Shown: positions 1 to 64,000 of the stretch, one piece after another
Layout: every line of letters begins with the position of its first letter
Position numbering within the stretch: the first letter of the stretch is position 1
NCBI GenBank assembly: GCA_024275415.1
Contig: JAJRZD010000012.1
Coordinates: forward strand, 17,796-81,795
DNA from: an archaeon
GTDB taxonomy: Archaea > Asgardarchaeota > Thorarchaeia > Thorarchaeales > Thorarchaeaceae
DNA length: 64,000 bases
Direction: 5' to 3'
Notes under the pieces: model-generated
What the model was told of the DNA's origin: nothing
Databases searched by the model: none
Seen by the model: only the letters and a program-made list of their open reading frames with translations
Program-made: the position numbers and the translations under genes

Positions 1-3000
1 GCCAGATGTAGGTTGCAGCAACACCCCCATCAGTTGCAGAAAGTATTGAAGTAGGAACCTTTTCCCAGAAGATGACCGTGCATGTGAACGGATTACCTAC
101 GTATGCCAGGTCGCTATCAAATGCAGGGTCATGAACCACAAGTGTTAGGTTACCGCTCATAGCAGCAGACAAGCTTCCACTATTTGTAGCATAGGACATC
201 ATATTCGAGTTCGAGGGATCGTAGGCACTTGCAAGCCGCACTAGCTCGTTACCTTCGGCAGTTGTGGAGTTCCAAAGATTCGGCATTCCATCATTCGGGC
301 TCCCATCGGTCCAGTCATAAAGGAATGACCATGGAGCACCATACGTGCTGATGTTAGCGTTATCAAAAGAAATCCCAATGGTGACATAGCTATACGTAGA
401 AACCAGCGAGTCATAAGTGGTTGTTCCAATCTGATCTCTAATGTTGTACCAGCCATACATCTGAGCTCCGGGCACGACAGTATCAGTGTATGTAAAAGTC
501 GTGGCAGAGAAAGAGATTGATTCTGCTTTCCTCCAATAATATGCAGATGTCGTCCAACCGGTAGTATCGGTGATCAATGTGCCTGACGCAGTTCCATAGA
601 TGTTCTGTGAGATGGTTGTCACTGAGCCGGGTACTACCTGTCCGAAGTATAAGGAGCCTTCAGCAAACCCTCTTGGAAGATTGCCTGTAGGAAACGGCGT
701 GGGCAGTAACGAGCGGGCGGATCCAATATCTGAAGCCCAAGCACCCTCAGATATGCTCATCAGGTTATCAAAAGAGTCTGTCGATTCTGCAATCAGTCCA
801 ACGTCATTCTCAACAAAATCGCACGCAGCCTGAGCATCGATTCTTCCGAATCCTTCAGTGGCAGGATCATAGCCCAGTCGTTTGGCCGTGTTTTGTATTA
901 TTGTCTTCACACGGTCAGGAGTCCAAGATACGCCTCGCGTGTTCAGGGATTCAATGACTAGTGCAGCTACTCCAGCTGCTACAGGAGCCGATTGGCTCGT
1001 TCCGCTAAACAGTGAAACATTGAGTTGTGAGCCATAATCCATCTTTGAACCGACCCAATATTGATGCAGGTATGGAGCATAGACAGGTCTGGGTGCGTAA
1101 GCTGCTAGCCCCGGTGCAACAACATCAGGTTTGGAATAGCCCAAGAACGAAGGCCCTTTGCTTGAGAAGGGTGCAATCCCTTCAACATCTTGCCCTGGTC
1201 CATAAAGATACTCGAGATATTGGTAGCTTGTGGACGCTCCCACTGTCAGAACTCCAGCAGCAGACCCAGGTGGCCCAATAGTCATAAAGCCCGAACCCTC
1301 ATTCCCTGCCGAGAACACTTGGAGTACACCCGGATAGGATGGGTCGAGGTATCCAGGGGTAGATAGTATTGTCCAGACCAGCGATAGATAATCCAATTCG
1401 CTGCTAGGAGCAACAACCCATCCCCAAGAGTTGGTTACAAGATCCGCTTGATGGTTGCCAGTGTAATAGAAGTCACCACTCTGTTCATTGTAATCAAATC
1501 CACAAGCCCAAAGGTATGCCCCCATCTCTGTACCTGACGACAGCGAACGTATAGACAGTATTTTGGATCTATTCGCAACTCCGGACATATAGAAGTAGGA
1601 ATCATTGTTTGGATCGTAATATTGGTAATTACCACGACTGGCAACATGAGCTGCCGTAGCGGTTCCATGTGTGTCGGCGTCAAAATACAGACTGACAGCC
1701 GCGCCATCCGAACGGAACCCGTTGAAGACAGTTTCATCAGCAAACCAACCATAAACGTCATAGAGCCAACTGATAGCCCCCAGACTATAATCATTGATTC
1801 CGTCGCCGTTCAAGTCAGCAGCCACAATGGGGTTTGTGTAATTGTAGGTGGCAACGCTGATGTCATCAGTGAAGTCCCAGTCGGATAAGTCGAGAATGGG
1901 CTGATAGTCAGCTGGATCTGTAAGGTTGACACTTTCATAGTAGAAGCCTCCATTCCAGAACCAAGACCAAGCTTCAGCTCCTTCCCAGTCGATTGCAAGA
2001 TTCCATTCGTTTGTTGTCGATGAGTTGTATACCAATGCAGGAGCGAATGCCTTCATGTAAGGACTATTTCTTTGTTGGAAGATGAAGCCAACCCGATAGT
2101 CACCTATCAGTTCAGAAGTGTCTGGCAGTTTGATGTCCTGCCATATATCATCTGCCATAGTCCCTACATCAATACCCCAATAATAGGCGTACAACCAGAT
2201 AAAGCCAAGACGATTGACATAGGGGGTCGTTTTATTTCCATCTCCGATTAGATATCTGGAACTGCCTTGGTTATTCAGCAGTGGATCCCACCCTGTGACA
2301 TTAAGATAAACACCGCTGGCATTCTGATAGGTCAAGACATTCCCGTTAGCTACCCATGATGCAGGGTCTGCTACGTAGGATGAATTGGCAAGTACCAGTG
2401 GATTCAAACCCAGTCCCGTCGGGTCATATGTGCCATTGTCATATGCATCCATCAGGTCAGGGACACCAAAGTCACACCCTGTGTCTATATGTCCAACTAC
2501 GACACCTTCACCGGTATAGCCAGACGCTACCGACCCTGTGGAGCCTACAATAGCACGGATCTCGGACATGTCCAATGAATACTCAGGTGATTGTGTCCCA
2601 TCAAAATCCGGCTTTGCAAATTCATCAACTCTGGGTGAGGTCAGCTTGTCAGCCCAAATCGCAGTCACACCGTTCAAATCGATGATTTTCCTTAGCGATT
2701 CTGCTGAGGGTAGTTCCACCTTGACCAACTTGAAGGCTTTGAAGTCCATTTTCCATTTTATATCTGCCAGTCCATCTAGTGTTTCCATGTCCGCCCATGG
2801 TGCAGAGTATATCAGGGCACCTGGGTTTCCATCGACGAGAGAGATTGAACTATCGATTGTCCCATCTGTAAGCCATGTTTCGAATAACGGATCAATATCG
2901 GGTCTGAAATCAGGTTCTGACCATGTGTCCCATAAGATCTTTGTAGTATCTTCGACTTCTTGAAGTGGGGAGTCACTAGACCCGGTGGATGTTGGCTCCG

Positions 3001-4734
3001 AGGCAGTCGGGCTCACGAACGATTCTAACTGTGGCCCTCCATGTCCAGAGAGTCCTCGGAAATAGTAAGGATTGCGTGTGAGCTCGATATATGAGCCTTG
3101 GACATAATCAGAGATATAGTATGGCCCCGATGTCACCATACGTTCTGCCAGAGGATCGGGATCCCATGTATTCCACCCATCAGTCCCGATGTCCTTAAAG
3201 TAATGTTTGGGAATTATGGGCAACTCCGCAAACGACGAGAGATGCCAATATGACTCGGTGTCAAATTCCACTACGAGTTTGTAATCTTGGGGAGCATAGG
3301 CAGCATATACTTCTTGCAGGTCTTCGTAGAATGGATTCCCGGAAGCCTCACGATAGTAGTTATATGAAAAGGCAATATCTTGAGCGGTAAGAGGGACTCC
3401 ATCTATCCATGTGGCATTTCGTACAATATTAAATGTAAACCGTGTATGGTTTACAGGAACCTCTGGGTTGTCAGCATGCGTTTCAGTGATATAGCTCTCA
3501 CAAAGCCAGTTCATTAGATTACCATCAGGATCTCTACGCAGGAGTGGATCATAAAGCTCATTGAGAACATTCCTCGTATATTCACTGGAGGTGGTCATGA
3601 AGTTGAAGGTATCTACATCAAGCGGAGTACTCCAACGGAAGGTTCCCCCATATGGACCACCGGACTGACTTTGCAATCTGACTTTCTGATTAGTCCACCA
3701 TGAAGGAATGCCTTTCACTGCGTCGTTGACATGTCCTTCAAATGCATCATTACGATAAGCAGAAACAATCTGGTTCTCATAACAAATGACCATCGGACTC
3801 TCATATACCCAGATTCTTTGCATTTCAATTGCAGCCTCATAGACCTTATCGTAGTCAGTTGAGTGGAGCAGCTGGTCGCGCCATGCGTCATAGGAGGCAT
3901 TCCTAAAGTTCGGGAAGTTGTAATATGGCTCATCAGCATATTCTGACCAGTACTCGTATGCCAGCCAGTCTACATCAAAATCAGGAAAGGTCATGCCCAA
4001 GAAGGCCATATCATAGTCATCATGGAAATAAAGTCGATTCACGTAGTCGTAGAAATCGGTAAGTATGGATGTCGCATTGACTGATATTGCAACTAGGGAG
4101 TCTGCTGCTTTCTGACCAATATTTATTGCAACACTCGATGATGATGCAACCTCAATTCGAACGTTAAAGTCTGAACCGTCGGGAGCTTCCCTGATGCCAT
4201 CAGAATCGATATCTAGGAACCCAGCTGCATCAAGTAGCTGATTCGCCTTTGCTAAATCAGCCGTGTAATAGTTATATGATAGTTGCCCTTCAATCGAAAA
4301 CGGATTGACTTGGGCAACTACACTGTCCTGCGGTACAGCCAGTCCATTCCATACATCAGTAGTGATTGCTTGTTTGTCCAGAGCAAAGGCAAATGCTCGT
4401 CTGAAAGAAGTTATATTGAATGGATATTTGGCCGTATTGATAGTGAGATAGCCATAACCATTTCGAAGATACGTTGATGTATCTATATCTGTAGCTGCAG
4501 ACAGTGTATCTAGAAACACCGGGTCTACACTATCACCAATCAGATCAATCTCGTTGTCCAGAAGTGCAAGTACCTGCTGGTCATCTTGTGCAATCACTTT
4601 GAACAAGAGCGTGTCAACATACGGACCTGCACCATCATAGTATCCTGCGGCGCTGACACCGGGTAAGGTGCCCATGCCAGAACTCAGTATCATTACCAGT
4701 ACAAAACATATTGATACAATTACTTTACGTACCA
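1..4734 (-). CDS. Secreted multidomain protein: family-5 ABC solute-binding (DppA/OppA-like) domain fused to subtilisin-like S8 serine peptidase; C-terminal part runs off window start (partial)
   Basis: The reverse-strand frame is uninterrupted from a TTG start at ~4734 to the window edge, with an in-frame TGA just upstream of the start. The N-terminus MVRKVIVSICFVLVMILSSGMGTLPGVSA looks like a signal peptide. The SBP5-like block YLTINTAKYPFNITSFRRAFAFALDKQAI matches DppA YLSYNVQKKPLDDVKVRQALTYAVNKDAI. S8 triad motifs are present: HIDTGCDF (Asp), HGTATAAHVAS (His) and SGTSQSAPVAAGVAAL (Ser). The frame is absent from the ORF track, presumably because it is edge-truncated. Confidence 0.7.
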
Positions 4735-5001
4735 AACCGAACCCCTCGTCTATTTGAGTTTTTCATATTTAGACTATGTGCAGAAAGTCAACCAGTAATT
4801 TCTATTTGGACTTAGTACGAGCGATTGCACATTAGAACGCAAACACCTCAACCCTTTACCACCATCGATTTTATGATATTCGATTGGACTTTCCACACGA
4901 GCCCTCATGCTTGAATGTAGATAAACCCTTCGCCTTTTTTGCTATGCACATTTTCTATTTCTATCGATATACATAACTATGATGAATGGGATTATCCAGC
5001 T

Positions 5002-6438
5002 ATGCAGAAATATGACTTACTGGTCTTGGGATCTGGTGCAGGAGCGAGTATTGCAGCCAATGCGTATCAGCAGGGCCTTTCTGTCGCGATTGTTGATAAC
5101 GGACGGTTTGGTGGCACCTGTCTAAACAGAGGGTGCATCCCCACGAAAATCCTCACATACGTCGCTGATGTGATAATGGAGATCGAGCATGCTGAAAGAG
5201 TGAATCTTCGTGCTAGCGTACAAGAGGTGGATTTTAGAGCGCTGATGGAGCGGATGAGGAAAGAAACATGGGGTGAAGCTGCTGAGATGGAACATTCCAT
5301 CGCGCAGGTCGAGAACTATGATTTTTACAAAGGGACTGGCGAATTCATCAGTGATTACACGATGGAAGTGAATGGTGAGGAGTTGAGGGCGGATCATGTG
5401 GTCATCGCCGCTGGGGCTAGGCCATTCATCCCGGACATCCATGGAATAAATGAGGTACACTACCTGACAAACAAGACGGTTCTCGAACTTGACGAAAGGC
5501 CAGAGTCTATGATAATTGTTGGCGGAGGATACATGGCAACTGAGCTTGCACACTTCTTTTCGGCAGTAGGTACGGATGTGACGATTCTAGGGAGGAACCC
5601 CTATCTTGTCAAGAACGAGGACACTGATGTTTCTGAACTCCTGAAAGAAGAGCTGTCAAAAAGGATGACTGTCCTGACGAACCATGAGGTCGTTTCTGCT
5701 AGCCAAGATAGCGAGACAAAGAAGGTTGTAGCAAAGGATAGAGATACTGGAAAGGAACGGAAATTCGAGGCTGAAGTGCTTCTGGTGGCAGCAGGACGAA
5801 TATCCAATGCAGACCTCTTCAAACCAAAAAAGACAGGAGTGAAGGTTGACAAGCGCGGGTGGGTGATTGTGGACGAGTATTTCAGGACGACAAAGAAGAA
5901 CATCTGGGCGTTTGGTGATGCAATTGGAAGATACCAATTCAGACATGTCGCCAATGAGGAGTCCTCAATTGCATGGTACAATTTTGTAAGCAGCCTCAAC
6001 GCCCAACATCAGGGTGAGAAACCCGAACTCCGTTCAATGTCATATCATGCCATTCCAAGAGCAGTGTTCTCCTATCCTACAATTGCTACTGTGGGAATGA
6101 CACTGGCCGAGGCCAAGGGGTCAAAGAGAGAGCTGCTTGTGGGGCAAATAGGATACGATGGCGCAGCAAAGGGAGCAGCAATGGGATATCCACCGGGTTT
6201 CCTGAGAGTCATTATTGATGCTAATGAAGGAACCATTCTTGGAGCGACCATCATTGGACCTCACGCGCCCATCCTGATCCAGGAGATTGTCAACCTGATG
6301 TACACACAGGATAGGACATACTTTCCCATGTTCGAGGCGATCCACATCCATCCAGCACTTTCAGAACTTGTGCAACGAGCTTTTGGTAGGATGGCCCCAC
6401 TAAACGGGGGTCACACACAGTCACTAGACCAAAGATGA
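5002..6438 (+). CDS. Class I pyridine nucleotide-disulfide oxidoreductase (dihydrolipoyl dehydrogenase / Lpd-like flavoprotein)
   Basis: FAD fold YDLLVLGSGAGAS is present. The redox-active disulfide motif GGTCLNRGCIPTK is present. The C-terminal dimerisation-domain motif HIHPALSE is present. The likely start is ATG 5002 (MQKYDLLVLGSG); the ORF track's 4939 start adds an unlikely 21-aa extension. Confidence 0.75.
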   Translation: MQKYDLLVLGSGAGASIAANAYQQGLSVAIVDNGRFGGTCLNRGCIPTKILTYVADVIMEIEHAERVNLRASVQEVDFRALMERMRKETWGEAAEMEHSIAQVENYDFYKGTGEFISDYTMEVNGEELRADHVVIAAGARPFIPDIHGINEVHYLTNKTVLELDERPESMIIVGGGYMATELAHFFSAVGTDVTILGRNPYLVKNEDTDVSELLKEELSKRMTVLTNHEVVSASQDSETKKVVAKDRDTGKERKFEAEVLLVAAGRISNADLFKPKKTGVKVDKRGWVIVDEYFRTTKKNIWAFGDAIGRYQFRHVANEESSIAWYNFVSSLNAQHQGEKPELRSMSYHAIPRAVFSYPTIATVGMTLAEAKGSKRELLVGQIGYDGAAKGAAMGYPPGFLRVIIDANEGTILGATIIGPHAPILIQEIVNLMYTQDRTYFPMFEAIHIHPALSELVQRAFGRMAPLNGGHTQSLDQR

Positions 6439-6478
6439 AACGACAATCTGAAACATACGCTGGTAATGGATCCTAACG

Positions 6479-6835
6479 TTACCACACCATAGGGACATAA
6501 CCTTCCTTCAACAGGTCGGCGATTCGGGTTCCTACGTAATCAACCGTGACCCCAAGTTCTTCAATCTGGGGAGAAATTTCATCCCTATCGGCGATGAACT
6601 TGCAGGCTATGGGCTCAACAACGTCAGCAAGGATTTGTGCCTCGTGACTAACGGCTTCATCCGAAACAAGCAGATTTTCTGCAGGTCCAAAAAACATCAC
6701 TTTGACATCCTCAAGCCAGCCGAATTTCACCGTGTTGCGCGCATACATTAATGCTGTAAGAACCTTCTCTCTGTCACTCGATGCAATGATGACCAGTAGT
6801 TTCTGATTTCCAACCATGGTAAGTCTGGCATCCAA
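6479..6835 (-). CDS. DsrE/DsrF-like (YchN-like) small sulfur-relay family protein
   Basis: The size is about 110 aa. The pattern KLLVIIASSDREKVLTALMYARNTVKFGW-EDVKVMFFGPAE is typical of the DsrE/DsrF fold. Confidence 0.45.
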   Translation of the reverse strand: MDARLTMVGNQKLLVIIASSDREKVLTALMYARNTVKFGWLEDVKVMFFGPAENLLVSDEAVSHEAQILADVVEPIACKFIADRDEISPQIEELGVTVDYVGTRIADLLKEGYVPMVW

Positions 6836-7078
6836 ACACAGGCGAAAAGATAAAGCCTTGGAAGCGGGTCAGCAGCCAAATAAGGAAATCGGGGTCTTTA
6901 CGGGTAATGAGGGCGTTGCAAATAGAACTCGACATGCATATTAGGAAATCCAGCGGACTCGACAATCATCCATGTGTACTGAAGTATAGCATCTGGTTTC
7001 AAGACGAATGCACAGCCTGTTTGATTTCATTTTCAACATGTTTTTGTTGGTTCACGAGGAATACGTCGTAGAAATATA

Positions 7079-7810
7079 ATGGGCGGTCATGGAGAAAACG
7101 ACTCGGATAATAAGGACTCATCACTGGCTAGTGCGATTCCCGCGAATGTCAAAGTGAAGAAAGAACCCTCAAAGCAAAAAACAGAAGGCAAGAAACAGAA
7201 GCGCAAGATCAGTTCGAAGAGGCTATACAGGCTCATATTGGAGTCACCGGAGTACGAGATTTACGGGGTGCCGAGTGGAGTAGGTCATCGGCAGATAATC
7301 TGCGGTATTGTGTCATCCATGTCCCTCGGATTCATCGGGTTGGTACTGCTGGGGCAATTTATCCAGCAAGGGAATGACACTCTCCTCATAGGAGGAGTCC
7401 TTCTTTCAGCGATCCTGCTTGGATTCACTGTAGGCATTCTCCTTCTATCACTTGTGCTTGATAGTCGTTCCTTCGACAAGCTAACCGTGAACGAACTTGG
7501 ACTTGGAAAGGAGTATCGTGGGAGGGGATTAAAGGGCCAGCCAACAAGAGTGTTAGGACATCGTGCTCTTAGGTGGGTGGACATTGACCAGATCGAGATG
7601 ATTAGAAAAGGTGGCAGGGTCGATGCGTTCGTCGTGAAAGGAGGTTCACGCGAGGTGACATTCTATAGGAGACTTCTTTGTCGCGGTTTTCCGATGCGCC
7701 TCTTTAGAGAACACATCCCCGACTTCGAACTTTGGAAAGTCACCTGTGAACCAAAGCGCACCTATCCCTACAGATACCAGCGCCCAACCGAAGGTCAGAA
7801 TTCCAATTGA
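7079..7810 (+). CDS. Hypothetical membrane protein (Lys-rich N-terminus, two TM helices, basic C-terminal domain)
   Basis: The ORF is 243 aa. Hydrophobic helices are ICGIVSSMSLGFIGLVLLGQF and LLIGGVLLSAILLGFTVGILLLSLVL. I recognise no family. Confidence 0.4.
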   Translation: MGGHGENDSDNKDSSLASAIPANVKVKKEPSKQKTEGKKQKRKISSKRLYRLILESPEYEIYGVPSGVGHRQIICGIVSSMSLGFIGLVLLGQFIQQGNDTLLIGGVLLSAILLGFTVGILLLSLVLDSRSFDKLTVNELGLGKEYRGRGLKGQPTRVLGHRALRWVDIDQIEMIRKGGRVDAFVVKGGSREVTFYRRLLCRGFPMRLFREHIPDFELWKVTCEPKRTYPYRYQRPTEGQNSN

Positions 7811-7871
7811 CTCGTACAGCTAAGGTCACAACACTGAATAGCAGGGAGCGGTCTTTTGGCAACGACATATT

Positions 7872-8867
7872 ATGGTGAAATGCTTTGTTACAGGAGGCAA
7901 CGGGTTCGTCGGATCACACATCGTAAGACAGCTAGCTGAAAAAGGTCATGACTTGACCTTGCTCTTGCGGGGAAACTCGAACACTGATCTGATAGAAGGT
8001 GTGGAATTCAGAAGAACCATTGGCGATGTGACGGATCTTGCCAGCCTCGAGAATGCAATCCCCGACGACTGTGAATGGCTGTTCCATAATGCTGCAATAA
8101 TGTCCGAATGGGGGTCGCGGGACCATTTCTACCCGGTGAATGTTGAAGGGACTCGTAACATCCTTGAAATTATGCAGCGAAAAGATATCCCTTATCTGAT
8201 CCACACATCATCAACAGCGGTCTATGGGTTTCCCGACAGCAAAGATCCTGTAACTGAAGAAAGGGAATGGAACCCACCGGGCAACTATCAAAAATCCAAG
8301 ACTGAAGCGGAAGCACTCATTTTGGAATACGAACAGACCTATGGGATAAAAGCCACGCGAGTACGTCCCCCGACTGTGCTAGGACATGGCGACCTGTATA
8401 CTGGACCTCAATTCATCGAGCGAGTGAAGCAGGGGTCAATGGCCGTGTTCGGGAAAGGGGATGCCCTCCAAAGCTATGTACACGGAAGCGATGTTGGTAA
8501 ATGCATCGTTCTGGCAGCAGAGAACCACGATAAATCTATGGGAAACGCATACAATGTAGTATCCTTTATAGCTACTTTCCGAGAGTTCTTGGAGCAGCTC
8601 GCAGAGGAACTCGACGCGCCAAAGAAATTCAGGAGCATTCCCTACGGGGTCGCAGTGGGGATTGGGAAAATCGCCTCTGCGGTGTACAGCGCGTTTCGCA
8701 GGAAGAACCCTCCGGTGCTTACGGACTTCCTCCCAAGAATGTTCGGCTCAGATTATGTGATCAGCAATCAGAAGGCACGGGATGAACTTGGGTTTGTCCC
8801 CGACTGGGATCTTGATTCAACAGTGAAAGACATGGTCGCGTGGGGAGGTTACGTGAAACCACGATGA
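7872..8867 (+). CDS. NAD-dependent epimerase/dehydratase (extended SDR family)
   Basis: The Rossmann motif VTGGNGFVGSHIV is present. The catalytic YxxxK motif (YQKSK) is present. Confidence 0.8.
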   Translation: MVKCFVTGGNGFVGSHIVRQLAEKGHDLTLLLRGNSNTDLIEGVEFRRTIGDVTDLASLENAIPDDCEWLFHNAAIMSEWGSRDHFYPVNVEGTRNILEIMQRKDIPYLIHTSSTAVYGFPDSKDPVTEEREWNPPGNYQKSKTEAEALILEYEQTYGIKATRVRPPTVLGHGDLYTGPQFIERVKQGSMAVFGKGDALQSYVHGSDVGKCIVLAAENHDKSMGNAYNVVSFIATFREFLEQLAEELDAPKKFRSIPYGVAVGIGKIASAVYSAFRRKNPPVLTDFLPRMFGSDYVISNQKARDELGFVPDWDLDSTVKDMVAWGGYVKPR

Positions 8868-8889
8868 CCAAAGAAGAGAAAAGACAGCG

Positions 8890-9765
8890 TTGCAGTATTC
8901 TTTGTGCTGTATCATGGAAATATTGAAACATGACGAGTCTGATGCGGAAAGCCTAATCCAGAAAATCTCTTCAAGAATCCAGAGTATTCTCAATGATGGC
9001 ACTCCGTTCTTCCTGTTTGTTCAGGACGCACGGGTAGAAGGCCTATTGGTCATTAGACATGAACCTACATACCTGCTGGCTGAGGCAGGAGCAGCATATG
9101 GTAGCGTCGTCTGTTTCGTTGAGGATACAGAGTCGCTCCGAAAGGTGCTGGATGCCTCAGTTAAACTGATGGATGATAGGAACCTGTCATATCTAATCCA
9201 TTCAAAACAAAAGTTTACCACAGAGGAACGAACTTCTCTTGAAGAGCATGGACTGAAACTGATGGATCACTCGTATGAGATGTCCGTCGATATACACGAG
9301 TTCCTAGAAATTCCAGAGGGACTCGTCCTGCGACCAATGCGAATAGAAGAACGCGATAGGTTCCTGAGAGTCGAGGAGGAGTTCTTTGAAGGGTCAGGTG
9401 ATAGGCTGTCGTCATTGATGATACATAACATCAGGACACTCTCCCAAGAAACACTAGACATCATTTACAATGAAGATACATCATACTATGTGTTTGAGGG
9501 TGAATTGTTAGTGGGGATTGTCGTCGTTTTTGTCGACAACGGAGGGATAGCATCTATTGCCGTAGAGCCAAACCTGAGGGGGAAAGGGTATGGAAGAAAG
9601 ATCCTCGCCATGGCATTGAATAGGCTAAAGGAACTTGGTTGGGAACGGGCTTGGCTTCGAGTCGACGCAGAGAATGCACCAGCAATCGCGATATATGACG
9701 CTCTAGGATTCGTGAAGACAAACGAAAGGTTTGCCTTCATCCGGTTCGGGCAGCCAGTTCCTTGA
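8890..9765 (+). CDS. GNAT family N-acetyltransferase with N-terminal uncharacterised domain
   Basis: The C-terminal block IASIAVEPNLRGKGYGRKILAMALNRLKELGWERAWLRVDAENAPAIAIYDALGF matches the GNAT acetyl-CoA binding motif (R/Q-x-x-G-x-G/A). Confidence 0.7.
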   Translation: MQYSLCCIMEILKHDESDAESLIQKISSRIQSILNDGTPFFLFVQDARVEGLLVIRHEPTYLLAEAGAAYGSVVCFVEDTESLRKVLDASVKLMDDRNLSYLIHSKQKFTTEERTSLEEHGLKLMDHSYEMSVDIHEFLEIPEGLVLRPMRIEERDRFLRVEEEFFEGSGDRLSSLMIHNIRTLSQETLDIIYNEDTSYYVFEGELLVGIVVVFVDNGGIASIAVEPNLRGKGYGRKILAMALNRLKELGWERAWLRVDAENAPAIAIYDALGFVKTNERFAFIRFGQPVP

Positions 9766-10393
9766 GTACATAATGACCTATTGCTGTGCCGATTGGGCAC
9801 TTTCATAAGTGTCTGTATGATGTTATTTAGTGGCGGTATCAATGAGGCATTAGGTCTAATTCGGAGCTTTGGCAATGAAGAATCGGTGAGCAGCTGAGAT
9901 CCGCCACTATCCAGATACCATTTTGTATGCTTCCCTTGTTGGGATTGGCAGTATCCTGTGTGCTCAAAAAAGTGCATTTACTTACATTTATAAGCAAATA
10001 ATTTAACCATATTTAAGGAAAAAATGGATATGAGAACGGTTGACGTTCTATCCGTCCCTGAAATGGGGCGGCTGTGAATGACTCGAACCAGACAGAAACC
10101 AATCCGACCTTTTTTCCAGCAATCTGTCTGGTGCAGTGGTGAAATAAAATGAAAAAAGACAACAAATTAGTAGATTCCCCAGTTGTAGACAAAGTGTCTG
10201 ACAACTACAACACTAGAGTGAACAGGATAGCTTTTGATCCGCTTCCAGAACACATCCATCTAGTGACAGCAAATATCAAGTAATAATCTGGAGTCGCCAA
10301 ACTGGTAGAAATGGCATGATTAAATCATACGCCATCGCCTACCTACATTTGGCCTGACACCAGTGTCTGGTCAGCCCGACCGGACCAACGAAA

Positions 10394-13300
10394 TCATTCT
10401 TCGACTAATTTTCCAAGATTCTGTTGCAGTACCTCTAATTCATAGTCTGAATGAGGATCAACTACAAAGCAGGACATGATGACTCGTTTCTCGCCAGATG
10501 GCATAATCCGTGAATTGCCAATCACTCCAAGTATGGTCATGCTCTCGATCGCCAGACCCATGACACTCGGCCTTGCATCCGAGTGAACCAATGCAAGACC
10601 TTCACTCACTCCATCATCACCCTCATTATGTATCCACAGGATATTGTTTTGAGGCATGGACATGGATGGCATACCCATCTGATAGTGGTCTGTCATACGA
10701 CCGCCGACCTCTGCACGGAATGCGGTATTTGGTAGTCCCCCGTTGAACCCTGGATCAACCACAAAAGAAGGCGCTGCTCCTAATGGTGATTCCGTGGTAT
10801 TATCGACAATCCACCTAGTCAGCACAAGGGGACATCCTGGGAGCGTGAGATACTGGACACTCATCCGTACACCACGTGTGGATTGCTGCTTGGTTCCAAC
10901 CCACGAGATTTCAACTCCTTTCCACACTCCTACTGCAACAGGTTTCCCTTCCATGGTTTCCTTGTTCGTGAGAGCATTGGTGAGTTCCTCGTCGAAGGAT
11001 TGATCCCATATAATTGGCTGTATCCCTCCATAGTAATTACTGAGAAATCCTCCTGGTCTTGCCTCAGCGGTGGGAAACGTCGAGATTAAGAGTTCAGTGC
11101 CTCTGGCATTCTTCAACGAGTAAAGACATCCTCCATACTCGTGCGAAACCTTGAACTCAATGACACCATTCTTCACTAGGTAGCTCTTGAGTCCTTGGTC
11201 TTCAATCTGAGTTATCGCGACCTCTCCTTTTGATGTGCCAAGTCCAAGTATGTGAAGGGGAAATTCTTGATCGGTAAAGCCTCTCAGACGAACCGTTCCT
11301 TCTTGGACGAAAAAACCTCCATCCTTGTTAGCCCTTTGTGAAACACTGACAATGAATTCCTGAGAGTCTTGAAGAACCTGATTCTCTAGTCGGTTCGTCT
11401 TCGCCCCTTGGGCGCCATCTTCGCTTATCTGAAGCGTTGCCTCCCACCCTTCAGGGACAGTGACCTCGATATCCACAGGCAAGGGAATCTCTATCGCCTT
11501 GTTGAAGGTCACCTTTGCTGTCGCATCTGACCCGTTATGAGAGATGGCGGAATCAACTGATAGGTCGATGATGCCATGCGTTTCTGGTGCTGGGCGGTAT
11601 GACATGTCGGGGTATTCCTTCGCCACTCTCGACTGCCATATCGTTTGTATCGAGAGCCAATCAGGCTCTCCAAAAGCCATCCCAATCTGTGAAATCATGC
11701 GTCTTTCTTTCGGGGCAAGTTTCACATGAGGGTACTGGAGCATATTGAGCTGGTTGGTTCCAATTCGAATCTCCTCAACACTGTCCTTGTCCCAGAATTG
11801 CCCTTTTGTCGAACGCCGACTTGAGATTGCAATCCATCCTTCACTGAATGCACTGGGAGAGGATGAGATAGCAGGGTATCCGTACGCCATCTTGACGGTA
11901 GAGTCAACAATGATTCGTTCCTTCAATGGAAGAACTTTGGTTCCTGTGGTGAAACCGATACCAGTTCCCCCACCATAAACACGAAGTTGGAAATCATGAG
12001 ATTCGTCACCTGTATTTGTTACCCATACCTGATGAATAATGATACCTGTGCCGTATTCGAATATGACACGATCCTCAACTGTGAGGGGGCGTTCTGGATG
12101 CTCTCCGACCATTGTGAGAACAAGAGATTCTTTCTCAAAGGACTCGTGAATCTCACGAGGAGCGAATCGAAATGAGTCGAGCCCAAAAGGAGGACCAATC
12201 TGAGACCGCAGCTGAAAGGCACCTGCAAAGAGATCCTCGGAATCGTTGGCTGTAAGGATACCCCCCTCATAACTTGCTGATGCAAAGTACTTGCTTGTAG
12301 CAACTACCTTCCTCAGCCGAATCTCATCATCGCTAATAGCGACAGTACCATTCTCAAGACAGTAGATGGGGAACCGGAACCTTCGAGTGCTCAATGACAG
12401 GTCGCGAGGCCCCTCCAACTCCAAGTGCATAAGCAATTCATGAGTACCACTGGGCAGTGATGGCGAAGCATGCGCCACAATCGTCGCCCCAGAGATGCCC
12501 TCGGGCTGGACTGTGATATCCACTGATGAGGGCTGCACCTTGATCAGGTCGGTCGAGCTTTCAATAACAAGCCTTCCTGATATCGGGAAACTAGCAGAGC
12601 TGATGATGGAAAGGGGGAGTGTCGTGTCACCACCAGCAGCAATCCGACTGTGTCTTGCGACGTTTCTAATTTCGGCAGCCGGCTTGATGACGAGACCCGT
12701 ACGCAACAAGGATTTTGTTCCACCGAGTTCGACCTCTGTATCAATTGTAGGAGTCCTGAGATTTCTTCTGTGGATTGGGGCATCCGAAGAAACTGTGAAG
12801 GGAACCTCCCATACCGTTTCGCTGCTCGCCTTGACGACAAGCCTTTGCTTGGTGGTCTTATCAAAATGGATTGCATCAATACTGGAGATGCTCACTCCAA
12901 TCTCGATGTCATCATGTGTGTCGTTCTCTATCTTTAGGAAGTACTTCGAGGGCACACCGCAGAGAACAATGTGATCTAGTACACTACAGCGTACCGCAAT
13001 CCTAGCACCATCAACGATTCTGTCAATGGCCGTGATATGACGGGAGTGTTTATCGACGACGACCGATAGCACATTGTCTTCGTACATGAAACGATAGGGG
13101 AATATCTCCATGCCGTCCTCCTTGAAGTCGTCGGGTGCTTGCACGATATCGCGCTGGAGGACATCATACCATATCAGATGTTCAGGGAGTGTGTCGAAGA
13201 AAGGCTTAGTGAGAGGGTGTTCAAGGATGCCAGGAATATAGCTTTCCATCTGGACTCCATCACCGGTAGGATTCCACATCATCCCCACTTTCTTGTAGAG

Positions 13301-13729
13301 TGGTACAGCCCGCATGTTCCCGGGCCATGTGTTGAGATCAACCCGAGTCTTACCATGTTGCTGAGAAATCTCGATTGCTCGCAAGAGGAGCTTCTTGCCT
13401 ACTTTTTTGTTCAATGCTTCAGGGGAAACGCCAAGAGTGCCGACATATGCTGCATCATTGTCCCTCCAGTGGTGATGCAATGTGCAGGATCCTACTGGTT
13501 TGTTCGTGGCGGTGTCAATTGCGATGAGGATAGCTATGGCTGCCATCGTGCCAAATTGCTTCTTGATCCTATCCTCGTCGTAGGGGACGCCTTGAGTGTA
13601 ACCTCCGGGCCAGAGGTCGTCCCAGCCATTGTACATTTCTGCAAGATCCTTTGCCAGATCGTCGGAATATTGGACTATGCGGATATCCTTCTGTTCACTC
13701 ATGATAGGTTGCACCATTCCCATTATCAA
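10394..13729 (-). CDS. Large (1111 aa) cytoplasmic protein: N-terminal GNAT acetyltransferase domain fused to ~950 aa of uncharacterised beta-rich domains
   Basis: N-terminal GNAT motifs are present (AIAILIAIDTATNKPVGSCTL...YVGTLGVSPEALNKKVGKKLLLRAIEISQQHG). There is no signal peptide. The remainder has no motif I can place. Confidence 0.6.
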   Translation of the reverse strand: MIMGMVQPIMSEQKDIRIVQYSDDLAKDLAEMYNGWDDLWPGGYTQGVPYDEDRIKKQFGTMAAIAILIAIDTATNKPVGSCTLHHHWRDNDAAYVGTLGVSPEALNKKVGKKLLLRAIEISQQHGKTRVDLNTWPGNMRAVPLYKKVGMMWNPTGDGVQMESYIPGILEHPLTKPFFDTLPEHLIWYDVLQRDIVQAPDDFKEDGMEIFPYRFMYEDNVLSVVVDKHSRHITAIDRIVDGARIAVRCSVLDHIVLCGVPSKYFLKIENDTHDDIEIGVSISSIDAIHFDKTTKQRLVVKASSETVWEVPFTVSSDAPIHRRNLRTPTIDTEVELGGTKSLLRTGLVIKPAAEIRNVARHSRIAAGGDTTLPLSIISSASFPISGRLVIESSTDLIKVQPSSVDITVQPEGISGATIVAHASPSLPSGTHELLMHLELEGPRDLSLSTRRFRFPIYCLENGTVAISDDEIRLRKVVATSKYFASASYEGGILTANDSEDLFAGAFQLRSQIGPPFGLDSFRFAPREIHESFEKESLVLTMVGEHPERPLTVEDRVIFEYGTGIIIHQVWVTNTGDESHDFQLRVYGGGTGIGFTTGTKVLPLKERIIVDSTVKMAYGYPAISSSPSAFSEGWIAISSRRSTKGQFWDKDSVEEIRIGTNQLNMLQYPHVKLAPKERRMISQIGMAFGEPDWLSIQTIWQSRVAKEYPDMSYRPAPETHGIIDLSVDSAISHNGSDATAKVTFNKAIEIPLPVDIEVTVPEGWEATLQISEDGAQGAKTNRLENQVLQDSQEFIVSVSQRANKDGGFFVQEGTVRLRGFTDQEFPLHILGLGTSKGEVAITQIEDQGLKSYLVKNGVIEFKVSHEYGGCLYSLKNARGTELLISTFPTAEARPGGFLSNYYGGIQPIIWDQSFDEELTNALTNKETMEGKPVAVGVWKGVEISWVGTKQQSTRGVRMSVQYLTLPGCPLVLTRWIVDNTTESPLGAAPSFVVDPGFNGGLPNTAFRAEVGGRMTDHYQMGMPSMSMPQNNILWIHNEGDDGVSEGLALVHSDARPSVMGLAIESMTILGVIGNSRIMPSGEKRVIMSCFVVDPHSDYELEVLQQNLGKLVEE

Positions 13730-13865
13730 AGGGCTTTTGGTTCAAGCATGAACCACTGATAATGATGGATGGTCACCTGATATTACTCTTCTGAGCAAAA
13801 GTGACCACTGCGATGGCGCTTGCAGTAAGAGTTATCCCCTGATGGTACTCTAAGTGTTCTGAGAG

Positions 13866-16268
13866 ATGACTACCAAGAGATACTATTCTGCTTGTGCGTT
13901 GAATTGCCCCGACATCTGTGCTTACGTCGTGCATGTCGAGGATGGACGAGTGGTCAGGATAGAAGGTGATGAGAAACACCCGTACACGTTGGGGCGTTGT
14001 TGTCCGAAGGGATATGCTCATGTGTTGAGAACATACTCGGAGGATAGACTGCTATATCCCATGAGAAAACAGTCAGACGGGACATTCAAGAGGGTTTCAT
14101 GGAACGAAGCATTAGACGAGATAGCAAAACGAATGAGGACAGCCAAACAAGAGCATGGTCCCATATCAGTGGGTGTCTACTCCGGCTCAGGAAACGATGG
14201 GATGGCTCCAAGGTACGCCGCACGGTTCGCTAATGTGTTCGGTTGCAGGATGATCCCAGGGATTGTCGAGATATGCTTCGAGGGAGCATACGAAGGTGCT
14301 CGGTTCAATGTGGGCGCATTCCCGCCCCACGAACTCAGTGACTGGGCGAACTCGCGTTGCATTGTCATATGGGGAACGAACAAGTTCGAGTCAAGCATTC
14401 ATAGCAAGAGGGTTATCAACGAAGCAATCTCAAAGGGTGCAAAACTCATCGTTATCGACCCAAGAAAGACACCATACGCAAAGATGGCAGACATCCATAC
14501 CACCATCCGTCCTGGGACTGATGGGGCTCTTGCATTGGGGATTGCGAACGAGATTATCCGAAGAGGTCTCTACGACCACGAGTTCGTGAAGCAGCATGTC
14601 CTTGGGTTCGATGAGTACAAGAAAAGAGTATCTGAGTATTCCAAGGAGAAGGTCAGTGAGATTACATGGGTCGATGTCAACATGATAGAACGGATCGCAG
14701 TAACGTTTGCGACTCATGGTCCTGCCCTTATCACAACTGCTCCCGCAGGAATGAATCATTATACCAATGGCACATGGGCGGCTAGAGCAGTCCATAGCCT
14801 ACTGGCGATTTGTGGGTATCTCGGGGTCTCAGGAGGAGGGTTCCAATACCTTTCCTCGGATAACAGCCCCTTCAATGGCAAGGCTATCACACTTGATCAT
14901 CTACTTGATGAGGGTGTCAAGCCTATCGTCCCATCGGGAACTTACATCCCTGATTACGTACTGAACCATAACGACCCACCACTTGAAGTCTTGGTCATTC
15001 AGGCAGCTAGTCCGCTCACTCAATGGCCCAATACAAACAAGGCGATTGAAGCGTTAGAGAAGATTCCATTCAAGGTCTGTATCGACTTGGAGCTGACAGA
15101 CACTGCAAAGTTGTGCGACATCGTCCTGCCTGCAACGTTCATCTTCGAACATCACAACCTCGTTCACAGCGAGTTACATAGGATTGTCCAGTATGCACCA
15201 AAGATAATCGAGCCTGTAGGAGAAGCGAAAAGCGAACTGGATATCTGGAAAGGATTGGCGGAACGTCTAGGTTTCGCAGACTACTTCAAAATCACTGAGA
15301 TTGATGCAATCAAGCTGGCACTCCAATCAGAAGAATGCACACATATCACACTGGAGAGCCTGATGGAGCATCCAGAAGGGATTCGGACAAGCGCCCCTTC
15401 AATAGTCTTCGAAGACAGGAATTTTGGCACTCCTTCGGGAAAGGTCGAACTGTACTCCGAGTCATTGGAACGGTTGGGATATGACCCGCTCCCATTCCAC
15501 GAAGAACCGGCTGAGAGTCCTGTTGCGAACCCGGATGTTTTTAACGAGTTCCCTTTGATCATGATATCAGGGCGACTGCGTGAAAGGCTTCATTCTCAAT
15601 ATACAACTGTCGAGGTCGGGGGCAAAGTGAAGAGCTTTGCCTATTGTACGAGCTGCCAGAAGTGCATCAAGGAGTGTCCGGATAAGGCGATAGCACTGGT
15701 TCCTCCCAGTGTGAAACAGATCTCAAAAGTTTCAGGGCAAGAGATGTCGATGGCTCCAATGCGTCAGACCCTTGGGGATTTGGTGAGAAACCTCGCTGTC
15801 AGAGTACATAATGCCACGATTGACATACCATCAGACATCACAAGTCTACAAGTGCCGGTCTGGGACTCTAAGAAGTGTATTGGCTGTCGAGAGTGCGCTC
15901 TGGATGTTTGTCCATACGATGTGATTGAGCCACCTATTCGAATGCCCTCAAGAAAAGAATCCGAAAAGAACCGCATGTATCTGCTGATGCACCCTGCAAC
16001 GGCGGAGTTTCTTAGGCTAAAGGATGGTGATAGAGTGGATATAAAATCTCGACGAGGGCGGATAGAAAACGCACGATTACGTTTGACCAAGGACATTGAC
16101 CACAGAGTCGTGTGGTCATCAGATGGCTGGTGGCATGAAGACGGCAACATCAACTTCCTGACGGATGACAAGCATACAGCCTTCGGACATACACCAGGGT
16201 TCAATTCAGTCCTAGTCATGGTTTCAAAAGCGGAATCATTGGGAACACAGAACCCTTCCAATTCATAA
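13866..16268 (+). CDS. Molybdopterin (bis-MGD) oxidoreductase, formate-dehydrogenase-like catalytic subunit with inserted 2x[4Fe-4S] ferredoxin-type module
   Basis: The N-terminal MopB Fe4S4 motif is CALNCPDICAYV...GRCCPKG. The ORF continues with the molybdopterin oxidoreductase body. Internal ferredoxin motifs are CTSCQKCIKECP and CIGCRECALDVCP. A C-terminal MGD-binding beta-barrel is present (RRGRIENARLRLTKDIDHRVVW). No Tat signal and no Sec/TGA codon are seen. Confidence 0.75.
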   Translation: MTTKRYYSACALNCPDICAYVVHVEDGRVVRIEGDEKHPYTLGRCCPKGYAHVLRTYSEDRLLYPMRKQSDGTFKRVSWNEALDEIAKRMRTAKQEHGPISVGVYSGSGNDGMAPRYAARFANVFGCRMIPGIVEICFEGAYEGARFNVGAFPPHELSDWANSRCIVIWGTNKFESSIHSKRVINEAISKGAKLIVIDPRKTPYAKMADIHTTIRPGTDGALALGIANEIIRRGLYDHEFVKQHVLGFDEYKKRVSEYSKEKVSEITWVDVNMIERIAVTFATHGPALITTAPAGMNHYTNGTWAARAVHSLLAICGYLGVSGGGFQYLSSDNSPFNGKAITLDHLLDEGVKPIVPSGTYIPDYVLNHNDPPLEVLVIQAASPLTQWPNTNKAIEALEKIPFKVCIDLELTDTAKLCDIVLPATFIFEHHNLVHSELHRIVQYAPKIIEPVGEAKSELDIWKGLAERLGFADYFKITEIDAIKLALQSEECTHITLESLMEHPEGIRTSAPSIVFEDRNFGTPSGKVELYSESLERLGYDPLPFHEEPAESPVANPDVFNEFPLIMISGRLRERLHSQYTTVEVGGKVKSFAYCTSCQKCIKECPDKAIALVPPSVKQISKVSGQEMSMAPMRQTLGDLVRNLAVRVHNATIDIPSDITSLQVPVWDSKKCIGCRECALDVCPYDVIEPPIRMPSRKESEKNRMYLLMHPATAEFLRLKDGDRVDIKSRRGRIENARLRLTKDIDHRVVWSSDGWWHEDGNINFLTDDKHTAFGHTPGFNSVLVMVSKAESLGTQNPSNS

Positions 16269-16357
16269 CTAAGTTCAGAGGTCGGTCAGAAAAAACCTAT
16301 AGGATGGATCTCGGATAGAAAATTGCAGAGCTTCACAAGGGCACACCTAGAAACGAA

Positions 16358-16636
16358 ATGAGGTATTCTGGGAGATATAAGATGGGACATGACAGATTAG
16401 GACACTATAGCGTCTGTGAGAAGTCATTGCAGGTGACAAAAAAGAAGGCAGAAACGGATGATGACGTTCTTGCACTCGTTGTATTCGGGAGCTATGCTAG
16501 AGGCAAGCCCTACGATGATGTAGATATGGCAGTTGTCATATGGCCCTCAAGAACCGATTCACGTTGCATCTCATTCGCTGAGAGAATGGAACGATTTTCG
16601 CCTTCGATATTATTTGTATCTGGAAGGGATTCTTGA
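16358..16636 (+). CDS. Minimal nucleotidyltransferase (MNT/MntA-like antitoxin-type), orphan
   Basis: The NTase motif VLALVVFGSYARGKPYDDVDMAVV (GS...D.D) is present. No adjacent HEPN partner is found. Confidence 0.55.
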   Translation: MRYSGRYKMGHDRLGHYSVCEKSLQVTKKKAETDDDVLALVVFGSYARGKPYDDVDMAVVIWPSRTDSRCISFAERMERFSPSILFVSGRDS

Positions 16637-16936
16637 TGAATGAGCGACTCTTGGTTCAGATAGAAGAGGATGACCCGGCACAGGATAGGTAATCTCGTAT
16701 GCCTCCTTCGGGAATCCGTAATAATCGTAGAACACGTGCAGGTTTCGTGCTCCCAGCAAGGTCGCTTCACTCTCTTCCCAATGGGCACTTGTCACGACTA
16801 TTACATCAGGTATGGTCAATTGGTCAGGAAGACGCTGCATGAACTCAATCATCATCACATGGCTTGGGTCGCCAAGTATTGACAATGGGCCACCACCATG
16901 GGAGAGGTAGACTATCTCGACCATTTCAAAAAACAA
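16610..16936 (-). pseudogene. Truncated extradiol ring-cleavage dioxygenase class III (LigB / DOPA 4,5-dioxygenase YgiD-like), N-terminal ~40% only
   Basis: VYLSHGGGPLSILGD...VIVVTSAHWEESEATLLGARNLHVFYDYYGFPKEAYEITYPVPGHP aligns with E. coli YgiD residues ~15-110. It then drifts to ...PRVAHSSRIPSRYK-stop after 108 aa, where family members are ~260 aa. No continuation is found in the other frames. The 3' end overlaps the MNT gene. Confidence 0.6.
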
Positions 16937-17157
16937 AACTCCTAGTTGACAGATTAGTCATTCGACCAGTCTTCCGAATCATTACTATTTGTCCATGTGG
17001 CAGGAGGTTATGCAATGCACTCACTTGCGGTGCTCACATCTTAGTACATTGCGACCAAGAGTTCATGCCTGCTTCAAGATTGACGACCTTGCTCAATTCA
17101 CTCAGAGTCCCTTCCAATATCAGACAGGACAACTGTTACGTTCAGTGCTACCTCGAT

Positions 17158-17765
17158 TCAATTGTAGAATTCGACACCTTGGTCAATGTCGGAATGTACA
17201 TTCGTGCCGTCCTTTGTCCTGCCTTCTTCGTAGGTTGTACGGGATTCCATCGGAGCAACCGAGATGATTTTCGCAATCCCATGATATTCAAGGAGTTTCC
17301 TGTTAGAGATGTCGTTCCCTTGCTCATCTTGGATAATCCATTCATGTCCAGGCTCTATTGAGTCAAATTGCCAATCTTTCAAGCACGCCTCTCGAAAAGT
17401 GTCATCATCATCTTGAAGTATGTTCTTTGTTCTGTTCAAGTAATGTGAACTTTCAAGCACGCCTCTCGAAAAGTGTCATCATCATCACCATTGACAATGA
17501 CTTCTTTGCCAGTGTAAGCATCAATAACCACCCGCTGAATCAGAGAAGGATCTCGCGCTTCAGGAACCCGTCGTCTGAACCGAAAATCATCGGATATGAG
17601 AGTACTCTGTCCTGTTAAGAAAATCAGTAAAACTGACAGTGCCAGGCCAACTGACATCAGAAAACCAGTATATACCGGCATTGCCAATGAGATACCAGTT
17701 GTTGTCACAGCAATAACGACGATACACATGACTAGATAGCCAAAGTTTGTTTTTCTCGCTCTCAA
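17158..17765 (-). pseudogene. Membrane protein gene (2 TM + soluble domain) split into two ORFs by a 74-bp insertion
   Basis: ORF 17436..17765 ends ...NGDDDDTFREACLKVHIT-stop. ORF 17158..17460 begins (GTG) ...QDDDDTFREACLKDWQFDSIEPGHEW. The shared peptide is encoded by two perfect 37-bp direct repeats. Removing 17413..17486 restores one ~190-aa frame. Confidence 0.55.
17376..17486. repeat. Two perfect 37-bp direct repeats (ctttcaagcacgcctctcgaaaagtgtcatcatcatc) at 17376-17412 and 17450-17486 flanking a 37-bp unrelated spacer
   Basis: Read directly from the sequence. The period is 74 bp. The spacer ttgaagtatgttctttgttctgttcaagtaatgtgaa matches neither flank. Confidence 0.9.
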
Positions 17766-17839
17766 AAGGTCATAGGCCCCCTAAAGGTTTAATGAGGTTG
17801 TAATATAGTTCCACCAAGTTTCACTGTTACTTCGTTCAC

Positions 17840-18685
17840 TTGAAAGGTTATATAATTTTCAATGCCGAGCGAGGAATAATACAATACAACGAGGGGTTAT
17901 ATTTGATACACACAGCCACAGATGAGGATGTGCAAGAAGCGCTATCGATTGTGACGCAGGAGCCGCTTGAGAACATCACACTCATCGCAGACCTCACACA
18001 GCTACGAGATTGGTGCGACATTCGAGCCTGTAGACAGGATGGCAGAATAAGGGGGATCTTTGCTCTATACCATGATCTAGACTTCCTTGCAGGAGCGTTC
18101 TGGGCTGAGAGCAGCAGTATCCTAAGTGCGCTCGTCAATGATTACGGCCAGAAATTGAAGAGAGCCCAGATGGTCTTCATCTGCACAGAGGAGCATCTCG
18201 AAACCATCCGTCAAGTAGCCAAGAGTGTCGATGCCATCAAGGAACGACAAATGGTCATGGATTGTCACTCGCAACTAATGTGTGACAGTTCCATCCGAGC
18301 CGACCTGCTGACCTTTGAGGATACGGAGGATCTCAGGGAACTGTATCACCTCTCGGGAACCCCTGCATGGACTCCCAATGCATTGAAACTTGGGCCGTTC
18401 TTTGGGGTGCGGGATGACAGAGGAAAGGTCGTTTCGGTAGCGGGAGTGCATTTCGTCAACCAATACAGTGCAGAGATTGGGAACATCGCGACACACCCTG
18501 AACATAGAAGGAAAGGTTATGCTCAAAGCTCGGTGGCTGCTGTGACGAAAGAATTGCTCAATGAATCAGATACAGTAGTTCTTCATTTCTTCGATGACAA
18601 TATCGCAGCCCAGAAGCTCTATGAGAAAATGGGGTTCAGGTACTCGTCTGCCGACCCAATCTACTTCACTAAGGTGGAGTTCTAA
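17840..18685 (+). CDS. GNAT family N-acetyltransferase with N-terminal uncharacterised domain
   Basis: C-terminal motif EIGNIATHPEHRRKGYAQSSVAAVTKELLNE...AAQKLYEKMGF. Confidence 0.7.
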   Translation: MKGYIIFNAERGIIQYNEGLYLIHTATDEDVQEALSIVTQEPLENITLIADLTQLRDWCDIRACRQDGRIRGIFALYHDLDFLAGAFWAESSSILSALVNDYGQKLKRAQMVFICTEEHLETIRQVAKSVDAIKERQMVMDCHSQLMCDSSIRADLLTFEDTEDLRELYHLSGTPAWTPNALKLGPFFGVRDDRGKVVSVAGVHFVNQYSAEIGNIATHPEHRRKGYAQSSVAAVTKELLNESDTVVLHFFDDNIAAQKLYEKMGFRYSSADPIYFTKVEF

Positions 18686-18695
18686 GGGACATCTA

Positions 18696-19979
18696 TCACA
18701 TGAACACGAATGCGACGGCGATACAATACACTGTGATGATTACCAGATGCAGGAGTGCCAGAGGAAATACAACTTTGGTGAACTGCTTGAATGAGATTGG
18801 ACGACGCCCTTTTTCTGCTAGATCCATCGCAATCATGTTGGGAGCATCGCCAAAGGGAATCGTGTACCCACCGATGTTCGTCCCTGCGAGAAGAGCCATC
18901 GGGACAACAGGATTCAGGTCTCCGAGTTGCAGCGCCAGAGGAGAGAGGACGGCTGCGATTGGAATGTTATCGACTACAGACAGGGCAAAGCCAGGAACCC
19001 ACACCATGAAAATGATAGCAATGAAGATGTTACCACCAGTCAGATAGCCCAGCCCGCTTGCAAGTCCATCGACTATGCCTGTGATGTTAAGTGACACGAC
19101 TAGCCCAAACAGACCAATTAGGAAGAAGATGGTGTCCCATGAAAGCTGCCTGATGAAATCCTTAGCCCGTTTCTCTGAGAATACCAGCATCCCTGATGCT
19201 ACTAACAACGCAATCATCGTCACATCAATTCCAGCTCCAGGTGCGAACATGAATCCTGTCAGCAGGACAAGCATTGCAATAAGTGAAAGGTAGAAATCCC
19301 TCCTCGAATTGATCATGGTTGCAGGCGGGATAAGGAAAATGAAGTCTGACTCATGCGAGTCATCATCGACCAATGAATCTTTGAAGATATGAAGTAGGAT
19401 AGGAATGGTGATGAAGAACAGGATGAGGGCAAGGGGCATCAGGATGATGAACATCAGGCTCGCATTCACGCCAGTCCAGAGGGCAATGACCAGGTTGGGC
19501 ACAGATCCTACGATTGTTGGGATAGATGCAAAGTTGGCGACCACGACCTCAGAGATGAGCAGCGGTCGAAAGTCCATATCGATTGCCCGACAGATTTCCA
19601 CTGTGAAGGTGCCCATTACGAGCATAGTAGGTAGCGGGTCGAGGAACAGGGAGATGCCAAACACGAAGCCTAGCATGGTAAGGAAGACTTTCTTTGGGTT
19701 CCCTTGCGTCCGGTGTAACAGGACTAGGGCGAGATACTGGAACATCCCCGAACTTGCTGCAACAGCAACGATGATGAGCATCGCAGCAATGAACATGATG
19801 GAGTTCCATTCTATCGCAGCAAGGAAGCTCCCGAAGCTTATCCCGTCAAGCGAAAAGAGCACTATCCCTGCGAACGACATCCCAAAGAGGGCAACTGCTG
19901 TCTCGTCAATTCGCTCTGACATTATCACGATTAGCGTGACAACAAATATGATCAGGATAAGAACCGCTGAAAGCCCCAT
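18696..19979 (-). CDS. Ion transporter superfamily permease (ArsB/NhaD/CitMHS-like), ~12 TM
   Basis: The ORF is 427 aa and almost entirely hydrophobic helices. It has a two-repeat architecture with a central hydrophilic loop (KDSLVDDDSHESD). Confidence 0.5.
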   Translation of the reverse strand: MGLSAVLILIIFVVTLIVIMSERIDETAVALFGMSFAGIVLFSLDGISFGSFLAAIEWNSIMFIAAMLIIVAVAASSGMFQYLALVLLHRTQGNPKKVFLTMLGFVFGISLFLDPLPTMLVMGTFTVEICRAIDMDFRPLLISEVVVANFASIPTIVGSVPNLVIALWTGVNASLMFIILMPLALILFFITIPILLHIFKDSLVDDDSHESDFIFLIPPATMINSRRDFYLSLIAMLVLLTGFMFAPGAGIDVTMIALLVASGMLVFSEKRAKDFIRQLSWDTIFFLIGLFGLVVSLNITGIVDGLASGLGYLTGGNIFIAIIFMVWVPGFALSVVDNIPIAAVLSPLALQLGDLNPVVPMALLAGTNIGGYTIPFGDAPNMIAMDLAEKGRRPISFKQFTKVVFPLALLHLVIITVYCIAVAFVFM

Positions 19980-20199
19980 CGTTCCTCAAAACCTGAATGC
20001 TACCTCATAGACCTATAAACGTACGCGAAAGGCATTAGTCGCAGAGTGACGAAAGGACTGGTTCTTGCATGGGAACGCCATGAGGAACTTATATGTTGAA
20101 GTAGTGTTCCTGTGTTGCTGGGTACAGACGATGGATCCCAGAGTAGAGGAACACGCAAGGATAATTGTCTAATGGAGCACCCAAATCAAGAGAGGCGAG

Positions 20200-21192
20200 A
20201 TGGTAGCAATCGTTGCAAGTCCACTCTCTCATGATCTTGCGGTAGCGGTGACACGTGAGGTCGCTAAGGCAGGTGGTGTACCACTGGCACTGATGGGTAG
20301 CGAGGAGATAATGAGAGCATTCTTTGATGGAGCAGATGACGAAACACTCGCAATAGAACCTGCACATACGAGAGCTGCGACTGAGAAGTGTGATGCCTTC
20401 ATCTTCATACGCTCTCCGATGAATATCAAGGCAATGGCCAATGTAGACCCGAAAAGGATAATCTTGTACAGTAAGACCAATCAAGAGATACAGGCGATAC
20501 GTCTATCAAAGAAGTGGTGTCTTACAGTCCATCCATGTCTTACGCTTGCTCAACAAGCTAACATGAGCATGGATGAATACCAAGATTTCGTATATGGTGC
20601 CACACTCATTGACTGGGAAGAGGAGAGCAAGAATCTCTTCCTGATGAAGGAACACCTAGAGCGTCATAGTGACATCAGGTACGTCGGGCCTGAAACTGAT
20701 CTTTATGCAAAGACTGAAGGGCGCATTTGGATCGCATCAGACGGGAAACGTAATCTCCCAAGCGGGGAGGTCTTTACGGCTCCGATCGAGGACTCGGTGG
20801 AGGGTAAGATCTACTTTGACATCCCATTCCTCCAGCAGGGTAAAGTGATAGAGGGTGTCCGCTTGACTTTTGAAAAGGGCGAGGTCGTTGATTTCTCTGC
20901 CGAGAAATCTGAGGGAACCCTCAAGACGATAATCGAAACCGACTAAGGGTCAAGACGGCTTGGGGAGATTGCCATCGGCACCAACCGTGGCATCAAGCAA
21001 TACACCCTGAACATGCTCTTCGATGAGAAGATAGGTGATACCATACATTGTGCATTAGGGAGAGCATATGCCGAGTGCAATGGCACAAACAACTCAGCCG
21101 TCCATGTGGACATGATAAAGACGATGCTTGAAGGAGAGATTATTGCAGGCGACGAGGTGATCTATTCAAAAGGCAAGTACTTCTACGAATAG
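20200..21192 (+). pseudogene. M29 family aminopeptidase (AmpS/aminopeptidase T-like) interrupted by an in-frame TAA at 20944-20946
   Basis: ORF 20200..20946 ends ...KTIIETD-TAA. The same frame continues GSRRLGEIAIGTNRGIKQ...IHCALGRAYAECNGTNNSAVHVDMIK...YFYE-TAG. This is the conserved M29 C-terminal region (GEIAIGTN, H.ALG, S..H.D). The N-terminus also looks short relative to the family. Confidence 0.6.
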
Positions 21193-21220
21193 GTTGTAAA
21201 ATTCCAATGGAGCAGTTTCA

Positions 21221-22258
21221 CTAAGATGCCGAATTGGGAATGACTTTTCCTGGTTTGGGGAGTATAATGGTGAATTTCGCTCCGCTCATCTCAGTTTCAC
21301 CTAGCTTCGGTTTGAACTTGATAACCCCACCATACTTCTTTACTATGCGGATGGACTGGGCAATCCCGATACCACCAAACCTGCGACTAGTGTCAAAGAG
21401 GCTCCCAATGACATGGGCAGGGATACCGGAGCCATTGTCTATTATGTGTACTGTGTAGAGGTCATCATTCGGTGTGGCGTGAATCCAAACTACCTTCTTA
21501 ATTGAATGATTATGTATTATTGCATTCTCTAGTATGTTTAGAAAGAGATTCTCAAGAAACGGGTCAGCTTTGATGAGAGCATTTTGAATCTCGATTCTAA
21601 GATTGACCTGAACGTCCGGGAAACGGAACCGTAGGATTTTGACGGCATGCATCAACGTGTCTTCAAGATAGACATCCTCAAGGGGCATGTTCAGGAACCC
21701 CTTTGTGGAATGCACCTTTTCAATGATAGTGCTCAGTGAGCTGATCGAGTCGAGAATGACAGCGACGGCGGCTTCTGATGTTTTATTCCTACAGATGTCC
21801 CGAAGAATTTCCGCGCCCAGCAGTGTCGCTTGAAGCCTGTTCCTGAGGTCATGAGCCATGATATCAAGAATGGCTTCGACTTCCTCTTCAGCACGGTAGC
21901 GGGCGGTGACATCTGTGGCAATGTGAATCACTCGTTCAATCTGGCCGTTGTCATCAAGTATTGGGGTGCATGATACAAGAAACATGCCTCCCAATGCTTC
22001 TATGAGCATGTCATTCGTTTCAAGTTTGCCAGAGTCAGTGAGGCTTTTCAAGGGACAGCCACAAGCAGGCTCGGTAGAAGAGTGAAAGACCTCATAGCAG
22101 TACTTCCCAATCAATTCCTCTTTGGGTTTCTCCACAGCTTTGACAGTAGCATCATTGACCTCGAGAATCCTGTGGTCTTTATCAAGTATCATAGTTGGAT
22201 GACCAATCGCTTGAAAGATATTCTCCCACAGGATAGGATGTTCATTCGTTCCTTCCAC
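21221..22258 (-). CDS. Sensor histidine kinase with N-terminal PAS domain (cytoplasmic)
   Basis: A PAS domain (ILDKDHRILEVNDATVKAVEKPKEELIGKYCYEVFH) is present. The H-box is MAHDLRNRLQA. HATPase N/G boxes are LENAIIHN and IIDNGSGIP...GGIGIAQS. No response regulator is adjacent. Confidence 0.85.
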   Translation of the reverse strand: MEGTNEHPILWENIFQAIGHPTMILDKDHRILEVNDATVKAVEKPKEELIGKYCYEVFHSSTEPACGCPLKSLTDSGKLETNDMLIEALGGMFLVSCTPILDDNGQIERVIHIATDVTARYRAEEEVEAILDIMAHDLRNRLQATLLGAEILRDICRNKTSEAAVAVILDSISSLSTIIEKVHSTKGFLNMPLEDVYLEDTLMHAVKILRFRFPDVQVNLRIEIQNALIKADPFLENLFLNILENAIIHNHSIKKVVWIHATPNDDLYTVHIIDNGSGIPAHVIGSLFDTSRRFGGIGIAQSIRIVKKYGGVIKFKPKLGETEMSGAKFTIILPKPGKVIPNSAS

Positions 22259-22480
22259 AATGTCACCCTCCGGTTACTTCATGTAAGGCCAAAGTTCCTT
22301 TTGACTTTTATCAGAGAACAGTACGCAAGAGTCATATGTTGAGAAACGCGTGATCTCTTACAAATCCAAGTGTTTCTGAAAGCATAATGGTACAGAGTTC
22401 AAAACGAGTTTGCCAAAAGTATAGAGATAGCCTTTTTACAAAAGTGGAGAGTCTGTGTCTATCTTTGCCTGCAAGAAGAG

Positions 22481-23059
22481 ATGAGGTTAATGTCCAAGCG
22501 AATCTATACTGGGATAGGTGATAAGGGCAAGACTGGACTTCTATCTGGTGAGAGGGTGTCCAAGGATCATCCAAGAGTGGAAGCCTATGGGACAGTGGAC
22601 GAACTCATAACAAGTCTGGGGGTCGCAAAGATCTATTCTAGCGAGCGCATCGCCAAACACATCCATGCGATACAACAGATCCTTTTCTATATTGCCGCCG
22701 AGCTTGCGACTGATAGTGATACGCTTCAAGATGATGACCCCATCCTGAATCTACGCAGGGTGAACAAGGATGATGTCATTGGACTCGAAAGGATTGCAGA
22801 CGTACTTGTGGAGGAACTTCCCCTGTTGAAGAATTTCGTCATCCCCGGGGGCACGAAAGGTTCAGCATTCCTGCATGTTGCCCGCACTGTTTGTAGGAGG
22901 GCTGAGCGCAGGGTCATCTCACTATCAACAGAGGCTCAAGTCAATCCGGAGATTGTGAGATTCGTAAATAGACTCTCAGACCTACTGTTTGTAATGGCAC
23001 GCTATGAGAATCGTGAGTCTGGTGAGGGCGACACGCTGATCTCACGAGAGAGTGATTAG
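22481..23059 (+). CDS. pduO: ATP:cob(I)alamin adenosyltransferase, PduO/MMAB type
   Basis: The N-terminal signature IYTGIGDKGKTGLLSGERVSKDHPRVEAYGTVDEL is canonical for PduO-type adenosyltransferases. The size is ~190 aa. Confidence 0.8.
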   Translation: MRLMSKRIYTGIGDKGKTGLLSGERVSKDHPRVEAYGTVDELITSLGVAKIYSSERIAKHIHAIQQILFYIAAELATDSDTLQDDDPILNLRRVNKDDVIGLERIADVLVEELPLLKNFVIPGGTKGSAFLHVARTVCRRAERRVISLSTEAQVNPEIVRFVNRLSDLLFVMARYENRESGEGDTLISRESD

Positions 23060-23083
23060 AAGGTTCAAAGAACGAATCAGGTT

Positions 23084-24562
23084 CTATTGGCTGCAACGAA
23101 CCGCAAGGAACCTGAGATACGCCTGCATCTCCTCTGAAAGATGAGGAGGCTTCCAATCTGAGCCATAGTCGCGGATATTGAGAGCATCAATGCCAGTCCT
23201 TTTTAGTTCCAGCTCGATACGTTCAAGCCCATTCAAGTCTGTAGACAAACCAATGCCCAACGCATTAAGTACCTCACAGCCATACACTGTGTACCACAAG
23301 AGGGTAGTATCATAATACTCGTCCTTTTTCACGATGTGGGCGCACTCCAACTCCTTTCTTCTTGCCTCAATGATTGTCGGAGAAAGCAATGCGATTGACG
23401 GAAATCTGTCTGCTAGGCTGAGATCGATGAAGTGTGTGGAACCTCCCTGTTTCACTTGCTTCACCAATGCGTCAGAGAGTCGTTCCATCAAGACTGCTCT
23501 CGCGTCTTCAAATGAGGACTCAGCATCAATGTCGTCAATGTGATCCAAGAGTGAGCCATCGTAACCTTGGAGGTGTTCTAGTTTCATGATCTCCAAGAAA
23601 GATATTCTAAGATGGTATCGAGCAAGATTGTTGAGCTTTGCATGGATCTCCCTGAACCTCGCTCTCACCACTCCAAACTCGTGAGCTCTCCATTCCTCAC
23701 GCTGAGCTGAGGTGGATATTCTAGACCTGATACTTTCAAGTCCCAGTGGCCAGACTGCTGAGCTAAACGGGAATGAGTCTATTGAGATGCGGGGCGAGAT
23801 GTGGGCTTCCTTCAAAAAGGGGAGCCCAAAGAGCGGCCACAGGTCTATTGTGGTAGAATCGATTCCTGAGATGTTGACCTGCTCTAATCGCTCACATTTG
23901 ACCAAAGGATACAGGTCTAGGTCGCGAACCTTATTCTGTGATATTCCAAGAACTCGTATGTTCGGGGTGGATGCAAAAGGCGAAAGGTCAAGCATTTCGA
24001 TTTTTGTCCAATCCACTAACAGTGTGTCGAGATTAGGACTGGTGTGCAGGAATGTGAGGTCTAGTGATGCGATAGGGTTCTCATTCAGAATGACATGCCG
24101 TAATTGCGGTTTGTTAGATAGGGGTGTCGTGTCAACTGCGCGTATCCAGTTGTGCGAAACATCGATGCTTTCAATCAGATGTGCTTGTTCAAGAGGTGAA
24201 AGGTCGAGCTCTTCCAATTGGTTGTCGCTGAGATTCACTTTTCGAATGCCAGGGCACCTGCGAAGAGGATTGAGATTTACAGCATGAATGTGGTTGTGTG
24301 AGATATCAATGGATTCCAAGGTCTCACCATTGGGCGAGCAAATGAATTCAGATAGTTCAATTCCCTCAAGGCGATTGTGACTAAGGTTCAGTGTTCTGAG
24401 ATGAGGCATCCTTGCTGCCTCGTTCAAGTCGACCTCGATGATGTCCAGACCAGAAAGGTCAAGGGTCTCATTATCAATTGGAAAAGAAAGGGTTTCTTTT
24501 TGCCGAGGTGAGTGTAAGATTTGTATCTCGATATATGGCATTGAGGCTGCAAGACTCCGCAT
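23084..24562 (-). CDS. Leucine-rich repeat protein (~12 LRRs) with ~170-aa helical C-terminal domain
   Basis: Repeated LxxLxLSxNxLxxLDLSPL units are present (LRTLNLSHNRLEGIELS, IRKVNLSDNQLEELDLSPL, LRHVILNENPIASLDLTFL and others). There is no signal peptide. Confidence 0.75.
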   Translation of the reverse strand: MRSLAASMPYIEIQILHSPRQKETLSFPIDNETLDLSGLDIIEVDLNEAARMPHLRTLNLSHNRLEGIELSEFICSPNGETLESIDISHNHIHAVNLNPLRRCPGIRKVNLSDNQLEELDLSPLEQAHLIESIDVSHNWIRAVDTTPLSNKPQLRHVILNENPIASLDLTFLHTSPNLDTLLVDWTKIEMLDLSPFASTPNIRVLGISQNKVRDLDLYPLVKCERLEQVNISGIDSTTIDLWPLFGLPFLKEAHISPRISIDSFPFSSAVWPLGLESIRSRISTSAQREEWRAHEFGVVRARFREIHAKLNNLARYHLRISFLEIMKLEHLQGYDGSLLDHIDDIDAESSFEDARAVLMERLSDALVKQVKQGGSTHFIDLSLADRFPSIALLSPTIIEARRKELECAHIVKKDEYYDTTLLWYTVYGCEVLNALGIGLSTDLNGLERIELELKRTGIDALNIRDYGSDWKPPHLSEEMQAYLRFLAVRCSQ

Positions 24563-24648
24563 CTTCGATAGACAGGTTGGCTAATGAGTCTTACATTAAG
24601 GGATAAAACCATGTTGCTTGGATGACACCGGTCACAGCAGGTAGCGTT

Positions 24649-24939
24649 TTACGGCCTCCAGCCCAATCCAGCAGGAGGAGTTCTAATTACAGAATCAAGC
24701 ACATACTCGGCCAAGACCGACTTGGGAATCTCATTGTTCATAACATAGAGGGGCTTCCGCATATCGCTGAGGTTCGGGATTCTCTTACAGATCCGGTTCT
24801 CTGTAAGAGTTGAAAGTGCAAGTGTTACGGTTCTAGGAGAGAGTTCTACTTTCTCGCATATCTCGTGAGGACTGATTGGCCCATAGTTTGCTACGACTTG
24901 TAGGACTGTAAGGATTCCTGCTGAAAGTTGAGTCGCCAT
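24649..24939 (-). CDS. Winged-helix transcriptional regulator (MarR/TrmB-like)
   Basis: The ORF is 96 aa. The wHTH block is YGPISPHEICEKVELSPRTVTLALSTLTENRICKR. Confidence 0.55.
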   Translation of the reverse strand: MATQLSAGILTVLQVVANYGPISPHEICEKVELSPRTVTLALSTLTENRICKRIPNLSDMRKPLYVMNNEIPKSVLAEYVLDSVIRTPPAGLGWRP

Positions 24940-25132
24940 TTCTAAGTATGCACCCCGATGATTCTTTTAGCACAGATATATCCATTCCATCTCATATTGT
25001 GCATCAGAGATAGTATATCCACTTGTGTAAGCCGACACACAATGATTGAGATGATGTCGGAATCATCGGATTTATGACTAGGAATTTGTAACCCATATCT
25101 CAAGTATGTAGTATGTACACGGAGGCAGCAGG

Positions 25133-25564
25133 ATGGCTGATGCCAAAGAACGACTGGTTGACCTAGTGAAGAACCGAGACCTCAGCTCAATACAGGTGAT
25201 GGCGTCGGAGCTGTCGCTTGACGAGGATGAAGTAAGGAGTTTCCTTGCCGAACTTGCAACAGAGGGCAGACTCAACGGGTATATCACAGAGGACGGAAAG
25301 CGCTTTTTCAGGTCTGACATAACGGTACCAACACCGGGACATACTACTCCTGAGGACGTTCCTGAATTCCTGAAGTACGACACACTACCAGGAAAGTTCT
25401 TGGCGTTCGTAGGGCTTATGATAATGGTCATAGCAGGTGTCTTACTGGCAATCTTCTCAGGTACCATATATTATGAGAATCTTGGGACTGCACTCCTGCT
25501 CATTGGATTGGTCACTACGATGGCTGGGTGCTACCACATTGGACGCAGAAAGACGCCTCAGTGA
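25133..25564 (+). CDS. Membrane-anchored winged-helix protein (N-terminal wHTH-like domain, two C-terminal TM helices)
   Basis: The wHTH-like block is SIQVMASELSLDEDEVRSFLAELATEGRLNGYI. TM helices are FLAFVGLMIMVIAGVLLAIF and ALLLIGLVTTMAGCY. Confidence 0.45.
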   Translation: MADAKERLVDLVKNRDLSSIQVMASELSLDEDEVRSFLAELATEGRLNGYITEDGKRFFRSDITVPTPGHTTPEDVPEFLKYDTLPGKFLAFVGLMIMVIAGVLLAIFSGTIYYENLGTALLLIGLVTTMAGCYHIGRRKTPQ

Positions 25565-25630
25565 ACGATGTTCATACAAAGCTGTTTAAGTAGGAGACTT
25601 CCTCGCCCAAACGATGAAGGCGACGCTAGA

Positions 25631-26563
25631 ATGCAAGACATGGTCGTAGAGATACTTATGATTGCAGCTTTCGCAGTTGCTGTGGGGACTATTTCATCAA
25701 TGGTCGGCATTGGGGGAGGCATCATCAACACCCCGCTTCTTATCATAATATTTGGGCTGACTGCTCAGACCGCGCCTGCTACGGCACTTGTAGCTGCGCT
25801 CTTCGTTGCGGCAGCTAGCACTGTTGCCTATTATAGGCAAGAACCGAGACCTATCATGTTCAAGCCTGGGCTCTTTCTTGCCATTACGACTATCCCCGGA
25901 TCTTTTGCGGGGGTAGCTCTACGGGAGTTCATCGTGGATGATTATGTGCTCCGTATCATCTTTGGGGTCGCGTTGTTTCCTGTGGCGTTGAAAATGCTTT
26001 TTGCCAAAAAAAGAGGGAAGGCAGATGAGGTTACTGCATTCAAGTTCTCAGACATCTCTAGCGGAAGGCTTGCCCTCACATTATTTGGTGGATTCATCGG
26101 TGGCGTATCGGCAGGGCTTCTCGGAATAGGGGGCGGTGCTGTGGTCGTACCCGTCCTCACAATACTCATGGGACTTCCGATCCATGCAGCAGTAGCGACA
26201 TCGATGTTCACAATGGTATTCACCGCATCAGCAGGCACAGCTCGCAATTTCATGGGTGGACACATCGACCCGTTCTATGCCTTGGCGCTTGGCATGGGGA
26301 TGGTCATCGGTGCTCAAATCGGTCCGAGGCTTGCATCTAAGGTAAACGCTGTACAGCTCAAGCAGGTATTCGGTCTTGTCCTTGTGTTCCCATTGGTAAA
26401 GATGATGTACCTAGGACAGATGCTGCTCGACCCTGCTGGTGAGAGCTTTGTTATGGCCACCATTGGAGACCTCATCATATGGGTCATCATCGTAGTCCCT
26501 ATCGGGTTGCTCCGCCTATATCAACTCAGGAAGTCAAAGGAGTTGCGTGTCGTCACCAAATAA
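25631..26563 (+). CDS. TauE/SafE (DUF81) family sulfite/anion exporter-like membrane protein
   Basis: The twofold repeat has GIGGGIINTPLLIIIFG and GIGGGAVVVPVLTILMG motifs. It has ~8 TM helices. The start is chosen at ATG 25631 (MQDMVVEIL) rather than the ORF track's 25568. Confidence 0.7.
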   Translation: MQDMVVEILMIAAFAVAVGTISSMVGIGGGIINTPLLIIIFGLTAQTAPATALVAALFVAAASTVAYYRQEPRPIMFKPGLFLAITTIPGSFAGVALREFIVDDYVLRIIFGVALFPVALKMLFAKKRGKADEVTAFKFSDISSGRLALTLFGGFIGGVSAGLLGIGGGAVVVPVLTILMGLPIHAAVATSMFTMVFTASAGTARNFMGGHIDPFYALALGMGMVIGAQIGPRLASKVNAVQLKQVFGLVLVFPLVKMMYLGQMLLDPAGESFVMATIGDLIIWVIIVVPIGLLRLYQLRKSKELRVVTK

Positions 26564-26827
26564 GGTTCACAATTGCAAGTCCATTGACATGAGTTGCAGA
26601 CGGGCATTCGGCTAAGGCTACAGCCTCCGTTTTATCAGCAGCAGGATGATGACCAATACAACTACACTATCTTTGTAAAGTGGGAATTATGACAGCCTCA
26701 CCCAGCTCAGTGCCTGCACCAATTAGGCAAGACTCTATCTGCGAAAGAACCATGATGTAGGAGCTATTTTAAGAAGTTTTGATATGTAATAATGTAAAAT
26801 CAGAGTAACTCGGCGGAATGAATTAGA

Positions 26828-27235
26828 GTGGATGAGTCTAGGAAGATTCGATACAAAACAAAAATGCGATACGTTATCGACAGATTATCCCTTGCAGAGG
26901 GATTGATTGTGAATCCGACTGAAACCGAATTGATGGCACTATATTATTCGTTGCTCACATCTATTGAGAGTGTAATGGATATGATTGCCATGATGATAAA
27001 AGACTTGGGCGAAATTGGTAAAGGTGATCGACACAACATCGAACTGTTAAGAACAAAGGACCACATCACCGAAGAACTCTCAAAGGATCTAATGGCATGC
27101 AATGGTCTGAGAAATGTCCTTGTGCATCAGTATAATGGAATAGATAAAACAATAGTCATCGAGTCGTTTGCTAATGTCAAAAAAGCACTTGGAGGAATGA
27201 TTGAAATTGTCGAGCGATTCATCGAAGAATCTTGA
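26828..27235 (+). CDS. hepT: HepT (DUF86) HEPN-domain toxin of a HepT/MntA toxin-antitoxin pair
   Basis: The R-x4-HxY HEPN motif is GLRNVLVHQYNG. The size is ~130 aa. Confidence 0.65.
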   Translation: MDESRKIRYKTKMRYVIDRLSLAEGLIVNPTETELMALYYSLLTSIESVMDMIAMMIKDLGEIGKGDRHNIELLRTKDHITEELSKDLMACNGLRNVLVHQYNGIDKTIVIESFANVKKALGGMIEIVERFIEES

Positions 27236-27602
27236 ACTCATAAGAGAAGATCTACAGGTGATTTCAGACAGAGATGTGCTTCTGTTTGGTTCCTTCCTCA
27301 CAGGTGAGTTTCGAGATGGCTCTGACATTGATGTTGCTGTTCTTGCATACTCCGAAGATCAAAATATCATGAAGAACCTCAAGATGCAGATAATCCAAGA
27401 AATCCCAGCAATCTATGATGTGTCTATCTTTGAGGCACTTCCCACCATAGTAAAGAAAAACATCCTTGAAGAATATGTAGTGGTGTTCGGAAATCCTGTA
27501 GAGATTGCAGAATACCTGAGGAGGTACTGGAAAGAGTGTCGGGATTATGCGTTTCGCTTGGAATTGCCATCTTTAGAAGAAATGAAACGAAACATTCGCT
27601 GA
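27201..27602 (+). CDS. mntA: MntA minimal nucleotidyltransferase antitoxin
   Basis: The NTase motif is LLFGSFLTGEFRDGSDIDVAVL. It overlaps hepT by 35 bp. Confidence 0.65.
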   Translation: MKLSSDSSKNLELIREDLQVISDRDVLLFGSFLTGEFRDGSDIDVAVLAYSEDQNIMKNLKMQIIQEIPAIYDVSIFEALPTIVKKNILEEYVVVFGNPVEIAEYLRRYWKECRDYAFRLELPSLEEMKRNIR

Positions 27603-27810
27603 TCAGGTGAGCCCAAAACCACTATTCGTTCGTACTGGATGCAATAAGTCCACCTCTAGTGACAAGGACACACTTTCCTCATACACCAAGGTTACTTGAT
27701 GCAGCTAATACTAATATAGAAACTAACAGGAATATAAACGGCAGAATGTGAATTGGTCTAAGTGATGCTAGACAAGTCGGTGTTTTGTCCATGTCCATTG
27801 GTGAGCAATA

Positions 27811-28164
27811 ATGCTACAAGGAGTAGTCGTGCTGAACGAATCTGGTGAAACCGTCATTTCTCTAGGGAAGAATGGCATGGGTTGTAACACCGAGATGGTC
27901 GGCGACTTGGTCGGGGCAGTCCAGATGTTCATACAACAGATGACTGGCGATACTGTGAAATCGATAGCCTTCGGTGAAATTACCCTGTATCTGTGCCAGA
28001 CTGAGAATGGTCATGTGATAACAATGTACGACTTGGATGATGACTCTGGCAAGGTACAAAGCCAGCGAATTGCCGAACTCGTAACGGACAACCGAACTAT
28101 GGAAGACACTTTCAGGTTCATCAATCAGATCTCGCAGATGCTTGATGAGGGCAATGACACCTGA
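27811..28164 (+). CDS. Roadblock/LC7 (MglB-like) domain protein, putative
   Basis: The ORF is 117 aa. Its beta-alpha-beta-beta-alpha pattern (GVVVLNESGETVISLG ... MVGDLVGAVQMFIQQM ... GEITLYLCQTENGHVITMYD) resembles Roadblock/LC7 folds. This rests on pattern only and is not verified. Confidence 0.35.
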   Translation: MLQGVVVLNESGETVISLGKNGMGCNTEMVGDLVGAVQMFIQQMTGDTVKSIAFGEITLYLCQTENGHVITMYDLDDDSGKVQSQRIAELVTDNRTMEDTFRFINQISQMLDEGNDT

Positions 28165-28254
28165 TTGTTGTACCAACCCAATCTGCAACGCCGCATTCTA
28201 AGGACTCTGACAATCCTAGAGGACTCGTTGACATCCAATACATGGGACTTCCTG

Positions 28255-29268
28255 CTACAGGTAGAATCTCTTACAATACGGCGTTGAGTGCCTTGACTGC
28301 ATTTCATGTGTCCATGAGGCAGGCAGACTGAATCCTGAACACTTGTACGCGATATCAGATAGGATCCAGGGGCCATTCAATGGCTGAAGAAGCCAAGGAT
28401 AATCAGACATGTCTTCCGTTAGCAATGGTTTCCATTGGTACAGCTGTGTCGATACAGGTCCATCCTGTGTGACTGAATATATCGCATTGATCACCGCCCC
28501 GTCATTCTGCCATTGATGTGCAAAACACCGGATATTCCGCCACTCAACTGTATCGATGACGACTCCGGACATAAAGCGACCAAGTTTCTTTCCCTGTACC
28601 CAGTAATAGCCGTTCTTGCCTGCTGCAAATAGAACGCCATTCTCGATGTCATTACCGTCCCGCAGCGATTCCTCCAAGAGGAATGGTTCCGATCCTAAGA
28701 ACTTCTCTGCCTCTCGGACAAGCATGTCATGAATGGGTCTGTCACGCAGGACGGTGTTCAGGTCAAGAACCGCGTTGTAAGTCAGGCTCGCGGGCATTCT
28801 CTCAAGATATGAGAGGCCCCTCATGATAGGTTTCTCCTCTGTGAAAGACTCGCCAGTCCTGATGTCCTCAATGATGTCAAGACACAGACGCATCGTAGAC
28901 TGGAAATGATCCCTGATATCCTGCTTGGTCTGGCCACTTTCTCCCCTGGGTGCCTTGACTTCGAAGGAACTCGTTTCAGTAGTGTGACAGCCGTATTGAT
29001 CCAGCGCGATGCCCGAAATCAAAACCCTATCATCCTTCTTGGGCTCGACGCCTCGGATACAATCATAGGGAATTACCTTCGAAATGCGGTATGCTTGCTT
29101 ACGATTCTTTTCTAAAAGCACAGTTCTTCTGCTGGTCAGGACAAAGAACCCATTCTGGATCTCACAGACAAGGTGGACTTCCTCATTGGGCAAAAGGCAC
29201 TGCCGAGCAACCTTGAACATCTCGGCTCCAGAAGGTGTAAGGGTTTCGATTGTTTCGACCATGCACAT
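28255..29268 (-). CDS. Hypothetical protein, N-terminal ~110 aa bacterial-type PH-like (bPH/GRAM-like) domain
   Basis: EEVHLVCEIQNGFFVLTSRRTVLLEKN...ISKVIPYDCIRGVE fits the bPH pattern (G..vLTn.Rli). The rest is unassigned. Confidence 0.3.
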   Translation of the reverse strand: MCMVETIETLTPSGAEMFKVARQCLLPNEEVHLVCEIQNGFFVLTSRRTVLLEKNRKQAYRISKVIPYDCIRGVEPKKDDRVLISGIALDQYGCHTTETSSFEVKAPRGESGQTKQDIRDHFQSTMRLCLDIIEDIRTGESFTEEKPIMRGLSYLERMPASLTYNAVLDLNTVLRDRPIHDMLVREAEKFLGSEPFLLEESLRDGNDIENGVLFAAGKNGYYWVQGKKLGRFMSGVVIDTVEWRNIRCFAHQWQNDGAVINAIYSVTQDGPVSTQLYQWKPLLTEDMSDYPWLLQPLNGPWILSDIAYKCSGFSLPASWTHEMQSRHSTPYCKRFYL

Positions 29269-29274
29269 ACCTCG

Positions 29275-29721
29275 CTATTTTAAGAAACTACGTTTTAGTT
29301 TGTCCATGGGACATGCCTTCGTCTTGAGCATTACATCAGGGTTGGCAGCTTGTAGCTTCTCCTTGAACACACCATCTGGGAGCCTGACATACCCGGACTT
29401 CTCAATCTCGATGAACGCAATCCACGGGCTTTCCTGAAGGGTTTCAATCAACCTCTGGAGATTCTTTGCAGGCTCCTTGGCAGCGGTATCAATCAATGCC
29501 TTGCAGTTGTCACACATAAAAAAGAAACCAGGAAGCTTTACGAGAACCTGCGTGTGTCGCTTGTCTTGACGAGTGGTCTTTTTGTCGACGTGAAAAAGAC
29601 CTATGATTGCATGATGGGAATCCACAGTGTCTGGGACATCACATCCACAGGACAGACACGCCTTTGGCCATCTAAGGGCTATCACATCTTCGCGATTCTT
29701 CATATCTGAGAATTTGTACAA
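29275..29721 (-). CDS. Hypothetical zinc-ribbon protein
   Basis: The ORF is 148 aa. Cys pairs are CLSCGC and CDNC. It lies 6 bp downstream of the preceding gene on the same strand. Confidence 0.35.
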   Translation of the reverse strand: MYKFSDMKNREDVIALRWPKACLSCGCDVPDTVDSHHAIIGLFHVDKKTTRQDKRHTQVLVKLPGFFFMCDNCKALIDTAAKEPAKNLQRLIETLQESPWIAFIEIEKSGYVRLPDGVFKEKLQAANPDVMLKTKACPMDKLKRSFLK

Positions 29722-29844
29722 TGGTATACTCCAAGCCCAACAGGGACAACTATCTTGATATGAAATTTTGGGAAACTAGTGTACATAAACGCAACATACT
29801 AGTCCACCGCCTGTTCATTTTTCACAGGATGGCCCCCGTAGTGT

Positions 29845-31236
29845 CTACTGGACATCGACCTCGGTGGAGGTCTTGCCAGTGTCCCCAACAGATTCTTTGA
29901 GACGTTCGAAATCAGGGTCTATATTCGTGTACCTCAGGATTATCGCAGACACGATCAGAAATGGAGCGAAGAACGGCCCCCACCAAAGATATCCAAAGAG
30001 CTCACTGCCTGTGTTTATCACAGAGTAGTCCATGAACCATCCCAAGAGGAATGCTGACGCAGCCTGAAACAGATTCAAAGGTACTCCCTTGAAGCCCTCG
30101 TAGATTCCAGCCCTGCTCTGTCCAGTGACCAGCTCATCGACATGAGCTATGTCCGCAGGAACGATGTAGCTCATCAGATAATAGACCGCCATGCAGGCAG
30201 CCAGTGGGACAAAGTACAATGACGCCACGAGCACATTTGATATGAATGCCGAGAACTCCCCGAGGAATGGTGTCAATGACATCAATCCAGCAAGTGCCAA
30301 AAGCGAGTAGAACATTGGTTTCCCCTTTCCTACTTTTTTCACAAGCTTGACCCAGATGTACAAGAACACCATTATCGAAACAAGCAAAGCCATTGCTGGT
30401 GGAAGGAGCTTATCGATGCTGTCCAGCAGGAGAACCGACTGGGAGTATCCTACCACCTGAGAGGTAATAGCAGAGTAGCTGAACGACAGGAATCCTATAA
30501 TGAACATCCATTTCACATAAACGTCGTTCTTCAGTACCAGAGAGGTCTCTGCGATGAGGCTCCTCTTAGGTATCACAATATCGGGTTTTTCGCGGATGAG
30601 GGCGATGGATGGCAAGTAACAGAGAACCGTGATGATAGCAAATACCAGCACGATCATGAAACCAATCGAGGTTAGACCAGGCGTAGGGGACAAGACAAAG
30701 AGGAGAGGTGTCACGAACCCAATGACCACGCCCAGACCATTGGCAATCCAGTTCGCAGTGTTCTGCATACTAGACACCAGTGGACGTTCATCCTCATCGG
30801 TTATCTCGGGCATCCATGCTTGGAACGCTGTAAGCAAAAACGCATAGAAGAACTTGAAGGTGCATATCATCAAGAGATAATATCCAAATACCAACATCTC
30901 ATTGGCTGGATCCGCAGTATTGATGAACCAGTTCGGCACGAACAGCAAGAATCCAGTCACTGCAAGACCAGGGGCTCCTATCACAACGAAAGGCTTCCTA
31001 CGGCCCCAACGAGTGTCAATAGAGTCACTGAAGTATCCCGTGAGCCAGTGAGTCAGACCAATGACCACAAACGAAGCAGAAATAGCAATCCCATTGAGAA
31101 GCCAATTCAGCTCAAAGATTGTTCCGTAGATCCAGAAGGTAGTCAATCCAGCTAGGGACAAGAGGAAAGAAGAACCGAATCGACCCATGCCATAGGCGAA
31201 TTTCTTGTAAAAGGGGAGCACTCTACTACACCTCAT
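29845..31236 (-). CDS. MFS transporter, glycoside-pentoside-hexuronide (GPH):cation symporter family
   Basis: It has 12 TM helices. The GPH signature after TM2 is DTRWGRRKPFVVIG. Confidence 0.7.
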   Translation of the reverse strand: MRCSRVLPFYKKFAYGMGRFGSSFLLSLAGLTTFWIYGTIFELNWLLNGIAISASFVVIGLTHWLTGYFSDSIDTRWGRRKPFVVIGAPGLAVTGFLLFVPNWFINTADPANEMLVFGYYLLMICTFKFFYAFLLTAFQAWMPEITDEDERPLVSSMQNTANWIANGLGVVIGFVTPLLFVLSPTPGLTSIGFMIVLVFAIITVLCYLPSIALIREKPDIVIPKRSLIAETSLVLKNDVYVKWMFIIGFLSFSYSAITSQVVGYSQSVLLLDSIDKLLPPAMALLVSIMVFLYIWVKLVKKVGKGKPMFYSLLALAGLMSLTPFLGEFSAFISNVLVASLYFVPLAACMAVYYLMSYIVPADIAHVDELVTGQSRAGIYEGFKGVPLNLFQAASAFLLGWFMDYSVINTGSELFGYLWWGPFFAPFLIVSAIILRYTNIDPDFERLKESVGDTGKTSTEVDVQ

Positions 31237-31337
31237 TTGCTGTACGCTAATCGATGAAGAAATGTTCTCGAAGATATAAATCTACGGAGTAGCAATCCGT
31301 GACCAATGAGCGGCGTAGAACTCGCTGTCCAGGTATA

Positions 31338-31820
31338 TTAGGTATGTCTATGCCCATTATGAAGCTCATTCTTGTATGCCCTTGCACAGTGGACGCAGCA
31401 GAATCCCAGTGTCACTCCATCAACCTCCTCATAATGCGCCCCATCATAGACCCTCGCACCGCAACTTGCACAGGTGGACAGTGAAGGTTCCAGTGCGGAA
31501 ACCGTTATGGCTGCAAACCGTTTGAATAGCCGATTCGTGAACTCGACTCCTTTCTTAGTCAGCGAGTATACAATCTTCGGTCTCTTTCCCGATGATGCAT
31601 CAGACTTGGTGACAAGCCCACGAGCCTCCAGCTTCTGTAAGAATGGGTAGAGCGTGCCCGCGCTCAATGAATTGCCTGTGCGGTTCTTGAAGGCTCTCAT
31701 TATCCCATAGCCGTGGAGTGGGCCTTCATGCAATAGCATCATGATATAGAACTGTGAGAAGTCTGAAAGGATTGAAGAGATCTCGCTACCGGAAGAGTCC
31801 TTTGGTTCACTGTCATTCAT
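31338..31820 (-). CDS. PadR family transcriptional regulator with C-terminal Cys4 zinc ribbon
   Basis: The PadR wHTH block is YIMMLLHEGPLHGYGIMRAFKNRTGNSLSAGTLYPFLQKLEARGLV. The C-terminal Cys motifs are CASCGAR and CCVHC. Confidence 0.75.
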   Translation of the reverse strand: MNDSEPKDSSGSEISSILSDFSQFYIMMLLHEGPLHGYGIMRAFKNRTGNSLSAGTLYPFLQKLEARGLVTKSDASSGKRPKIVYSLTKKGVEFTNRLFKRFAAITVSALEPSLSTCASCGARVYDGAHYEEVDGVTLGFCCVHCARAYKNELHNGHRHT

Positions 31821-31851
31821 TCTTAAGCCTCATAGGAAGTCACACTGATAG

Positions 31852-31878
31852 GATATATCTATACGGATATATATATCG
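31852..31878 (-). promoter_or_regulatory. AT-alternating imperfect inverted repeat (gatatatctatacggatatatatatcg) 32-58 bp upstream of padR start; putative TATA/BRE promoter and/or PadR operator
   Basis: Read in the intergenic region between the GTPase stop and the PadR start. The spacing is compatible with an archaeal leaderless promoter. Confidence 0.3.
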
Positions 31879-31914
31879 GTATTGATGTGGCACCTTTGAT
31901 GGTGAGAAATATCT

Positions 31915-32502
31915 TCACCCAATAAAATGATTGCTTTCCTTCGTTTCTTGAGATTCAGACATCATCCTTAGAAGGTCATTGAAAGTACTCTCGATATTAT
32001 ATCCTGTCTTAGCTGAGGTTTCCTTGAAGACCGCAGGAACGCCCAGTTTCTCGATGAAATACTCTGTGAACTTCCGTCCTTCGTCGGCAGTTACACGTTC
32101 CTCCTCTGGAACCGTTTCACGAAGGTCTGTCTTGTTACCTACAATGACTGTAGGTGGTAGAGGTCCCATATTCTTGTAGGCCTCTACTAACCACTTGCTC
32201 GCGTTGTCAAAGGAGTCCCGATCCACTGTGGAATAGACTAGAATGATACCATTGCAGCCGTGGTAGTAATGTCCTCGAACCTGTTTAAATGATGGCTGAC
32301 CAGCAAGATCCCATATTATGAATTTGACGATCTCATTATCGAACAGGACTCGTTTCGTGGCGAGGTCAACACCAATGGTTGCGATGTGTCCTTCAATGAA
32401 CTCATCTCCGAGATAGTTACGTCTAATCGATGTCTTACCTACCGCACCATCCCCAATTAGGACAGCTTTCATTATTTTTGAGCCATCATCTTGATCTCTC
32501 AT
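31915..32502 (-). CDS. Ras-superfamily small GTPase (Rab/Ras-like)
   Basis: G1 is GDGAVGKT. The switch I Thr is in TIGVD. G3 is WDLAGQ. G4 is GNKTD. G5 is ETSAK. There is no C-terminal prenylation motif. The likely start may be the internal ATG at 32472 (MKAVLIGDG). Confidence 0.85.
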   Translation of the reverse strand: MRDQDDGSKIMKAVLIGDGAVGKTSIRRNYLGDEFIEGHIATIGVDLATKRVLFDNEIVKFIIWDLAGQPSFKQVRGHYYHGCNGIILVYSTVDRDSFDNASKWLVEAYKNMGPLPPTVIVGNKTDLRETVPEEERVTADEGRKFTEYFIEKLGVPAVFKETSAKTGYNIESTFNDLLRMMSESQETKESNHFIG

Positions 32503-32624
32503 ATGGACGAATCCTCTCTCAATTTGGATACCCTTTCAAATATATCCGGCATAGCAATCCTTTGTACTATAGCTTTGGCATCCTACAAAATAAAGGTTAG
32601 TGTCTTTCAGTCCGAGCTGTAATA

Positions 32625-33881
32625 TTACGAGCCTATTCCTTCCAGTATTTTGCCTATTCTCTGTGAGAACCTTCGAGGTGTAACTGAATTGCACCTGACA
32701 TTTGTGCATTTGTGAAATGTAGCAAAGTTCTCAAGTCCCTTGCACAGCCTTGCAACCCCATCATCGGTCTGCAGTCTGTCATCTTCAAGGTAGAGTGATA
32801 CAAGTTCGAGGACGCCAGTCTTTCTGTGTACTTTCGCGTCAACACGCCCACGCAATTCGTCTTGGTCAAGGATTGGCAGAACGAAATAGCCATACTTGCG
32901 CTCCGCAACAGGCACATAGCATTCGATGCGATAGTCAAAGTCCCATAAAGTCTTGGGATAGTGTCTTTCTCTGAGGATATTATCAAAAGGGGTCAGAATC
33001 TTCACAGGCTCATCCGCCACGGGGACAGGATCTTTCTCGATACGCGAAGTATAGTTGCTGTGCACAAAATACTTGCCGCTTTGTCCAAAGTCAATCTCTT
33101 CCAAGAGGTCGCCGCACAAATCTGCGAGGTCTGCTTCGATGTTTGCTTTTCTATTCTGCCAGAGATGTCGTGCGGTCAACCTGCCCGTGTAGAGTTGTAT
33201 ATCACGATAATCAGCCACACCCAACGAGCGGAACACCAAATCGATTACAAAGCGGGGGATATCCTCTAGCGGCATCGGTTCAGTATCTATCCCTGCAGGA
33301 ACAACGCGTTCTGTGATATCATAGTATTTCTGAAATCCCTCTCGATAAGCAACCATCAGTCGGCCTATGTTCATCAGGTATTCCAGAGCACGCTTCTCGT
33401 GTTTCCAATCCCACCAGCTCTTGCTTTTTGACTCTATACGACCAATATCCTTACTTCGTGTAGGCCCATCTTGCTTGACTTTCTTGTAGACTGCCTCGAC
33501 GATATCGCTGTGCTCAAGACCCCACCTGACGAACCAGCCAGTCTTCTGCTCTCGCATCCTTGCCATCTTCCACGAATAGAAGGAGAACGTATCCATCGGG
33601 AGAAGGCACATAGCATGTGACCAGTATTCGAATAGATTGCCCTTTCGTTCTTCTTTCCAGACAGCACCTTCTTCGTAATCTTGGAAACGGTTGAAGACTA
33701 TCAAATTGTGGCTACGACTCACGACCGAGATTGTATCGATCTGGATATTGTGGATGCGGCGCGCCACCTCGATGATTGAGGTACACGGCTTCCTAGTCCT
33801 GAGACCCTGTGTTTCTAGAATGAGCCTTCTTACCTGTTCAGGGGATGCCACAATCATAACAACCTGAAAACGAAACCTCAT
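32625..33881 (-). CDS. YcaQ/AlkZ-like winged-helix DNA glycosylase family protein (HTH_42)
   Basis: IQIDTISVVSRSHNLIVFNRFQDY and ECYVPVAERKYGYFVLPILDQDELRGRVDAKVHRKTGVLELVSLYLE align closely with E. coli YcaQ (LQIDTINIVARSPYLVLFSRLGNY; ECYTPAPKRQYGYFVLPLLHRGQLVGRMDAKMHRQTGTLEVISLWLQ). Confidence 0.8.
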   Translation of the reverse strand: MRFRFQVVMIVASPEQVRRLILETQGLRTRKPCTSIIEVARRIHNIQIDTISVVSRSHNLIVFNRFQDYEEGAVWKEERKGNLFEYWSHAMCLLPMDTFSFYSWKMARMREQKTGWFVRWGLEHSDIVEAVYKKVKQDGPTRSKDIGRIESKSKSWWDWKHEKRALEYLMNIGRLMVAYREGFQKYYDITERVVPAGIDTEPMPLEDIPRFVIDLVFRSLGVADYRDIQLYTGRLTARHLWQNRKANIEADLADLCGDLLEEIDFGQSGKYFVHSNYTSRIEKDPVPVADEPVKILTPFDNILRERHYPKTLWDFDYRIECYVPVAERKYGYFVLPILDQDELRGRVDAKVHRKTGVLELVSLYLEDDRLQTDDGVARLCKGLENFATFHKCTNVRCNSVTPRRFSQRIGKILEGIGS

Positions 33882-33971
33882 TTAAGTAGAGTTCTCTCTG
33901 TAGAGGCAAGTATTCACAGACATTGGCTGAAAAGTCGCTCGCGAACGGACATAGGTGAGTCTTGCCGGATA

Positions 33972-34445
33972 CTAAGTCTGATAGTATTCAAGATGGACAT
34001 CAATGGCTTGCAAGCCCTGTGCCGTACTTGTTGCCTCACAGCCCAGAACGTAATCTTCGAATTCGGCAATATCAGCAGGGGAGTCGCACCAAAGACCACC
34101 CGGCCCGAGGTCACGAAGCTGGTGGGTTGGCTCGTATTTTAGTGTCAGCGAAAGTTGCCATATTTCGCTCTCAACCGATGTCCCATATTCGCTCGTGTGT
34201 TTCACAGGAAAGATGAACTGACGAGTTATGTTGTAGTCGAAAACCTCGCCTTTCCCCCAATCATATGTCCCCCACTGGAACAGCAACATATCGCCGTCAT
34301 CTTCAATGACGCAGTTTTCAGCTCGGATCTCCTTGTAAAACTCGATTATCAATTTGACAGCATCGATTGGCTTCAACGCCTTTAGTTCAGCACCCTTCGT
34401 CTTCATGAATACCTGAAACTCTTGTAATGCATTTTGCGCTAACAT
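33972..34445 (-). CDS. Hypothetical protein (157 aa, acidic, no recognisable motif)
   Basis: It is an ORF only. It sits in a same-strand run with the upstream genes. Confidence 0.3.
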   Translation of the reverse strand: MLAQNALQEFQVFMKTKGAELKALKPIDAVKLIIEFYKEIRAENCVIEDDGDMLLFQWGTYDWGKGEVFDYNITRQFIFPVKHTSEYGTSVESEIWQLSLTLKYEPTHQLRDLGPGGLWCDSPADIAEFEDYVLGCEATSTAQGLQAIDVHLEYYQT

Positions 34446-34722
34446 CTATCTCACTCATCTCTAGAACCAATGGATTCTCTATACATCCACATCCTATTGG
34501 TGCTTCAATCAACGTAGTGATATAAGGAATGTTATGAGGCGACTCCAGACCTTGTATCAAGCGATGATATCCATTTGGTAATGATATCAAAGCATTTACC
34601 GACACAATGTAACCATCGTCCGAAAGCCAGATATGGTTTCGAAAAATGGAACGCATTGAACACGGAGAGTCTTATATGCTGTGGGGAATAGCCAAACCCA
34701 GAGATATTCAGAAGGTCGTTAG

Positions 34723-37620
34723 GTGAAGCGTGTACTGTTGCTCCTAGGGCTAGTTCTGTCGCTAGTAGCCCTAGGAATACCTATCTGTCCCGACAGAGTG
34801 CCCGATGAACAAGTTGCCAAACCAGTCGCCACCCCAGAGGAGTTTGTGGATGTCGGCGAGAAGAAGGATGTGACGATCAGGTTCGAAAGGGAGTTGACTG
34901 TAAATGAGATTGAAAATTTCCGGAGGCAGGGAATCTATTTCGATGAAGACCCGAAACACATCGGGGATGTATACCTAGCACGGGCATCTGATGTGGCTCT
35001 GGAATATCTGGAAAGGAATCCTATATTTGAAAGGGCCGAACCTCTCAAAAGATCATTCTACCAGTTGCCTAGGGACGTTTCAGCAGGTGAAACTTTTACA
35101 AATCTGACTTGGAACATAAAAGACGGCCAAGGACTGAATCTCACGGGAAAGGACATCATGATTGCCGACCTCGATACTGGGATACAGTGGAGGCATCCGG
35201 ACTTCCTCTTTCCTGATGGCGGCGAATACAGCTGGTTCGATGTGTCAATCAATTGGGTCTTTGATAATGGCACGGACGGGATCGATACCAACGGTGACTT
35301 GTCGATATCTGCGAAAGAAAAGCTCTATTCCATCGACACTGACAACAACTCCGTATTTGATATGGAGTACGATTGGCTCTGGATGGACAACGGGTCTAGC
35401 ATTGGTGTGATAGATGATGGTGACTCCTTCTTTATCGTGAACGATACGAACTCTGACGGTAATTTCGATTCAGGAGATACCCTCGTCGGACTGAAGACGC
35501 CAAAGACGAAGTACATCGTACACAAACCAAGTGGGAGCATCCAAGTCTGGGATCGCGACGTCAACTTGACCTCTAGCACATACTACGATACAGATGGCCA
35601 TGGCACAGGGGTTGCCGGCATATTGAATGGGGGACACCTTGGATTCAGTAGGCAATTCGTCGGCATGGCCCCAGATGCGGAACTCATGGCAATCAACATA
35701 TTCGGCTCAGATGGACTCTCGGTCGAAGAGGGTTTGATATGGGCCCGAGACCATGGTGCAGATGTCGTTCTGATCGAGGTCGGGTCGTGGACATACGACT
35801 TCTTGGATGGCTCAAGTAATGCTGAAGCTATGATAGACTCATTAACGGAACAAGGAATCCCAGTGATTGTGCCAGCAGGGAATCTAGGTGGGGCAAAGAG
35901 ACACACTGACACGGCGATAACTGGTAATGTCACTCTTACAGAGCAGTTCGGCGCACCAACTGGGACAGGCATCGGCACTTTTTACATAACGCTCCTGTGT
36001 GACCAGTTGCTAGATAATGCAAAGGTCAATATCACTGAACCCACATCAAGTGGCTCGCTGACCCATCAAATCTCCTTGGGAAGCGGTTATAATTCGTGGT
36101 CGTCCATATCAACACCTAACGTAACTATCTGGGCATTCGTCGCTAATTCCACGAAACCTGGAAATCACATGATTGCCATTGCTATATCGGGCACAATAGA
36201 AGATACACAGTTGTGGTCTGTAGATATCCAAATCCAGACGACCGGACACATTCATTTCTATATCTCTGATGATGCAACCTCGTGGAGCGGAGGTGCATAT
36301 TGGAACACTTCGACAAACACGCATTTGATCACATGGCCTTCTACAGCAGACACTGCAATATCCGTGGCATCATATATGTCCCGAAATCTGTGGATTCCTG
36401 GCTATGGTCAGATTGCCCCCTATTCAGCTGTCGGTCCAAGGATTGACGGGACGCCAAAAATATCAGTTGCGGCCCCGGGTGGATGGGACATTGTTTCGGC
36501 ATGGTCCAATGACTCTGCATGGGCAAGTTGGATGACTGGGAAAGGAGGACTGCCCCTATATCCACGCTTTGGCGGGTATCAGCTCTTCAGCGGCACATCA
36601 GCGGCAGGACCACATGTCGCAGGAGCTGCTGCATTGGTTCTTCAGCTCGATATTACCCGAAACCTCAGAATGAAAGATATCATAGAGGCATCTGCATACC
36701 AGGACATCTACACAGGAAACCTTGCAAGATACCCGGCAATTCAAAATTCAACAGTCTGGGGTTATGGCAAGCTCAACGCCTGTGCAGCTGTAGAAGAAGT
36801 GATGCAATATCCTGTCATTAATGACCTCTTGCATTCACCTTCAAGTCCAGAATACAACGATACAGTCACAGTGACAGCGAATGTTTCAAACGCGGACTAT
36901 GTTGGAATTCATTGGACGACTAACAATTGGACAACAGGCTACGACGCTAACATGACATTCACAAATGGTTTGTACGTATTCGACATACCAGAGTATCCGT
37001 ACGGGACTCGTGTTGACTATAAGATCACCCCGGTGAATACGTCTGCCCTGATGAATCCAGAACAGTCGAGTTGGTATACAGTTGGGGACATGACCCCACC
37101 AATAATAGACCTCTTTGCTCACAATGCTTCAAGTAGTGTGTTCGATAATACTAGCGTACACGTATCCGTGCTTGTATCAGAACCGCCCGGGTCGTCAGGA
37201 ATAGATTCAGTCGTCCTTGAGGTTTCAGTGGACAACTGGGTCACACTGACGACTACAGTCATGGTATCCAACGGGACACACTATGAGGGGACGATTCAGC
37301 CTCACACGTATCCTGCTACTGTCACGTTCAGAGTCGCTGTCAACGACTCTGCTGGAAACAGTAAGGCAAGCTCAGAAGTCACCTATACGATTGAGGAGTC
37401 TGGCTCTACTACGACGACTACCACTTCGACCACTACTACAACTACGACCACAACAGATACCTCGACTACAACAACGTCCGACACAGACACGACTGGGCCT
37501 GGCTCGACAACACCCACAATTGGGATAACTGACTGGATACGTGAGAACATGCTCGTGATGCTTGGAGCAGCATTTGCAGTGTTCATCATCGTGTTAATCA
37601 TGGTAGTTCGCAGAAGATAA
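34723..37620 (+). CDS. Secreted subtilisin-like S8 serine peptidase with C-terminal Ig-like domains, Thr-rich linker and C-terminal TM anchor
   Basis: GTG start with signal peptide MKRVLLLLGLVLSLVALG. The triad is IADLDTGI (Asp), DGHGTGVAGI (His), SGTSAAGPHVAGAAALV (Ser). The C-terminus is 40-aa T/S-rich, then ...TTGPGSTTPTIGITDWIRENMLVMLGAAFAVFIIVLIMVVRRR. Confidence 0.85.
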   Translation: MKRVLLLLGLVLSLVALGIPICPDRVPDEQVAKPVATPEEFVDVGEKKDVTIRFERELTVNEIENFRRQGIYFDEDPKHIGDVYLARASDVALEYLERNPIFERAEPLKRSFYQLPRDVSAGETFTNLTWNIKDGQGLNLTGKDIMIADLDTGIQWRHPDFLFPDGGEYSWFDVSINWVFDNGTDGIDTNGDLSISAKEKLYSIDTDNNSVFDMEYDWLWMDNGSSIGVIDDGDSFFIVNDTNSDGNFDSGDTLVGLKTPKTKYIVHKPSGSIQVWDRDVNLTSSTYYDTDGHGTGVAGILNGGHLGFSRQFVGMAPDAELMAINIFGSDGLSVEEGLIWARDHGADVVLIEVGSWTYDFLDGSSNAEAMIDSLTEQGIPVIVPAGNLGGAKRHTDTAITGNVTLTEQFGAPTGTGIGTFYITLLCDQLLDNAKVNITEPTSSGSLTHQISLGSGYNSWSSISTPNVTIWAFVANSTKPGNHMIAIAISGTIEDTQLWSVDIQIQTTGHIHFYISDDATSWSGGAYWNTSTNTHLITWPSTADTAISVASYMSRNLWIPGYGQIAPYSAVGPRIDGTPKISVAAPGGWDIVSAWSNDSAWASWMTGKGGLPLYPRFGGYQLFSGTSAAGPHVAGAAALVLQLDITRNLRMKDIIEASAYQDIYTGNLARYPAIQNSTVWGYGKLNACAAVEEVMQYPVINDLLHSPSSPEYNDTVTVTANVSNADYVGIHWTTNNWTTGYDANMTFTNGLYVFDIPEYPYGTRVDYKITPVNTSALMNPEQSSWYTVGDMTPPIIDLFAHNASSSVFDNTSVHVSVLVSEPPGSSGIDSVVLEVSVDNWVTLTTTVMVSNGTHYEGTIQPHTYPATVTFRVAVNDSAGNSKASSEVTYTIEESGSTTTTTTSTTTTTTTTTDTSTTTTSDTDTTGPGSTTPTIGITDWIRENMLVMLGAAFAVFIIVLIMVVRRR
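37380..37500 (+). repeat. Low-complexity ACN/ACG codon run encoding Thr/Ser-rich linker
   Basis: actacgacgactaccacttcgaccactactacaactacgaccacaaca... It lies inside the S8 peptidase CDS. Confidence 0.8.
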
Positions 37621-37672
37621 AGAATGGTCTGCCTCGCCTTGGATGGAAAATCGAAGGAGAGGAGATGCTTCT

Positions 37673-39733
37673 TTATACCAAGTCAAGGGTGTCGAGTATG
37701 AACGCATAGATAAAGGCAAAGTCCTTCATGTAGTCGTATCTGCCACTTGCGCTGAAGTGTCCCGTTTCCATCTTGGTCTTGAGCAATAGCAGGTTGTTGT
37801 CTGTCTTCAGAGCACGGAGCTTTGCAGTCCATTTCGCAGGTTCCCAGTACTGCACTCTGGGATCGTTATAGCCGGCTGTGACGAGTATCGCTGGGTAGTC
37901 CTTTGCCTCAACATTATCGTATGGCGAGTATTCAATCATCCAGCTGAACTGTTCTTCGACCTTGGGGTTCCCCCATTCATTGAACTCGAAGGTCGTGAGT
38001 GGGATCGACTCGTCCAACATGGTGTTTATGACATCGACAAAAGGCACAGAAGCGACGACACATTTGAACAGGTCGGGACGCATATTAGTGACAGCACCCA
38101 TTAGGAGACCTCCGGCACTCCCACCATAAATTGCCAGTCTGTTGCTGGACGTGAATTTCTGTTCAATGAGATACTCAGCACAAGCAATGAAGTCTGTGAA
38201 GGTATTCATCTTCTTCGCCAATTTGCCTTCGTGATACCACGGTTTCCCATATTCGCCGCCACCGCGTATGTGAGCGATGGCAAAAATAATCCCCCTCTCA
38301 ATCAATGATAGGCGCTTGAAGTCGAAATGGGGATCCATCGGGTACCCGTAAGAGCCGTACCCGTAGAGAAGCAAAGGGTTCGAGCCGTCCATCTTCGTCC
38401 CACTCTTGTAGGCAAGAGAGATTGGTATCTTTGTGCCGTCTGGAGCTGTTGCATACCTACGCTCAGTGATGAACTGTGAAGGGTCGTAGTTCTTAATCTC
38501 CTCGACCTTCTTCAACTCCAGTTCTCGGGTTGCCATATTGTAGTCATAAGTCGTCTGAGGGGTGACGGGCGAGCTGAACACAAATCGATAGATGTCAGAC
38601 TCGAACTCATAATGACCGATGGGACGGATGCCATAGATGTCTTCAGGAAACTTGACATCATGTAGTTCGCCATTCGAGAGGTCGTAGACCATCAGGTTCG
38701 CGTAGCCCCCTTGTCGCTTCTGTATCACGAGGAAGTTTTGGTACGCCTCTACAGAGTTCAGGCGGACATCGGGGTCGTGTGGGATGATCTCATCCCAATG
38801 CTCAGGTGCCACCTTTGAAACGGGGGTTCTCATCAGTTTGAAGTTGATCGCACCGTCCGCGCTTGTCAAGAAATAGAAATACCCGCTGTGGTGGTCAATA
38901 TTGAACTCGATACCCCGAGTCCGCGGAAAGAAGACTTCCAAATCCAGTGAAGGCTCTGACAGGTCGATGTACCTGATCTCATTGGTTTCAGAGCTGGATG
39001 CTGAGATGGTGATGAAGAGATACTTCTTGTCCTTCGATTTGGACATTCCCAGAAGGAAGGTTGTGTCCTTCTCCTCGTAAATCCTGATGTCATCTGATTG
39101 AGAAGTCCCCAGCCTGTGAAACAATACCGCATAAGGACGGTGGATGTCGTCAAGCTCCGTGTAGAAGATTGCGTCATTGGTGAGGGCCCATTGGATTTGT
39201 CCGCCCACACCTGTTATCGTGTCGAGGGTTTCACCACTCATCAAATCCACAATCCGAGTTTCGTAGGTCTCTCCACCTGTGAAGTCAACAGAATATGCCA
39301 TCTTTGATTGGTCAGGACTTATCTTCCATGTGCCAACACTCATGTACTTCCTGCCTTCAGCCAAGGCGTTCTCGTCAAGGACGATCTCCTCCTGCGCGTC
39401 AAGACTTTTATATTTCCGGCAATGGATACGGTAGTTCTTCCCTTCCTCAGTTCGCGAATAATAGTAGTAATCACCATACCTCATGGGCACAGACTCATCG
39501 GTTTCTTTGATTCGCCCTTTCATCTCTTGGAATAGGAATTCTTGTAGGGTTTCGGTGTGTTTGGTCATTTCCTTAGTGTAGAAGTTCTCGGCTTCTAGGT
39601 ACTCGATGACCGCAGAGGTGTCCTTTTCTCGTAGCCAGTAATAATCATCAGTGAATGTTCGTCCGTGCAGCTCGAATGTACGAGGCTCTTTTTTTGCGAT
39701 AGGCGGAGATGTCATGGCACCGCAATTGTCCAA
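37673..39733 (-). CDS. ptrB: Oligopeptidase B / prolyl oligopeptidase family S9A serine peptidase
   Basis: An N-terminal beta-propeller is present. The nucleophile motif is IYGGSAGGLLMGAV. The catalytic His is in ETGHFSASG. The ORF is 686 aa. Confidence 0.85.
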   Translation of the reverse strand: MDNCGAMTSPPIAKKEPRTFELHGRTFTDDYYWLREKDTSAVIEYLEAENFYTKEMTKHTETLQEFLFQEMKGRIKETDESVPMRYGDYYYYSRTEEGKNYRIHCRKYKSLDAQEEIVLDENALAEGRKYMSVGTWKISPDQSKMAYSVDFTGGETYETRIVDLMSGETLDTITGVGGQIQWALTNDAIFYTELDDIHRPYAVLFHRLGTSQSDDIRIYEEKDTTFLLGMSKSKDKKYLFITISASSSETNEIRYIDLSEPSLDLEVFFPRTRGIEFNIDHHSGYFYFLTSADGAINFKLMRTPVSKVAPEHWDEIIPHDPDVRLNSVEAYQNFLVIQKRQGGYANLMVYDLSNGELHDVKFPEDIYGIRPIGHYEFESDIYRFVFSSPVTPQTTYDYNMATRELELKKVEEIKNYDPSQFITERRYATAPDGTKIPISLAYKSGTKMDGSNPLLLYGYGSYGYPMDPHFDFKRLSLIERGIIFAIAHIRGGGEYGKPWYHEGKLAKKMNTFTDFIACAEYLIEQKFTSSNRLAIYGGSAGGLLMGAVTNMRPDLFKCVVASVPFVDVINTMLDESIPLTTFEFNEWGNPKVEEQFSWMIEYSPYDNVEAKDYPAILVTAGYNDPRVQYWEPAKWTAKLRALKTDNNLLLLKTKMETGHFSASGRYDYMKDFAFIYAFILDTLDLV

Positions 39734-39827
39734 CTAGAAAGATAAACGTTCTTCAAAAGGAGAAACAGGCTATACTATCCACTCTCAGGCTATCAGAGAG
39801 ATAAAATAGTGCAAGGGGAAGATATAA

Positions 39828-42473
39828 TTGGCTTCCCTCAAGCCAGAATACAACAAGGTGTTTTTTATGCTCAGTAAAACGCGCGCCATAATGATATTTG
39901 GAATTATCATATTCCTTCTTGGCTCTACAATCTCCGTCAATTTGACAGACAATGCCAAGACAAATCAAACTCAGGACAGCATGGATGGTTCCACGTCGGA
40001 TGAGTTCTCTGCTTCATCGGTCAATTTGCAGACTGACTCTTGGAAAATGAACCATCTTCCAAATGGGGATTTTGAGGGGTGGACAAATCCACATAACCCA
40101 CAGTATTTTACTACCACACGAACCACTGAAAGATATGTGTGGTACGCATCGTCGCCGTATCCTGTCAACGAGTCCAGTAGGTCTCTAGGGATGCAGGTAC
40201 GCGCTGTAGACAATGCCTATCCTTCCGAAGCACGGTTATCGCCACAGAATCAGGTATTCTGGAATAACCCCACGAATCTCACGATGAGATTTGACTACTT
40301 TTTGGATGCTTTCATGAACCCATCTACAAACAGCTATTTCAAGCTTGAAATCACAGTTAAAGCGCTTTCCAACATCCGGCTGACATATTATCTGGCTGGA
40401 AATACGACCCTCTCGAACTCTACATACTACGGATATTATGTCCTAGACAGTCCACTATCACAATGGAATCGTTTTGATAGGAACGTCACTCAAGACTTGA
40501 TTGCTGCGACTGGAAATACTCCTACTCAATTCAATACGTTCTATTTCTATCTTAAGACTAACGAGAGTTCCTATCAAAGAACATTCATTGATGACTTTTA
40601 TCTGGTGAATGGCACAGTACGGATTGGAGGAAGCGTGAACAATGGCAATTTTGAAACCTCAGGGACATGGTATTGGCTGACAAACAATGATCCAGGGGAT
40701 ATCGTTCAGACTTCGGATCGCCAGAACGGTGATTGGGCAGCTAACATGACCGTGGTATCACGAGGGAACATTAGTAAAGCAACAATCTCCCAGCGAGCAG
40801 GTGTAAGACTTGCAGACCAGAACCCTGACCGTTTCATGTTCTATTGGAAGATTGATCAGTGGATTAATCCCAATCAGTACTCATATGCTTACTTGTCTGT
40901 GGAAATGGAAAATCAAACAAGTTCATTCTATCTATACTATTGGTTTGCATACGCAGGGACACCGGCTCCATTCTCATACAGTGGCTACAACCATGTCCAA
41001 GTAGATGGCTTCAACACTACGGGTTCTTGGAACCTGTTCGACCGCAGCATATGGGAAGATATAACGTCGTTCAACTCGACTTCAGAGGTCTTTGTCAGGG
41101 ACATCGAGTTCATCGTTTATGCTGACAGATATCCAAGCACGGTCAGTCTCTTTGTTGATGACTTGAAGGTTGAGGCTGCTATTCTGAACGACATGAGCTA
41201 CGAAGATCAAGGAGATGTTGGAGATTATGTCCGTTCTTGGGGATCATGGAATATCGAAACAGCAAACGAATTCAGAGTTACAGACTTCGCATATACCGGC
41301 TCTAAGGCTGCAAACCTGACAATGACACCCTCAACCTATGTAGGTTTTTATCGGAATCTGAAAGCCATGCCCTTCAACGCATCGACTGAGGTTATCCTAG
41401 ACTTCAATTGGTACTTAGACGAATTTACATCTACTGGGAACGACTACATCGAGTTCTATTTTTACTTTGGAACCGATGTAGGAATTCATTACTTGATTGC
41501 TGCTGGGCCTGGTGCGTCGGTGTCCAACACATCTACTGAGAAGTATATCTATATTGAAGGCGCCAATATGACGGGGGCATGGCGCAACGCAGAACTGGAT
41601 CTCGCGGCGGATTACTTGGCCCTATTTGGGACTGTGCCTGATACCACTATTAGCGACATTTCTCTGATTGCCGAGGGGGATGCTGGTGGCCGATTGGAAC
41701 TCATTCTTGATGACCTGTACCTTGTTGAAGGGACATGGCCCAGAGTGTCTGGTCTGACTCAATTACCAGCACTGCCAGAAACAGGGATGGATGTCAACAT
41801 TTCTGTATCAACATACGATAAGAATCTAGATTCTGTTCTCTTGCGGTATCGGGTCGATGGCAGTTCGTGGAATTCTCTCCCGATGAGCAAGGAGGGTGCG
41901 TCCATATTCACCGCTACTATTCCCGGGCAAGACTGGGCGTCATTGGTAGAATACTACATCTATGCGAATGACACCTACGGACATGAAACTCTAGGAATGT
42001 CTGGCTCGGAGTACTACTCGTTTACCGTGCAGGATACGATAGCTCCGACAATGCAGGTTCAAGGTCTTACCAATGAGTCGACAGTTGGCGGAGTGGTAGA
42101 CATGACCGTTATACCAGACGATAACAGTTCAGGCATCCAACGAGTCGAGATATCTGTTGATGGAACCACTGTATCGAATGATACCACATCGCCTTACGAA
42201 TACAGCTGGGACACGGTTTCTGAAGATAATGGACAGCATGTCATCGTGATAAAGGCTGTCGATAATGCTGGGAACACGTACGAGATGAAGTACATTGTCA
42301 CAGTGTATAACGCTGAGACCTCAACACCAACCACACCGACTACCTCAACGAATACACCAGAGCCTCCTGGTTCACCGGACATGCTACTGATCGTTGTGAT
42401 TGGAATCGCAGTTGTTGCTGGCGTGGTCGTCATTCTCTTCGTTCTCTTGCGACAACGAACCTTGAGCCATTAG
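39828..42473 (+). CDS. Large surface/cell-envelope protein (N-terminal signal/TM, many N-glycosylation sequons, Ig-like C-terminal domains, Thr/Pro linker, C-terminal TM anchor)
   Basis: The N-terminal hydrophobic segment is MIFGIIIFLLGSTISVN. Frequent N-x-S/T sequons occur. The C-terminus is ...TSTPTTPTTSTNTPEPPGSPDMLLIVVIGIAVVAGVVVILFVLLRQRTLSH. Confidence 0.6.
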   Translation: MASLKPEYNKVFFMLSKTRAIMIFGIIIFLLGSTISVNLTDNAKTNQTQDSMDGSTSDEFSASSVNLQTDSWKMNHLPNGDFEGWTNPHNPQYFTTTRTTERYVWYASSPYPVNESSRSLGMQVRAVDNAYPSEARLSPQNQVFWNNPTNLTMRFDYFLDAFMNPSTNSYFKLEITVKALSNIRLTYYLAGNTTLSNSTYYGYYVLDSPLSQWNRFDRNVTQDLIAATGNTPTQFNTFYFYLKTNESSYQRTFIDDFYLVNGTVRIGGSVNNGNFETSGTWYWLTNNDPGDIVQTSDRQNGDWAANMTVVSRGNISKATISQRAGVRLADQNPDRFMFYWKIDQWINPNQYSYAYLSVEMENQTSSFYLYYWFAYAGTPAPFSYSGYNHVQVDGFNTTGSWNLFDRSIWEDITSFNSTSEVFVRDIEFIVYADRYPSTVSLFVDDLKVEAAILNDMSYEDQGDVGDYVRSWGSWNIETANEFRVTDFAYTGSKAANLTMTPSTYVGFYRNLKAMPFNASTEVILDFNWYLDEFTSTGNDYIEFYFYFGTDVGIHYLIAAGPGASVSNTSTEKYIYIEGANMTGAWRNAELDLAADYLALFGTVPDTTISDISLIAEGDAGGRLELILDDLYLVEGTWPRVSGLTQLPALPETGMDVNISVSTYDKNLDSVLLRYRVDGSSWNSLPMSKEGASIFTATIPGQDWASLVEYYIYANDTYGHETLGMSGSEYYSFTVQDTIAPTMQVQGLTNESTVGGVVDMTVIPDDNSSGIQRVEISVDGTTVSNDTTSPYEYSWDTVSEDNGQHVIVIKAVDNAGNTYEMKYIVTVYNAETSTPTTPTTSTNTPEPPGSPDMLLIVVIGIAVVAGVVVILFVLLRQRTLSH

Positions 42474-42544
42474 ATTCGCAGAAGGATTCAAGTCCCTCAC
42501 CGTTCTATTGAGGGCTGAGTCCTCCTTTCCTTTTTTGCTAATAC

Positions 42545-43645
42545 TCATGGCAGCACAGAAGACGATATCGAAACGTCATGTAACATGAGGAGATCCACCA
42601 TCACGAAAGCCGTCAAATTCTCGACGACCGGGACAGCGCGAGGGACGATACACGGATCATGTCGTCCAGTTACCCTCAACTCTGTTGTTTTTATTTCCGC
42701 CAAGTCAATAGTTGTTTGAGGCTTAGATATGCTTGGAGTGGGTTTGAAGGCGGCTCTGAACACGATTGGAGCCCCAGTGCTCAACCCACCTAGGATACCG
42801 CCTGCGTTATTGCTCCTCCAAACGAGTCCATTGGATGTGTATTCCACCTGGTCATTGTGGTCAGACCCGTTCATAGAAGCAGCCTTGAACCCAGCCCCGA
42901 ACTCGATGCCCTTCACACCGGGGATACTGAACATAGCGTGGCTTATACGACTCTCGATGGAATCAAACAACGGCTCACCTACTCCTATAGGGAGATTCAG
43001 TACACGACACTCGACTATACCACCAACCGAATCACCTTCACTTCGCGCCCGAAGGATCTCCTCTTCCATAAGTCGAGATACATTGGTATCAATGCATCCA
43101 GTGGAGTTGGAATGCTTGCATCGAGCAAGCTCGTCGTCGGTAGGGTTCTGCTCCAAAGCGATATTTCCAACTTGGACTGTATGAGCTAGGACACTAATGT
43201 TCCGTATAGAAAGGATTTGCTTTGCGACTGCCCCTGCCAACACGTACACTGCGGTCATGCGTCCAGAGAAGAATCCGCCACCCCGATAGTCGTTGAATCC
43301 ATTGTATTTGTAGAATGCGGTGAAGTCTGCATGTCCGGGTCGCGGAGTGTTTTTCATACGCTCATATGCATCCGACTGAGAATCCCTGTTCTGAATCACC
43401 ATCATAATCGGCCCTCCAGTGGTGACTCCATCAACGACACCTGTTTTCACATCGAACTGGTCTGTTTCATCCCGTGAGGAACTTGTGTGATACAGTCCGG
43501 GTCTTCGCCGTGCAAGCTCGTCCTCGATTATCTTGTAGTCCAGTTCGAGACCTGCTGGACAGCCCTCGATGCTGACCCCGATACACTCTCCATGACTTTC
43601 CCCAAACACATGAATCTTGAAGTGTCTACCCATGCTAAAGGTCAT
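42545..43645 (-). CDS. aroC: Chorismate synthase
   Basis: N-terminal FGESHGECIGVSIEGCPAGL and the overall AroC signature. There is a 4-bp overlap with aroA. Confidence 0.9.
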   Translation of the reverse strand: MTFSMGRHFKIHVFGESHGECIGVSIEGCPAGLELDYKIIEDELARRRPGLYHTSSSRDETDQFDVKTGVVDGVTTGGPIMMVIQNRDSQSDAYERMKNTPRPGHADFTAFYKYNGFNDYRGGGFFSGRMTAVYVLAGAVAKQILSIRNISVLAHTVQVGNIALEQNPTDDELARCKHSNSTGCIDTNVSRLMEEEILRARSEGDSVGGIVECRVLNLPIGVGEPLFDSIESRISHAMFSIPGVKGIEFGAGFKAASMNGSDHNDQVEYTSNGLVWRSNNAGGILGGLSTGAPIVFRAAFKPTPSISKPQTTIDLAEIKTTELRVTGRHDPCIVPRAVPVVENLTAFVMVDLLMLHDVSISSSVLP

Positions 43646-44931
43646 GACGCATATCCACTCCTCTGGATTAGGGTCGCACGAGCGCCCAGGGTCAGCATAT
43701 CACGCATGAAACTCGGATAGCTTTTTGTGCTACACTCGAAGCAGTCTATGGTGGTGGTGCCCTCAGCAACAGTACCAGCAACGAATGCAGCCATAGCAAT
43801 CCGGTGGTCATTATGGGGATTCACACTGGCACCATGCAGTCGTGTGGGTCCCTCAATCCGTAACGAGTCCTGCTCGTGTGCGATATCAACATTCATCTTA
43901 GACAGTTCGCTGATCGTGGTCTGGATCCTATCGCTCTCTTTCAACTTGAGCCTGCGGACGTTCTTCAAGACCGTAGTGCCATCAGCCTGAGATGCCACGA
44001 CTGCGAGGATCGGGACGAGGTCTGGAATATCGCTGACATCGACCGTGATTCCTTGCAGGGGACGTTTCCTCACAATGACTCCTTTCTGATAACATTCAAC
44101 GGATGCACCCATCTCTCTGAGAAGCCTCACAAACTTGGAGTCGCCTTGTACCGAAGCCTCGTGCAGTCCGATGACCCCGACACTCCCTGTAAGGGCACCA
44201 AACGCCTCAAGGAATGCAGCAGATGAATGGTCACCCTCGATATGGATCGTCTGTGCGTGATATCGTTGACTGCCGGGAATAATGAAACGGTCTGATGAGT
44301 GATGGACGTATGCGCCAAACATCCGCATCAGTTTCAGGGTCATCAGAACATAGGGCTTTGACTCGAGGCGTGAGGTAAGGACAACCTCACATTCATTTCG
44401 TGCCTTTGACCCTGCCATGAGCAGCGATGATATGAACTGCGAACTTATATCACCACGGATTAAAGTAGAACCCCCTTCGAGACCGTCACCCCGCACCTCT
44501 ATAGGTGGAAGGGCGTCACCATTTACTGAGTGGATGTTTGCGCCCCAGTCATTGAGAGAGCGAACGAGGTCACTAATGGGTCGCTGATGCAATGAGGGGT
44601 CTCCAAGAAGTAGTGAAACGCCATCAGCGAGAGAGGCAAGCCCAACGAAGAGCCTGAATGTCGTTCCCGAGCTCCCGCAATAGATGATCCCGGAAGAGGG
44701 AGCCGAGTTTCCAAGTCCTTCAATACTCAAATGACCATTCAGATGGATCCTTGCACCCAGCAGACGGGCAGCATCAATCGTGGCTTTGGTGTCGTCACAT
44801 ATCAGCGGATTAGGTATGTGTGTCTTGCCTTCAGCCAACATACCACATACGATCGCGCGATGAGTAAGGCTATTGGAAGGGGGGGCATGATGCCAACCAG
44901 TCGCGCTAGACCTCTTGACACGTACTTTCAA
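43642..44931 (-). CDS. aroA: 3-phosphoshikimate 1-carboxyvinyltransferase (EPSP synthase)
   Basis: The ORF is 429 aa. EPSPS motifs are LLGDPSLHQRPI, GNSGTTFRL-like (GSSGTTFRLF) and NDHRIAMA. Confidence 0.9.
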   Translation of the reverse strand: MKVRVKRSSATGWHHAPPSNSLTHRAIVCGMLAEGKTHIPNPLICDDTKATIDAARLLGARIHLNGHLSIEGLGNSAPSSGIIYCGSSGTTFRLFVGLASLADGVSLLLGDPSLHQRPISDLVRSLNDWGANIHSVNGDALPPIEVRGDGLEGGSTLIRGDISSQFISSLLMAGSKARNECEVVLTSRLESKPYVLMTLKLMRMFGAYVHHSSDRFIIPGSQRYHAQTIHIEGDHSSAAFLEAFGALTGSVGVIGLHEASVQGDSKFVRLLREMGASVECYQKGVIVRKRPLQGITVDVSDIPDLVPILAVVASQADGTTVLKNVRRLKLKESDRIQTTISELSKMNVDIAHEQDSLRIEGPTRLHGASVNPHNDHRIAMAAFVAGTVAEGTTTIDCFECSTKSYPSFMRDMLTLGARATLIQRSGYAS

Positions 44932-45440
44932 AGGTGTAGCCTCCTACAAATCTCGGTGACGATACAGTTGATGTCCTTTCCATCTGTGTCGATTTCGATG
45001 TCACAGGCTCTCGCATAAAGATTCTCTCTGAGTCGCATCAAGTCAATAATTGCCCGCAGCCTCTCATTTTCAGTTTCCAGTAGTGGACGGCTATTGTCCC
45101 GAAGTAGTCGTTCATGGATTGTGAGTGGGCTGGCCTTCAAGAGGATGACTTTGGAAACCCTCCTGATATGCTCGATGTTCTCTTGAGAAAAAAGAACACC
45201 GCCACCAAAGCTTAACACATGATGTTTCCTCTGACAGAGGTCTCTTACAGCAAGGGATTCAAGATGTCTGAAGTATTCTTCTCCATTCTCAGCAAATATC
45301 CTTGAAACCTGCTTTCCAGCCATCTGTTCTACCATGTCGTCCGAGTCTTCAAAATGCATCCCTATCTGCCTTGCCAGTGCCTTGCCTACAGAGGTCTTTC
45401 CCGTCCCCATGAATCCGATGATACCAATGTTGGGTTTCAT
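44928..45440 (-). CDS. aroK: Shikimate kinase, bacterial P-loop (AroK/AroL) type
   Basis: The Walker A is IIGFMGTGKTSVGKALA. The E. coli AroK-like layout is followed (FEDSDDMVE...GGGVLFSQENI). Confidence 0.85.
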   Translation of the reverse strand: MKPNIGIIGFMGTGKTSVGKALARQIGMHFEDSDDMVEQMAGKQVSRIFAENGEEYFRHLESLAVRDLCQRKHHVLSFGGGVLFSQENIEHIRRVSKVILLKASPLTIHERLLRDNSRPLLETENERLRAIIDLMRLRENLYARACDIEIDTDGKDINCIVTEICRRLHL

Positions 45441-46318
45441 GACTTCCGGACTCTCCCCTTTTCATGACTCCTTCCCTGCTCATCGATTGCAGCCAGAGCA
45501 GCCGCGCGCATGACACCTATGGAAGGTTCCCTACCAGTCCAGATGCGGAGCGATTCGGCACCTTGATGAACCAGCATCATCACTCCATTGATGGTTCTGC
45601 ACCCTTCATCTTCTGCCATAGCGAGGAGCTTTGTACGGGGAGGGTTATAGTTCAGATCCATCACTGACAGCCCATTCATCAGTTCGCTATCAGTGACAGG
45701 TGACTCGTTCTCGTATACGCCTCGCATCCCAAGAGGAGTGCAGTTGATCACCATGTCACTGTGCCGGACATAGTTCGGAAACTCCTCAAGTCGACCGGAC
45801 ACAACAGAAGCATTCCCTCCGCTGCGCAAGACCCTTGCAAGATCTCTCGCTCTCTCGACATTACGGTTCAGGATGAAAAGGTTCGGCACATCATGCTTGA
45901 GAAGACTGTGACAGATAGATCTGGCTGCACCGCCAGCGCCAATAACAATGCATCGGGTCGATGGTATGTCGATGCGTGATTCTTGCAAGGACTTGATGAA
46001 CCCAACTCCATCCGTTGAACACCCAACAACCATTCCTTTGTGGGAATAGAGCGTGTTAACAGAACTAGTTTGCACAGCGTCCCCACCAATCCTGTCAATA
46101 AAAGGGACTATGACTTCCTTCAAGGGTGCAGTGATGTTAGCTCCCGTAATTTGACCATCTGCTATATCATCAATCAGCTGTTGGACATCCTTTGGTCTCA
46201 TCGGGTTCCTGTCGTAATGATATTCCCTTGAAAGTCCCAGATCTGCGAGGGCTGCATTATGCATCTGGGGACTCACAGAATGGGCTATATGGGTTCCCAC
46301 GACACAAAGTCGCTTCAC
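45437..46318 (-). CDS. aroE: Shikimate 5-dehydrogenase
   Basis: The substrate-binding N-terminus is SPQMHNAALADLGL. The NADP Rossmann motif is VIGAGGAARSI. Confidence 0.85.
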   Translation of the reverse strand: MKRLCVVGTHIAHSVSPQMHNAALADLGLSREYHYDRNPMRPKDVQQLIDDIADGQITGANITAPLKEVIVPFIDRIGGDAVQTSSVNTLYSHKGMVVGCSTDGVGFIKSLQESRIDIPSTRCIVIGAGGAARSICHSLLKHDVPNLFILNRNVERARDLARVLRSGGNASVVSGRLEEFPNYVRHSDMVINCTPLGMRGVYENESPVTDSELMNGLSVMDLNYNPPRTKLLAMAEDEGCRTINGVMMLVHQGAESLRIWTGREPSIGVMRAAALAAIDEQGRSHEKGRVRKS

Positions 46319-46998
46319 GTATTGAACACCTCCATAATCTCCTTCATCTCTGGTAGGGACAACTGACCTGGCGCCGTTTCATTTCCCGAATTGGTTGCCA
46401 CATAGGCAAAGGGAGCCCCAAAGAGCGTCGACAAAATCCTCGTGTAGGTGCCAAGAAACCCCATCGAGAACGCAATAAGGTCGCATTTGTGCTTTTGATT
46501 ATACGAGTACAACCGTAGAATCCTATGTCCATCGTCAATGCGTTTAGCGAATGTCACGATCTTGATGATATCGGGGGCCAGAGATATCATGTCCTCCATC
46601 GTTCCTTTCAGGTACTCGAAGGGAGGAGTTCCCTCGAAATAGTGCTTTGACAAGATGACCCCGCATCCTGCATCGTGAGCATAATCGATGATCGAGCTTC
46701 GAGACCACATTGGACTCTCATACTCGATATCGACAAAGGATGCTCCAGAGCTAATGGCGGCCCGAAGGAGCGATATTCGGTTTCTTTCACTGCCAGCAAA
46801 GTGTCCGCCTTCTCTAATGGGTCTGTTTGTGGCGATGACAGGAACATGGGTCGAGGAATATACCTCTTCGATCCCCTTAGTGCACTCGAGAAAATCAATT
46901 CGATGTTCTACAAGGTCTGCATCCAATCTCTCAATTGATGTTATGCAGTCATCTATCGAGGAATACCTTAATGATACACAGAACCTCATCGACCTCAT
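46315..46998 (-). CDS. aroD: 3-dehydroquinate dehydratase, type I
   Basis: It aligns with E. coli AroD (LVEHRIDFL; catalytic Lys region IIKIVTFAK; SKHYFEGTP ~ SNHDFHKTP). Confidence 0.8.
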   Translation of the reverse strand: MRSMRFCVSLRYSSIDDCITSIERLDADLVEHRIDFLECTKGIEEVYSSTHVPVIATNRPIREGGHFAGSERNRISLLRAAISSGASFVDIEYESPMWSRSSIIDYAHDAGCGVILSKHYFEGTPPFEYLKGTMEDMISLAPDIIKIVTFAKRIDDGHRILRLYSYNQKHKCDLIAFSMGFLGTYTRILSTLFGAPFAYVATNSGNETAPGQLSLPEMKEIMEVFNT

Positions 46999-47819
46999 CT
47001 CCTATTCATGCCATGTACGCAACCATGCTTTACTGCGCTAACGAATTCCTGTATTTTGTTGAGCGAAACGAATGGGTCATGCAAACACCCTTCATACATC
47101 TTACATATCGCACTGCCGACAATAACCCCATCTGCACCAGCCTCCACGAGAGCCTGTGCATGATTTTCGCTTGATATTCCAAACCCTACAAGGACAGGGA
47201 TAGAACTGAGTTCCTTCACTCTTCTTACAAGCCCAAGTGTACCCGTCTGAACATTGTCACGAGTCCCTGTCACACCAGAAACGGCCGTCACATACACAAA
47301 GCCCTGACACACCTGAAGAATACCGTTCAGTCGCGCAGTAGAAGTGCTCGGGCTGACAATCTGAATCAGGTGGATGTCGAACTCCCTTGTTATCTCGTAC
47401 ACATAACTGCATTCCTCCAGAGGTAGATTCGGAACAATCACCCCATTGGCACCAGACACTGCAATCTGCTCAATGAAGTCCCTTGCGCCCATCCTATGAA
47501 TGATATTGTAGTAGCTGGTGACGACCACAGGAGCGATGATTCCCATGTCACGAATCCGCTCTATCCCTTGGATTGCCCTGCGTGGAGTCATTCCCGCTTC
47601 AAGTGCTCGCTTGCAAGCCCTTTGGAACACTGGGCCATCCGATGTCGGGTCGGAGAACGGGATTCCGAACTCGATGATGTCCACTCCGTTCTTGGTCATG
47701 GAGTCGATTAGACGTAGCGAGAACTCCTCTGAGGGGTCTCCAAAATAGGTATGGGCCATGAAAACGGGATTACCTGAAACGAATAACGTGTCCAGTTGGT
47801 TTGAATATGATTGCATCAT
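46995..47819 (-). CDS. trpA: Tryptophan synthase alpha subunit
   Basis: [18 protein letters not shown], plus the TrpA TIM-barrel pattern. Confidence 0.9.
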
Positions 47820-49024
47820 GTACCCTCCTCCAACTCCACAATCATACTGACATCCTTGTCACCCCGTCCTGAAAGACACACTACTATGATGTCATCGGAC
47901 GAAAGAGAGGGGACAATCTCCTCTAGGTATGCAATCGCATGGGCACTTTCCAAGGCCGGTATGATTCCCTCTAACCGTGACAACTTCTTGAACCCTGCCA
48001 GTGCCTCGTCATCAGTGACACTGACATACTGCACTCTACCGATAGCATGTAGGTGCGCGTGTTCAGGGCCTACGCCAGGGTAGTCGAGCCCCGCGGAGAT
48101 CGAATGGGCTTCCAGAATCTGCCCATCGCTATCTTGCAGGAAATAGCTTCTTTGCCCATGAAGGACACCGGGTTCTCCTGCGGTGATAGAAGCACCGTGC
48201 ATCCCTGATGTGATCCCTTTACCGCCAGCTTCCACACCTATGAGTTCCACTGGGTCGTCAATGAAGGCGCTGAACATCCCGATTGCATTGCTTCCTCCAC
48301 CGACACATGCCACGATATGTGTAGGAAGTCTCCCAGTTTCTGCAATGACCTGCTCACGAGTTTCGGTGCCAATCACAGACTGGAAGTCCCGAACGATGGT
48401 CGGATACGGATGTGGCCCGACTACTGAGCCAATGACATAATGTGTCGTGCTGCTTGTGGCCGCATAGTCACGCAGGGCTTCGTTTATAGCATCCTTCAGT
48501 GTACGTGAACCAGATTCGACAGGAACGACCTCTGAACCAAACAGCTTCATGCGGTAGACGTTCAGCTTTTGGCGAGTAATATCTACAGCCCCCATGTACA
48601 CGACGCATTCAAGACCGAGTGCTGCACACGCTGCGGCAGTCGCGACACCGTGCTGTCCTGCCCCAGTTTCAGCAATGATACGGGTCTTGCCCATCATCTT
48701 TGCTAAGAGGACTTGGCCGATAGTGTTGTTGACCTTGTGAGCGCCGAGATGACACAAGTCTTCTCGTTTGAGATAGACCTGCGCACCACCCAGATCATCC
48801 GTAAGCCGTGCAGCATGATAGAGTGGCGTGGGTCGTCCGACCAGATGAGTGAGATACTTATGATACTTTTTTCTGAACGAAACATTGGGTGTGATGTCGC
48901 GGTAAGCGTCTTCGAGTTCCTTTATCGCAGGCATGAGCGTTTCTGCAACAAATTGGCCACCGAATTCACCGAAATAGGGGCCGTGTTCCGTGTTCTGTGT
49001 CATCTCCGTGTTCCTCCTTTGCAT
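47816..49024 (-). CDS. trpB: Tryptophan synthase beta subunit
   Basis: The PLP-lysine region is HLGAHKVNN. Other motifs are GGGSNAIG and GVGPEHAHL. Confidence 0.9.
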
Positions 49025-49653
49025 TGCGAGAGAAACCTCCTCACAAGCATCCGGTCCTTTTTGCCAACCTCTTCCTCCACACCGGAGGAAACATGAATGG
49101 CGTAGGGCCTTGTCGCAAGGGCATCTGAGAGAGTATCAGGAGCTAGACCGCCGGCTAACGCAAAACGTCCATTGCAAAAAGGTAAGACATGCTTCCTTAA
49201 CATCGAGATGTCTATGCAGAAGCCCCGTCCACCATATACTCCATGTCTGCTAGGTTCGAACGAGATAATGTCAGACACTTTACTCATCTCGGTCAGGTTC
49301 GGGATAGGGCATCCTGACAGCGAGTCGTCCTGCGGAACTAGCATGACACTAGTACACTTGAACCCATGATCGTGTATCGTTTCGACTGCATCGATTCCTA
49401 GGTTGTAGACCTGCACCATATCAACATCAGCGGATCGTGCGTCATCACAGACTCTCTCGATGTCTGATGACGTAAAGATGCCAGTCACATGGACAAGTGG
49501 ACCAAGCTGCTCACGTATCTCCTTAGCTAGCCCAATGGGTATCTCTCGCGCCCGGTCAGCAGCAAGCACCAATCCGATAGCATCAGCGCCTTCCTCTTCG
49601 CACATTAGAGCGTCGGCTAACGATGTGATGCCACAAATCTGCACCCTGGTCAT
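49000..49653 (-). CDS. trpF: Phosphoribosylanthranilate isomerase
   Basis: [29 protein letters not shown]. The start is chosen at the internal ATG 49653 (ATGA overlap with the trpC stop). The ORF track's start at 49776 adds an atypical 41-aa extension overlapping trpC. Confidence 0.8.
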
Positions 49654-50462
49654 TCTTGCACCCCCGCGAACTCGGTCACGACGCTGCGACCCGTACGGAC
49701 TAGGTCGCCCACTGCTTGCTTGGGGTCTGATGACCTCATCAATGACGTGCCAACAAGTACAGCATCGACCCGACACCCCGAAAGAGAATAGACTTTCTCT
49801 ATGTCAGAGCCAGTGGTGATCCCTGATGCTGCTACAAGCACCGTGTCTTCTGGTAGATTCTTTGCAATGGCAATGTTGGAAAGGTCAATCCTGAGATCGG
49901 AGTAGATGTTCCGTGCGTTTACTAAAATAATGTGTGCTCCCGCGGAAAGCGCAGATTCGAGTTCTTTCTCGTTTGACACTTCAATGACAGCGTCAAGTCC
50001 AAGTCGTTCACCGATGTCTATGAGTTCTCCCAGGTCGCCGCCAACAGATTCCACGACACGAACCATCAACAGGAATGCATCGGCTCCAGCAGATACGCAG
50101 TCTGCCAGATGCTGAGGTGTGAAAAAGAAGCCCTTTGCCAACAGTGGCAGTCGAACAACCTTCCTTGCAAATCTCAGCAGGTCAAATGAGCCGTTAAAAT
50201 GCATCTGCTCCACGAGAACCGAAATCCCTGTGGCGCCACCCTCAATATAGGCTCGTAAGATAGGATCAGGGGTAAGGTCTCCAGCGGATAGAGGACCATT
50301 GGAAGGTGATGCGGGTTTCAGCTCAGATATTACACGAACCCCTGTGCAGTGCCCATGCATCAATGCATCACGCAACCGAATAGAGACCTCAGTTACATCC
50401 GATAGCTTCGACTCGACTATCTCCCCAACAGTTTCTCCTAGCCGTGCTCGCAACATGCTCAT
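49650..50462 (-). CDS. trpC: Indole-3-glycerol phosphate synthase
   Basis: SELKPASPSNG and the IGPS barrel motifs. Confidence 0.85.
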   Translation of the reverse strand: MSMLRARLGETVGEIVESKLSDVTEVSIRLRDALMHGHCTGVRVISELKPASPSNGPLSAGDLTPDPILRAYIEGGATGISVLVEQMHFNGSFDLLRFARKVVRLPLLAKGFFFTPQHLADCVSAGADAFLLMVRVVESVGGDLGELIDIGERLGLDAVIEVSNEKELESALSAGAHIILVNARNIYSDLRIDLSNIAIAKNLPEDTVLVAASGITTGSDIEKVYSLSGCRVDAVLVGTSLMRSSDPKQAVGDLVRTGRSVVTEFAGVQE

Positions 50463-51478
50463 CCCTCCTTGAACAGCTTCAGGCTGTAGTTCCTGAAGGA
50501 CTCGAACTTCGCCTTTGCATGCCCTTCGACAATTGCGTTCCGTGCGAGTTCGATACCTTCACCTATGTCTTTGACCATATTACTGACATAGAGCCCAGCC
50601 CCTGCATTCAGGAGGACTATGTCCACATACGGGGAAGGGTTGCCATCCAGCACCTCAGTCAGTATCTTTGCATTGGTGTCTGGCGACCCTCCTGCTATGT
50701 CTCGGACATGCACACGAGCAAGACCGAAGTCATCCGGTGTGATCTCGTAAGATTCCACCTTGCCATGTTCCAGTTCCGAAATCCTTGTGGATCCAGTAGT
50801 CGTCAGCTCATCAAGCCCTGAACCATGTGCGACGATTGCGTGTTCCAGTCCGAACCTACCAAGCACCTTTGCGAGAGGTTCCGTCAACTCCGAATCGTAG
50901 ACACCCATGAGCTGGTACTTTACGTTAGCAGGGTTTGTCAGCGGTCCAAGGACGTTGAAGACTGTACGCAACCCCAGCTCTCGACGTGGGGCAATGGCGT
51001 ACTTCATCGCATGATGGAACAATGGCGCGAACAGAAACCCAATCCCGATGTCGTTCACGCACCTCTCGGTCTGCAGTGGTGTTAGGTCTATATGGACTTT
51101 CAGTTCCTCAAGAAGATCCGCAGAGCCACATTTGCTCGAAACGCTGCGATTGCCATGCTTTGCAACAGGTGTGCCAGCTGATGCGATTACGAAAGCGGAA
51201 GCCGTGGATATGTTGAACGTGCCCAGTCGGTCGCCCCCAGTCCCACAGGTGTCGAGCGTGTTCTCAGGCACAGATATGCCGATTGCCTTCTTGCGCATGG
51301 TCTTGGCGAAGGCATAGAGTTCTTCCACAGTTTCGCCTTTCATCCGCAGAGCTGTGAGGAACCCTGCAATCTGGGGAGCGCTGGTCACGCCATCCATGAT
51401 GTTCGACATCGCGAGTGCAGCCTCGGCCTCGTTCAGATCCTTTCGTTCCACAAGTTTCTCCAGTACATCTCGAATCAT
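50459..51478 (-). CDS. trpD: Anthranilate phosphoribosyltransferase
   Basis: CGTGGDRLGTFNISTASAFV, plus the N-terminal helical domain. Confidence 0.9.
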   Translation of the reverse strand: MIRDVLEKLVERKDLNEAEAALAMSNIMDGVTSAPQIAGFLTALRMKGETVEELYAFAKTMRKKAIGISVPENTLDTCGTGGDRLGTFNISTASAFVIASAGTPVAKHGNRSVSSKCGSADLLEELKVHIDLTPLQTERCVNDIGIGFLFAPLFHHAMKYAIAPRRELGLRTVFNVLGPLTNPANVKYQLMGVYDSELTEPLAKVLGRFGLEHAIVAHGSGLDELTTTGSTRISELEHGKVESYEITPDDFGLARVHVRDIAGGSPDTNAKILTEVLDGNPSPYVDIVLLNAGAGLYVSNMVKDIGEGIELARNAIVEGHAKAKFESFRNYSLKLFKEG

Positions 51479-52500
51479 GTAAGCACCTCCTTGACGAGTC
51501 TTGACCGTACAGGAGTCTGCCGCACCTCGGACATGAATTCTCTGAACATGTCGAATGTCAATGACTGCGGACCGTCTGACACGGCCTCAGCAGGGTTCGG
51601 ATGTACTTCGATGATGAGACCGTCAGACCCGACAGCCAAGCTCGCTCGTGCAAGGGGAATGACAGTACTCCGCTTGCCTGCCGCATGGCTCGGATCAACG
51701 ATGATCGGGAGATGTGTCAAGCTACGCAGCTCAGGTATCGCCCCGATGTCCAGAGTGAATCGCGAGTGATTACTGTAGGTTCGGATCCCTCTCTCGCAGA
51801 GGATGACATTGTAGTTCCCTTCAGACATGACGTACTCCGCAGCCAAAAGGAACTCGTTGATCGTTGCAGATATCCCTCTCTTCAGTAGGACGGGTTTCTT
51901 GGAGCGTCCTGCCCTCCTCAGAAGCTCGAAGTTCTGCATATTCCTCGCACCTATCTGAATGACATCGACATAACGTTCTACAAGTGGGAACGACTCGATA
52001 TCCAGAGCCTCTGACACGACTGGTAGTCCGGTTCTCATTCTGGCTGCATTGAGTATCTTCAGACCTTCGAGACCCATGCCTTGGAAAGAGTATGGAGATG
52101 TCCGTGGTTTGAAGGCACCTCCTCTAAGCATGTCAGCACCCATCTCTGCGACAGCCGAGGCAGTCGTAGTCATCTGTTCATATGATTCAACCGCACAGGG
52201 TCCTGCAATGATGACAGGGTTCCCTTCACCAAACTGTGCATCTCCTATCTCGATAACTGTTTGTTCTGGTATCATCTCTCGGCTCGTCAGCTTGAATGGT
52301 TTTGTCACATGGATGATTTCTAGCACGCCTGCCATGCCCCCGATGTGGTCTGCATTCACGCGGCCAATGTTTCCAGTGACACCGATCGAAGTTCTCATCG
52401 AACCGGGTATTGGATGGGGTATGAGGCCAATCTTCCGGATGGCATCAACAACCCGATGTATTTGTTCGTCAGTTGCGTCCTTTCTCATTACTACTAACAT
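51475..52500 (-). CDS. 3-deoxy-7-phosphoheptulonate (DAHP) synthase, type Ibeta, with N-terminal ferredoxin-like regulatory domain
   Basis: [23 protein letters not shown]...[11 protein letters not shown] parallels Thermotoga DAHPS (MIVVLKPGSTEEDIRKVV...VLKPYKLVSRE). A KDO8PS-like barrel follows ([10 protein letters not shown]). The ORF track's start at 52530 overlaps aroB; M at 52500 is preferred. Confidence 0.8.
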
Positions 52501-53582
52501 ACTCTTCCCTCCTGAGTCATGAAGAAGCAATCTGGATCAAGCTCCCTCACATCAGCTTTCCCTACCTCTATGATGATAGGGGCTTTTAGTCGTCCATTGC
52601 GAAGCTTCTTGTCGCTCCTAATGGCGTCATTCACGTCCTTTGATCCTACAAACTTCGGGAGCGTTGTAGGGAGCCCAAAGGCCCTTAATATCTCAACAAG
52701 CTTGTCATGGTCTTCCGTGCAGGTCAGACCCATCTCTACTGATAGTTTCGTTTCTTCGACCATCCCGATGGCAACCGCCTCACCATGAGTGAGTGCATGT
52801 GATGATGCATATTCGATGGCATGCCCGACAGTATGACCGAAGTTCAAGATCTCCCTTATTCCTCGTTCCTCATGCACATCGGCTTGGACTATCCTCACCT
52901 TGTTCCGGATACATCGTTCAACAAGGGTCAGCATGGCAGAACGCTTCCGTTGAATGATGTCAGTGCGATTGTCCTTAAGCCAAGTGAAGAGCCCCTCATC
53001 CATCGTGAAGGCATACTTGATGGCCTCTGCAATGCCATTCAGGAGCTCGTCATGTGGCAGCGTTTCAAGCAACGTGATGTCGTTCAAGACGACTGATGGC
53101 TGATAGAAGGTGCCAATCATGTTCTTGGCACCTCGAAGATTCACTCCTGTCTTCCCGCCCACTGAGGAATCCACCTGTCCTAGCAGGGTCGAGGGGACTT
53201 GGACAAGTCGCATCCCGCGCTTGAATGTCGAGGCAACGAACCCAGCTGTGTCTCCCACAATCCCACCACCAAAGCCCAAGAGCGTGTCAGAGCGTTCGGC
53301 TTGATGATCCAAGAGGGGCAAATACACACGCTCTACAGTGCTGAGGGTCTTGTGTCGCTCGCCACATGGGATCTGTATCACTACTGGCTCGATATTTGCA
53401 CATGTGAAAGCGCTCACAAGTCTGGAGCCGTATAGTCCCATGACGACGGGATCAGACACGATAAATACTCTATGCGTTGTTTGCCCGAGCAGGACATCTA
53501 TCGCATCAAGCAGCTCTTCCCCAAGTTGAATCAAACTCTCACTCTCACCAAGAGTTCTAAGAACCAATGCAGTTTTGGTCAT
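52494..53582 (-). CDS. aroB: 3-dehydroquinate synthase
   Basis: GGGIVGDTAGFVASTFKRGMRLVQVPSTLLGQVDSSVGGKTGVN, plus metal ligands in HTVGHAIE. Confidence 0.9.
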   Translation of the reverse strand: MTKTALVLRTLGESESLIQLGEELLDAIDVLLGQTTHRVFIVSDPVVMGLYGSRLVSAFTCANIEPVVIQIPCGERHKTLSTVERVYLPLLDHQAERSDTLLGFGGGIVGDTAGFVASTFKRGMRLVQVPSTLLGQVDSSVGGKTGVNLRGAKNMIGTFYQPSVVLNDITLLETLPHDELLNGIAEAIKYAFTMDEGLFTWLKDNRTDIIQRKRSAMLTLVERCIRNKVRIVQADVHEERGIREILNFGHTVGHAIEYASSHALTHGEAVAIGMVEETKLSVEMGLTCTEDHDKLVEILRAFGLPTTLPKFVGSKDVNDAIRSDKKLRNGRLKAPIIIEVGKADVRELDPDCFFMTQEGRVC

Positions 53583-53585
53583 CGA

Positions 53586-54143
53586 TCACATCTCCAAGAA
53601 GTTCCGGAGAAGCAATCTGCCACTCTGGGTCAAGATAGACTCGGGATGGAATTGCAGCCCGATGAGCGTCCTTCTCCTATGTTCGATTCCCATGATCTCC
53701 TGCCCTGACCTTGCAATCACCCTGAGCTCATCCGGAAGACTTTCAGGATCGATGACCAGCGAGTGATAGCGTGTCCCGCGCAGAGGATTCGGCACATCTC
53801 GAAAAATCCCTTGTCCATCGTGCTTGATCAACGAGGCCTTTCCATGGACAGGTGCCGCACCTCGCAACACATCAGCTCCAAGCACATATCCGATAGCCTG
53901 ATGCCCAAGACAGATCCCCAGTATAGGGACATCGAGGTGTTTGATGACTTGGTTGGTCACTCGTGCGTTTCTTGGATGCCCTGGCCCGGGCGAGAGGATG
54001 ATGTGGTCGGGATTCCTCTGCTCAATGCGACCAAGCGGAGAATCATTTCGAATGACAGACACATCGGCTCCAAGAGCCCCAGCATACTGAGCGATATTGT
54101 AGACAAAGGAATCGAAGTTGTCAACAATGACGACCTTCGTCAT
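53586..54143 (-). CDS. trpG: Anthranilate synthase component II (glutamine amidotransferase)
   Basis: The class I GATase catalytic Cys is in ILGICLGHQAIG. The His/Glu are in HPES. Confidence 0.9.
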   Translation of the reverse strand: MTKVVIVDNFDSFVYNIAQYAGALGADVSVIRNDSPLGRIEQRNPDHIILSPGPGHPRNARVTNQVIKHLDVPILGICLGHQAIGYVLGADVLRGAAPVHGKASLIKHDGQGIFRDVPNPLRGTRYHSLVIDPESLPDELRVIARSGQEIMGIEHRRRTLIGLQFHPESILTQSGRLLLRNFLEM

Positions 54144-55432
54144 CAGCCCACACCTCCCAGCGCCTTCAATATCGCACCCATCTTATGCTCGGTTTCAAAG
54201 AACTCTCGTTCGGGAGCTGAGTCTGCGACAATCCCTGCTCCTGCCTGCAAGTATGCGTCCTTTCCTCGTATCAGAAGAGAGCGGATTGTGATGGCAAAAT
54301 CCATGTTCCCATTGAAACCAAAGTATCCGACTGCACCTGCATATGGCCCTCGACGAGTCGGCTCAAGAGCGTCAATAATCTCCATGGCGCGTATCTTTGG
54401 AGCCCCTGTGACCGTGCCCGCAGGGAACGCGGCCCGAAGTGCATCAAACTGGTCACAGTCTTTCCGAATCCGACCGCGAACCTGAGACACGATATGCTGC
54501 ACATGGGAAAACTTTTCGACACTCATGAAATCGTCAACCTTCACCGAGCCAAACTCTGCAACCCTTCCTAAGTCGTTCCTATGAAGGTCTACTAGCATCA
54601 CATGCTCTGCTCGTTCCTTTTCGTCGAGCAATAGCTCCACCTTGAGCTTCTCATCCTCTTCAACGTCATTTGACCGCGGTCTTGTACCTGCGATGGGCTT
54701 GGAGGTGAGAACCCCGTCACGCAGCTGGACCAGCATCTCTGGCGACGATCCAATTAGGCACGCCTCTTCGAAATCGAGCATGAACATATAGGGCGACGGG
54801 TTGATCTTGCGAAGAATCTGGTACATCCCGAGTTTGTCACCGTTGAACCTTGCACTGCACCTTCTGGAGATGACAGCTTGGAAAATGTCACCATCGACGA
54901 TGTGCTCGATGGTCTGCTCAACAGCATTCTCGTACTGTTTCCGTGTCATGTTCGAACGGATTCTTCCTATCGATACATCGGGCTCAGGCATCTCGTTTTC
55001 GGTGGTCATTGTGGATACCTCGTCCTTCGAGAAGAGGTACAGATCTCTATGGGCATGATCATAGACCAAGACGACCGCTGGCACGACTAGATGAGCGTCC
55101 GGTAGACCGAGGTCATCCCTTGTTGAGGATGGAATATCCTCGAAGAACCGTGCCATGTCGTACGAAAAGTAGCCTACCATCCCACCCGTGAAGGGAATTG
55201 GTGCCTCAGTTCGATAGCTAATCTGTTCAAATGTTTCTCTCAGGCACTCGTACGGATTCTCGCACACCAATTCGGTCTCGTTGATACGGACCTGATGACC
55301 TTTCGATACAAATGTTAACTCTTGCCCAAAGCCCATGATGGAGTATCGGGCTGTCTTCCGGAAACCTTCCATGGACTCCAAGAGGAAGCTCTCACCTGAA
55401 AACTCCTGTTTCAGCGAAGCATAGGTACACAC
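54143..55432 (-). CDS. trpE: Anthranilate synthase component I
   Basis: It uses a GTG start. SGESFLLESMEGFRKTARYSIMGFG and the C-terminal chorismate-binding GAVGYFGFNGNMDFAITIRS block are present. It is co-linear with Sulfolobus TrpE. Confidence 0.85.
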   Translation of the reverse strand: MCTYASLKQEFSGESFLLESMEGFRKTARYSIMGFGQELTFVSKGHQVRINETELVCENPYECLRETFEQISYRTEAPIPFTGGMVGYFSYDMARFFEDIPSSTRDDLGLPDAHLVVPAVVLVYDHAHRDLYLFSKDEVSTMTTENEMPEPDVSIGRIRSNMTRKQYENAVEQTIEHIVDGDIFQAVISRRCSARFNGDKLGMYQILRKINPSPYMFMLDFEEACLIGSSPEMLVQLRDGVLTSKPIAGTRPRSNDVEEDEKLKVELLLDEKERAEHVMLVDLHRNDLGRVAEFGSVKVDDFMSVEKFSHVQHIVSQVRGRIRKDCDQFDALRAAFPAGTVTGAPKIRAMEIIDALEPTRRGPYAGAVGYFGFNGNMDFAITIRSLLIRGKDAYLQAGAGIVADSAPEREFFETEHKMGAILKALGGVG

Positions 55433-55668
55433 CGGATCAAAAGATGATGGTTTGAGTTTTCGTACGCGAATGCCAGTAAAATGAGTTTCTAATTCAGCCG
55501 TGACTGCATGTGCCCTAGCTGAGCCAATGGCAATCCCGCCTGTCGTAAAGGCAATCCAACCTTAACATAGCATTCACCAAGTGGAGCCCTCAAGGACATG
55601 ATATAAAGCTTGTGCATAATCGGGGCATGATGTTCAAAATTGAGCATCGGGATTTACGATAAGCTGGT

Positions 55669-56406
55669 TCAAACATCGATACCTAGAGCTATATTGGTTT
55701 GCTTGTATGCGTCTTGATAGTCCGTCTTTGAGCTCAGCGCTCTGATCGCATCAATCGTATCAGGGATATGAACACAATGAGAGTCGATGACTTGTACCAA
55801 TGACAATTCAGGGTCTAGCATTATGCTCTCCGCCCATAATGCGGTTTCATACAAGTCCCCTGTTCTTCGAATAGTCCTTCGCACATACTCGAACACGCCA
55901 TCAGTAGTGAGAAGATCCGGCCATGTTGGCAATATGAGTGTCCGATCTTGCAGAGAGCGAAGGATATCCGTCTTTGTCGGCATTTGCTTGAACTCTACGA
56001 CCACCAAAGATGTGCTCATCAAAAGTGAAGGAATCTTGAAACTTGTGACATGAAATCTTACTTCGGAAAAGACCTTTTTCCATTCGTTTGACAGCAATTC
56101 CGGAAATCGGGGATAGTCATACTGGATAGCATCTATCGCCCCTTCAGGACGCATCAACTCACCACTGGCCCTGACAAGTGTGCAAAACACTCGTGCGATC
56201 CCGAAATCAGTGTCCAGACGATACAGACATCTCGTCAACGAAACCATATATGGTATTGGTATCCTCACCGAATCTCTACCTATTGCATGTGCATAATTCG
56301 CACAGGAGATGAATACAGGCACATCCGCTACTGAAAAATCCTCACCTGCCTGAAAGACTACCTTCTTTTCTAGCTCAGCGTAAAGTGGCTTGTTCTTTCT
56401 TGCCAT
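55669..56406 (-). CDS. Hypothetical protein (245 aa) at the boundary of the AT-rich island
   Basis: ORF only. I recognise no motif. Confidence 0.35.
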   Translation of the reverse strand: MARKNKPLYAELEKKVVFQAGEDFSVADVPVFISCANYAHAIGRDSVRIPIPYMVSLTRCLYRLDTDFGIARVFCTLVRASGELMRPEGAIDAIQYDYPRFPELLSNEWKKVFSEVRFHVTSFKIPSLLMSTSLVVVEFKQMPTKTDILRSLQDRTLILPTWPDLLTTDGVFEYVRRTIRRTGDLYETALWAESIMLDPELSLVQVIDSHCVHIPDTIDAIRALSSKTDYQDAYKQTNIALGIDV

Positions 56407-56742
56407 AGGTTGGTCTTGGTTCTATTCTTCAATTCTTAGTACGATTGCATCCAATGCAATCAAATCGAAGATAACAAATCCAGGCCCGCAGGCTTTCTTG
56501 GATGCAGCAAAAGATAGGTTCAGGAATCTGGCATCATACCTAGAATACTCCATCTTTGCGAATGCAATCATCATTTCGATTGCATTATTCCTGCTTGCAA
56601 AATCTGCATGGCATTTCATGCAGCCAACCTAGAGCTGTCTGTCTGCATAGGGGACAAAGCAAAATGATTTTCAAGGTGTTGAAGATGAATAATCTTCTCT
56701 ATCATATCCGGATAGGATGTTTGTAGAATAGGAGATAATGAG

Positions 56743-57066
56743 ATGGATGGTATAACTAGCCTGATTGTAATGCTACTTCTTCAGGGAATAGCAGCAATTC
56801 TATTCTTACTGATGATTAATCATATGAGGTTAGTAGGGACTATTGGTACGGCTCGCGAAACAGTACCTTTAAGGGAGAAGGTCGCTGTTTTAGTTGCATA
56901 TCTCGGTTCTATTTCTTTGCTAACCATGATATCGCTAATTATTGGTTTGGACTCAATCTCAGGTCCCATTTATGGAGGTTCATTTGCCCTCGTAGCCAGT
57001 GTGCTTGTAGCGCTTCTGGTTCTTGGAAGGGAGTACCTGGACTCTGAAGCCGATACAGAGCAGTAA
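56743..57066 (+). CDS. Small hydrophobic protein (3 TM), island-associated
   Basis: The ORF is 107 aa with three hydrophobic helices. It lies in the AT-rich segment. Confidence 0.35.
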   Translation: MDGITSLIVMLLLQGIAAILFLLMINHMRLVGTIGTARETVPLREKVAVLVAYLGSISLLTMISLIIGLDSISGPIYGGSFALVASVLVALLVLGREYLDSEADTEQ

Positions 57067-57278
57067 ACATGATAATTGGTTTCACTTGTTTGTGTTCTTT
57101 ATATAAAGGAAATGAGAACAGGTGGATCAAGTACTACTGGCGTGTAAAATGGCTTGTTGGAATTATGTACCTGCTCGCAATAGTTAAGTTTTCGTTTATT
57201 GTTATGTTACTTATCTTGATTGCATTCCTTTGGGGCAGAAGCATTGAATACTATACATTGCACTAATGTAATTGGCAG

Positions 57279-57623
57279 GTGGTGATTTATATGATAGGAG
57301 CTATTCTACTGGCATTGGGTTCGTCTTGCCTCTTTCTAGTCATTGCACTTGACACATTTTCAGAGAAATTCGAACACACATTCATGCGGGGCTTATCACA
57401 TAGGATCTCGAGTTCTCCTACATTCAATCTCGTATCATACGAAGGCACCATTCCCTTCTTCCTTCTTGGTTTGCATCTACTCATTGAAAAAACCCAAAAT
57501 CCGATGCTGCTTGATGGATATCCCGACCTCTGGAGTCGAATAGTGACTTGGTTGCCTTTGGTATTCGGTTTTGCTCTTGAATATGGTGCGTTTCGGACGA
57601 TTTGGAATGGCTCGAAAGAATGA
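57279..57623 (+). CDS. Small hydrophobic protein (3 TM), island-associated
   Basis: The ORF is 114 aa. The helices are MIGAILLALGSSCLFLVIAL, IPFFLLGLHLLI and IVTWLPLVFGFAL. Confidence 0.35.
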   Translation: MVIYMIGAILLALGSSCLFLVIALDTFSEKFEHTFMRGLSHRISSSPTFNLVSYEGTIPFFLLGLHLLIEKTQNPMLLDGYPDLWSRIVTWLPLVFGFALEYGAFRTIWNGSKE

Positions 57624-57944
57624 GAATGCCATTTATGATATTGCAGAGGAAATTTTAGAAGCAAATGACAGCCCCCTGAATGGTTTCGAGGAGGCTATGC
57701 AGTACCTTCAGGGTTGCAAAGGGAAATATCGTTTTGTTGATGAGGACACATTTCTCAAACGACTATCTGATCGAGATGACGATATCGGCATTCTTGCGAA
57801 ACAACACATTTCACCGCCAGATGCAGATTAGTCTTTCTCAATGCGATTTCTCAGATGTCTGCTTATTCGCTGTTTGGTTATCTTATCACCGATTAGAATA
57901 AGTTAGTTGGGCTTCGAAGAACTCCGGCTCAATGCAGCTACATC

Positions 57945-58784
57945 ATGGTGGATGTGCGCCTCCACGACATCAACGTCGTCACAGACCTCGACCAGCACGA
58001 CCCTAACTCGTCCACTCCTGATGAGCCTGTTGAATATGATGGTACTGTAACAGGTCAAATCACCTCTGAGGCGTCTATATCCCAAGGTGATGATTTGAGT
58101 TCAGCCGGAGAACTTGTAGTAATATGGTGGGAAGGGTGGTGGCCAACATTGCATATCGAGATTCTTAAACCAGGTGGCTCAGTGGCCACCCAAATAACAG
58201 GTCAAGAAGGTATTCTTGTATATCTCACTGTGGATATTATTGGTTCTGTCAATATAGTCGATGGGTTCATACTAGATTGGGTATTGGACCTGTTGAACAT
58301 CTCAGATGCACAATGGCAGATTCTGATGGGAGTGATGTTCTTGATCACTGGTTCAATAATTGGATATGTTCTCACAAAGTTTTTCATGGCTGCATTACTC
58401 GCGTTCATGGTTGTGGATGCGTCGTTCAACTCTGGTGTATTGGGAGTTGGAATTGGATTTGCAATTCTGACCTTAGTAACTACTTGGAAATTGAGTGACC
58501 TTGTGTATCAACAACGCCAGCAATACGATGCTCCGGTAATCGTTTGGTTAGTCCTCATGATGATGGCATTTAATACATTCAGAAGAAGAGGTTCCGCAGA
58601 CTTCCGAGAGGATCTCAAAGACAAAGCTTCTGACCTGTTCATGTTTGCAGCTGAAATGCTTGGTTACAGTTCTGGAACAAAAATAGGAGTTTTATTCGGA
58701 AGATTCACATATATCTTCCTGGGTGCTTGCATAGCAGCAAGTGCACTTGCAATTCTCAGCATCTGGAATGAGGCTGGTAAATAG
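57945..58784 (+). CDS. Paralog 1 of WWP-LHI membrane protein family (conserved N-terminal module + ~5 TM)
   Basis: MVDVRLHDINVVTDLDQHDPNSSTPDEPVEYDGTVTG...VVIWWEGWWPTLHIEIL...TVDIIGS, then polytopic TM. Confidence 0.6.
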   Translation: MVDVRLHDINVVTDLDQHDPNSSTPDEPVEYDGTVTGQITSEASISQGDDLSSAGELVVIWWEGWWPTLHIEILKPGGSVATQITGQEGILVYLTVDIIGSVNIVDGFILDWVLDLLNISDAQWQILMGVMFLITGSIIGYVLTKFFMAALLAFMVVDASFNSGVLGVGIGFAILTLVTTWKLSDLVYQQRQQYDAPVIVWLVLMMMAFNTFRRRGSADFREDLKDKASDLFMFAAEMLGYSSGTKIGVLFGRFTYIFLGACIAASALAILSIWNEAGK

Positions 58785-58795
58785 AGGAATGGCCG

Positions 58796-59188
58796 ATGAT
58801 ACAAGATGTCGTTAATTTCATTATGTGGATTTGGGACTTGATCGGAATCGAGATTGTCGTATTTCTTCTACCAGGCATAGTACTGCAAATCACCAGCCAA
58901 GAGCTGGAAAAACGCATTCGCAACAATCTGGATAATGCTGTTCCGAACTCGGTTCAAAGAAGGCCTCTATCTGAGAGATACTTGAGTAATAGGAAACTCT
59001 GGGGTTTCACTTTGAACATCCTACTGTACGCCTCTCTCATCTTGAAGGGCATATTTGGATACATATTCCTTGGGTTTCTTGGAGCTTTTCTATTTACAAT
59101 TCCAGAGATCATGCTCGACAAAACGCGATATACAGTGTTTACAATAGAGTCCCGTATGAATCTGCTAGTACAAGAAAAGAACGAGTGA
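58796..59188 (+). CDS. Small membrane partner protein of paralog 1 (130 aa, ~4 TM)
   Basis: It starts 12 bp after the paralog 1 stop. TM helices flank a basic loop (KRIRNNLDNAVPNSVQRRPLSERY). Confidence 0.45.
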   Translation: MIQDVVNFIMWIWDLIGIEIVVFLLPGIVLQITSQELEKRIRNNLDNAVPNSVQRRPLSERYLSNRKLWGFTLNILLYASLILKGIFGYIFLGFLGAFLFTIPEIMLDKTRYTVFTIESRMNLLVQEKNE

Positions 59189-59198
59189 TGGCGGAAAC

Positions 59199-59900
59199 TT
59201 GAGAGCACCGCAGCTGACGCAGGATTTGCCTGCCGGAGAGAACCCTCCTCAAACCGGATTGGATGGCACCAATAGTGGCCCCGGTGAAAAGTACCTAATA
59301 ATGTTGGATAACGAACTAGTGTCTGCGTTGGCTAATATAGTGACATATTGGATCGGGTGGTGGCCAGTCCTCCATATTGTGATTTCTAAAACATTCAACC
59401 CGGATGTATCATTTAGTCCACATGGTACAGTAGATCTCTTAGATCCTGGTTCGTTGGAAGGCTTTTCGTATGCTTTCTATGGTGCTCAGAGCATGACGCA
59501 ATCAGATGTGGCTGAATTGATGGCTGGTGGGCTTGGAGCTGCAACCACTCAATATCTAATATTGTATTGCGTGGCAATCATTGGACTCCATTTCGTCTTT
59601 CTGCTTTCTGTGATTAATTTTCTTAGAAGTATGACTCTGACCGAGATCGAAGTTCAGCAAATGTTTGTTGGGATTGTATTTAACTCAATATTGGTTTCTG
59701 CAGCGGCTCTTCATACACTCAATGGAATGAAGGAAGGAATTCGAGGAATGTTAGAATACTTTTCATCCCGATACAAAGCATCCAAACCTGGCCAACCCGG
59801 AGCCATAGGGAGAGGCAATGTTATTGTGCTTCTAATGAATTTCATTCTAATAGCAATGACAATATGCGCTTTTGTTGGTCTCACACAAGGGTGGTGGTAG
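59199..59900 (+). CDS. Paralog 2 of WWP-LHI membrane protein family (TTG start; lacks the VD-R-HD-NVV prefix)
   Basis: LTQDLPAGENPPQTGLDGTNSG...IVTYWIGWWPVLHIVIS...TVDLLDPGS, then TM helices. It starts 11 bp after the preceding stop. Confidence 0.55.
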   Translation: MRAPQLTQDLPAGENPPQTGLDGTNSGPGEKYLIMLDNELVSALANIVTYWIGWWPVLHIVISKTFNPDVSFSPHGTVDLLDPGSLEGFSYAFYGAQSMTQSDVAELMAGGLGAATTQYLILYCVAIIGLHFVFLLSVINFLRSMTLTEIEVQQMFVGIVFNSILVSAAALHTLNGMKEGIRGMLEYFSSRYKASKPGQPGAIGRGNVIVLLMNFILIAMTICAFVGLTQGWW

Positions 59901-59981
59901 ATTGGGTGAAGAACTAAAGCATATAAGACCATCCTCAATGTCATCATATCCCAGTATTTCCATCGAAAAGGAGGAGCAGGA

Positions 59982-60341
59982 ATGGATATCGTAGTATTAT
60001 ATTCAGTGGGCATCCTTCCTTGCGTAATCGGAATCTTGTATGCAATCAATGCCAATGGCAAAATTGGAAAATATACACGAGGTGAGATTGAGGGAATCTC
60101 AGGTTTGGGAGTCTGGTATGCAGACAATATCAATAGCTTTCAAAGAATTGGTGTGTTTTTTTGGGTGCTGTTCACTTCCCCTCATTTCTTTAGCCTTCTA
60201 CTTGCATATCTGTTCTTTCCTGAACTGGCGACTATTACTCTTGGTGCTGTTTACCCTGGGATACTTCTCAGTACGCTTGGAGCGTTCGCGGTTACTTACA
60301 ATCAAAAACAACTATCCAAAACAAACGATATATACCGATAG
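59982..60341 (+). CDS. Small membrane partner protein of paralog 2 (119 aa, ~4 TM)
   Basis: Hydrophobic ORF 81 bp downstream of paralog 2. It is unrelated in sequence to the other partners. Confidence 0.4.
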   Translation: MDIVVLYSVGILPCVIGILYAINANGKIGKYTRGEIEGISGLGVWYADNINSFQRIGVFFWVLFTSPHFFSLLLAYLFFPELATITLGAVYPGILLSTLGAFAVTYNQKQLSKTNDIYR

Positions 60342-60739
60342 GGGGAAGATAGAGATGATCCAAGGAAAATCTCTACTCATTCTCTTTTGTTGGTACGCTA
60401 TCAGTCGAACTACTACATTTAACTTTCTTGATACTTGAGGCTTTGTAGAATAAATCACCCCCCGTTGAGCTTTACTTGCCAACATGGGTGTTCACCTTGA
60501 TGGAAATCACAGACGCACAGTGGGACATGATAATGTCTAGCATCAAGTGGGAATACTACCAGTCACACAATTGACCTGATTTTTGGGCTCAAAGAATCGT
60601 CAAGGACTCATGCGGGGTTGTTAGTTGTGAATGTCATTTGTTTCGCAGCTATAGTTGTTATTGCAAATGGCATAGCATTCTTAGGTTGGTAAAGTATATT
60701 GACACCCAGTACCGCCATTGAGCCTTCGGAGGAAGCGAC

Positions 60740-61312
60740 ATGAGTGAGCTGGATCTCGTATATCTATTCTGGATATTCTGTGCCACATTGGTCACATACC
60801 TTCCACTACTATACTATCTGATGGCTGGCTCAACCATCAAGGGTGAAGTGGAAAGAGGTGCCATCCGCACTCCTGCTGGGTTTGGGGCGAGGTATGCGAT
60901 GTTCCTTCTATCGGCATCCCTGACAAAGAGGAAATTGTTTAATGCCATTGTGTTGACCAGCCCTCTAACCACCTATTGGACGTTCTCACTCGTACTGGTT
61001 CCTCAGGCATTCCTGAAACTTCTCTATTACTCGTGGTGGTTCTGGCCTCTTCTCGCACTTCGAGGGTTGACAAGTGTCAGGCCGCCTGAAATCGAGGGGT
61101 TCGAAGAGTTCGGCGAGGAAACATATCGACAGGTGCTCCAGCAGGAGAACCCCATTGCGGAAGCCCTCGTGCTCATCAGGCACTACGAGAAACCACCTGT
61201 CCATCGTCAATATATCAAAGCAAAGGAGAGCCTCCTGCGTAGGGATGATGAAGTCGGTGACGTGTTTCGTGCCGCGTATGCTAGATTCGGGGATGAGTCT
61301 AGAGGGTTGTAA
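60740..61312 (+). CDS. Membrane protein (3-4 N-terminal TM + acidic soluble C-terminal domain), island-associated
   Basis: The ORF is 190 aa. The helices are LVYLFWIFCATLVTYLPLLYYLM and LLYYSWWFWPLLAL. I recognise no family. Confidence 0.4.
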   Translation: MSELDLVYLFWIFCATLVTYLPLLYYLMAGSTIKGEVERGAIRTPAGFGARYAMFLLSASLTKRKLFNAIVLTSPLTTYWTFSLVLVPQAFLKLLYYSWWFWPLLALRGLTSVRPPEIEGFEEFGEETYRQVLQQENPIAEALVLIRHYEKPPVHRQYIKAKESLLRRDDEVGDVFRAAYARFGDESRGL

Positions 61313-61653
61313 ACAGCTGCGCTAAACGTACCCAAACGTGGACGTCCCTTAGATGGACAGCCGAAGTAATGCATAGGGCTTTATAGACCCGACCACTCCT
61401 ACAGGAGTATGAGGACGACATGGCACACAAACGGCCTCGCAGAGTCCACCCAGTGCCGTTCTCTTGGAGTACAACACTCTGGTGACCAAGGTTGTACAAC
61501 TAAAAATGAACGGTAAGGCACATTCCTATCCTCAATACGATAGACAACCTCGACCAGCAGAACCCGAACTCGTCGACACCACCCCCAACGCAAGATCCGC
61601 CTACGGGAGGTTCGCAAAGTACTATCGATTATGATGGCACAGGTTTTGGAAAG

Positions 61654-62367
61654 ATGACAGGTACACATTATTTATTTTCCACAAGATATGCTCAGCAACA
61701 AGCCGATTCAAGTCTGTCTAGCTGGTGGACTGGTTGGTGGCCAGTGTTGCACGTTAAGGTGTCTAACATGGTTCTAAACAATCCAGTCAGTTATCACTAT
61801 ACTGTTGATCTGCTAGGCAGTTACAACATCATAGAATCAACGGCACAATTAACTGATGGTGAAGGACTATTTGATATTATTGATGGTGCTGTCGCATTTG
61901 CATCCGCAGCCCTGTATGGTGCTTTATACAGTGTTGGTTTTGGTCTTATTGCAGTCGCCGAGAATCTTTATCTCTCCCCCGATCCGTATACTAAGACCCT
62001 TGTGATAGGAGGTGCAATTGCCATAAGTATAACTACATTAGCAGCAGTAGCATATTGCGAGTACCGTGTATCCACCGGTGATTGGACCCATGCAACAGCG
62101 GGTTGGTTCTATGTTGCCCTTATGTACATGTTTGCCAGAATGATTGTAGGATACAAAACAGCGAAGGGAATCCTATCCACTCCAATACTGACCATCTTAC
62201 TGACCCAGCTCTCAATGGTTAACCCGCTATGGTATGCGGTGGATGTAGGACTTCTGGATACCTATGCTGCAATATGCAAATGGACAAAATTGGTGATAGC
62301 TGCTACGTTTGCTTTTTATATTCCATTGGTAGCATACCACTGGATGACTGCCCTCGGATGGCTGTAG
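61654..62367 (+). CDS. Paralog 3 of WWP-LHI membrane protein family; conserved 5' module is disrupted upstream of the annotated ATG (possible N-terminally truncated or pseudogene copy)
   Basis: ...SSWWTGWWPVLHVKVS...TVDLLGS, then ~5 TM. In-frame upstream sequence (61510-61653) encodes NTIDNLDQQNPNSSTPPPTQDPP...TIDYDGTGFG but has no canonical start codon. A separate short ORF (MAHKRPRRVHP...) carries the RVH prefix. Confidence 0.5.
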   Translation: MTGTHYLFSTRYAQQQADSSLSSWWTGWWPVLHVKVSNMVLNNPVSYHYTVDLLGSYNIIESTAQLTDGEGLFDIIDGAVAFASAALYGALYSVGFGLIAVAENLYLSPDPYTKTLVIGGAIAISITTLAAVAYCEYRVSTGDWTHATAGWFYVALMYMFARMIVGYKTAKGILSTPILTILLTQLSMVNPLWYAVDVGLLDTYAAICKWTKLVIAATFAFYIPLVAYHWMTALGWL

Positions 62368-62925
62368 GTGATTCCTATGCAAGTGGACATCAATGTTCTC
62401 CAGATATCTCTAGCCCTCCTCTTTATTTTTGGAGGGCTAGTATTCCTGAATCGTTCGACCCGCGTATCAAGAAAAATGGTTCATCTTGCTGTGGTGTACC
62501 CTGACGACGAAGACTATCAGGCGAAGATATCTCGACGTGAGAGAGAAACAAGACGAGTAGTGACGGAATGGAAACTGCTGGTCCTGCTGGAACTTGTATC
62601 CTGCGCCATTGGTGGGTATCTAGCAATAGGGTTCTTCGGATCGTTGTTCTTTGTAACAATGATTCTTTCGTCTCATTATATCAATAGAAGGAAGATTCCC
62701 CGTACAGATTATGATCCTTTGGTCGAATTAGCCAATAGAATTTTGGTAGTTGACATCCACGGAAACACGTCCTTGCACAATGCCAAGAACGCAATACTCC
62801 AGTTTATTCAGCAGCGCAAACTGACTGGACAAGAAACAACAAGACTATTGGACTATCTCATTCAATCGATGGCAATAACCAATGAGATCGAATCCGAACT
62901 TATAGGAAGCATCGGAAAGAGATGA
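62368..62925 (+). CDS. Membrane partner protein of paralog 3 (185 aa: 3 TM + soluble C-terminal domain)
   Basis: It starts immediately after the paralog 3 stop (TAGGTG...ATG at 62368). TM helices are ISLALLFIFGGLVFL and LLVLLELVSCAIGGYLAIGFFGSLFFVTMIL. Confidence 0.45.
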   Translation: MIPMQVDINVLQISLALLFIFGGLVFLNRSTRVSRKMVHLAVVYPDDEDYQAKISRRERETRRVVTEWKLLVLLELVSCAIGGYLAIGFFGSLFFVTMILSSHYINRRKIPRTDYDPLVELANRILVVDIHGNTSLHNAKNAILQFIQQRKLTGQETTRLLDYLIQSMAITNEIESELIGSIGKR

Positions 62926-63044
62926 CACATATAATGCAACTACAGCTCTATGATCCGATAGTGTATGTCTGGGCCTTCAGTGCCCTTCTACCTCTATTCT
63001 ACTGGCTGCTTTTCAGTTAAGGAAGCAAGCTTGCTGGGGTCGGA

Positions 63045-63284
63045 GTGCGGTTCTTTGACACTGCTCCGCGGACAGCAATCCTCTCAGAAGCAATTGGTAT
63101 TGGAGGAAGCATCATCCACATCATAATTGTTCCAGAAAGCATCTTGACAGTTGTCTTTCTGGCCGTGTGGGCAACCCCACTCATGATCGCAATGGCATAT
63201 CTCTCACAAGCATTACGGCATAGTATTGAGTCCCATCAATCTAACATATCCTCCTCAGAGAACATCCCTGACAGAAAATCCTGA
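63045..63284 (+). CDS. Small hydrophobic protein (79 aa, 2 TM)
   Basis: ORF with two hydrophobic helices. It lies between cassette 3 and cassette 4. Confidence 0.3.
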   Translation: MRFFDTAPRTAILSEAIGIGGSIIHIIIVPESILTVVFLAVWATPLMIAMAYLSQALRHSIESHQSNISSSENIPDRKS

Positions 63285-63346
63285 TTAATGATATCTTCTT
63301 TGTCGTTTCCTCCCGGGTCATCAAGTACGTGGGGGTCCTGGGCTAC

Positions 63347-64000
63347 CGCATGGACGGTTACTCCCTGGTGGACATGCGCGTCCACGACGTCAACGTGGTA
63401 GCAGACCTAAAAGCACCAAATTCAACATCACCTAATCCTAGTGTTCCAATTGAGAACGACGGCACCTTTACTGGTGTGTCTGAACATTCTGAAAAGAAAG
63501 TGGTTGTGGAGGATACAATGACAGTTTCTCTAGGTTTCATCAATATTGTGTGGACTCTGAATAACTTCTGGCCTCAACTACTAATTGATGTTCTGAGTCC
63601 AGATGCGGATAATCAACCATCAGTGGTACTACCCCCACTGATTTCCCTGAGAATTGATTTGCTTGGTGCAATAACAGTGAATACATTTACCATCTACGAT
63701 TTCCTTATTGATTCCGTTGGTGGCGACATCGGTGTACTCATAGGATGGATAGTCGAGTTCGTTAAGGACTTCATCATAGTGGTAAATTTCGCAGTTTTAG
63801 TTACTATGGCTTGGACTAGCTTTAGATGGGCAGATGGAGCTAGAGCGACCCAGCAATACTATGCAATGGGTGGTGCTTTAGCTGCAGGGTTGATACTTCT
63901 TGTAAGTAGTTTCACATTGGTAGAAGGTTTTCATCAGGCATCTCGAGAACTTGGCCTTGATGATGCATGGAGTACATACTTTTATCTCACAGTTCTAATA
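63347..64000 (+). CDS. Paralog 4 of WWP-LHI membrane protein family (divergent; runs off window end)
   Basis: MDGYSLVDMRVHDVNVVADLKAPNSTSPNPSVPIENDGTFTG...IVWTLNNFWPQLLIDVLS...RIDLLGA, then TM helices. The 5' ~45 nt are ~80% identical to paralog 1 at the nucleotide level. The alternative start is the ATG at 63371 (MRVHD). Confidence 0.55.

Follow-up and report, generated by a model that had tools for sequence, protein, structure and literature searches.

How does a conserved archaeal gene come to be split by two perfect 37-bp repeats with an unrelated 37-bp segment between them? We address this question for a locus in a 64-kb stretch of DNA, called here the window, whose positions are counted from its first nucleotide. 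The locus had been singled out by a first-pass annotation of the same sequence. That annotation saw the CRISPR-like geometry of the unit; it proposed neither off-target integration by Cas1-Cas2 nor the potential of the transcript to form a bulge-helix-bulge (BHB).

The interrupted gene and its setting

The genes of the window include those for a Ras/Roc-family small GTPase and an LRR protein, as well as a complete shikimate/tryptophan operon; searches of it for tRNAs, rRNAs, and Rfam elements were negative. Its first 4.9 kb, apparently poor in ORFs, correspond to one giant minus-strand ORF that leaves the window edge, and present no anomaly. A protein-guided scan of species-representative genomes retrieved one locus related to the split gene (L002), in 'Candidatus Thorarchaeota archaeon isolate C14-20'. 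The two loci share a GNAT acetyltransferase that divergently adjoins the family of the split gene (56% amino acid identity), a molybdopterin oxidoreductase (74%), a CitMHS transporter (70%), an M29 peptidase (83%), and a large GNAT protein. From this synteny we conclude that the window comes from the chromosome of an Asgard archaeon, one that is Thorarchaeota-like.

The split gene and the unit that interrupts it comprise the following features, listed in gene sense.

17436..17765, minus strand: N-terminal ORF fragment, 109 aa from a TTG; its stop codon lies inside the insert
17450..17486, minus strand: copy a, the 5' member (in gene sense) of the 37-bp target-site duplication; its sense strand is GATGATGATGACACTTTTCGAGAGGCGTGCTTGAAAG and codes for DDDDTFREACLK
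17413..17449, minus strand: insert ('spacer'), 37 bp (sense strand TTCACATTACTTGAACAGAACAAAGAACATACTTCAA)
17376..17412, minus strand: copy b, the 3' member (in gene sense) of this duplication, with 100% identity to copy a over its 37 bp
17158..17460, minus strand: C-terminal ORF fragment, 100 aa, which is the public protein P0002 and begins inside copy a plus the insert

The two 37-nt copies of CTTTCAAGCACGCCTCTCGAAAAGTGTCATCATCATC (17376-17412 and 17450-17486) are exact, as the first-pass annotation had reported, and their starts are spaced by 74 nt; the number of such matches expected in shuffled sequence is 0.00. The bases flanking them differ (t/a on the left, t/a on the right). Identity can be extended on neither side, which fixes the boundaries of the copies objectively, within about 1 nt. 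The segment between them, 37 nt at 17413-17449 (TTGAAGTATGTTCTTTGTTCTGTTCAAGTAATGTGAA), has a GC content of 30%, against 47.6% for the window, and is unique in the window on both strands when up to 3 mismatches are allowed. The longest k-mer that it shares with the rest of the window is of 10 nt, which equals the shuffle null and led us to reject local templating, and its best ungapped match there covers 22 of 37 positions. Because the insert has no template in the window, neither tandem duplication nor local template switching can have produced the unit, nor can gene conversion with a donor close by. The annotation was therefore right that the segment resembles neither flank and that the unit is not a simple tandem duplication. 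The 64 kb contain no other repeat of this kind, no tandem array, and no CRISPR array, and TRF reported no tandem array at the unit itself. Further copies of the repeat, for which the annotation had suggested a search, were absent from the window at up to 3 mismatches, and none of 185,579 species-representative genomes has an exact match. The unit is a single event on a metagenome-assembled contig.

At the DNA level, the immediate effect of the unit is to shift the reading frame, which leaves the gene as two ORFs. Both minus-strand ORFs are present as first described, and the proposed arithmetic of the frame holds: when 74 nt (one copy plus the insert) are deleted in silico, a single 177-aa ORF results that reads ...VIVNGDDDDTFREACLKDWQFDSIEPGHEW.... 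The N-terminal fragment, which corresponds to the public protein P0001 (97 aa from an internal ATG), carries the membrane segments and the RDPSLIQRVV motif, and the C-terminal fragment retains the family residues W107, F109, W118, D122, N126, I128, and V173. Together, the two halves keep all the invariant residues of the family, and neither has secondary lesions.

A word-indexed protein search matched P0001 and P0002, from one NCBI contig, and one 181-aa protein that is 38% identical. An exhaustive profile search retrieved 100 representative clusters at E <= 1e-3, 67 of them at E <= 1e-10, and nearly all these relatives are in one piece, 145-200 aa long. We aligned 19 of them with the repaired protein, and the alignment delineates a well-conserved, uncharacterised family, without a hit in Pfam, whose consensus is ...PRDPSxIxRVVxD...G...TTFRxACLxDWxF...WIIxDERGNDIS...GVEFYD. 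The duplicated segment DDDDTFREACLK bears the near-invariant residues T98, R100, and A102 and lies between the invariant G93 and W107. The junction is uninterrupted in 19 of the 19 aligned relatives, in the protein P0003, and in both paralogues of the syntenic Thorarchaeota locus, all of which are continuous at this point, with neither duplication nor insert.

Because the relatives are uninterrupted and the repeat is native conserved coding sequence, the change is a private insertion that duplicated 37 bp of its target site. By these alignments, the single-copy gene is the ancestral state, the 'repeat' a duplicated piece of native coding sequence, and the 37-nt segment the inserted DNA, in an event private to the source genome. 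The reconstructed empty-site junction reads ...GCCAAT/CTTTCAAG...CATCATC/ACCATTG. Among the origins listed at first pass, the colinear homologues, the native 37-mer, and the untemplated insert favour a small insertion event whose footprint includes a long target duplication.

Origin of the insertion

We propose that the unit arose by ectopic Cas1-Cas2 spacer integration at a non-CRISPR, repeat-like site, which would have produced a one-spacer 'neo-CRISPR' unit; we give this reading a probability of about 0.55. In such an event, foreign or distant DNA of the size of a spacer (37 bp) would enter a conserved chromosomal gene, Cas1-Cas2 would attack the two strands in a staggered way, exactly one repeat-length apart, and gap repair would duplicate the DNA between the attacks. 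The expected product is a target copy, a spacer, and another target copy, where the duplication would have the length of a repeat and the insert that of a spacer. Here, duplication and insert are both of 37 bp, as the geometry of Cas1-Cas2 predicts. Under this proposal, Cas1-Cas2 is most likely the agent, and the source genome would have such a system.

These sizes are common in the lineage. Asgard CRISPR repeats are mostly of 37 nt, with spacers of 35-41 nt and ends reading ATTGAAA[C/T] (Table S4/S1, 10.1101/2021.07.29.453957). The Thorarchaeia MAG 7H_max40_bin013 was assigned the 37-nt repeat GTTACAACTAGTATCTCAATGTAGTGAGAATTGAAAT, with spacers of 40-41 nt (10.1101/2021.07.29.453957), and CRISPR-Cas systems of types I and III were reported in Thorarchaeota (10.1101/2021.07.29.454249). 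The duplication and the insert fit these repeat and spacer sizes, in a match that is at the level of the lineage and includes one Thorarchaeia MAG.

The target also has some features of a repeat. Its sense strand has a G at position 1 and TTGAAA at positions 31-36, in register with nine of ten Asgard 37-nt repeats, a correspondence that we noticed post hoc. The combination of G1 and TTGAAA(31-36), a pattern chosen post hoc, occurs at 7 sites in 128 kb (both strands), or 5.5e-5 per position, and TTGAAA alone at 3.5e-4 per position. The G37 of the target is a C on the other strand, so that G/C is found at both of the positions that would be attacked. A small hairpin in the 3' half of the target has its like in genuine Asgard repeats. 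Overall identity to the ten Asgard repeats is of 13-17 positions in 37 (35-46%), and the repeat has no similarity to Rfam CRISPR-DR, even at E up to 10; the Rfam matches below the gathering threshold were noise only (E ~6.5), including a snoRNA-like match on the GAUGAUGAUGA run. The resemblance to Asgard repeats shown by these sequence comparisons is thus one of length, 5' G, and register of the 3' TTGAAA.

Integration of this type has been observed in other systems. The Cas1-Cas2 of P. furiosus makes full-site integrations outside CRISPR arrays, where its paired cuts are spaced by exactly one repeat-length (PMC6698737). It favours G/C at the attacked positions, its off-target sites conserve G1 and A23/T24/T25/A28/A29 of the repeat, and one of its preferred off-target sites is just 43% identical to the repeat (PMC6698737). 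Our locus is likewise archaeal; the P. furiosus system is of the ...TTGAAAG repeat class, and the site here has G1 and a 3' TTGAAAG and is 35-46% identical to Asgard repeats. It differs in the length of the repeat (30 bp in P. furiosus, 37 bp here) and in being a genomic footprint, whereas the P. furiosus data come from a plasmid assay. In E. coli, off-target integration in vivo results in 'neo-CRISPR' units, and the natural cases are circumstantial in the accounts that we draw on for this work (Nivala et al. 2018, via 10.1101/148544, PMC11788318, PMC7054753). As described in those accounts, these units share with our locus a spacer-sized insert, a repeat-length duplication of a non-CRISPR target, and a limited resemblance to the repeat, and they can also hit genes. 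The E. coli units, however, were obtained by over-expressing Cas1-Cas2, whereas the unit described here is natural, apparently fixed, in an Asgard archaeon, in a conserved ORF, of 37/37 bp, and known from its footprint alone. Two sets of features expected of a neo-CRISPR unit were found at the locus: an exact duplication with an unrelated insert and a single-copy ancestral site, and, noticed post hoc, a target that resembles the borders of the repeat with G/C at the attacked positions. On balance, the locus is probably a new natural Asgard example of the footprint of off-target Cas1-Cas2 integration, an event of an already known type.

A canonical CRISPR array was considered and rejected: the unit has two copies and one spacer, its repeat is coding and lacks a match to CRISPR-DR, and the window is without cas genes. 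Pfam and PADLOC scans of the window proteins identified neither cas nor defence genes, a result that also weighs against Cas1-Cas2 as the agent, and in place of a leader, copy a is preceded by coding sequence of the gene itself.

Searches for the source of the insert gave few matches. The exact 37-mer had 0 matches in IMG/VR and 0 in the JGI metagenomes, and three patterns in which every third base was N had 0 matches in IMG/VR. The halves of the insert had three 18-mer matches in IMG/VR, which end at the seed (22-24 of 37 positions), and its 21-mer core had one match in the metagenomes (L006, CEWR01293008.1), with 26 of 37 positions overall, that we judged to be due to chance. A blastn search of GenBank phages and plasmids yielded partial matches only, of 20-28 nt and E >= 0.1. 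Hence, IMG/VR, the JGI metagenomes, and GenBank phages and plasmids provided no convincing protospacer. Most Asgard spacers lack known targets, and the missing protospacer is for this reason weak evidence.

Several other processes might be invoked to explain the unit. An origin unrelated to CRISPR, by two nicks 37 bp apart or a staggered double-strand break, repaired by fill-in with the capture of 37 bp of filler DNA, or by an unknown miniature element with an unusually long duplication, is unlikely, though less so than the other alternatives. It accounts for an insertion and a duplication that are both real, it has no need of the cas context and protospacer that we did not find, and none of the data point directly to one enzyme. 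Yet, such an origin fails to predict that the insert and the duplication have the same length and that this length is the modal Asgard size, or that G1...TTGAAA is in register. The insert also lacks terminal inverted repeats, and it has no other copy and no template in the window. To our knowledge, no transposase or repair pathway yields a 37-bp duplication. The duplications made by IS elements are of 2-14 bp and those made by casposons of 14-15 bp. IS elements, MITEs, and casposons were rejected on the lengths of the duplication and of the insert (37 bp each), the absence of terminal inverted repeats, and the absence of other copies in the collections searched, even if they too leave a direct target duplication on the two sides of a gene-disrupting insert.

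We consider it very unlikely that the unit is an assembly artefact or chimera in a genome that is truly single-copy. The contig comes from a metagenome assembly and the locus is in one public contig only, but assemblers make exact overlaps and duplications, not a novel segment between identical 37-mers. The unique 37-nt insert must come from reads with both junctions, and an assembler cannot make up 37 unique nucleotides that have an identical 37-mer at either end. Furthermore, the unit is internal to a contig of 86.8 kb, and both gene halves are called as proteins in the public annotation. A working mini-CRISPR array, in which Cas6 would cut the gene transcript to release a crRNA carrying the 37-nt spacer, is highly improbable. 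It would gain from the sense orientation of the unit in an apparently promoter-driven gene and from the last 8 nt of the repeat, CUUGAAAG, which look like the AUUGAAA[C/U] with which Asgard repeats end. The match to real repeats is nevertheless limited to these last 6-7 nt and G1, and is of 35-46% overall; there is one spacer for which no target was found, no cas gene nearby, and no Rfam CRISPR-DR similarity. Finally, we give next to no credence to a tandem duplication followed by divergence, to gene conversion, or to a slipped-strand switch for phase variation, the last two of which had been suggested at first pass. Direct repeats of 37 bp can mediate a precise deletion, and the gene may thus revert. 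Slippage between the copies cannot re-create the insertion, however, and the locus is therefore at best a one-way revertible lesion, which leaves phase variation unsupported. Gene conversion fares no better: there is no donor in the window, and the collections that we searched have no other copy of the repeat or of the insert, the repeat being absent from the species-representative genomes. Divergence after tandem duplication is at odds with copies that are 100% identical around 37 nt that match nothing else in the window. This group of explanations is largely refuted.

Folding potential of the transcript

The integration that we favour leaves two copies of the same sequence in one transcript, and these could pair. 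We searched all registers for a BHB with cleavage sites 74 nt apart. A BHB is defined by a 4-bp helix between two 3-nt bulges, with cleavage between residues 2 and 3 of the bulge (PMC7714728, PMC2738675). One such motif is predicted on the sense strand, with the following elements.

17376..17472, minus strand: potential inter-copy BHB, predicted; 8 bp, 3-nt bulge, 4 bp, 3-nt bulge, 8 bp
17472..17465 with 17383..17376, minus strand: predicted BHB helix 1, 8 bp, between copy a nt 15-22 (UUUUCGAG) and copy b nt 30-37 (CUUGAAAG)
17464..17462, minus strand: predicted BHB bulge AGG
17461..17458 with 17387..17384, minus strand: predicted BHB central helix CGUG/CGUG, 4 bp
17390..17388, minus strand: predicted BHB bulge AGG
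17457..17450 with 17398..17391, minus strand: predicted BHB helix 3, 8 bp, between copy a nt 30-37 and copy b nt 15-22
17462..17389, minus strand: predicted 74-nt 'intron', with an AG/G cut in both bulges

The 74 nt might accordingly be read as a newborn BHB intron, which EndA would cut and RtcB would ligate to give the 177-aa ORF and a 74-nt circle. This reading concerns the consequence of the insertion, not its origin, and is compatible with the action of an integrase. In silico, AG/G cuts in both bulges do remove 74 nt and restore the 177-aa ORF, and the predicted circle would be GCGUGCUUGAAAG-insert-GAUGAUGAUGACACUUUUCGAGAG. The geometry of the motif (8/AGG/4/AGG/8, with bulges exactly 74 nt apart) fits the definition of a BHB, and no BHB was found on the antisense strand. 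If random 37-mers of the window were duplicated, flanking helices of at least 8 bp would be formed by a fraction of 8.6e-4 of them. The homologous 37-mers of the relatives have flanking helices of k = 0-3, and those of ten genuine Asgard repeats do not exceed 3 bp. Since neither set forms the motif, the latter is not a generic by-product of likeness to a repeat. The predicted ensemble favours pairing between the copies (base-pair probability of 0.5-1.0, against ~0 for local hairpins), with an inner helix that runs on for 15 bp into the insert. The invariant residues intact in both halves of the gene, and the absence of secondary lesions, would also fit a protein that is still made.

Other observations make splicing of this kind decidedly unlikely. 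In the nearest-neighbour model, the strict BHB register has a predicted energy of -6.8 kcal/mol, which is 8.5 kcal/mol worse than that of a helix shifted by one nucleotide with 2x1 loops (-15.3), and the structure with no central helix is at -10.4. The strict register is disfavoured because CGUG/CGUG contains tandem G.U pairs, and splicing is therefore speculative. The z-score of the folding of the whole region is only -2.1, translating ribosomes may block the folding, and a very recent insertion explains the intact halves equally well. Precedents in mRNA are limited to the crenarchaeal cbf5 introns (16-44 nt) and one Haloferax mRNA (PMC7714728, PMC2738675). The predicted structure resembles that of cbf5 in its 4-bp helix, two 3-nt bulges, and outer helices, and in that cut and ligation would restore the frame. 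It differs in the pairing of two identical exon copies, in a length of 74 nt instead of 16-44, in a weak central helix that is not favoured, and in its presence in an Asgard archaeon, as a prediction only.

There is an outside chance that both processes acted in a single step, in which a misfire of the integrase would have duplicated a hairpin-containing target and thereby created a BHB intron, the products being the 177-aa protein and a 74-nt circular RNA that carries the spacer. A parallel is offered by the Introner elements of eukaryotes, which are introns generated by transposons and which obtain a splice site from the target-site duplication. In both cases, the target duplication made by the insertion would create the signals for its own removal from RNA. 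Introners nonetheless depend on the spliceosome, belong to eukaryotes, and are multi-copy elements, whereas here there would be a single event and another splicing chemistry.

Implications for Asgard CRISPR biology

Off-target spacer integration has been well documented in the laboratory, but footprints from nature that can be dated are very scarce. Such footprints have been proposed both as a route for the birth of new CRISPR arrays and as a hidden cost of the adaptation module. The locus described here is a clean natural case, because its empty site can be reconstructed and the limits of the duplicated target are known to the nucleotide. We see it as a neat and rare footprint, one event in a metagenome-assembled contig. 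Should the BHB be processed, the event would show the origin of an archaeal mRNA intron in one step; should it not be, the locus would simply be a recent and private gene disruption.

The CRISPR biology of Asgard archaea, and of Thorarchaeota among them, has been the subject of almost no experimental study. If our preferred reading is correct, and Cas1-Cas2 did integrate a spacer in this gene, the locus would be an in vivo readout of the activity of the enzyme in this lineage, and would suggest that the features which the Asgard enzyme may recognise are a 5' G, a 3' TTGAAAG, and a ruler-like spacing of 37 bp.

Family and predicted RNA pairing of the split gene

Once repaired by removal of 74 nt, the product of the split gene (17158-17765, minus strand) groups with proteins P0004-P0101 in one conserved family of uncharacterised small membrane proteins of 145-200 aa, which comprises ~100 clusters at 50% identity and is matched by no Pfam model. 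Its members share strongly conserved motifs (PRDPS.I.RVV, TTFR.AC, W.F and WII.DERGNDIS) and end in a C-terminal GVEFYD.

The 37-nt insert (17413-17449) lies between two identical 37-nt copies. On the sense RNA, its nucleotides 1-15 are complementary to its own last 5 nt and to the 14 nt at the start of the downstream copy (17399-17412), in a predicted pairing of 23 bp that includes four 1-nt bulges and closes a 17-nt loop. The match may be due to chance; the regional z-score is only -2.1. By this complementarity, the insert is predicted to lengthen the helix modelled between the two copies on the mRNA.

Neighbourhood of the split gene and the L002 locus

The interval separating the molybdopterin oxidoreductase from the split gene holds two overlapping ORFs (16358-16936):

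Within 16358-16936, plus strand, Polbeta/MNT-type nucleotidyltransferase ORF, 92 aa
Within 16358-16936, minus strand, 108-aa ORF overlapping the former

The minus-strand ORF may be a gene remnant, because its sequence gives only a sub-threshold match (22 bits, cut-off 26.3), confined to the N-terminal quarter of the LigB extradiol dioxygenase. Between 16940 and 17157 there is no convincing ORF.

At L002, the syntenic locus of 'Candidatus Thorarchaeota archaeon isolate C14-20', two family paralogues stand in tandem and are followed by a DinB-like gene:

L002 2658-3155, family paralogue, 165 aa
L002 3169-3714, family paralogue, 181 aa

The family has two copies in L002 and one in the window, and the CitMHS transporter lies on opposite sides of the GNAT gene in the two loci. 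These differences are a local rearrangement between both genomes.

Other genes of the window

The first ~4.8 kb of the window seems to be without ORFs in the ORF list, and no small ORF within 1-4770 has a Pfam match. On the minus strand, a single frame stays open across these positions for at least 1,588 codons and continues beyond the left edge of the window, and the region is therefore a giant protein gene.

Two genes without annotation, 57945-58784 and 61654-62367, are probably paralogues of unassigned function; at the 5' end of each sits one copy of a 34-nt direct repeat with 85% identity (57985-58018 and 61547-61580), and neither gene has matches in Pfam or PADLOC.

Thirteen co-directional, mostly overlapping genes (42545-55432, minus strand) encode the complete shikimate pathway, from DAHP synthase to chorismate synthase, joined in one cluster to the tryptophan genes trpE, G, D, C, F, B and A.

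Two further genes belong to types that are typical 'eukaryotic signature' genes of Asgard archaea:

23084-24562, leucine-rich-repeat protein
31915-32502, Ras/Roc-family small GTPase (Pfam Ras, E = 4e-41)

Their presence agrees with the Thorarchaeota assignment.

Follow-up and report, generated by a model that had tools for sequence, protein, structure and literature searches.

A Rab-like small GTPase conserved across Thorarchaeota, in a gene neighbourhood that has lost CopA in the window studied

The GTPase gene and the genes around it

The window analysed here is a stretch of 64,000 nucleotides that carries a small GTPase gene at positions 31915..32502 of the minus strand. The gene starts with ATG and encodes 195 aa. 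Its product matches the Pfam Ras profile (PF00071) with E=3.9e-41 and 140.8 bits (curated cut-off 21.6), and the NCBIfam profile small_GTP (TIGR00231) with 1.6e-19 and 70.2 bits (cut-off 42.5), followed in Pfam by Roc (4.5e-26) and Arf (1.4e-13). These matches are far above chance, and the open reading frame is real. All elements of a GTP/GDP switch are present on the minus strand: the G1 or P-loop motif GDGAVGKT (aa 17-24, 32431..32454), which conforms to GxxxxGK[ST] and is nearly invariant among 110 orthologues; the G2 or switch I motif TIGVD (aa 42-46, 32365..32379), which includes T42 and resembles RabF1 (IGVDF); the G3 or switch II motif WDLAGQ (aa 64-69, 32296..32313), with DxxGQ at D65-Q69 and the catalytic Gln69; the G4 motif GNKTD (aa 122-126, 32125..32139), in which NKTD at 123-126 represents the NKxD guanine-specificity motif; and the G5 motif ETSAK (aa 161-165, 32008..32022), with SAK at 163-165. 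A sequence-only reading of this DNA had described the G1-G5 set as complete, and all five motifs are found at the residues it gave.

In a conservation map of the 110 orthologues, hardly any position varies in switch I, the interswitch or switch II. Most orthologues also strongly conserve the two ends of the protein: it begins with MRDQDDGS and closes with ...ES-x-x-F-[IV]-G, whose last Gly is kept in at least 90%. The C-terminal tail ...SQETKESNHFIG (...KESNHFIG) contains no Cys, and none of the 110 orthologues has a Cys for geranylgeranylation in its last 15 residues, in line with the lack of a prenylation tail noted in the earlier reading. The GTPase also has no Cys-rich metal site. It is the sole small GTPase found in a search across the window. 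Rfam at gathering thresholds returned nothing in the whole window, and RNAalifold detected no conserved structure in 16 GTPase leader sequences, whose only conserved item is a GGAG Shine-Dalgarno-like element. PADLOC gave no match for the GTPase or for the neighbouring 337-aa, 148-aa, 157-aa and 117-aa proteins, and hence no evidence of a defence system.

The GTPase belongs to a run of five genes, all on the minus strand (GTPase, PadR, MFS, 148-aa and 337-aa), with gaps of 94, 101, 123 and 6 nt, which bears out the same-strand run reported before. Upstream of it lies a gene of the AlkZ-like (YcaQ-type) winged-helix DNA glycosylase family on the same strand (32625..33881; PF06224, E=1.8e-52). 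The first gene downstream encodes a PadR-family winged-helix regulator (31338..31820, minus strand; PF03551, E=4.6e-17). It had been called a PadR-zinc-ribbon protein; the PadR assignment holds, and what had been read as a zinc ribbon at its C-terminus is a TRASH-type metal-binding motif, C117-x2-C120-x20-C141-x3-C145 (aa 117-145, nt 31386..31472), with profile matches to Ta0938 (3.6e-6) and TRASH_HVO_1752_C (4.6e-4). The next gene, at 29845..31236 on the minus strand, encodes an MFS/GPH-type transporter (MFS_2 1.3e-26, TIGR00792 5e-18), as proposed. Among the relatives of this locus, a downstream MFS gene 64-74% identical to that of the window is confined to the closer ones; other downstream MFS matches are 31-36% identical.

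The last two genes of the run are less readily assigned. The 148-aa protein (29275..29721, minus strand) has two CxxC pairs and matches no HMM, which makes the zinc ribbon ascribed to it plausible at most. The 337-aa protein is encoded at 28255..29268 on the minus strand, starting 6 nt downstream of the 148-aa gene, and has a probable N-terminal domain similar to bacterial PH domains. Its earlier description as PH-like is met by sub-threshold matches: E=0.12 for the protein against bPH_3, and E=0.023 for its family profile against the bacterial PH structure 3HSA. The family is small, with 23 representatives in 1.84 billion, and bPH_3 matches 7 of 14 members, the best at 0.0022. A single-sequence AlphaFold model of the protein reached a pLDDT of 40.9 and was unusable.

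Convergent to this run, on the plus strand and 3.75 kb from the GTPase, lies a gene for a 117-aa protein (27811..28164) of a Thorarchaeota-specific family, without any match in Pfam. In its model (pLDDT 74.8) the secondary-structure elements follow one another as strand-strand-helix-strand-strand-strand-helix-helix, a predicted fold of longin type within the Roadblock/longin superfold. The sequence-only reading had called the protein Roadblock-like, which is approximately right: the superfold is the predicted one, and the model places the protein on its longin side. A word-index homologue search with the protein alone returned only itself; the family was found with a profile built from locus translations.

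Placement of the GTPase

The closest solved relatives of the GTPase are eukaryotic Rab1, Ypt1 and Sec4. All 60 PDB matches listed are of Rab type, one of them being the archaeal Thor-Rab, and the best among those listed is a Rab1a chain (2rhd, 7e-33). Among the reference sequences compared, blastp ranked RAB1A first (115 bits), followed by RAB7A (96), RAB5A (92), RAN (80), RHOA (72), HRAS (55), ARF1 (49) and finally MglA (33.5). The identity to human RAB1A is 38% over 165 aa. When the protein is aligned to RAB1A, the positions of RabF1-F5 read IGVDL, KFIIW, SFKQVR, YYHGC and LVYSTV, partial matches to the reference motifs IGVDF, KLQIW, RFRSIT, YYRGA and LVYDIT. The Arf family was considered and rejected, since Arf scores 51 bits against 141 for Ras and the acidic N-terminus MRDQDDGS lacks Gly2.

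If the Rab likeness were superficial, the protein could belong to a prokaryotic type, MglA-like or of another bacterial family. Like MglA, it is a small prokaryotic GTPase without a lipid anchor, and a gene of the Roadblock/longin superfold lies in its vicinity, as in MglA/MglB pairs. That gene is, however, 3.75 kb away on the opposite strand and belongs elsewhere with a different GTPase, and there is no MglB-like gene adjacent on the same strand. The similarity ranking points away from a grouping with MglA, which is the weakest match, and so do the uniformly Rab-type PDB matches listed. The G3 motif of the window protein is the canonical DxxGQ (DLAGQ), while the equivalent in M. xanthus MglA reads TVPGQ. 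We consider a prokaryotic-type assignment extremely improbable, and the earlier description of the protein as a eukaryote-like Rab/Ras GTPase outside MglA stands. Published trees have been inconclusive on where archaeal Rab-like sequences belong (PMC4915359).

The GTPase shares 72-100% identity with more than 120 protein clusters, and all the named ones come from Thorarchaeota or Asgard MAGs, from which it follows that the window is Asgard DNA. Close relatives bear the annotation "Rab family GTPase". Neither the GTPase nor the 100%-identical protein P0001 was found by exact look-up in a contig index, and the loci of relatives were used instead. These comprise 50 species-level loci from GTDB genomes. 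Almost every title reads Thorarchaeota, Promethearchaeota or 'uncultured archaeon'; one reads Heimdallarchaeota and one Hermodarchaeota. Metagenomes scanned with L053, the most divergent orthologue, yielded nothing beyond the same family. The orthologous group is Thorarchaeota-wide, kept at 70-90% identity, and few proteins of the locus are as well conserved as the GTPase. Asgard Rab-like GTPases have been catalogued since 2015-2016. The interest of the gene had been argued from the rarity of such GTPases outside Asgard archaea; that argument does not apply to a window which is itself thorarchaeal, from a group rich in Rab-like GTPases that already carry this annotation. In an Asgard genome the gene is nothing unusual: it adds an uncharacterised orthologue to a known kind.

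The conserved neighbourhood and its form in the window

The gene order conserved in relatives is AlkZ-like, GTPase, optionally PadR-TRASH, a CopA-type copper ATPase and optionally MFS. Of 38 species-level loci, 32 have a co-directional CopA within 4 kb downstream of the GTPase, and 35 have one within 10 kb. In 18 of the 38, a gap of 66-150 nt separates the GTPase stop from CopA, and in 13 more CopA stands behind an intervening PadR-TRASH gene, which in relatives directly precedes it. Across the 50 loci the prevalence of neighbours is 42 for CopA, 26 for AlkZ, 21 for PadR, 20 for MFS (a partly conserved downstream neighbour) and 14 for a TPR-repeat gene; the remaining clusters with an assigned identity occur in at most 13 loci each. 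Unlabelled ORF clusters in 30, 22 and 15 loci are taken to be antisense shadow ORFs. In 18 of the 38 loci the AlkZ-like gene precedes the GTPase in the same orientation, at a distance of up to 1.2 kb.

The window departs from this order. It contains no CopA homologue anywhere. The 3' end of its PadR gene and the 5' end of its MFS gene align to positions about 3 kb apart in the related locus L012, where they flank CopA; the corresponding junction in the window is 31237..31337, against about 3 kb in L012 and L011. As this alignment shows, the window has lost CopA cleanly, by deletion. Compared with L012, the stretch between the MFS and longin-type genes has gained the 148-aa and 337-aa genes. 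Both insertions are lineage-specific: neither these two genes nor the upstream 157-aa gene have homologues in the 50 genome loci or in 14 exact-lookup loci, and the loci without homologues of the 148-aa and 337-aa proteins include those of relatives whose GTPase is 87-88% identical.

A BRE/TATA-like motif, GACACTAACC-T-TTATTTTG (32586..32604, minus strand), lies about 88 nt upstream of the GTPase ATG. In 43 of 48 loci a related degenerate motif precedes the ATG by 64-154 nt (mostly 96-115), and its core TAACCTTAT is exact in 32 of the 48, the window having a variant with a 1-nt insertion. We take this motif to be a putative promoter. The GTPase-PadR spacer holds an inverted repeat, ATATATC-N6-GATATAT (31853..31872, minus strand), which overlaps a TATA-like run, recurs in 11 of the 12 loci that have PadR behind the GTPase and is a candidate operator. 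A different palindrome precedes CopA in 12 of 22 cases under a strict pattern. A test for shared regulation found neither the PadR-type nor the CopA-type palindrome upstream of the GTPase in any of 48 loci. Since GTPase, PadR and CopA each have a promoter-like motif of their own, their co-transcription is unlikely.

The sequence-only reading had combined the GTPase with its PadR, MFS, zinc-ribbon, PH-like and Roadblock-like neighbours into a regulatory module with effector or GAP-type partners. The same-strand run is real, a longin/Roadblock-type fold is typical of GTPase regulators, and the 337-aa protein probably begins with a PH-like domain. The module nevertheless fails the neighbourhood comparison, which the reading itself had named as a refuting test. 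Neither the PH-like nor the zinc-ribbon gene was found in the 50 genome loci or the 14 exact-lookup loci, and both are an insertion relative to L012. The GTPase has its own promoter-like motif and the inter-gene spacers measure 94-123 nt. The longin-type family occurs near the GTPase in few loci (L012, L018, L032, L036, L006/L007), and outside L012 it is paired there with another GTPase. In other Thorarchaeota it clusters with a different, 173-aa small GTPase, in a same-strand group of a TPR protein, the 173-aa Ras-family GTPase, an 86-aa protein, a longin-type 144-aa protein and proteins of 472 and 261 aa; of this group the window keeps the longin-type gene alone, on the strand opposite to its GTPase. 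For MK-D1, Tran et al. (PMC10933270) report that small GTPase genes do not as a rule share operons with genes for Roadblock, longin or TRAPPC3 proteins. What is conserved around the GTPase is therefore not the set of proposed partners but AlkZ-like, PadR-TRASH, MFS and, above all, CopA. We regard the partner module as very unlikely. The grouping of GTPase, PH-like, zinc-ribbon and Roadblock-like genes is best seen as an accident of lineage-specific insertion, and not as an effector or GAP set to pursue.

The neighbourhood offers another lead: across Thorarchaeota, the orthologue of this GTPase is almost always followed by a copper-exporting ATPase. The GTPase might be functionally coupled to the CopA-type P1B ATPase, and in one subclade to a PadR-TRASH copper sensor as well, for example by controlling activity, assembly or membrane placement of the pump; on this reading the window would be derived, its pump gene having been lost or moved. 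CopA is the most conserved neighbour, in 42 of 50 loci compared with at most 26 for the next identified one, and its distance to the GTPase is short or bridged by PadR-TRASH in most of the 38 loci described above. The pair persists while the flanks turn over, and even where identity drops to about 50% for AlkZ and about 60% for CopA. One MAG has two copies of the GTPase (L031 and L060), both with PadR and CopA behind them. Most loci of an independent metagenome sample also show the pair; L076 and L077, which include downstream sequence, lack CopA. Most Asgard ESP genes lie outside conserved neighbourhoods (Liu et al., bioRxiv 10.1101/2020.10.19.343400), which is why the GTPase-CopA pair stands out. 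On the other hand, all loci come from one class, so that shared ancestry inflates the counts; the GTPase has promoter-like elements separate from those of CopA and PadR, and no metal-type palindrome upstream; it remains intact, with the highest conservation of any gene in the cluster, where the adjacent CopA is lost (the window, L054, L076 and L077); it lacks a Cys-rich metal site; and a search of the literature found no paper linking Asgard GTPases with copper transport. We judge coupling to copper export an improbable but serious alternative; from gene order, a functional link between GTPase and copper is possible.

In eukaryotes, Rab-dependent steps govern ATP7A and ATP7B. It is a doubtful speculation that the thorarchaeal pairing is a functional unit, in which a Rab-like switch would control how a membrane metal pump is placed or assembled, or how active it is, as a prokaryotic forerunner of eukaryotic GTPase-controlled transporter trafficking. 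Were the coupling true, one Asgard Rab-like GTPase would gain a concrete and testable client. Asgard small GTPases have so far come without genomic clues to their clients, and a functional pairing would provide a rare, experimentally tractable handle on the target of an archaeal Rab-like switch.

A proposed role and its counterparts in known systems

We favour, with a probability of roughly 80%, the reading that the gene encodes a cytosolic, non-lipidated Rab-like GTPase of a Thorarchaeota-wide group, which has its own transcription and belongs to a conserved AlkZ/PadR/CopA/MFS setting that is represented in the window without CopA. By analogy with its paralogue Thor-Rab, the protein would cycle between GTP and GDP with slow intrinsic hydrolysis. 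It would probably need GAP and GEF partners encoded elsewhere, and it may reach its targets via protein-protein contacts rather than a prenyl anchor. The BRE/TATA-like motif about 90-110 nt upstream suggests that it is transcribed on its own. In the window, CopA has been deleted and the 148-aa and 337-aa genes have been inserted between the MFS and longin-type genes. If the GTPase is merely such a free-standing switch, its strong adjacency to CopA lacks a mechanistic explanation.

The PadR-TRASH/CopA part of the setting recalls the archaeal cop cluster. To our knowledge, no small GTPase has been described in known cop clusters. In Pyrococcus furiosus, PF0739/PF0740 encode CopR (HTH plus TRASH) and CopA, and CopR has an N-terminal HTH and an octameric assembly that resembles LrpA (PMC7830388). 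The thorarchaeal loci share the fusion of a winged-helix domain to TRASH, its location beside a CopA-type P1B ATPase in relatives and a palindromic site in the promoter region. They differ in that the DNA-binding domain is of PadR type, while the description of Pyrococcus CopR goes no further than an HTH at the N-terminus, and in that the regulator is co-directional with CopA. The window's own PadR has the TRASH fusion but no adjacent CopA-type P1B ATPase.

For the longin-type gene the nearest counterpart is an Asgard operon that combines a LAMTOR1-like Roadblock protein with a Rab-like GTPase and a DENN protein (Liu et al., bioRxiv 10.1101/2020.10.19.343400). The related thorarchaeal cluster of longin-type protein and 173-aa GTPase may correspond to it, and the 117-aa protein of the window belongs to the same longin-type family. 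Yet the 173-aa GTPase of that cluster differs from the window GTPase, and the 472-aa protein, in which DENN was sought, has no match in Pfam.

The GTPase itself resembles eukaryotic Rab1, Ypt1 and Sec4 in its full G1-G5 set and in the RabF1-, RabF2- and RabF4-like segments IGVDL, KFIIW and YYHGC. Unlike eukaryotic Rabs it lacks the hypervariable tail and a prenylatable Cys; compared with Rab1, about 10 extra residues separate G4 from G5, and its switch II reads GHYYHGCNG where that of Rab1 reads SSYYRGAHG. The host differs too, being an archaeon in which no endomembrane system is known to have been demonstrated.

A characterised thorarchaeal relative is Thor-Rab of Ca. Thorarchaeota SMTZ1-45 (KXH73347.1; PDB 7EZB, 7EZD, 7EZE), whose crystal structure has a Rab1-like fold, whose intrinsic GTPase activity was measured as slow, and which has neither a prenylation site nor prenylation machinery (PMC10933270, Tran et al. 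2024). The window protein matches 7EZB with E=3.2e-28, scoring slightly better against human Rab1A than against Thor-Rab. The two are paralogues: Thor-Rab is encoded on LRSL01000056.1, while the SMTZ1-45 orthologue of the window protein, with 77% identity, is on LRSL01000008.1 (locus L029). No conserved CopA neighbourhood has been reported for Thor-Rab (PMC10933270). Both are Rab-like GTPases of Thorarchaeota that consist of a single domain, and they have in common a Rab1-like core, RabF-like motifs and a C-terminus free of Cys.

The GTPase and its family

The GTPase gene (31915..32502, minus strand, 195 aa, ATG start) encodes an intact Ras-superfamily switch that is highly constrained and not lipidated, and it is the sole small GTPase of the window; examination of the whole window revealed no second one. 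The complete G1-G5 set claimed by the sequence-only reading was located in full, as GDGAVGKT (aa 17-24), TIGVD (42-46), WDLAGQ (64-69), GNKTD (122-126) and ETSAK (161-165). The protein matches Pfam Ras PF00071 at E=3.9e-41 (140.8 bits, against a cut-off of 21.6), with weaker matches to Roc (4.5e-26) and Arf (1.4e-13) and a match to NCBIfam small_GTP (1.6e-19). A prenylation tail is lacking, as had also been proposed: the C-terminus, ...SQETKESNHFIG, contains no cysteine, and no cysteine was found in the last 15 residues of any of the 110 orthologues aligned for our conservation map. In this alignment switch I, the interswitch and switch II are near-invariant, the N-terminal MRDQDDGS is almost unchanging, and ...ES-x-x-F-[IV]-G forms the C-terminus of most orthologues; its glycine is kept in at least 90% of the sequences. 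Where Rab1 has SSYYRGAHG, the family has GHYYHGCNG. His39 (switch I) and His78 are invariant, Cys83 is kept in at least 90% of orthologues, and His81 varies (aa 39, 78, 81 and 83, window 32257..32388); Cys83 may just be a buried residue.

Among 5.8 billion proteins searched, more than 120 clusters share 72-100% identity with the GTPase, and nearly all have lengths near 195 aa; the named ones all come from 'Candidatus Thorarchaeota' or 'Promethearchaeota' MAGs, and many are annotated 'Rab family GTPase'. Scanning one genome per GTDB species gave 50 loci (70-88% identity to the window GTPase), nearly all titled Thorarchaeota, Promethearchaeota or 'uncultured archaeon', with one each titled Heimdallarchaeota and Hermodarchaeota. 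Because the relatives come from Thorarchaeota-type MAGs, the window is Asgard (Thorarchaeota) DNA, and the rarity of such GTPases outside Asgard archaea, remarked on in the sequence-only reading, does not make this one unusual.

By sequence comparison, the GTPase is closest to Rab within the Ras superfamily. All 60 PDB matches listed were Rab-type (Rab1, Ypt1, Sec4, Rab8, Rab11, Rab35, Rab7 and others), headed by Rab1a chain 2rhd (7e-33); Thor-Rab (7EZB), a crystallised Thorarchaeota paralogue, was 22nd among those listed (3.2e-28). Against reference sequences, blastp gave 115 bits for RAB1A (38% identity), 96 for RAB7A and 92 for RAB5A, then 80 for RAN, 72 for both RHOA and RAC1, 55 for HRAS and 49 for ARF1. 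M. xanthus MglA scored lowest, at 33.5 bits, so that the grouping with MglA considered in the sequence-only reading was not seen. The Rab family motifs are matched in part (IGVDL, KFIIW, YYHGC, LVYSTV), and phylogenies of archaeal Rab-like proteins have been described as inconclusive (PMC4915359). The Thor-Rab gene lies on LRSL01000056.1, whereas the SMTZ1-45 orthologue of the window GTPase lies on LRSL01000008.1; since SMTZ1-45 carries both, on different contigs, the two are paralogues. Rab-like GTPases of Asgard archaea have been well described (PMC4915359; PMC10933270; bioRxiv 10.1101/2020.10.19.343400), and the window protein is an uncharacterised orthologue of this known kind, ordinary for an Asgard genome. 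One subclade (L037, L040-L043 and L057) has, between GTPase and AlkZ-like gene, a tandem GTPase paralogue, 55-58% identical, some 750 nt 5' of the GTPase match.

The proposed partner genes

The GTPase had been read as the head of a same-strand run, and all five genes are indeed on the minus strand: GTPase, PadR (31338..31820), MFS (29845..31236), a 148-aa protein (29275..29721) and a 337-aa protein (28255..29268), separated by 94, 101, 123 and 6 nt. The PadR assignment (Pfam PadR, 4.6e-17) and that of the GPH symporter, a GPH/MFS_2-type transporter by its family matches, held. The 'zinc ribbon' at the PadR C-terminus is instead a TRASH-type metal-binding motif (C117-x2-C120-x20-C141-x3-C145; Ta0938 3.6e-6, TRASH_HVO_1752_C 4.6e-4). 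Archaeal copper regulators, CopR among them, are built by fusing an HTH DNA-binding domain to TRASH, and the window PadR-TRASH resembles them in this respect (PMC7830388). The 148-aa 'zinc-ribbon' protein has two CxxC pairs and no family match. The putative bacterial PH-like N-terminus of the 337-aa protein stays below threshold (bPH_3, E=0.12): 7 of 14 members of its family match bPH_3 (best 0.0022), the family profile matches PDB 3HSA at 0.023, and the single-sequence model was unusable (pLDDT 40.9). This is a very small family (23 representatives in 1.84 billion).

All window proteins, together with the copper-exporting P1B-type ATPase CopA of a relative (L001), were compared by tblastn with the 50 species-level loci. 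No homologue of the 148-aa, 337-aa or upstream 157-aa gene was found in them, nor by an iterative HMM search of the 50 loci plus 14 exact-lookup loci. Relative to L012, a close relative with an 88% identical GTPase, the window has the 148-aa and 337-aa genes inserted between MFS and the 117-aa longin-type gene (27811..28164, plus strand), the 'Roadblock-like' gene 3.75 kb from the GTPase. Only a few loci have a longin-type family member close to the GTPase. At L018, L032, L036 and L006/L061 (L061:4364..8713) this member is part of a second conserved same-strand cluster of Thorarchaeota, convergent to the GTPase-CopA locus, of TPR, a 173-aa Ras-family GTPase (PF00071, 2e-37), an 86-aa protein with weak zinc-ribbon matches, the longin-type protein (144 aa), a 472-aa protein without a Pfam match and a 261-aa protein. 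It is a candidate for the LAMTOR1-like/Rab-like/DENN operon described by Liu et al. The window retains the longin-type gene alone; the place where relatives carry the second GTPase is occupied by an overlapping toxin-antitoxin pair (26828..27602, plus strand) of a HepT-like RNase (PF01934, 9e-17) and an MNT-type nucleotidyltransferase (PF18765/PF01909), the latter weakly matching the PADLOC candidate system PDC-S09. Since the 148-aa and 337-aa genes have no homologues in these loci and the longin-type family clusters with the 173-aa GTPase, the module of GTPase, PH-like, zinc-ribbon and Roadblock-like proteins is unsupported. None of these three proposed partners is a conserved neighbour in the loci compared, a clear negative result. 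The features described in the sequence-only reading are confirmed, and its interpretation is supported in part.

Elsewhere in the window, a minus-strand run of overlapping shikimate/tryptophan biosynthesis genes (42545..55432: chorismate synthase, EPSP synthase, shikimate kinase, shikimate dehydrogenase, dehydroquinase, TrpA, TrpB-like, TrpD, DHQ synthase, anthranilate synthase) has a G+C of 0.50-0.53, against about 0.46 in the rest. Two large predicted secreted/surface proteins (34723..37620 and 39828..42473, plus strand) each combine a signal-like N-terminus with a Thr/Ser-rich linker and a transmembrane anchor at the C-terminus; subtilisin-like Asp/His/Ser motifs can be read from the translation of the first. 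A 492-aa leucine-rich-repeat protein (23084..24562, minus strand; LRR_8, 9e-21) has no Roc/GTPase domain attached.

A copper pump as conserved neighbour

The recurrent gene order is AlkZ-like, GTPase, optionally PadR-TRASH, CopA-like P1B-type ATPase (HMA, E1-E2, hydrolase and YHS domains) and optionally MFS. In the 38 loci whose sequence continues for 3.5 kb or more downstream, CopA lies within 4 kb on the same strand in 32 and within 10 kb in 35; it directly follows the GTPase in 18 of those 32 (gap 66-150 nt) and an intervening PadR-TRASH in 13. As a control, unsupervised clustering of all ORFs of at least 100 aa placed CopA in 42 of the 50 loci, AlkZ in 26, PadR in 21, MFS in 20 and TPR in 14. 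Every other cluster with an assigned identity occurs in at most 13, and unlabelled clusters in 30, 22 and 15 loci are, we take it, putative antisense shadow ORFs overlapping GTPase or CopA. In an independent metagenome sample CopA was downstream in most loci; two (L076, L077) have downstream sequence without it.

This order is broken in the window, where CopA is absent throughout. The 3' end of the window PadR and the 5' end of MFS map to points in L012 about 3 kb apart that flank CopA (101-nt junction at 31237..31337, against L012:11164..14132). On this comparison, a roughly 3-kb gene for a CopA-type copper ATPase has been cleanly lost from the window between PadR-TRASH and MFS, and the metal-sensing PadR-TRASH and its palindromic site no longer have behind them the pump that they precede in relatives. 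Another locus, L054, has lost both PadR and CopA.

Transcription units and the copper link

Of 48 loci, 43 have a BRE/TATA-like motif (degenerate pattern) 5' of the GTPase, mostly at a distance of 96-115 nt from the ATG, and 32 of the 48 carry the exact core TAACCTTAT. In the window the motif reads TAACC-T-TTATTTTG (32586..32604) and lies about 88 nt 5' of the GTPase. A GGAG Shine-Dalgarno-like element stands before the start codon. Where CopA follows directly, the spacer carries a TTATTA-like box and the palindrome TTAAC-N4-GTTAA (12/22 loci, strict pattern); the GTPase-PadR spacer carries ATATATC-N6-GATATAT (11/12 loci; window 31853..31872). Upstream of the GTPase, both palindromes are missing from all 48 loci. 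Because the GTPase has its own promoter-like motif and the spacer palindromes are never upstream of it, these conserved motifs argue against a single operon and for distinct transcription units, each under its own control. The two distinct palindromes, which stand before the copper genes of different Thorarchaeota lineages in the spacers of L011-L060, suggest two different regulators of the same pump.

Thor-Rab adopts a Rab1-like fold, and its intrinsic GTP hydrolysis is slow (PMC10933270). By analogy, the window GTPase would cycle between GTP and GDP under GAPs and GEFs encoded elsewhere, and would engage its targets probably via the invariant switch surfaces and perhaps via the conserved terminal peptides. 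The sole contextual clue to its client is the pairing with CopA. This pair is exceptionally conserved while the flanks turn over, and the GTPase-PadR-CopA set occurs twice, on two contigs of MAG LCG1B.521 (L031, L060), by either whole-set duplication or strain mixing in the bin. However, the loci were sampled from a single class, the putative promoters and operators of the GTPase and copper genes are distinct, the GTPase lacks a metal-binding motif, and it is fully intact where the adjacent CopA is lost (the window, L054, L076, L077). We therefore consider a functional link between GTPase and pump unlikely, if well short of negligible.

The pairing was not found in open-access literature text, and the copper pump as a conserved GTPase neighbour is a modest new lead. 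Most Asgard ESP genes lie outside conserved neighbourhoods, the ESCRT cluster and the LAMTOR1-like/Rab-like/DENN operon being the named exceptions (Liu et al., bioRxiv 10.1101/2020.10.19.343400), and the GTPase genes of MK-D1 as a rule share no operon with Roadblock, longin or TRAPPC3 genes (Tran et al., PMC10933270).

Follow-up and report, generated by a model that had tools for sequence, protein, structure and literature searches.

The window, that is, the whole 64-kb stretch of DNA analysed, contains 14 minus-strand genes (55432..42545) representing all seven steps of the shikimate pathway and all seven tryptophan enzymes. Their order, trpE-trpG-aroB-DAHPS-trpD-trpC-trpF-trpB-trpA-aroD-aroE-aroK-aroA-aroC, is the interleaved aro-trp arrangement proposed in the first-pass annotation, and both Pfam and NCBIfam back all 14 assignments. 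The first gene, trpE (54143..55561), encodes anthranilate synthase I (PF04715 and PF00425; frame analysis; PDB alignments to 1QDL and 7BVD), and is followed by trpG (53586..54143) for the glutamine amidotransferase subunit (PF00117, E 6e-54). The aroB gene (52494..53582) codes for a 3-dehydroquinate synthase of the canonical type (PF01761 and PF24621; TIGR01357, 352 bits, cutoff 305), and the next gene (51475..52500) for a type I-beta DAHP synthase with an N-terminal ferredoxin-like domain (PF00793 and PF18152; NF006421, 474 bits, cutoff 335). The second group of tryptophan genes comprises trpD (anthranilate phosphoribosyltransferase, 50459..51478; PF00591 and PF02885), trpC (indole-3-glycerol-phosphate synthase, 49650..50462; PF00218), trpF (PRA isomerase, 49000..49653; PF00697), trpB (tryptophan synthase beta of the TrpB1 type, 47816..49003; TIGR00263, 621 bits, cutoff 392) and trpA (tryptophan synthase alpha, 46995..47819; PF00290). 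The unit is completed by aroD (type I 3-dehydroquinate dehydratase, 46315..46998; PF01487; TIGR01093, 156 bits, cutoff 139), aroE (shikimate dehydrogenase, 45437..46318; PF08501, PF01488 and PF18317; TIGR00507, 234 bits, cutoff 200), aroK (P-loop shikimate kinase of the SKI family, 44928..45440; PF01202, E 2e-41), aroA (EPSP synthase, with a TTG start, 43642..44931; PF00275, E 2e-103) and aroC (chorismate synthase, 42545..43645; PF01264, E 4e-129).

Judging from family membership, DAHP would be made and converted to chorismate along the canonical route by DAHPS, AroB, type I AroD, AroE, AroK, AroA and AroC, and chorismate to tryptophan by TrpE, G, D, C, F, B and A. Chorismate mutase and prephenate dehydrogenase were not detectable across the whole 64 kb, in agreement with the earlier description of the block as lacking Phe/Tyr genes, and the same search of the window revealed neither a GHMP-type kinase nor DHQS-II.

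With the best-supported starts, 4-bp ATGA/GTGA/TTGA overlaps are found at 10 of the 13 junctions, and trpE and trpG overlap by 1 bp. The remaining two junctions are a 7-bp overlap of aroB and DAHPS (ATG 52500) and a 3-nt gap between trpG and aroB. The longest-ORF starts of DAHPS (52530), trpF (49776) and trpB (49024) were replaced by the better candidates 52500, 49653 and 49003, respectively; the ATG at 49653 gives trpF a 4-bp overlap with the trpC stop. GGAGG-like Shine-Dalgarno sequences precede most starts by 5-10 nt and, together with the overlapping stop and start codons, would allow coupled translation of the 14 cistrons.

The same 14-gene order is present in five other Thorarchaeota-type genomes (L007, L008, L016, L017 and L018), whose proteins are 37-73% identical to those of the window. 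In Loki-, Hermod- and other Thor-labelled genomes the aro core aroB-DAHPS-aroD-aroE-aroK-aroA-aroC occurs without trp genes; a 9-gene aro operon with an SKI-type kinase and FL-DAHPS is carried by one Lokiarchaeota (L014), two Hermodarchaeota (L011 and L012) and one Thorarchaeota locus (L015). The TACK loci have the order aroD-aroE-GHMP kinase-aroA-aroC, accompanied by DHQS-II (L001) or by FL-less DAHPS and aroB (L002 and L003). Among the sampled loci, all 14 proteins of the window are closest to their Asgard counterparts. The operon may have arisen when a trp operon merged with the aroB-DAHPS-aroD-aroE-aroK-aroA-aroC operon that is Asgard-wide, with trpEG placed in front and trpDCFBA inserted between DAHPS and aroD.

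Three pathway choices had been singled out as notable, of which only the shikimate kinase contrasts with other archaea. Its assignment to the P-loop AroK type is confirmed by PF01202 and by the best PDB matches, 4Y0A and 1KAG, and no difference from bacterial AroK is seen in the Walker A, DxD, GGG and Arg residues. Among the Asgard genomes sampled this kinase is the rule, and in the operon it occupies precisely the slot of the GHMP kinase of TACK archaeal operons. It was probably an old, in-place non-orthologous replacement of the GHMP kinase, common to Thor-, Hermod- and Lokiarchaeota, rather than a recent import. The dehydroquinase is of type I, as first read (PF01487, TIGR01093), but TACK archaeal loci use the same type, which is normal for archaea, and DAHPS and AroB are likewise used by Thermoproteota relatives. 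The DAHP synthase, first described as a Thermotoga/Bacillus type Ibeta enzyme, is of the Thermotoga type, aligning over its full length to T. maritima 1RZM (residues 1-328, E 4e-106), and not of the Bacillus type fused to chorismate mutase. Flux through the pathway is probably controlled allosterically via the ferredoxin-like domain of DAHPS, as in T. maritima, and probably also via the LLES region of TrpE.

The unit extends 5' of 55432, where its end had been set: the trpE frame stays open, and is conserved, up to 55561, and the promoter region lies at 55601-55647. A TATA-like box, TTTATAT (55601..55607, minus strand), is located 39 nt upstream of a conserved ATG (55568), and its position at -39/-40 is kept in all six loci compared, as TTTATAT, TTATATT or TTTAAAA. 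Just 5' of it, four ATGnnCA boxes (ATGCTCA, TTGAACA, ATGCCCC and ATGCACA; 55611..55647, minus strand) follow each other in 10-bp phase. In 6/6 loci, ATGTACA-like boxes are present between -50 and -82 relative to the conserved ATG, 21 being observed and 1.7 expected (Poisson P about 4e-16). The boxes of the window are a candidate operator for a transcription regulator, through which the flux would probably be controlled at the transcriptional level. This single archaeal promoter, with its TATA box and phased boxes, most likely gives rise to one polycistronic mRNA of about 13 kb.

How translation of trpE starts can be read in two ways. GTG 55432 is the earliest canonical start codon in frame, while the homology to the N-terminus of TrpE already sets in at about 55483; a canonical in-frame start that would preserve this N-terminus is absent in the window and in L007, and none is visible in L016, in which the region is partly hidden by a run of N. 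Upstream, the stretch 55515..55578 (minus strand) consists of an SD-like GGTGA (55578-55574) and, after it, the ATG at 55568, which opens a 17-codon ORF, MLRLDCLYDRRDCHWLS*. This ORF is shifted by +1 relative to the trpE frame and holds an invariant Asp and Trp codon. An 18-nt core, AGGCGGGATTGCCATTGG, is conserved at 55541-55524.

Bacteria offer classical examples of regulatory upstream ORFs with Trp codons, and these provide a precedent for the first reading, to which we give slightly less than an even chance: trpE is translated from a non-canonical or downstream in-frame codon (e.g. AUU or GTG 55432), and the upstream block serves as a small regulatory uORF or as a DNA or RNA element bound by protein, without recoding. 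Starting at GTG 55432 keeps the Pfam N-terminal domain nearly whole (profile positions 9-140), and L008, L017 and L018 each offer canonical in-frame starts, either close to the conserved N-terminus or farther upstream. In L007, however, no canonical start occurs before the Met after the LLES motif, and use of that Met would cost the protein a conserved strand as well as its feedback site. A purely non-coding element leaves unexplained why the trpE frame exclusively stays open and why upstream indels are in-frame; a search of the upstream block (55515..55578) found neither a conserved RNA structure nor an Rfam match.

The second reading, which we regard as unlikely, is that ribosomes initiate at ATG 55568 and enter the trpE frame through a programmed +1 frameshift, possibly at a conserved (G/C)(U/A)U-UGG site with an SD-like AGGCGGG before it. 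In its favour are the SD and ATG standing 39-40 nt from the TATA box in 6/6 loci, the position of trpE in the +1 frame with about 45 stop-free codons upstream of its conserved N-terminus, the fact that indels in that stretch are multiples of 3, the lack of an N-terminus-preserving start noted above, and the Trp codon retained in the ATG frame. RF2 (prfB) uses a programmed +1 frameshift at CUU_UGA with an internal SD ahead, to which the GUU_UGG of 4/6 loci is comparable. By sequence, the trpE region would resemble prfB in having an SD-like G-rich element followed by an NUU codon and a potentially slow codon, and a +1 downstream frame encoding a functional protein. It differs in that a Trp codon, UGG, would take the place of the stop as slow codon, the spacer measures 5 nt compared with 3, and CAU replaces NUU in two of the six loci, the window and L007, whose CAU_UGG is a poor slippery site. 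Moreover, most changes within the 18-nt core are synonymous when read in the trpE frame, which suggests that ribosomes have entered this frame by then, the in-frame GTG/TTG of L017 and L018 could act as ordinary starts, and the comparison rests on six sequences. A true frameshift would make expression sensitive to the supply of Trp-tRNA, as an analogue of RF2 autoregulation; hungry-codon +1 shifts are covered in a review of frameshifting (PMC5009743).

The surroundings of the operon point to its host. Directly upstream lies what remains of an archaeal type II GAPDH gene. The window also encodes a Ras-family GTPase and an LRR protein, as well as a PadR protein that carries an archaeal TRASH/Ta0938 domain. 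The PyrRedox flank gene is 64.5% identical to a gene of Thorarchaeota L015, with which the flank also shares the gene for a giant GNAT protein; both genes are 30-37 kb from the operon, and the matching Thorarchaeota contig has an aro operon too. By its gene content, the source genome is archaeal and Asgard/Thorarchaeota-like. That the contig is bacterial or a mis-binned chimera devoid of archaeal context has a practically negligible probability: many flank genes (peptidases, an MFS transporter, a histidine kinase and a molybdopterin oxidoreductase) are taxonomically uninformative by Pfam, but the genes listed above and an archaeal TATA promoter kept at a fixed distance speak against it.

A recent transfer of the whole block from a bacterium into an archaeal genome is very improbable as well. 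The GC content of the block is 0.51 compared with 0.475 in the other genes, but the excess sits in codon positions 1 and 2 and so reflects amino-acid composition; GC3 (0.533 in the block vs 0.507 in the flanks, P = 0.15) does not differ significantly, and the RSCU correlation between block and flanks (0.81) equals that of within-set halves. In a first AroK search with a word index, all named matches were bacterial, at ≤48% identity, an artefact of the word index, since a profile search ranks dozens of Asgard AroKs first; the best pairwise match is a Thorarchaeota protein (52% identity). The window AroK scores 205 bits with an Asgard HMM vs 192 bits with a bacterial one, a difference that was negative for 12/12 bacterial and positive for 21/21 Asgard controls. 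Bacteria such as WOR-3 also possess mixed aro/trp operons and very similar DAHPS, yet the WOR-3 operon is ordered differently, contains an aroK-aroB fusion and relies on a dehydroquinase of type II, while the operon of the window recurs in the five Asgard genomes at deep divergence.

In neighbour-joining trees of small samples, rather than maximum likelihood with balanced taxon sampling, DAHPS of bacteria formed a 91% clade excluding the window and Asgard sequences, whereas the AroK distance tree was uninformative, monophyly of window and Asgard sequences having 19% bootstrap and the window pairing with Firmicutes at 4-18%. A concatenated aro tree of the same kind set Asgard and the window against TACK and WOR-3 at only 67%. 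The closest named relatives of both DAHPS and AroK are from Thor-, Hermod- and Lokiarchaeota. Since DAHPS is almost as similar to WOR-3/Phycisphaerales (63-65%) as to Asgard proteins (61-69%), an ancient inter-domain transfer of this gene, in either direction, may have occurred.

The first-pass annotation had left a choice between lateral acquisition of the whole block and a lineage that uses the canonical pathway, and had named branching within the host clade and normal codon usage as evidence against acquisition. Such a pattern emerged from the DAHPS tree, the AroK HMM scores, GC3/RSCU and the shared operon. As relatives share the operon, GC3 and codon usage match the flanks, DAHPS falls outside the bacterial clade and AroK scores on the Asgard side, a canonical-pathway lineage is indicated and not a recent acquisition. 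We therefore consider it very probable that the block is the native operon for aromatic-precursor and tryptophan biosynthesis of a Thorarchaeota-like Asgard archaeon.

Among its enzymes, DAHPS shares the two-domain architecture (PF18152 and PF00793) of the Thermotoga maritima enzyme (PDB 1RZM/3PG9), but its host is archaeal and the tree groups it with Asgard sequences outside the sampled bacterial clade. In Thermococcales the shikimate kinase is of the GHMP type, unlike the AroK-type kinase found here. The archaeal GHMP-family enzyme, reportedly described by Daugherty and colleagues in 2001, catalyses the AroK reaction and has the same place between aroE and aroA (L001-L003). It is discussed in PMC3018139. 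The fold of the GHMP-family enzyme is unrelated to that of the P-loop SKI-family kinase of the window.

The consensus of the TRP box is TGTACA, which the boxes found here (ATGTACA, in 10-bp phase) resemble. As in archaeal Tar-regulated operons for the same pathways (Tar: TGGACA-N8-TGTCCA), the candidate regulator boxes adjoin the BRE/TATA region. In contrast to the Tar/trpY systems, aro and trp genes here constitute a single interleaved unit, with no Tar gene inside the operon and no adjacent trpY. Trp genes lying among aro genes on one strand are also known from the Bacillus subtilis aro supraoperon, where trp is nested among common-pathway genes, from the Nostoc/Anabaena trp/aro supraoperon and from the Desulfovibrio aroA'-aroB'...trp cluster (PMC1173090); here as in these bacteria, the embedding presumably ensures joint expression of the precursor and end-product branches. 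The operon of the window differs from all three in its order, with trp genes split as trpEG / aroB-DAHPS / trpDCFBA / aroDEKAC, in the absence of hisC/tyrA and of any sign of TRAP, and in comprising all seven chorismate steps under an archaeal promoter in an Asgard host.

The aro-trp operon of the window comprises 14 consecutive minus-strand genes (55432-42545), delimited by a six-frame ORF listing combined with Pfam and NCBIfam scans. The gene order, trpE, trpG, aroB, DAHP synthase (DAHPS), trpD, trpC, trpF, trpB (TrpB1), trpA, aroD, aroE, aroK, aroA and aroC, exactly matches that proposed in the first-pass annotation. With the start codons best backed by upstream GGAGG-like sites, the 13 junctions include ten 4-bp overlaps, one of 1 bp, one of 7 bp and one 3-nt gap. 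According to Pfam and NCBIfam, all seven Trp enzymes (trpE, G, D, C, F, B and A) are encoded, and the window also carries all seven enzymes of the canonical DAHP-dependent shikimate pathway. Homologues of chorismate mutase, prephenate dehydrogenase, GHMP kinase and the alternative enzyme DHQS-II were not detected in the whole 64 kb, in line with the earlier statement that the block contains no chorismate mutase or Phe/Tyr branch genes. The window has no tRNA gene and no Rfam match, and scans for terminators and sigma-70 promoters gave nothing beyond shuffled expectation.

The pathway is entered via DAHPS and AroB rather than ADH synthase and DHQS-II, as had been claimed. DAHPS (PF00793; NF006421, 474 bits against a cutoff of 335) aligns over its full length to the T. 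maritima enzyme (1RZM) and consists of a type I-beta barrel fused to an N-terminal ferredoxin-like (FL) domain (PF18152, 51.6 bits, cutoff 27), while AroB matches TIGR01357 with 352 bits (cutoff 305). In enzymes of the T. maritima type the FL domain mediates allosteric inhibition by Tyr/Phe, which may also apply to the window DAHPS. The assignment of DAHPS to type I-beta is therefore sound, but the DAHPS/AroB entry is less distinctive than was proposed, being found also in the archaeal Thermoproteota loci L002 and L003, whose DAHPS lacks the FL domain; the Bathyarchaeia locus L001 uses DHQS-II. The FL form is common to all Asgard operons sampled. The dehydroquinase AroD is of type I (TIGR01093, 156 bits, cutoff 139), again as described, but this is not notable, since the Bathyarchaeia and Thermoproteota loci use the same type. 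The remaining enzymes are represented by AroE (TIGR00507, 234 bits, cutoff 200), AroK (PF01202), AroA (PF00275) and AroC (PF01264).

The shikimate kinase was correctly recognised as the P-loop AroK type: it carries PF01202 only, without GHMP_kinases_N/C domains, and the GHMP kinases of L001 and L002 used as queries found no match within the window. Its score of 154 bits is below the NCBIfam equivalog cutoff of 204, yet far over the Pfam threshold. The kinase has a Walker A motif (GxxGxGK[ST]), a DxD site for shikimate/Mg, the LID arginines and the GGG motif, and the residues G9, G12, G14, K15, D32/D34, R58, G79-81, R118 and R138 are invariant in comparison with bacterial and Asgard AroKs. The operons of the TACK comparison loci have the order aroD-aroE-GHMP kinase-aroA-aroC, and those of Asgard archaea aroD-aroE-aroK-aroA-aroC. 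The occupation of one operon slot by non-homologous kinases is a real contrast between the two groups, and the conserved slot makes it a clean case of in-place non-orthologous gene displacement. Asgard archaea are not the only archaea with AroK-type kinases: an aroE-aroK fusion has been reported from most Methanomicrobiales (PMC11237513). Fusions of the AroE-AroK, type I AroD-AroK and AroD-AroE-AroK kinds are among the best matches that an unbiased search gave for the window AroK; the fusion proteins P0348, P0349, P0353, P0356, P0335 and P0358 keep the gene order of the operon.

The identical 14-gene order was found in five related loci, namely L007 (GCA_964610875.1), L008 (Thorarchaeota GCA_021498125.1), L016 (GCA_027025915.1), L017 (Thorarchaeota GCA_013388835.1) and L018 (GCA_900174565.1). 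Their proteins are only 37-73% identical to those of the window, which indicates that the arrangement is old. A nine-gene operon without trp genes is present in Lokiarchaeota (L014), Hermodarchaeota (L011 and L012) and Thorarchaeota (L015), with the order CM-aminotransferase, tyrA, aroB, DAHPS(FL), aroD, aroE, aroK, aroA, aroC; upstream of their 14-gene operons, L007 and L018 carry the genes for CM-aminotransferase and tyrA in divergent orientation. Because of this trp-less version in other Asgard genomes, the 14-gene form looks like the Asgard aro operon expanded by trpEG in front and by trpDCFBA between DAHPS and aroD, and the two versions together record the weaving of a trp operon into an aro operon. 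Two of the relatives carry lesions: L008 trpE is interrupted in frame by a TAA where a Tyr is conserved (about 7677-7679), and a frameshift splits L018 trpG (8645-8703). These represent either assembly errors or operon decay in those populations.

The first-pass annotation offered two explanations for the block: lateral acquisition as a whole, or a lineage that uses the canonical pathway. The GC content of the block is slightly higher than that of the other genes (0.508 vs 0.475), with the excess lying in codon positions 1 and 2. GC3 is 0.533 vs 0.507 (P = 0.15), with 0.537 for those flank genes that Pfam identifies as enzymes, and the RSCU correlation between block and flanks (0.81) equals that between halves of either set. 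Among the sampled loci, all 14 window proteins are closest to an Asgard counterpart. In the neighbour-joining tree of DAHPS, the sequences of WOR-3, Wallbacteria and Phycisphaerales form a clade with 91% support that contains neither the window nor any other Asgard sequence, and in the tree of concatenated AroB-DAHPS-AroE-AroA-AroC the window is basal in the Asgard group with modest support (67%). AroK is short and the window sequence did not resolve in the corresponding distance tree; its affinity was therefore judged from synteny and an HMM discriminant, in which the Asgard model exceeded the bacterial one by 13.5 bits, with positive differences for 21 of 21 Asgard controls and negative ones for all 12 bacterial controls. 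The closest AroK in pairwise comparison is a Thorarchaeota protein (52% identity), and in a profile search proteins of Thor-, Hermod-, Loki- and Promethearchaeia rank before any bacterium. Own-lineage affinity combined with normal codon usage contradicts lateral acquisition, and the reading of a bacterial block in an archaeon is not supported; the alternative, a lineage with the canonical pathway, is supported by the identical operon in five other genomes of this lineage.

Several more specific origins were also considered. A horizontally acquired island was rejected, as GC3 and RSCU are as in the flanks and the operon occurs in five related genomes. An exclusively bacterial affinity of AroK had appeared in a single-sequence word-indexed search, but this result was misleading and was superseded by the profile search; a eukaryotic (AROM) affinity was discarded because the plant SK2 structure scores far under bacterial ones. 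The WOR-3 bacterium L010 encodes a DAHPS 65% identical to that of the window in a mixed aro/trp operon, but is implausible as a donor of the block: the gene order differs, aroK and aroB are fused, and the dehydroquinase is of type II. The region 1-11011 of this locus comprises hisIE-like, trpD, trpC, CM-tyrA, trpF, aroE, aroC, aroK-aroB fusion, type II aroQ, trpB, trpA and DAHPS(FL) genes, and this his/trp/aro mixture is an independent supraoperon solution.

Judged from its gene sequences, the host is an Asgard archaeon near Thorarchaeota. The named relatives of its DAHPS belong to Candidatus Thorarchaeota (62-69% identity) and Hermodarchaeota. Outside the operon, the pyridine-nucleotide oxidoreductase gene (4939-6438) has a counterpart with 64.5% identity on a Thorarchaeota contig; the contig sharing the flank genes for this oxidoreductase and an 1111-aa GNAT protein itself bears an aro operon. 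This giant protein (about 1100 aa), whose sole recognisable domain is the N-terminal GNAT, is conserved between the window (10394-13729, minus strand) and L015 (18523-20528). A small GTPase of the Ras/Roc/Arf family (31915-32502, minus strand) and an LRR protein (23084-24562, minus strand) are encoded in the window, and arrestin-domain proteins just upstream of trpE in L008 (5862-6701) and L016 (2046-4054); these eukaryote-like signature proteins are consistent with an Asgard host. A PadR protein with an archaeal TRASH/Ta0938 domain and a remnant of archaeal type II GAPDH, both encoded in the window, point the same way.

Directly upstream of the operon, a 245-aa ORF (55669-56406, minus strand) resembles archaeal type II GAPDH over positions 92-337 only, with 141 bits against a cutoff of 185, and lacks the N-terminal NAD-binding domain. 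Reading the unaligned sequence by eye, SLTR apparently stands where the catalytic motif SCNTT would be expected. The ORF encodes either a GAPDH-like protein with a new role or a remnant. From 56400 to 64000 the GC content falls to 0.42-0.46, and the ORFs at 57945-58784, 59199-59900, 60740-61312, 61654-62367 and 62368-62925 have no match in Pfam, nor do the first two, which were also run against NCBIfam, in that database. At the other end of the window, ORFs within a stretch of nearly 5 kb (1-4939) do not exceed 141 aa, whichever frame is read; this region is unusually gene-poor, or decayed or non-coding.

Alignment of the regions upstream of trpE across the window and its five relatives revealed a conserved ATG with a TATA-like box at a fixed distance of 39-40 nt upstream. 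Three or four heptamers resembling ATGTACA precede this box and are spaced in 10-bp phase (21 matches vs 1.7 expected, P about 4e-16). The minus-strand coordinates in the window are 55647-55611 for the heptamers, 55607-55601 for the TATA box, 55578-55574 for a GGTGA sequence and 55568 for the ATG. This leader looks like an archaeal promoter with a candidate operator; no regulator gene adjoins the operon in the window. TrpY of Methanothermobacter represses through TRP boxes by the promoter with the consensus TGTACA, which the ATGTACA-like boxes of the window, phased at 10 bp, resemble. The Tar regulator of Thermococcus recognises TGGACA-N8-TGTCCA upstream of the BRE/TATA region (PMC6737238), and the boxes of the window likewise precede the TATA box.

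The conserved ATG opens an ORF of 16-22 codons in all six loci, encoding MTRR...RRDC[VH]W... in most of them and MLRLDCLYDRRDCHWLS in the window. The trpE frame is +1 relative to this ATG, and both the start and the frame relation are kept in six of six loci. It is the sole frame free of stops in all of them: from a TGA or TAA overlapping the ATG it stays open for about 45 codons, as far as the conserved N-terminus of TrpE. Indels within this stretch are multiples of three, and it encodes a conserved peptide, GGIA[IF]G, in which most substitutions are synonymous when read in the trpE frame. In alignments with solved TrpE structures, homology to their N-terminal strand already begins near 55483, so that the usual trpE gene call cuts off conserved sequence. 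The window contains no in-frame ATG, GTG or TTG from 55561 to the GTG at 55432, in L007 the first in-frame start is the Met after the LLES motif, and in L016, where part of the region is masked by a run of N, no such start is visible. Entry into the trpE frame by non-canonical initiation is one candidate explanation; the short ORF may also be a regulatory uORF followed by re-initiation, or TrpE may be reached from it by a +1 frameshift. A candidate shift site, AGGCGGG-N5-GUU_UGG in four loci and with CAU_UGG in the window and L007, recalls the SD-CUU_UGA of RF2, and +1 shifts at hungry codons are known (PMC5009743). It is conceivable, albeit rather unlikely, that the supraoperon is switched on from the out-of-frame ATG by a Trp-tRNA-dependent +1 shift at the invariant UGG. 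An archaeon would then sense an amino acid through a translational switch, an analogue of RF2 autoregulation replacing bacterial attenuation. A riboswitch, attenuator or T-box was rejected, and an RNA element in the leader is not supported: there is no Rfam match at E up to 1, the consensus structure reaches only -5 kcal/mol with no covariation, and the single-sequence fold has a z of -1.7. A metagenome scan for further leaders returned only the L018 contig again (L027 = L018) and chance matches. If this lead holds, the start and leader of trpE could prove highly interesting; together with the promoter boxes, they provide a concrete, testable entry to Asgard gene regulation.

Judged by its gene set, one Asgard clade at least produces its aromatic precursors fully by the canonical route with a P-loop shikimate kinase, which corrects the default (GHMP kinase, often with ADH/DHQS-II entry) in archaeal metabolic reconstruction from MAGs. 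The eukaryotic AROM protein comprises the same enzyme types as the Asgard AroB, type I AroD, AroE, AroK and AroA, making the Asgard enzymes a relevant comparison set for its origin; no specific affinity of theirs to AROM was found. A full-text literature search combining Asgard or Thorarchaeota with shikimate found neither this operon nor the kinase replacement described, and no paper on the regulation of these genes in Asgard archaea was found. Supraoperons of trp and aro genes have been described from Bacillus and Nostoc/Anabaena, and beside aroA'/aroB' in Desulfovibrio (PMC1173090). In the Bacillus type, which is under TRAP regulation, an intact trp operon lies within aroFBH...hisC-tyrA-aroE; the window lacks hisC and tyrA, follows another gene order and has its trp genes in two separate groups.

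Follow-up and report, generated by a model that had tools for sequence, protein, structure and literature searches.

A possible array of orphan tail-plus-partner cassettes from a polymorphic surface-protein system in Thorarchaeota

The genes of an AT-rich island in the 64 kb stretch of Thorarchaeota DNA analysed in the present study (the window, i.e. that whole stretch) quite possibly form an array of orphan cassettes (a C-terminal domain with its cognate partner) of a polymorphic surface-protein system. No full-length gene of the family was observed in the 64 kb; only truncated cassettes, one putative decayed tail and one frameshifted partner were found (Table 1). The preliminary description of this DNA had presented the island as AT-richer than its flanks, and this is confirmed, with a G+C content of 0.42-0.45, except for 0.49 at 61-62 kb, compared with mostly 0.50-0.53 (range 0.48-0.54) in the trp operon. 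The small ORF at the left edge of the island, which showed neither a significant Pfam family nor a match to the partner sets, is only an unproven candidate member of the cassette system. The small ORF ahead of par4 also had no match in the partner sets.

Table 1. Features of the island, in coordinates of the window; transmembrane and hydrophobic segments were called with simple hydropathy windows (Kyte-Doolittle)
Feature	Coordinates	Strand	Remark
Small ORF, 107 aa, 3-4 hydrophobic segments	56743..57066	+	Left edge of the island
Frameshifted (pseudogenised) partner, no tail gene upstream	57279..57831	+	Overlapping ORFs 57279-57623 and 57571-57831
par1, 279 aa, ATG start	57945..58784	+	Cassette
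Partner 1, 130 aa, about 3 hydrophobic segments	58796..59188	+	Cognate of par1
par2, 233 aa from TTG, frame open from 59169	59199..59900	+	5'-truncated mosaic cassette
Partner 2, 119 aa, about 3 hydrophobic segments	59982..60341	+	Cognate of par2
Putative decayed fifth tail remnant (TVDIIG region), broken by stop codons	60410..60553	+	tblastn with P0001 and P0002, E 0.008-0.04
Orphan partner gene, 190 aa, soluble C-terminal tail	60740..61312	+	Homology to partners in L003
par3, ATG 61654 to stop 62367 (237 aa)	61510..62367	+	Shared module extends upstream in frame
Partner 3, 185 aa, about 4 hydrophobic segments and a soluble tail	62368..62925	+	Cognate of par3
Small ORF, 79 aa, 1-2 hydrophobic segments	63045..63284	+	Between partner 3 and par4
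par4, ATG 63350, frame open from 63272, runs off the window	63308..64000	+	Cassette

First, the full-length relatives of these genes, proteins of 1,060-2,090 aa from Thorarchaeota MAGs, reveal what the conserved module is. Each begins with a Sec-type signal peptide with a conserved QLVAATAWTAD, followed by an ectodomain of about 800-1,800 aa that matches Glce_b_sandwich and DUF2341 in Pfam and ends in concanavalin-A-like lectin-fold repeats. The previously described motif, LVDMRIHDINVVADL, corresponds to the final beta-strand of the last repeat; the ectodomain repeats have the same ending, and about 60 aa ahead of the motif are also conserved in the long and mid-size members. On the 3' side of LVDMRIHDINVVADL, a proline-rich linker ending in DGT leads into a small alpha/beta domain (WTGxWPxLH, TVDLLG) and then a hydrophobic helix bundle. 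The family match occupies the extreme C-terminus of the full-length proteins, and a small polytopic membrane gene stands directly downstream. AlphaFold2 modelled the motif of P0058 as strand 293-303 of a beta-domain (block-mean pLDDT 85-96) followed by a disordered linker, and this beta-domain was assigned by Foldseek to the concanavalin-A-like lectin/glucanase fold (best E 3e-8). The module had been taken for the cytoplasmic N-terminal domain of a complete protein; this is ruled out, and the module represents the C-terminal strand of an extracellular lectin-fold repeat together with the linker and the alpha/beta domain. Two further suggestions, distant Yip1-domain proteins tied to the GTPase and phase-variable permease cassettes operating through site-specific inversion, are very improbable. 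Only the general form of a multi-pass membrane protein with a short motif before its first helix speaks for them, whereas the motif is part of an extracellular beta-sandwich, and PF04893 was matched neither by any paralog at E<=1 nor by any of 74 members at E<=0.01, with no fold match. Moreover, no long inverted repeats, and nothing convincing that could drive phase-variable inversion, were observed in the island; as had been described, there was no recombinase family among the ten island ORFs scanned (Pfam, E<=1) and no tRNA or Rfam match in the window.

Second, four plus-strand paralogs (57945, 59199, 61654 and 63350) are indeed related through a common conserved 5' module, with pairwise tblastn values of E 1e-13 to 1e-5, well outside what chance would give in 64 kb. 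The module is, however, not complete in all of them: the motif is present in par1 and par4, degenerate in par3 and missing from par2, in which the linker (QDLPAGENPPQTGLDGT) is all that is left ahead of the alpha/beta domain and the membrane bundle. Par1 consists of the junction motif MVDVRLHDINVVTDL, with only four residues of constant region ahead of it (CSYI, from 57933), the linker DQHDPNSSTPDEPVEYDGT, a small alpha/beta domain with WWEGWWPTLHI and TVDIIG, and a membrane bundle of helices; its AlphaFold2 model (pLDDT 83) has residues 1-40 disordered, four strands and five long helices at 121-278, and its nearest full-length-alignable relative is P0005 in L002 (40.5% over 269 aa). Upstream of the canonical par3 ORF, the degenerate motif and an intact linker (LNTIDNLDQQNPNSSTPPPTQDPPTGGSQSTIDYDGT) continue in frame to 61510 with no ATG, GTG or TTG, and no canonical ORF covers the motif; among full-length relatives, the best is a 286-aa cassette of L006 (E 5e-46, 35% over 287 aa). 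Par4 retains 19 aa of constant region (SSRVIKYVGVLGYRMDGYS) upstream of its motif LVDMRVHDVNVVADL, the DNA of its junction (about 63309-63411) shares 73-86% identity with those of 13 other loci, and its protein is 74% identical to P0101 over residues 806-840. The translated remnant of a fifth tail matches P0005 (blastp, E 4e-5) within a stretch (60344-60739) that has five stops; this assignment is weak by itself and is supported by its location ahead of a partner gene. The DNA identities quoted previously also hold (81% over 42 nt for par1 and par4, 85% over 34 nt for par1 and par3), largely because the amino acids are identical. With 6 identical codons against 3.7 expected and 5 against 2.8 expected, respectively, there is no evidence of gene conversion or recent exchange among the four copies, and recombination has been detected between genomes instead.

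Third, par1 to par3 are each followed by a small membrane ORF with 3-4 hydrophobic segments, starting 11, 81 and 0 bp, respectively, after the stop codon, within the 0-81 bp originally given. These partners are mutually unrelated within the window, as had been noticed (best E 0.06), and each has homologues in other genomes. Partners 1 and 3 are homologous to the genes downstream of the closest relatives of par1 (149 aa, L002, E 1e-11) and par3 (198 aa, L006, E 2e-16), and partner 2 is 78% identical to a 113-aa partner in L017 (E 2e-67), with a weaker match to a 120-aa partner in L001. The orphan partner gene is homologous to a 210/223-aa gene of L003 that directly follows the gene of a 2,092-aa full-length protein (E 1e-23 to 2e-25) and also related to a 131-aa partner in L003. 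The frameshifted partner matches a 179-aa partner from L034 in two frames (tblastn, E 5e-18; 57291-57569 for aa 3-95 and 57568-57810 for aa 96-176), and is also related to the 191-aa partner of a 1,319-aa protein in L031. Across 33 distinct loci, a small membrane ORF was found downstream of 59/59 complete tails, in a count in which the choice of downstream ORF favoured hydrophobic ones; all 59 are on the same strand, start -26 to +133 nt from the tail stop and have at least one hydrophobic segment (at least two in 54). Membrane bodies are related in 28 of the 33 cassette pairs with related partners, and in only 56 of 1,711 pairs overall by BLAST, whereas all junctions are related. Partner type and tail type therefore co-vary (Fisher odds ratio 330, p 2e-40; reached in 0 of 2,000 permutations), and the three pairs in the window all fit, so that the idea of an idiosyncratic small membrane partner for each variable body is supported.

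The exchange of tails between genomes is seen in orthologous full-length genes, in which everything 3' of the motif has been replaced jointly with the partner gene. The orthologues in L004 and L033 are 70-94% identical up to residue 1050 and 14-28% thereafter, and the same step is observed between L001 and L031 and between L006 and L014; identity breaks off immediately after HDINVVADLS, and the orthologues have unrelated partners downstream. Tandem spare cassettes, which retain differing lengths of the 5' constant region, occur in L014 (a full-length gene and three cassettes), L031, L003, L034, L012 and L017. Recombination of a conserved 5' cassette onto variable bodies, as the preliminary description had envisaged, is thus borne out between genomes by sharp breakpoints at the motif and by tandem arrays in Thorarchaeota. 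Mosaicism is also seen within the tail of par2: positions 59511-60353 of the window, in par2 and partner 2, are 78.7% identical in DNA to 2416-3256 of L017, an 844-nt match limited to the stretch that begins mid-tail and extends through the partner, with the 5' part of the tail unrelated. P0003, on the same contig as the window, consists of a body fragment joined to a new junction. Both the membrane part of par2 (dN/dS 0.23, 129 codons) and partner 2 (0.13, 113 codons) are under purifying selection. An ordinary, fast-evolving membrane anchor, with the small gene as a co-assembling subunit, the short copies as duplicated stand-alone membrane proteins, and a diversity that reflects relaxed constraint with ordinary duplication and decay, is rather unlikely. 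The single architecture of the tails, the stop-transfer anchoring expected of hydrophobic helices, proper start codons on some short copies, dN/dS below 1 and the lack of a toxin signature are all consistent with such an anchor. However, relaxed constraint gives neither an identity step from 70-94% to 14-28% at one motif nor replacement of the downstream gene, and the mosaic cassette with 79% DNA identity over its 3' part only, the arrays of 5'-truncated copies with constant-region pieces, the partner-only genes, and the 56 of 1,711 related bodies despite related junctions throughout would remain unaccounted for.

In the collections searched, the system is found almost only in Thorarchaeota. 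A profile built from the family recovered 178 cluster representatives (E<=1e-3) among 1.84 billion proteins. All source-named members (5/5) and source-named junction fragments (5/5) are from Thorarchaeota MAGs, and 28 further loci belong by title to Thorarchaeota (14), "uncultured archaeon" (12), Hermodarchaeota (one) and "Promethearchaeota" (one); the guess of an Asgard origin is also borne out. Neither the tail nor the partners had a match in Pfam, NCBIfam, PADLOC or PDB, and the membrane-embedded tail matched no described family. In organization, the system resembles the bacterial polymorphic toxin systems (CdiA/CdiI, Rhs, LXG and others) in the definition of Zhang et al. 2012 (PMC3482391), in which the N-terminal body of a large secreted protein is constant and its C-terminal-most domain is exchanged through recombination. 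The short conserved junction motif at the breakpoint, the cognate small gene directly downstream, the tandem orphan cassettes that keep a constant-region piece, the partner-only genes and the decayed copies are also shared. The VENN motif in CdiA has a role comparable to that of the junction motif here. No relation in sequence or fold to described trafficking, pre-toxin, toxin or immunity domains was detected; moreover, the stalk of the Thorarchaeota protein consists of concanavalin-A-like repeats, its tails form one alpha/beta and membrane-bundle family rather than many unrelated enzymes, it shows only a Sec signal and no dedicated export system, and the lineage is that of Asgard archaea. Membrane-active effectors with membrane immunity include CdiA-CT of Escherichia coli EC93 with CdiI, TspA/TsaI of Staphylococcus aureus and Tme/Tmi of Vibrio. 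Their hydrophobic C-terminal effectors reach their targets through type V, VII or VI secretion, and each is matched by a small polytopic membrane protein that confers immunity and whose gene is sometimes multi-copy. The Thorarchaeota pairs are alike in form; however, no homology was detected, and the modelled tails look like stable integral membrane bundles. Polymorphic toxin systems are generally absent from most archaeal lineages, and those present appear bacterial in origin (PMC3482391).

VARTIG of Thermococcales (PMC8416519) is likewise an archaeal, lineage-specific hypervariable island with a large secreted protein, a recombining C-terminal region and small, mostly membrane proteins downstream that track the subtype. 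Its organization has been compared with that of polymorphic toxin systems, no toxin is recognisable in it, no counterpart in other archaea was reported, and Asgard archaea are not mentioned in that text (PMC8416519). VARTIG has Ig domains, one of them variable, whereas here the lectin-fold repeats are constant and the membrane bundle is variable, and the two show no sequence relation. Self/non-self discrimination is among the hypotheses proposed for that comparable module (PMC8416519), and a similar function, with the lectin-like protein anchored in the producer membrane by its variable tail and the tail and partner forming a matching barcode, is possible but less probable here than a toxin-like one; with similarly modest probability, the barcode would decide what follows when cells meet, e.g. 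adhesion, membrane exchange or fusion. This possibility rests on the same architecture, and the lectin-fold ectodomain, the single fold common to all tails and purifying selection on both tail and partner fit it; it is also the better fit to a tail expected in the producer's own membrane, as the helical bundle suggests. Its logic is presumably analogous to that of IdsD/IdsE of Proteus or TraA of Myxococcus. On the other hand, it is the ectodomain that is constant, and most of the variable part is embedded in the membrane, whereas surface recognition determinants are usually exposed and variable; partners with no tail (60740 and the pseudogene at 57279-57831) are easier to understand as collected immunity genes, and no signalling or effector component was identified.

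Several results also argue against a toxin. The tails are all of a single family and a single architecture, unlike the mixture of unrelated toxin folds in typical systems, and the helices are long enough that Sec would be expected to insert the tail in the producer's own membrane. Orphan arrays are not always 3' of a full-length gene, as in the window and in the minus-strand array of L001, and purifying selection on the membrane part of par2 suggests that truncated cassettes may function alone. Par1 has a normal ATG, which also stands on this side. The architecture is polymorphic-toxin-like, and we infer a putative toxin/immunity function. Herein, we tentatively propose that the island could well hold spare tail-plus-partner cassettes serving a large, lectin-like protein on the surface of Thorarchaeota (Asgard archaea). 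A stored tail and its partner would be shifted onto the expressed full-length gene by homologous recombination, which would take place at the conserved junction and in some cases within the tail; bacterial polymorphic toxin systems work in this way. The lectin stalk would touch neighbouring cells, and the membrane tail might act on a membrane, e.g. as a leak or pore. The cognate partner would bind the tail inside the membrane and thereby neutralise it in cells carrying that partner.

The four plus-strand paralogs (par1-par4) claimed for the 56.4-64.0 kb island were observed in the present study and matched one another with tblastn E values of 1e-13 to 1e-5, a range in which the 64 kb contained no other match. 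The preliminary description was also accurate regarding the small hydrophobic ORFs downstream of the first three paralogs (partners 1-3), the AT-richness of the island (G+C 0.42-0.45, with one kilobase, 61-62 kb, at 0.49, and mostly 0.50-0.53 in the adjacent trp operon) and the absence of tRNA genes; no tRNA and no Rfam family were present. No significant Pfam family match was obtained for the paralogs or partners, and neither a full-length gene nor a lectin repeat was found within the window. The DNA identities previously quoted for par1/par4 and par1/par3 are correct and are mostly accounted for by identical amino acids; the gene conversion among the window copies proposed from them was not borne out by a codon-level test, in which the excess of identical codons was slight and non-significant (6 observed against 3.7 expected, and 5 against 2.8). 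A metagenome scan aimed at the same chromosomal site in related strains revealed no relatives of the 245-aa ORF flanking the island.

Table. Coordinates of the features described, in the window unless another locus is named
Feature	Position	Strand	Remark
par1	57945-58784	+	4 aa of constant region and full junction motif
Partner 1	from 58796	+	11 bp past par1 stop
par2	59199-59900	+	linker only
Partner 2	from 59982	+	81 bp past par2 stop
par2 membrane part with partner 2	59511-60353		segment compared with L017
par3	61654 (ATG)-62367 (stop)	+	half a degenerate motif; no start codon before linker
Partner 3	from 62368	+	0 bp past par3 stop
par4	from 63350 (ATG)	+	19 aa of constant region (SSRVIKYVGVLGYRMDGYS) and full motif; continues past window end
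Frameshifted partner gene	57279-57831	+	no tail upstream
Decayed tail fragment	60410-60553	+	upstream of orphan partner ORF
Orphan partner ORF	60740-61312	+	homologous (E 1e-23 to 2e-25) to the gene that partners the 2,092-aa protein; RDDEVG..FR at aa 156-183
245-aa ORF	55669-56406	-	between trp operon and island; no Pfam family
881-aa ORF	39828-42473		Pfam Big_7; product probably located at the surface
Segment within 881-aa ORF	40842-41333		marginal tblastn match to ectodomain of full-length family protein P0045 (E 0.007, 26% over 184 aa)
RDDEVG..FR site	L003 8799-9284
Nucleotidyltransferase/HEPN pair	L003 9325-10120	opposite strand	toxin-antitoxin type; inside array after the 2,092-aa protein

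A profile built from seven sequences was searched against 1.84 billion proteins, and 178 cluster representatives were found at E<=1e-3 (103 at E<=1e-10); the module sought in other genomes is thus present there. The profile match lies at the extreme C-terminus in approximately ten family members with lengths of 719-2,092 aa. In complete members, a typical signal peptide and the conserved sequence QLVAATAWTAD come first, the ectodomain consists of repeats of ~230 aa, each with the same ending, and the Pfam domains Glce_b_sandwich and DUF2341 occur in the ectodomains of some members. In long and mid-size members, conservation reaches ~60 aa upstream of the motif with which the module had been said to begin. 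The conserved consensus before the junction is ...IYTSFxKTGKLWW..GGxGAIYSSIDG....PIAECDNASRVIKYVxILGYRYSSYx, that directly after the boundary is LVDMRIHDINVVADLxRHDPxAPxPDEPVEYDGT, and the family junction motif is LVDMRIHDINVVADL. The pre-junction repeat matched no Pfam family, and its fold was assigned solely via the AlphaFold2 model of P0058, a 557-aa family protein (pLDDT 80). In this model, residues ~110-303 form an all-beta domain (block-mean pLDDT 85-96) in which the motif is the last strand (293-303), followed by a disordered linker, a helix, four strands and membrane helices. Foldseek placed the beta domain in the concanavalin-A-like lectin/glucanase fold, with matches to the carbohydrate-binding module of phage J-1 Dit (E 3e-8), calreticulin lectin domains, GH16 glucanases and legume lectins. 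The par1 model (pLDDT 83) agrees, as its first 40 residues are disordered and are followed by a helix, four strands (WxGWWPxLH, TVDIIG) and five long helices. By these models and the Foldseek fold, the module is not the cytoplasmic N-terminal domain envisaged earlier; its three parts are the strand that closes an extracellular lectin-fold domain, the proline-rich linker behind it and, after the linker, a small alpha/beta domain that is conserved. The alternative of Yip1-type proteins (PF04893) found no profile or fold match and, like phase variation, failed the tests, making both highly improbable. In approximately 20 of 152 representatives (P0024, P0031, P0035, P0041 and others), the start coincides with the conserved Met of LVDMRIHD; the ATG within the motif is the one picked by gene callers, and truncated cassettes therefore look like complete genes with a conserved N-terminus.

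The C-terminal part following the motif (the tail, comprising linker, alpha/beta domain and membrane bundle) is where orthologues diverge. When sliding identity was computed between orthologous full-length proteins, values dropped at the junction from 70-94% (residues 1-1050) to 14-28% for loci L004 and L033, from 52-84% (32% in one 50-aa window) to 14-30% for L001 and L031, and from 50-86% to 20-38% for L006 and L014. The L004 and L033 proteins align near-perfectly through LVDMRIHDINVVADLS and the alignment collapses in the linker, and their directly downstream genes, of 169 and 101 aa, are unrelated. These breakpoints suggest that the 3' tail has been swapped at the motif together with the downstream gene. 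The copies in the window keep the constant region in decreasing amounts, in the order par4, par1, par3 and par2, and cassettes (tail plus partner) across loci keep 0-170 aa of this region. The par4 junction DNA shows 73-86% identity to junctions in 13 other loci, a similarity that would be enough for a recombination substrate. The membrane part of par2 with partner 2 is 78.7% identical in DNA to L017, whereas the 5' part of the par2 tail has no DNA match to this locus and only 35% protein identity, indicating that crossovers also occur inside the tail and that the membrane bundle and partner travel together. For the same comparison, dN/dS was 0.23 over 129 codons of the membrane part and 0.13 over 113 codons of the partner; thus, both are under constraint although par2 lacks an ectodomain, which fits cassettes that are used often or work alone. 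Past recombination has also left chimeras, as illustrated by P0003, a 339-aa protein in which a par1-like body fragment runs in frame into a new junction and tail; since it is encoded on the same 86.8 kb contig outside the window, the family continues beyond the window. P0003, P0149 and a 519-aa minus-strand ORF of L001 each carry a tail fragment or extra junction ahead of a new in-frame junction with its tail, and such ORFs are likely scars of past cassette replacement.

Tandem, same-strand arrays similar to that in the window were mapped by a six-frame profile scan of all fetched loci: a gene of 1,061 aa followed by three cassettes in L014, of 1,319 aa followed by two in L031, and of 2,092 aa followed by two in L003, with four or five cassettes each in L034, L012 and L017, and four in L001 that run in the opposite direction to the full-length gene there. 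Every assessable complete tail (59/59) was accompanied by an ORF of 72-238 aa on its own strand, with the ORF start at -26 to +133 nt from the tail's stop; all of these ORFs have at least one hydrophobic segment and 54/59 at least two, the latter count being somewhat inflated because the selection rule favoured hydrophobic ORFs. Partner type tracks tail type: among 1,711 cassette pairs, partners were related in 33, membrane bodies in 56 and both in 28 (Fisher odds ratio 330, p 2e-40), and no label permutation out of 2,000 reached this value. All three pairs in the window conform to this rule, par1 and partner 1 matching P0005 and its 149-aa partner in L002, par2 and partner 2 matching cassettes in L001 and L017, and par3 and partner 3 matching a 286-aa cassette and its 198-aa partner in L006. 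A plain membrane anchor with an accessory subunit is a rather doubtful account of such pairs, as it leaves the step-like breakpoints, truncated arrays and partner-only genes unexplained. The architecture and exchange pattern are those of a system of polymorphic C-terminal cassettes, in which a membrane partner is inherited along with the tail. Otherwise unrelated partner families have in common a short soluble C-terminal motif, RDDEVG..FR, which was observed in the sites listed in the table and in partners in L012, L014 and L022, and occurs twice in the 161-aa ORF of L003; different membrane partners may use this motif as a shared handle on the cytoplasmic side.

All five source-named family members, and likewise all five named junction fragments, come from Candidatus Thorarchaeota MAGs. 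A genome scan with a narrow junction alignment gave no match, and one of species-representative genomes with a broader junction alignment gave 28 further loci, titled Thorarchaeota (14), only "uncultured archaeon" (12), Hermodarchaeota (1) and Promethearchaeota (1). The family was found only in Asgard MAGs and contigs without a lineage label, and it belongs to Thorarchaeota. A word-indexed protein search with the junction profile returned short fragments only, none of which showed a full-length gene on the source contig. Many family loci (L007-L034) sit at the ends of contigs or on contigs of 2-7 kb, whose edge frequently truncates a cassette; assemblies evidently break in these repetitive, variable regions, and copy numbers per genome are therefore underestimated.

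Several known systems were compared. Contact-dependent inhibition systems (CdiB/CdiA/CdiI) carry filamentous haemagglutinin repeats, a VENN pre-toxin motif and a CdiB transporter; the full-length proteins lack such Pfam families and have LVDMRIHDINVVADL as the junction motif. In Rhs/YD-repeat toxins, YD repeats form a shell and the Rhs core terminates with PxxxxDPxGL; the 19 long members examined gave no Pfam match to RHS or YD families, and the stalk is concanavalin-A-like. In polymorphic toxin systems, 3' cassettes are recombined onto a constant 5' gene body as toxin-immunity pairs (PMC3482391), and the breakpoint pattern of the L004/L033 type is their defining pattern. First, the proteins observed here are large and secreted, with signal peptides, and combine an N-terminal body that is constant with a last C-terminal domain that varies. 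Second, stand-alone C-terminal cassettes, which would replace the resident tail through recombination, occur in L003, L012, L014, L017, L031, L034 and the window, and mosaic cassettes exist. Third, the genetic pattern of a roughly one-to-one downstream partner is present, its protective role being putative. However, the RHS, haemagglutinin, LXG, pre-toxin and known toxin/immunity domains of these systems are absent, and the tails show no similarity to a known toxin domain or fold. Export in the described systems follows type II, V, VI, VII, PVC, PrsW-dependent or MuF-like routes, often with autoproteolytic processing (PMC3482391), whereas the only export feature of the full-length proteins is a Sec-type signal peptide, and neither these proteins nor the called neighbours yielded a processing peptidase or a secretion component. 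Thus, judged from sequence, the organisation is that of a polymorphic toxin system as defined previously (PMC3482391), with none of the known parts. Among archaea, the nearest analogue is VARTIG of Thermococcales, in which a large arCOG07710 protein contains Ig domains, the C-terminal one being hypervariable (PMC8416519); only the logic of organisation is shared, as no Ig-type Pfam domain was found here and a helical membrane bundle forms the variable part. Most archaeal lineages are described as generally lacking polymorphic toxin systems, and the few archaeal ones look bacterial in origin (PMC3482391). Literature searches yielded nothing relevant on such systems in Thorarchaeota or Asgard archaea; an earlier mention of the present family in a 2019 mBio survey of archaeal polymorphic toxins is possible.

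The reading favoured in the preliminary description, a swapped cassette with its partner in the manner of polymorphic toxins, therefore stands in outline through the breakpoints, arrays and co-variation, but not in the nature assigned to the module. The tail might quite plausibly, though still tentatively, be a membrane-acting effector neutralised by its cognate partner, because partner-only genes, decayed copies, an AT-rich variable island and one-to-one pairing are products of toxin/immunity evolution. Less likely, the pairs serve identity or compatibility, consistent with tails that look like stable integral membrane bundles, which should stay in the producer's membrane, and that all share one fold. 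Herein, we also raise the more speculative and improbable idea of a native Thorarchaeota system, not a bacterial loan, in which a lectin-like surface protein carries an exchangeable membrane-embedded "barcode" read by the cognate small membrane partner; whenever the membranes of two cells came into contact, exchanged material or fused, the pair would decide whether they are compatible. If true, kin discrimination would here take place within the lipid bilayer, which to our knowledge has not been described in archaea.

The finding is real and coherent: sequence comparison points to a polymorphic system of Asgard archaea that is clearly defined and apparently undescribed, and whose suggested functions are putative. 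Genes annotated as scattered hypothetical proteins become one system, covering ~7.6 kb here and dozens of loci in other Thorarchaeota MAGs, and its rules are clear: the lectin stalk is constant, the junction motif is defined, the membrane tail can be swapped and the partner is inherited with it. The junction motif and profile provide a simple means to find and count these loci, which account for assembly breaks at such places, and the small size of the tail/partner pairs would allow toxicity and rescue to be tested directly in a heterologous host. Thorarchaeota are members of the archaeal group closest to eukaryotes, and no described example of such a conflict or recognition system native to Asgard archaea was found. 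If this is a conflict or recognition system, the polymorphic-cassette strategy would have arisen with entirely different parts, and the system would point to membrane-level cell-cell interactions in a lineage whose intercellular contacts bear on ideas about the origins of eukaryotes.
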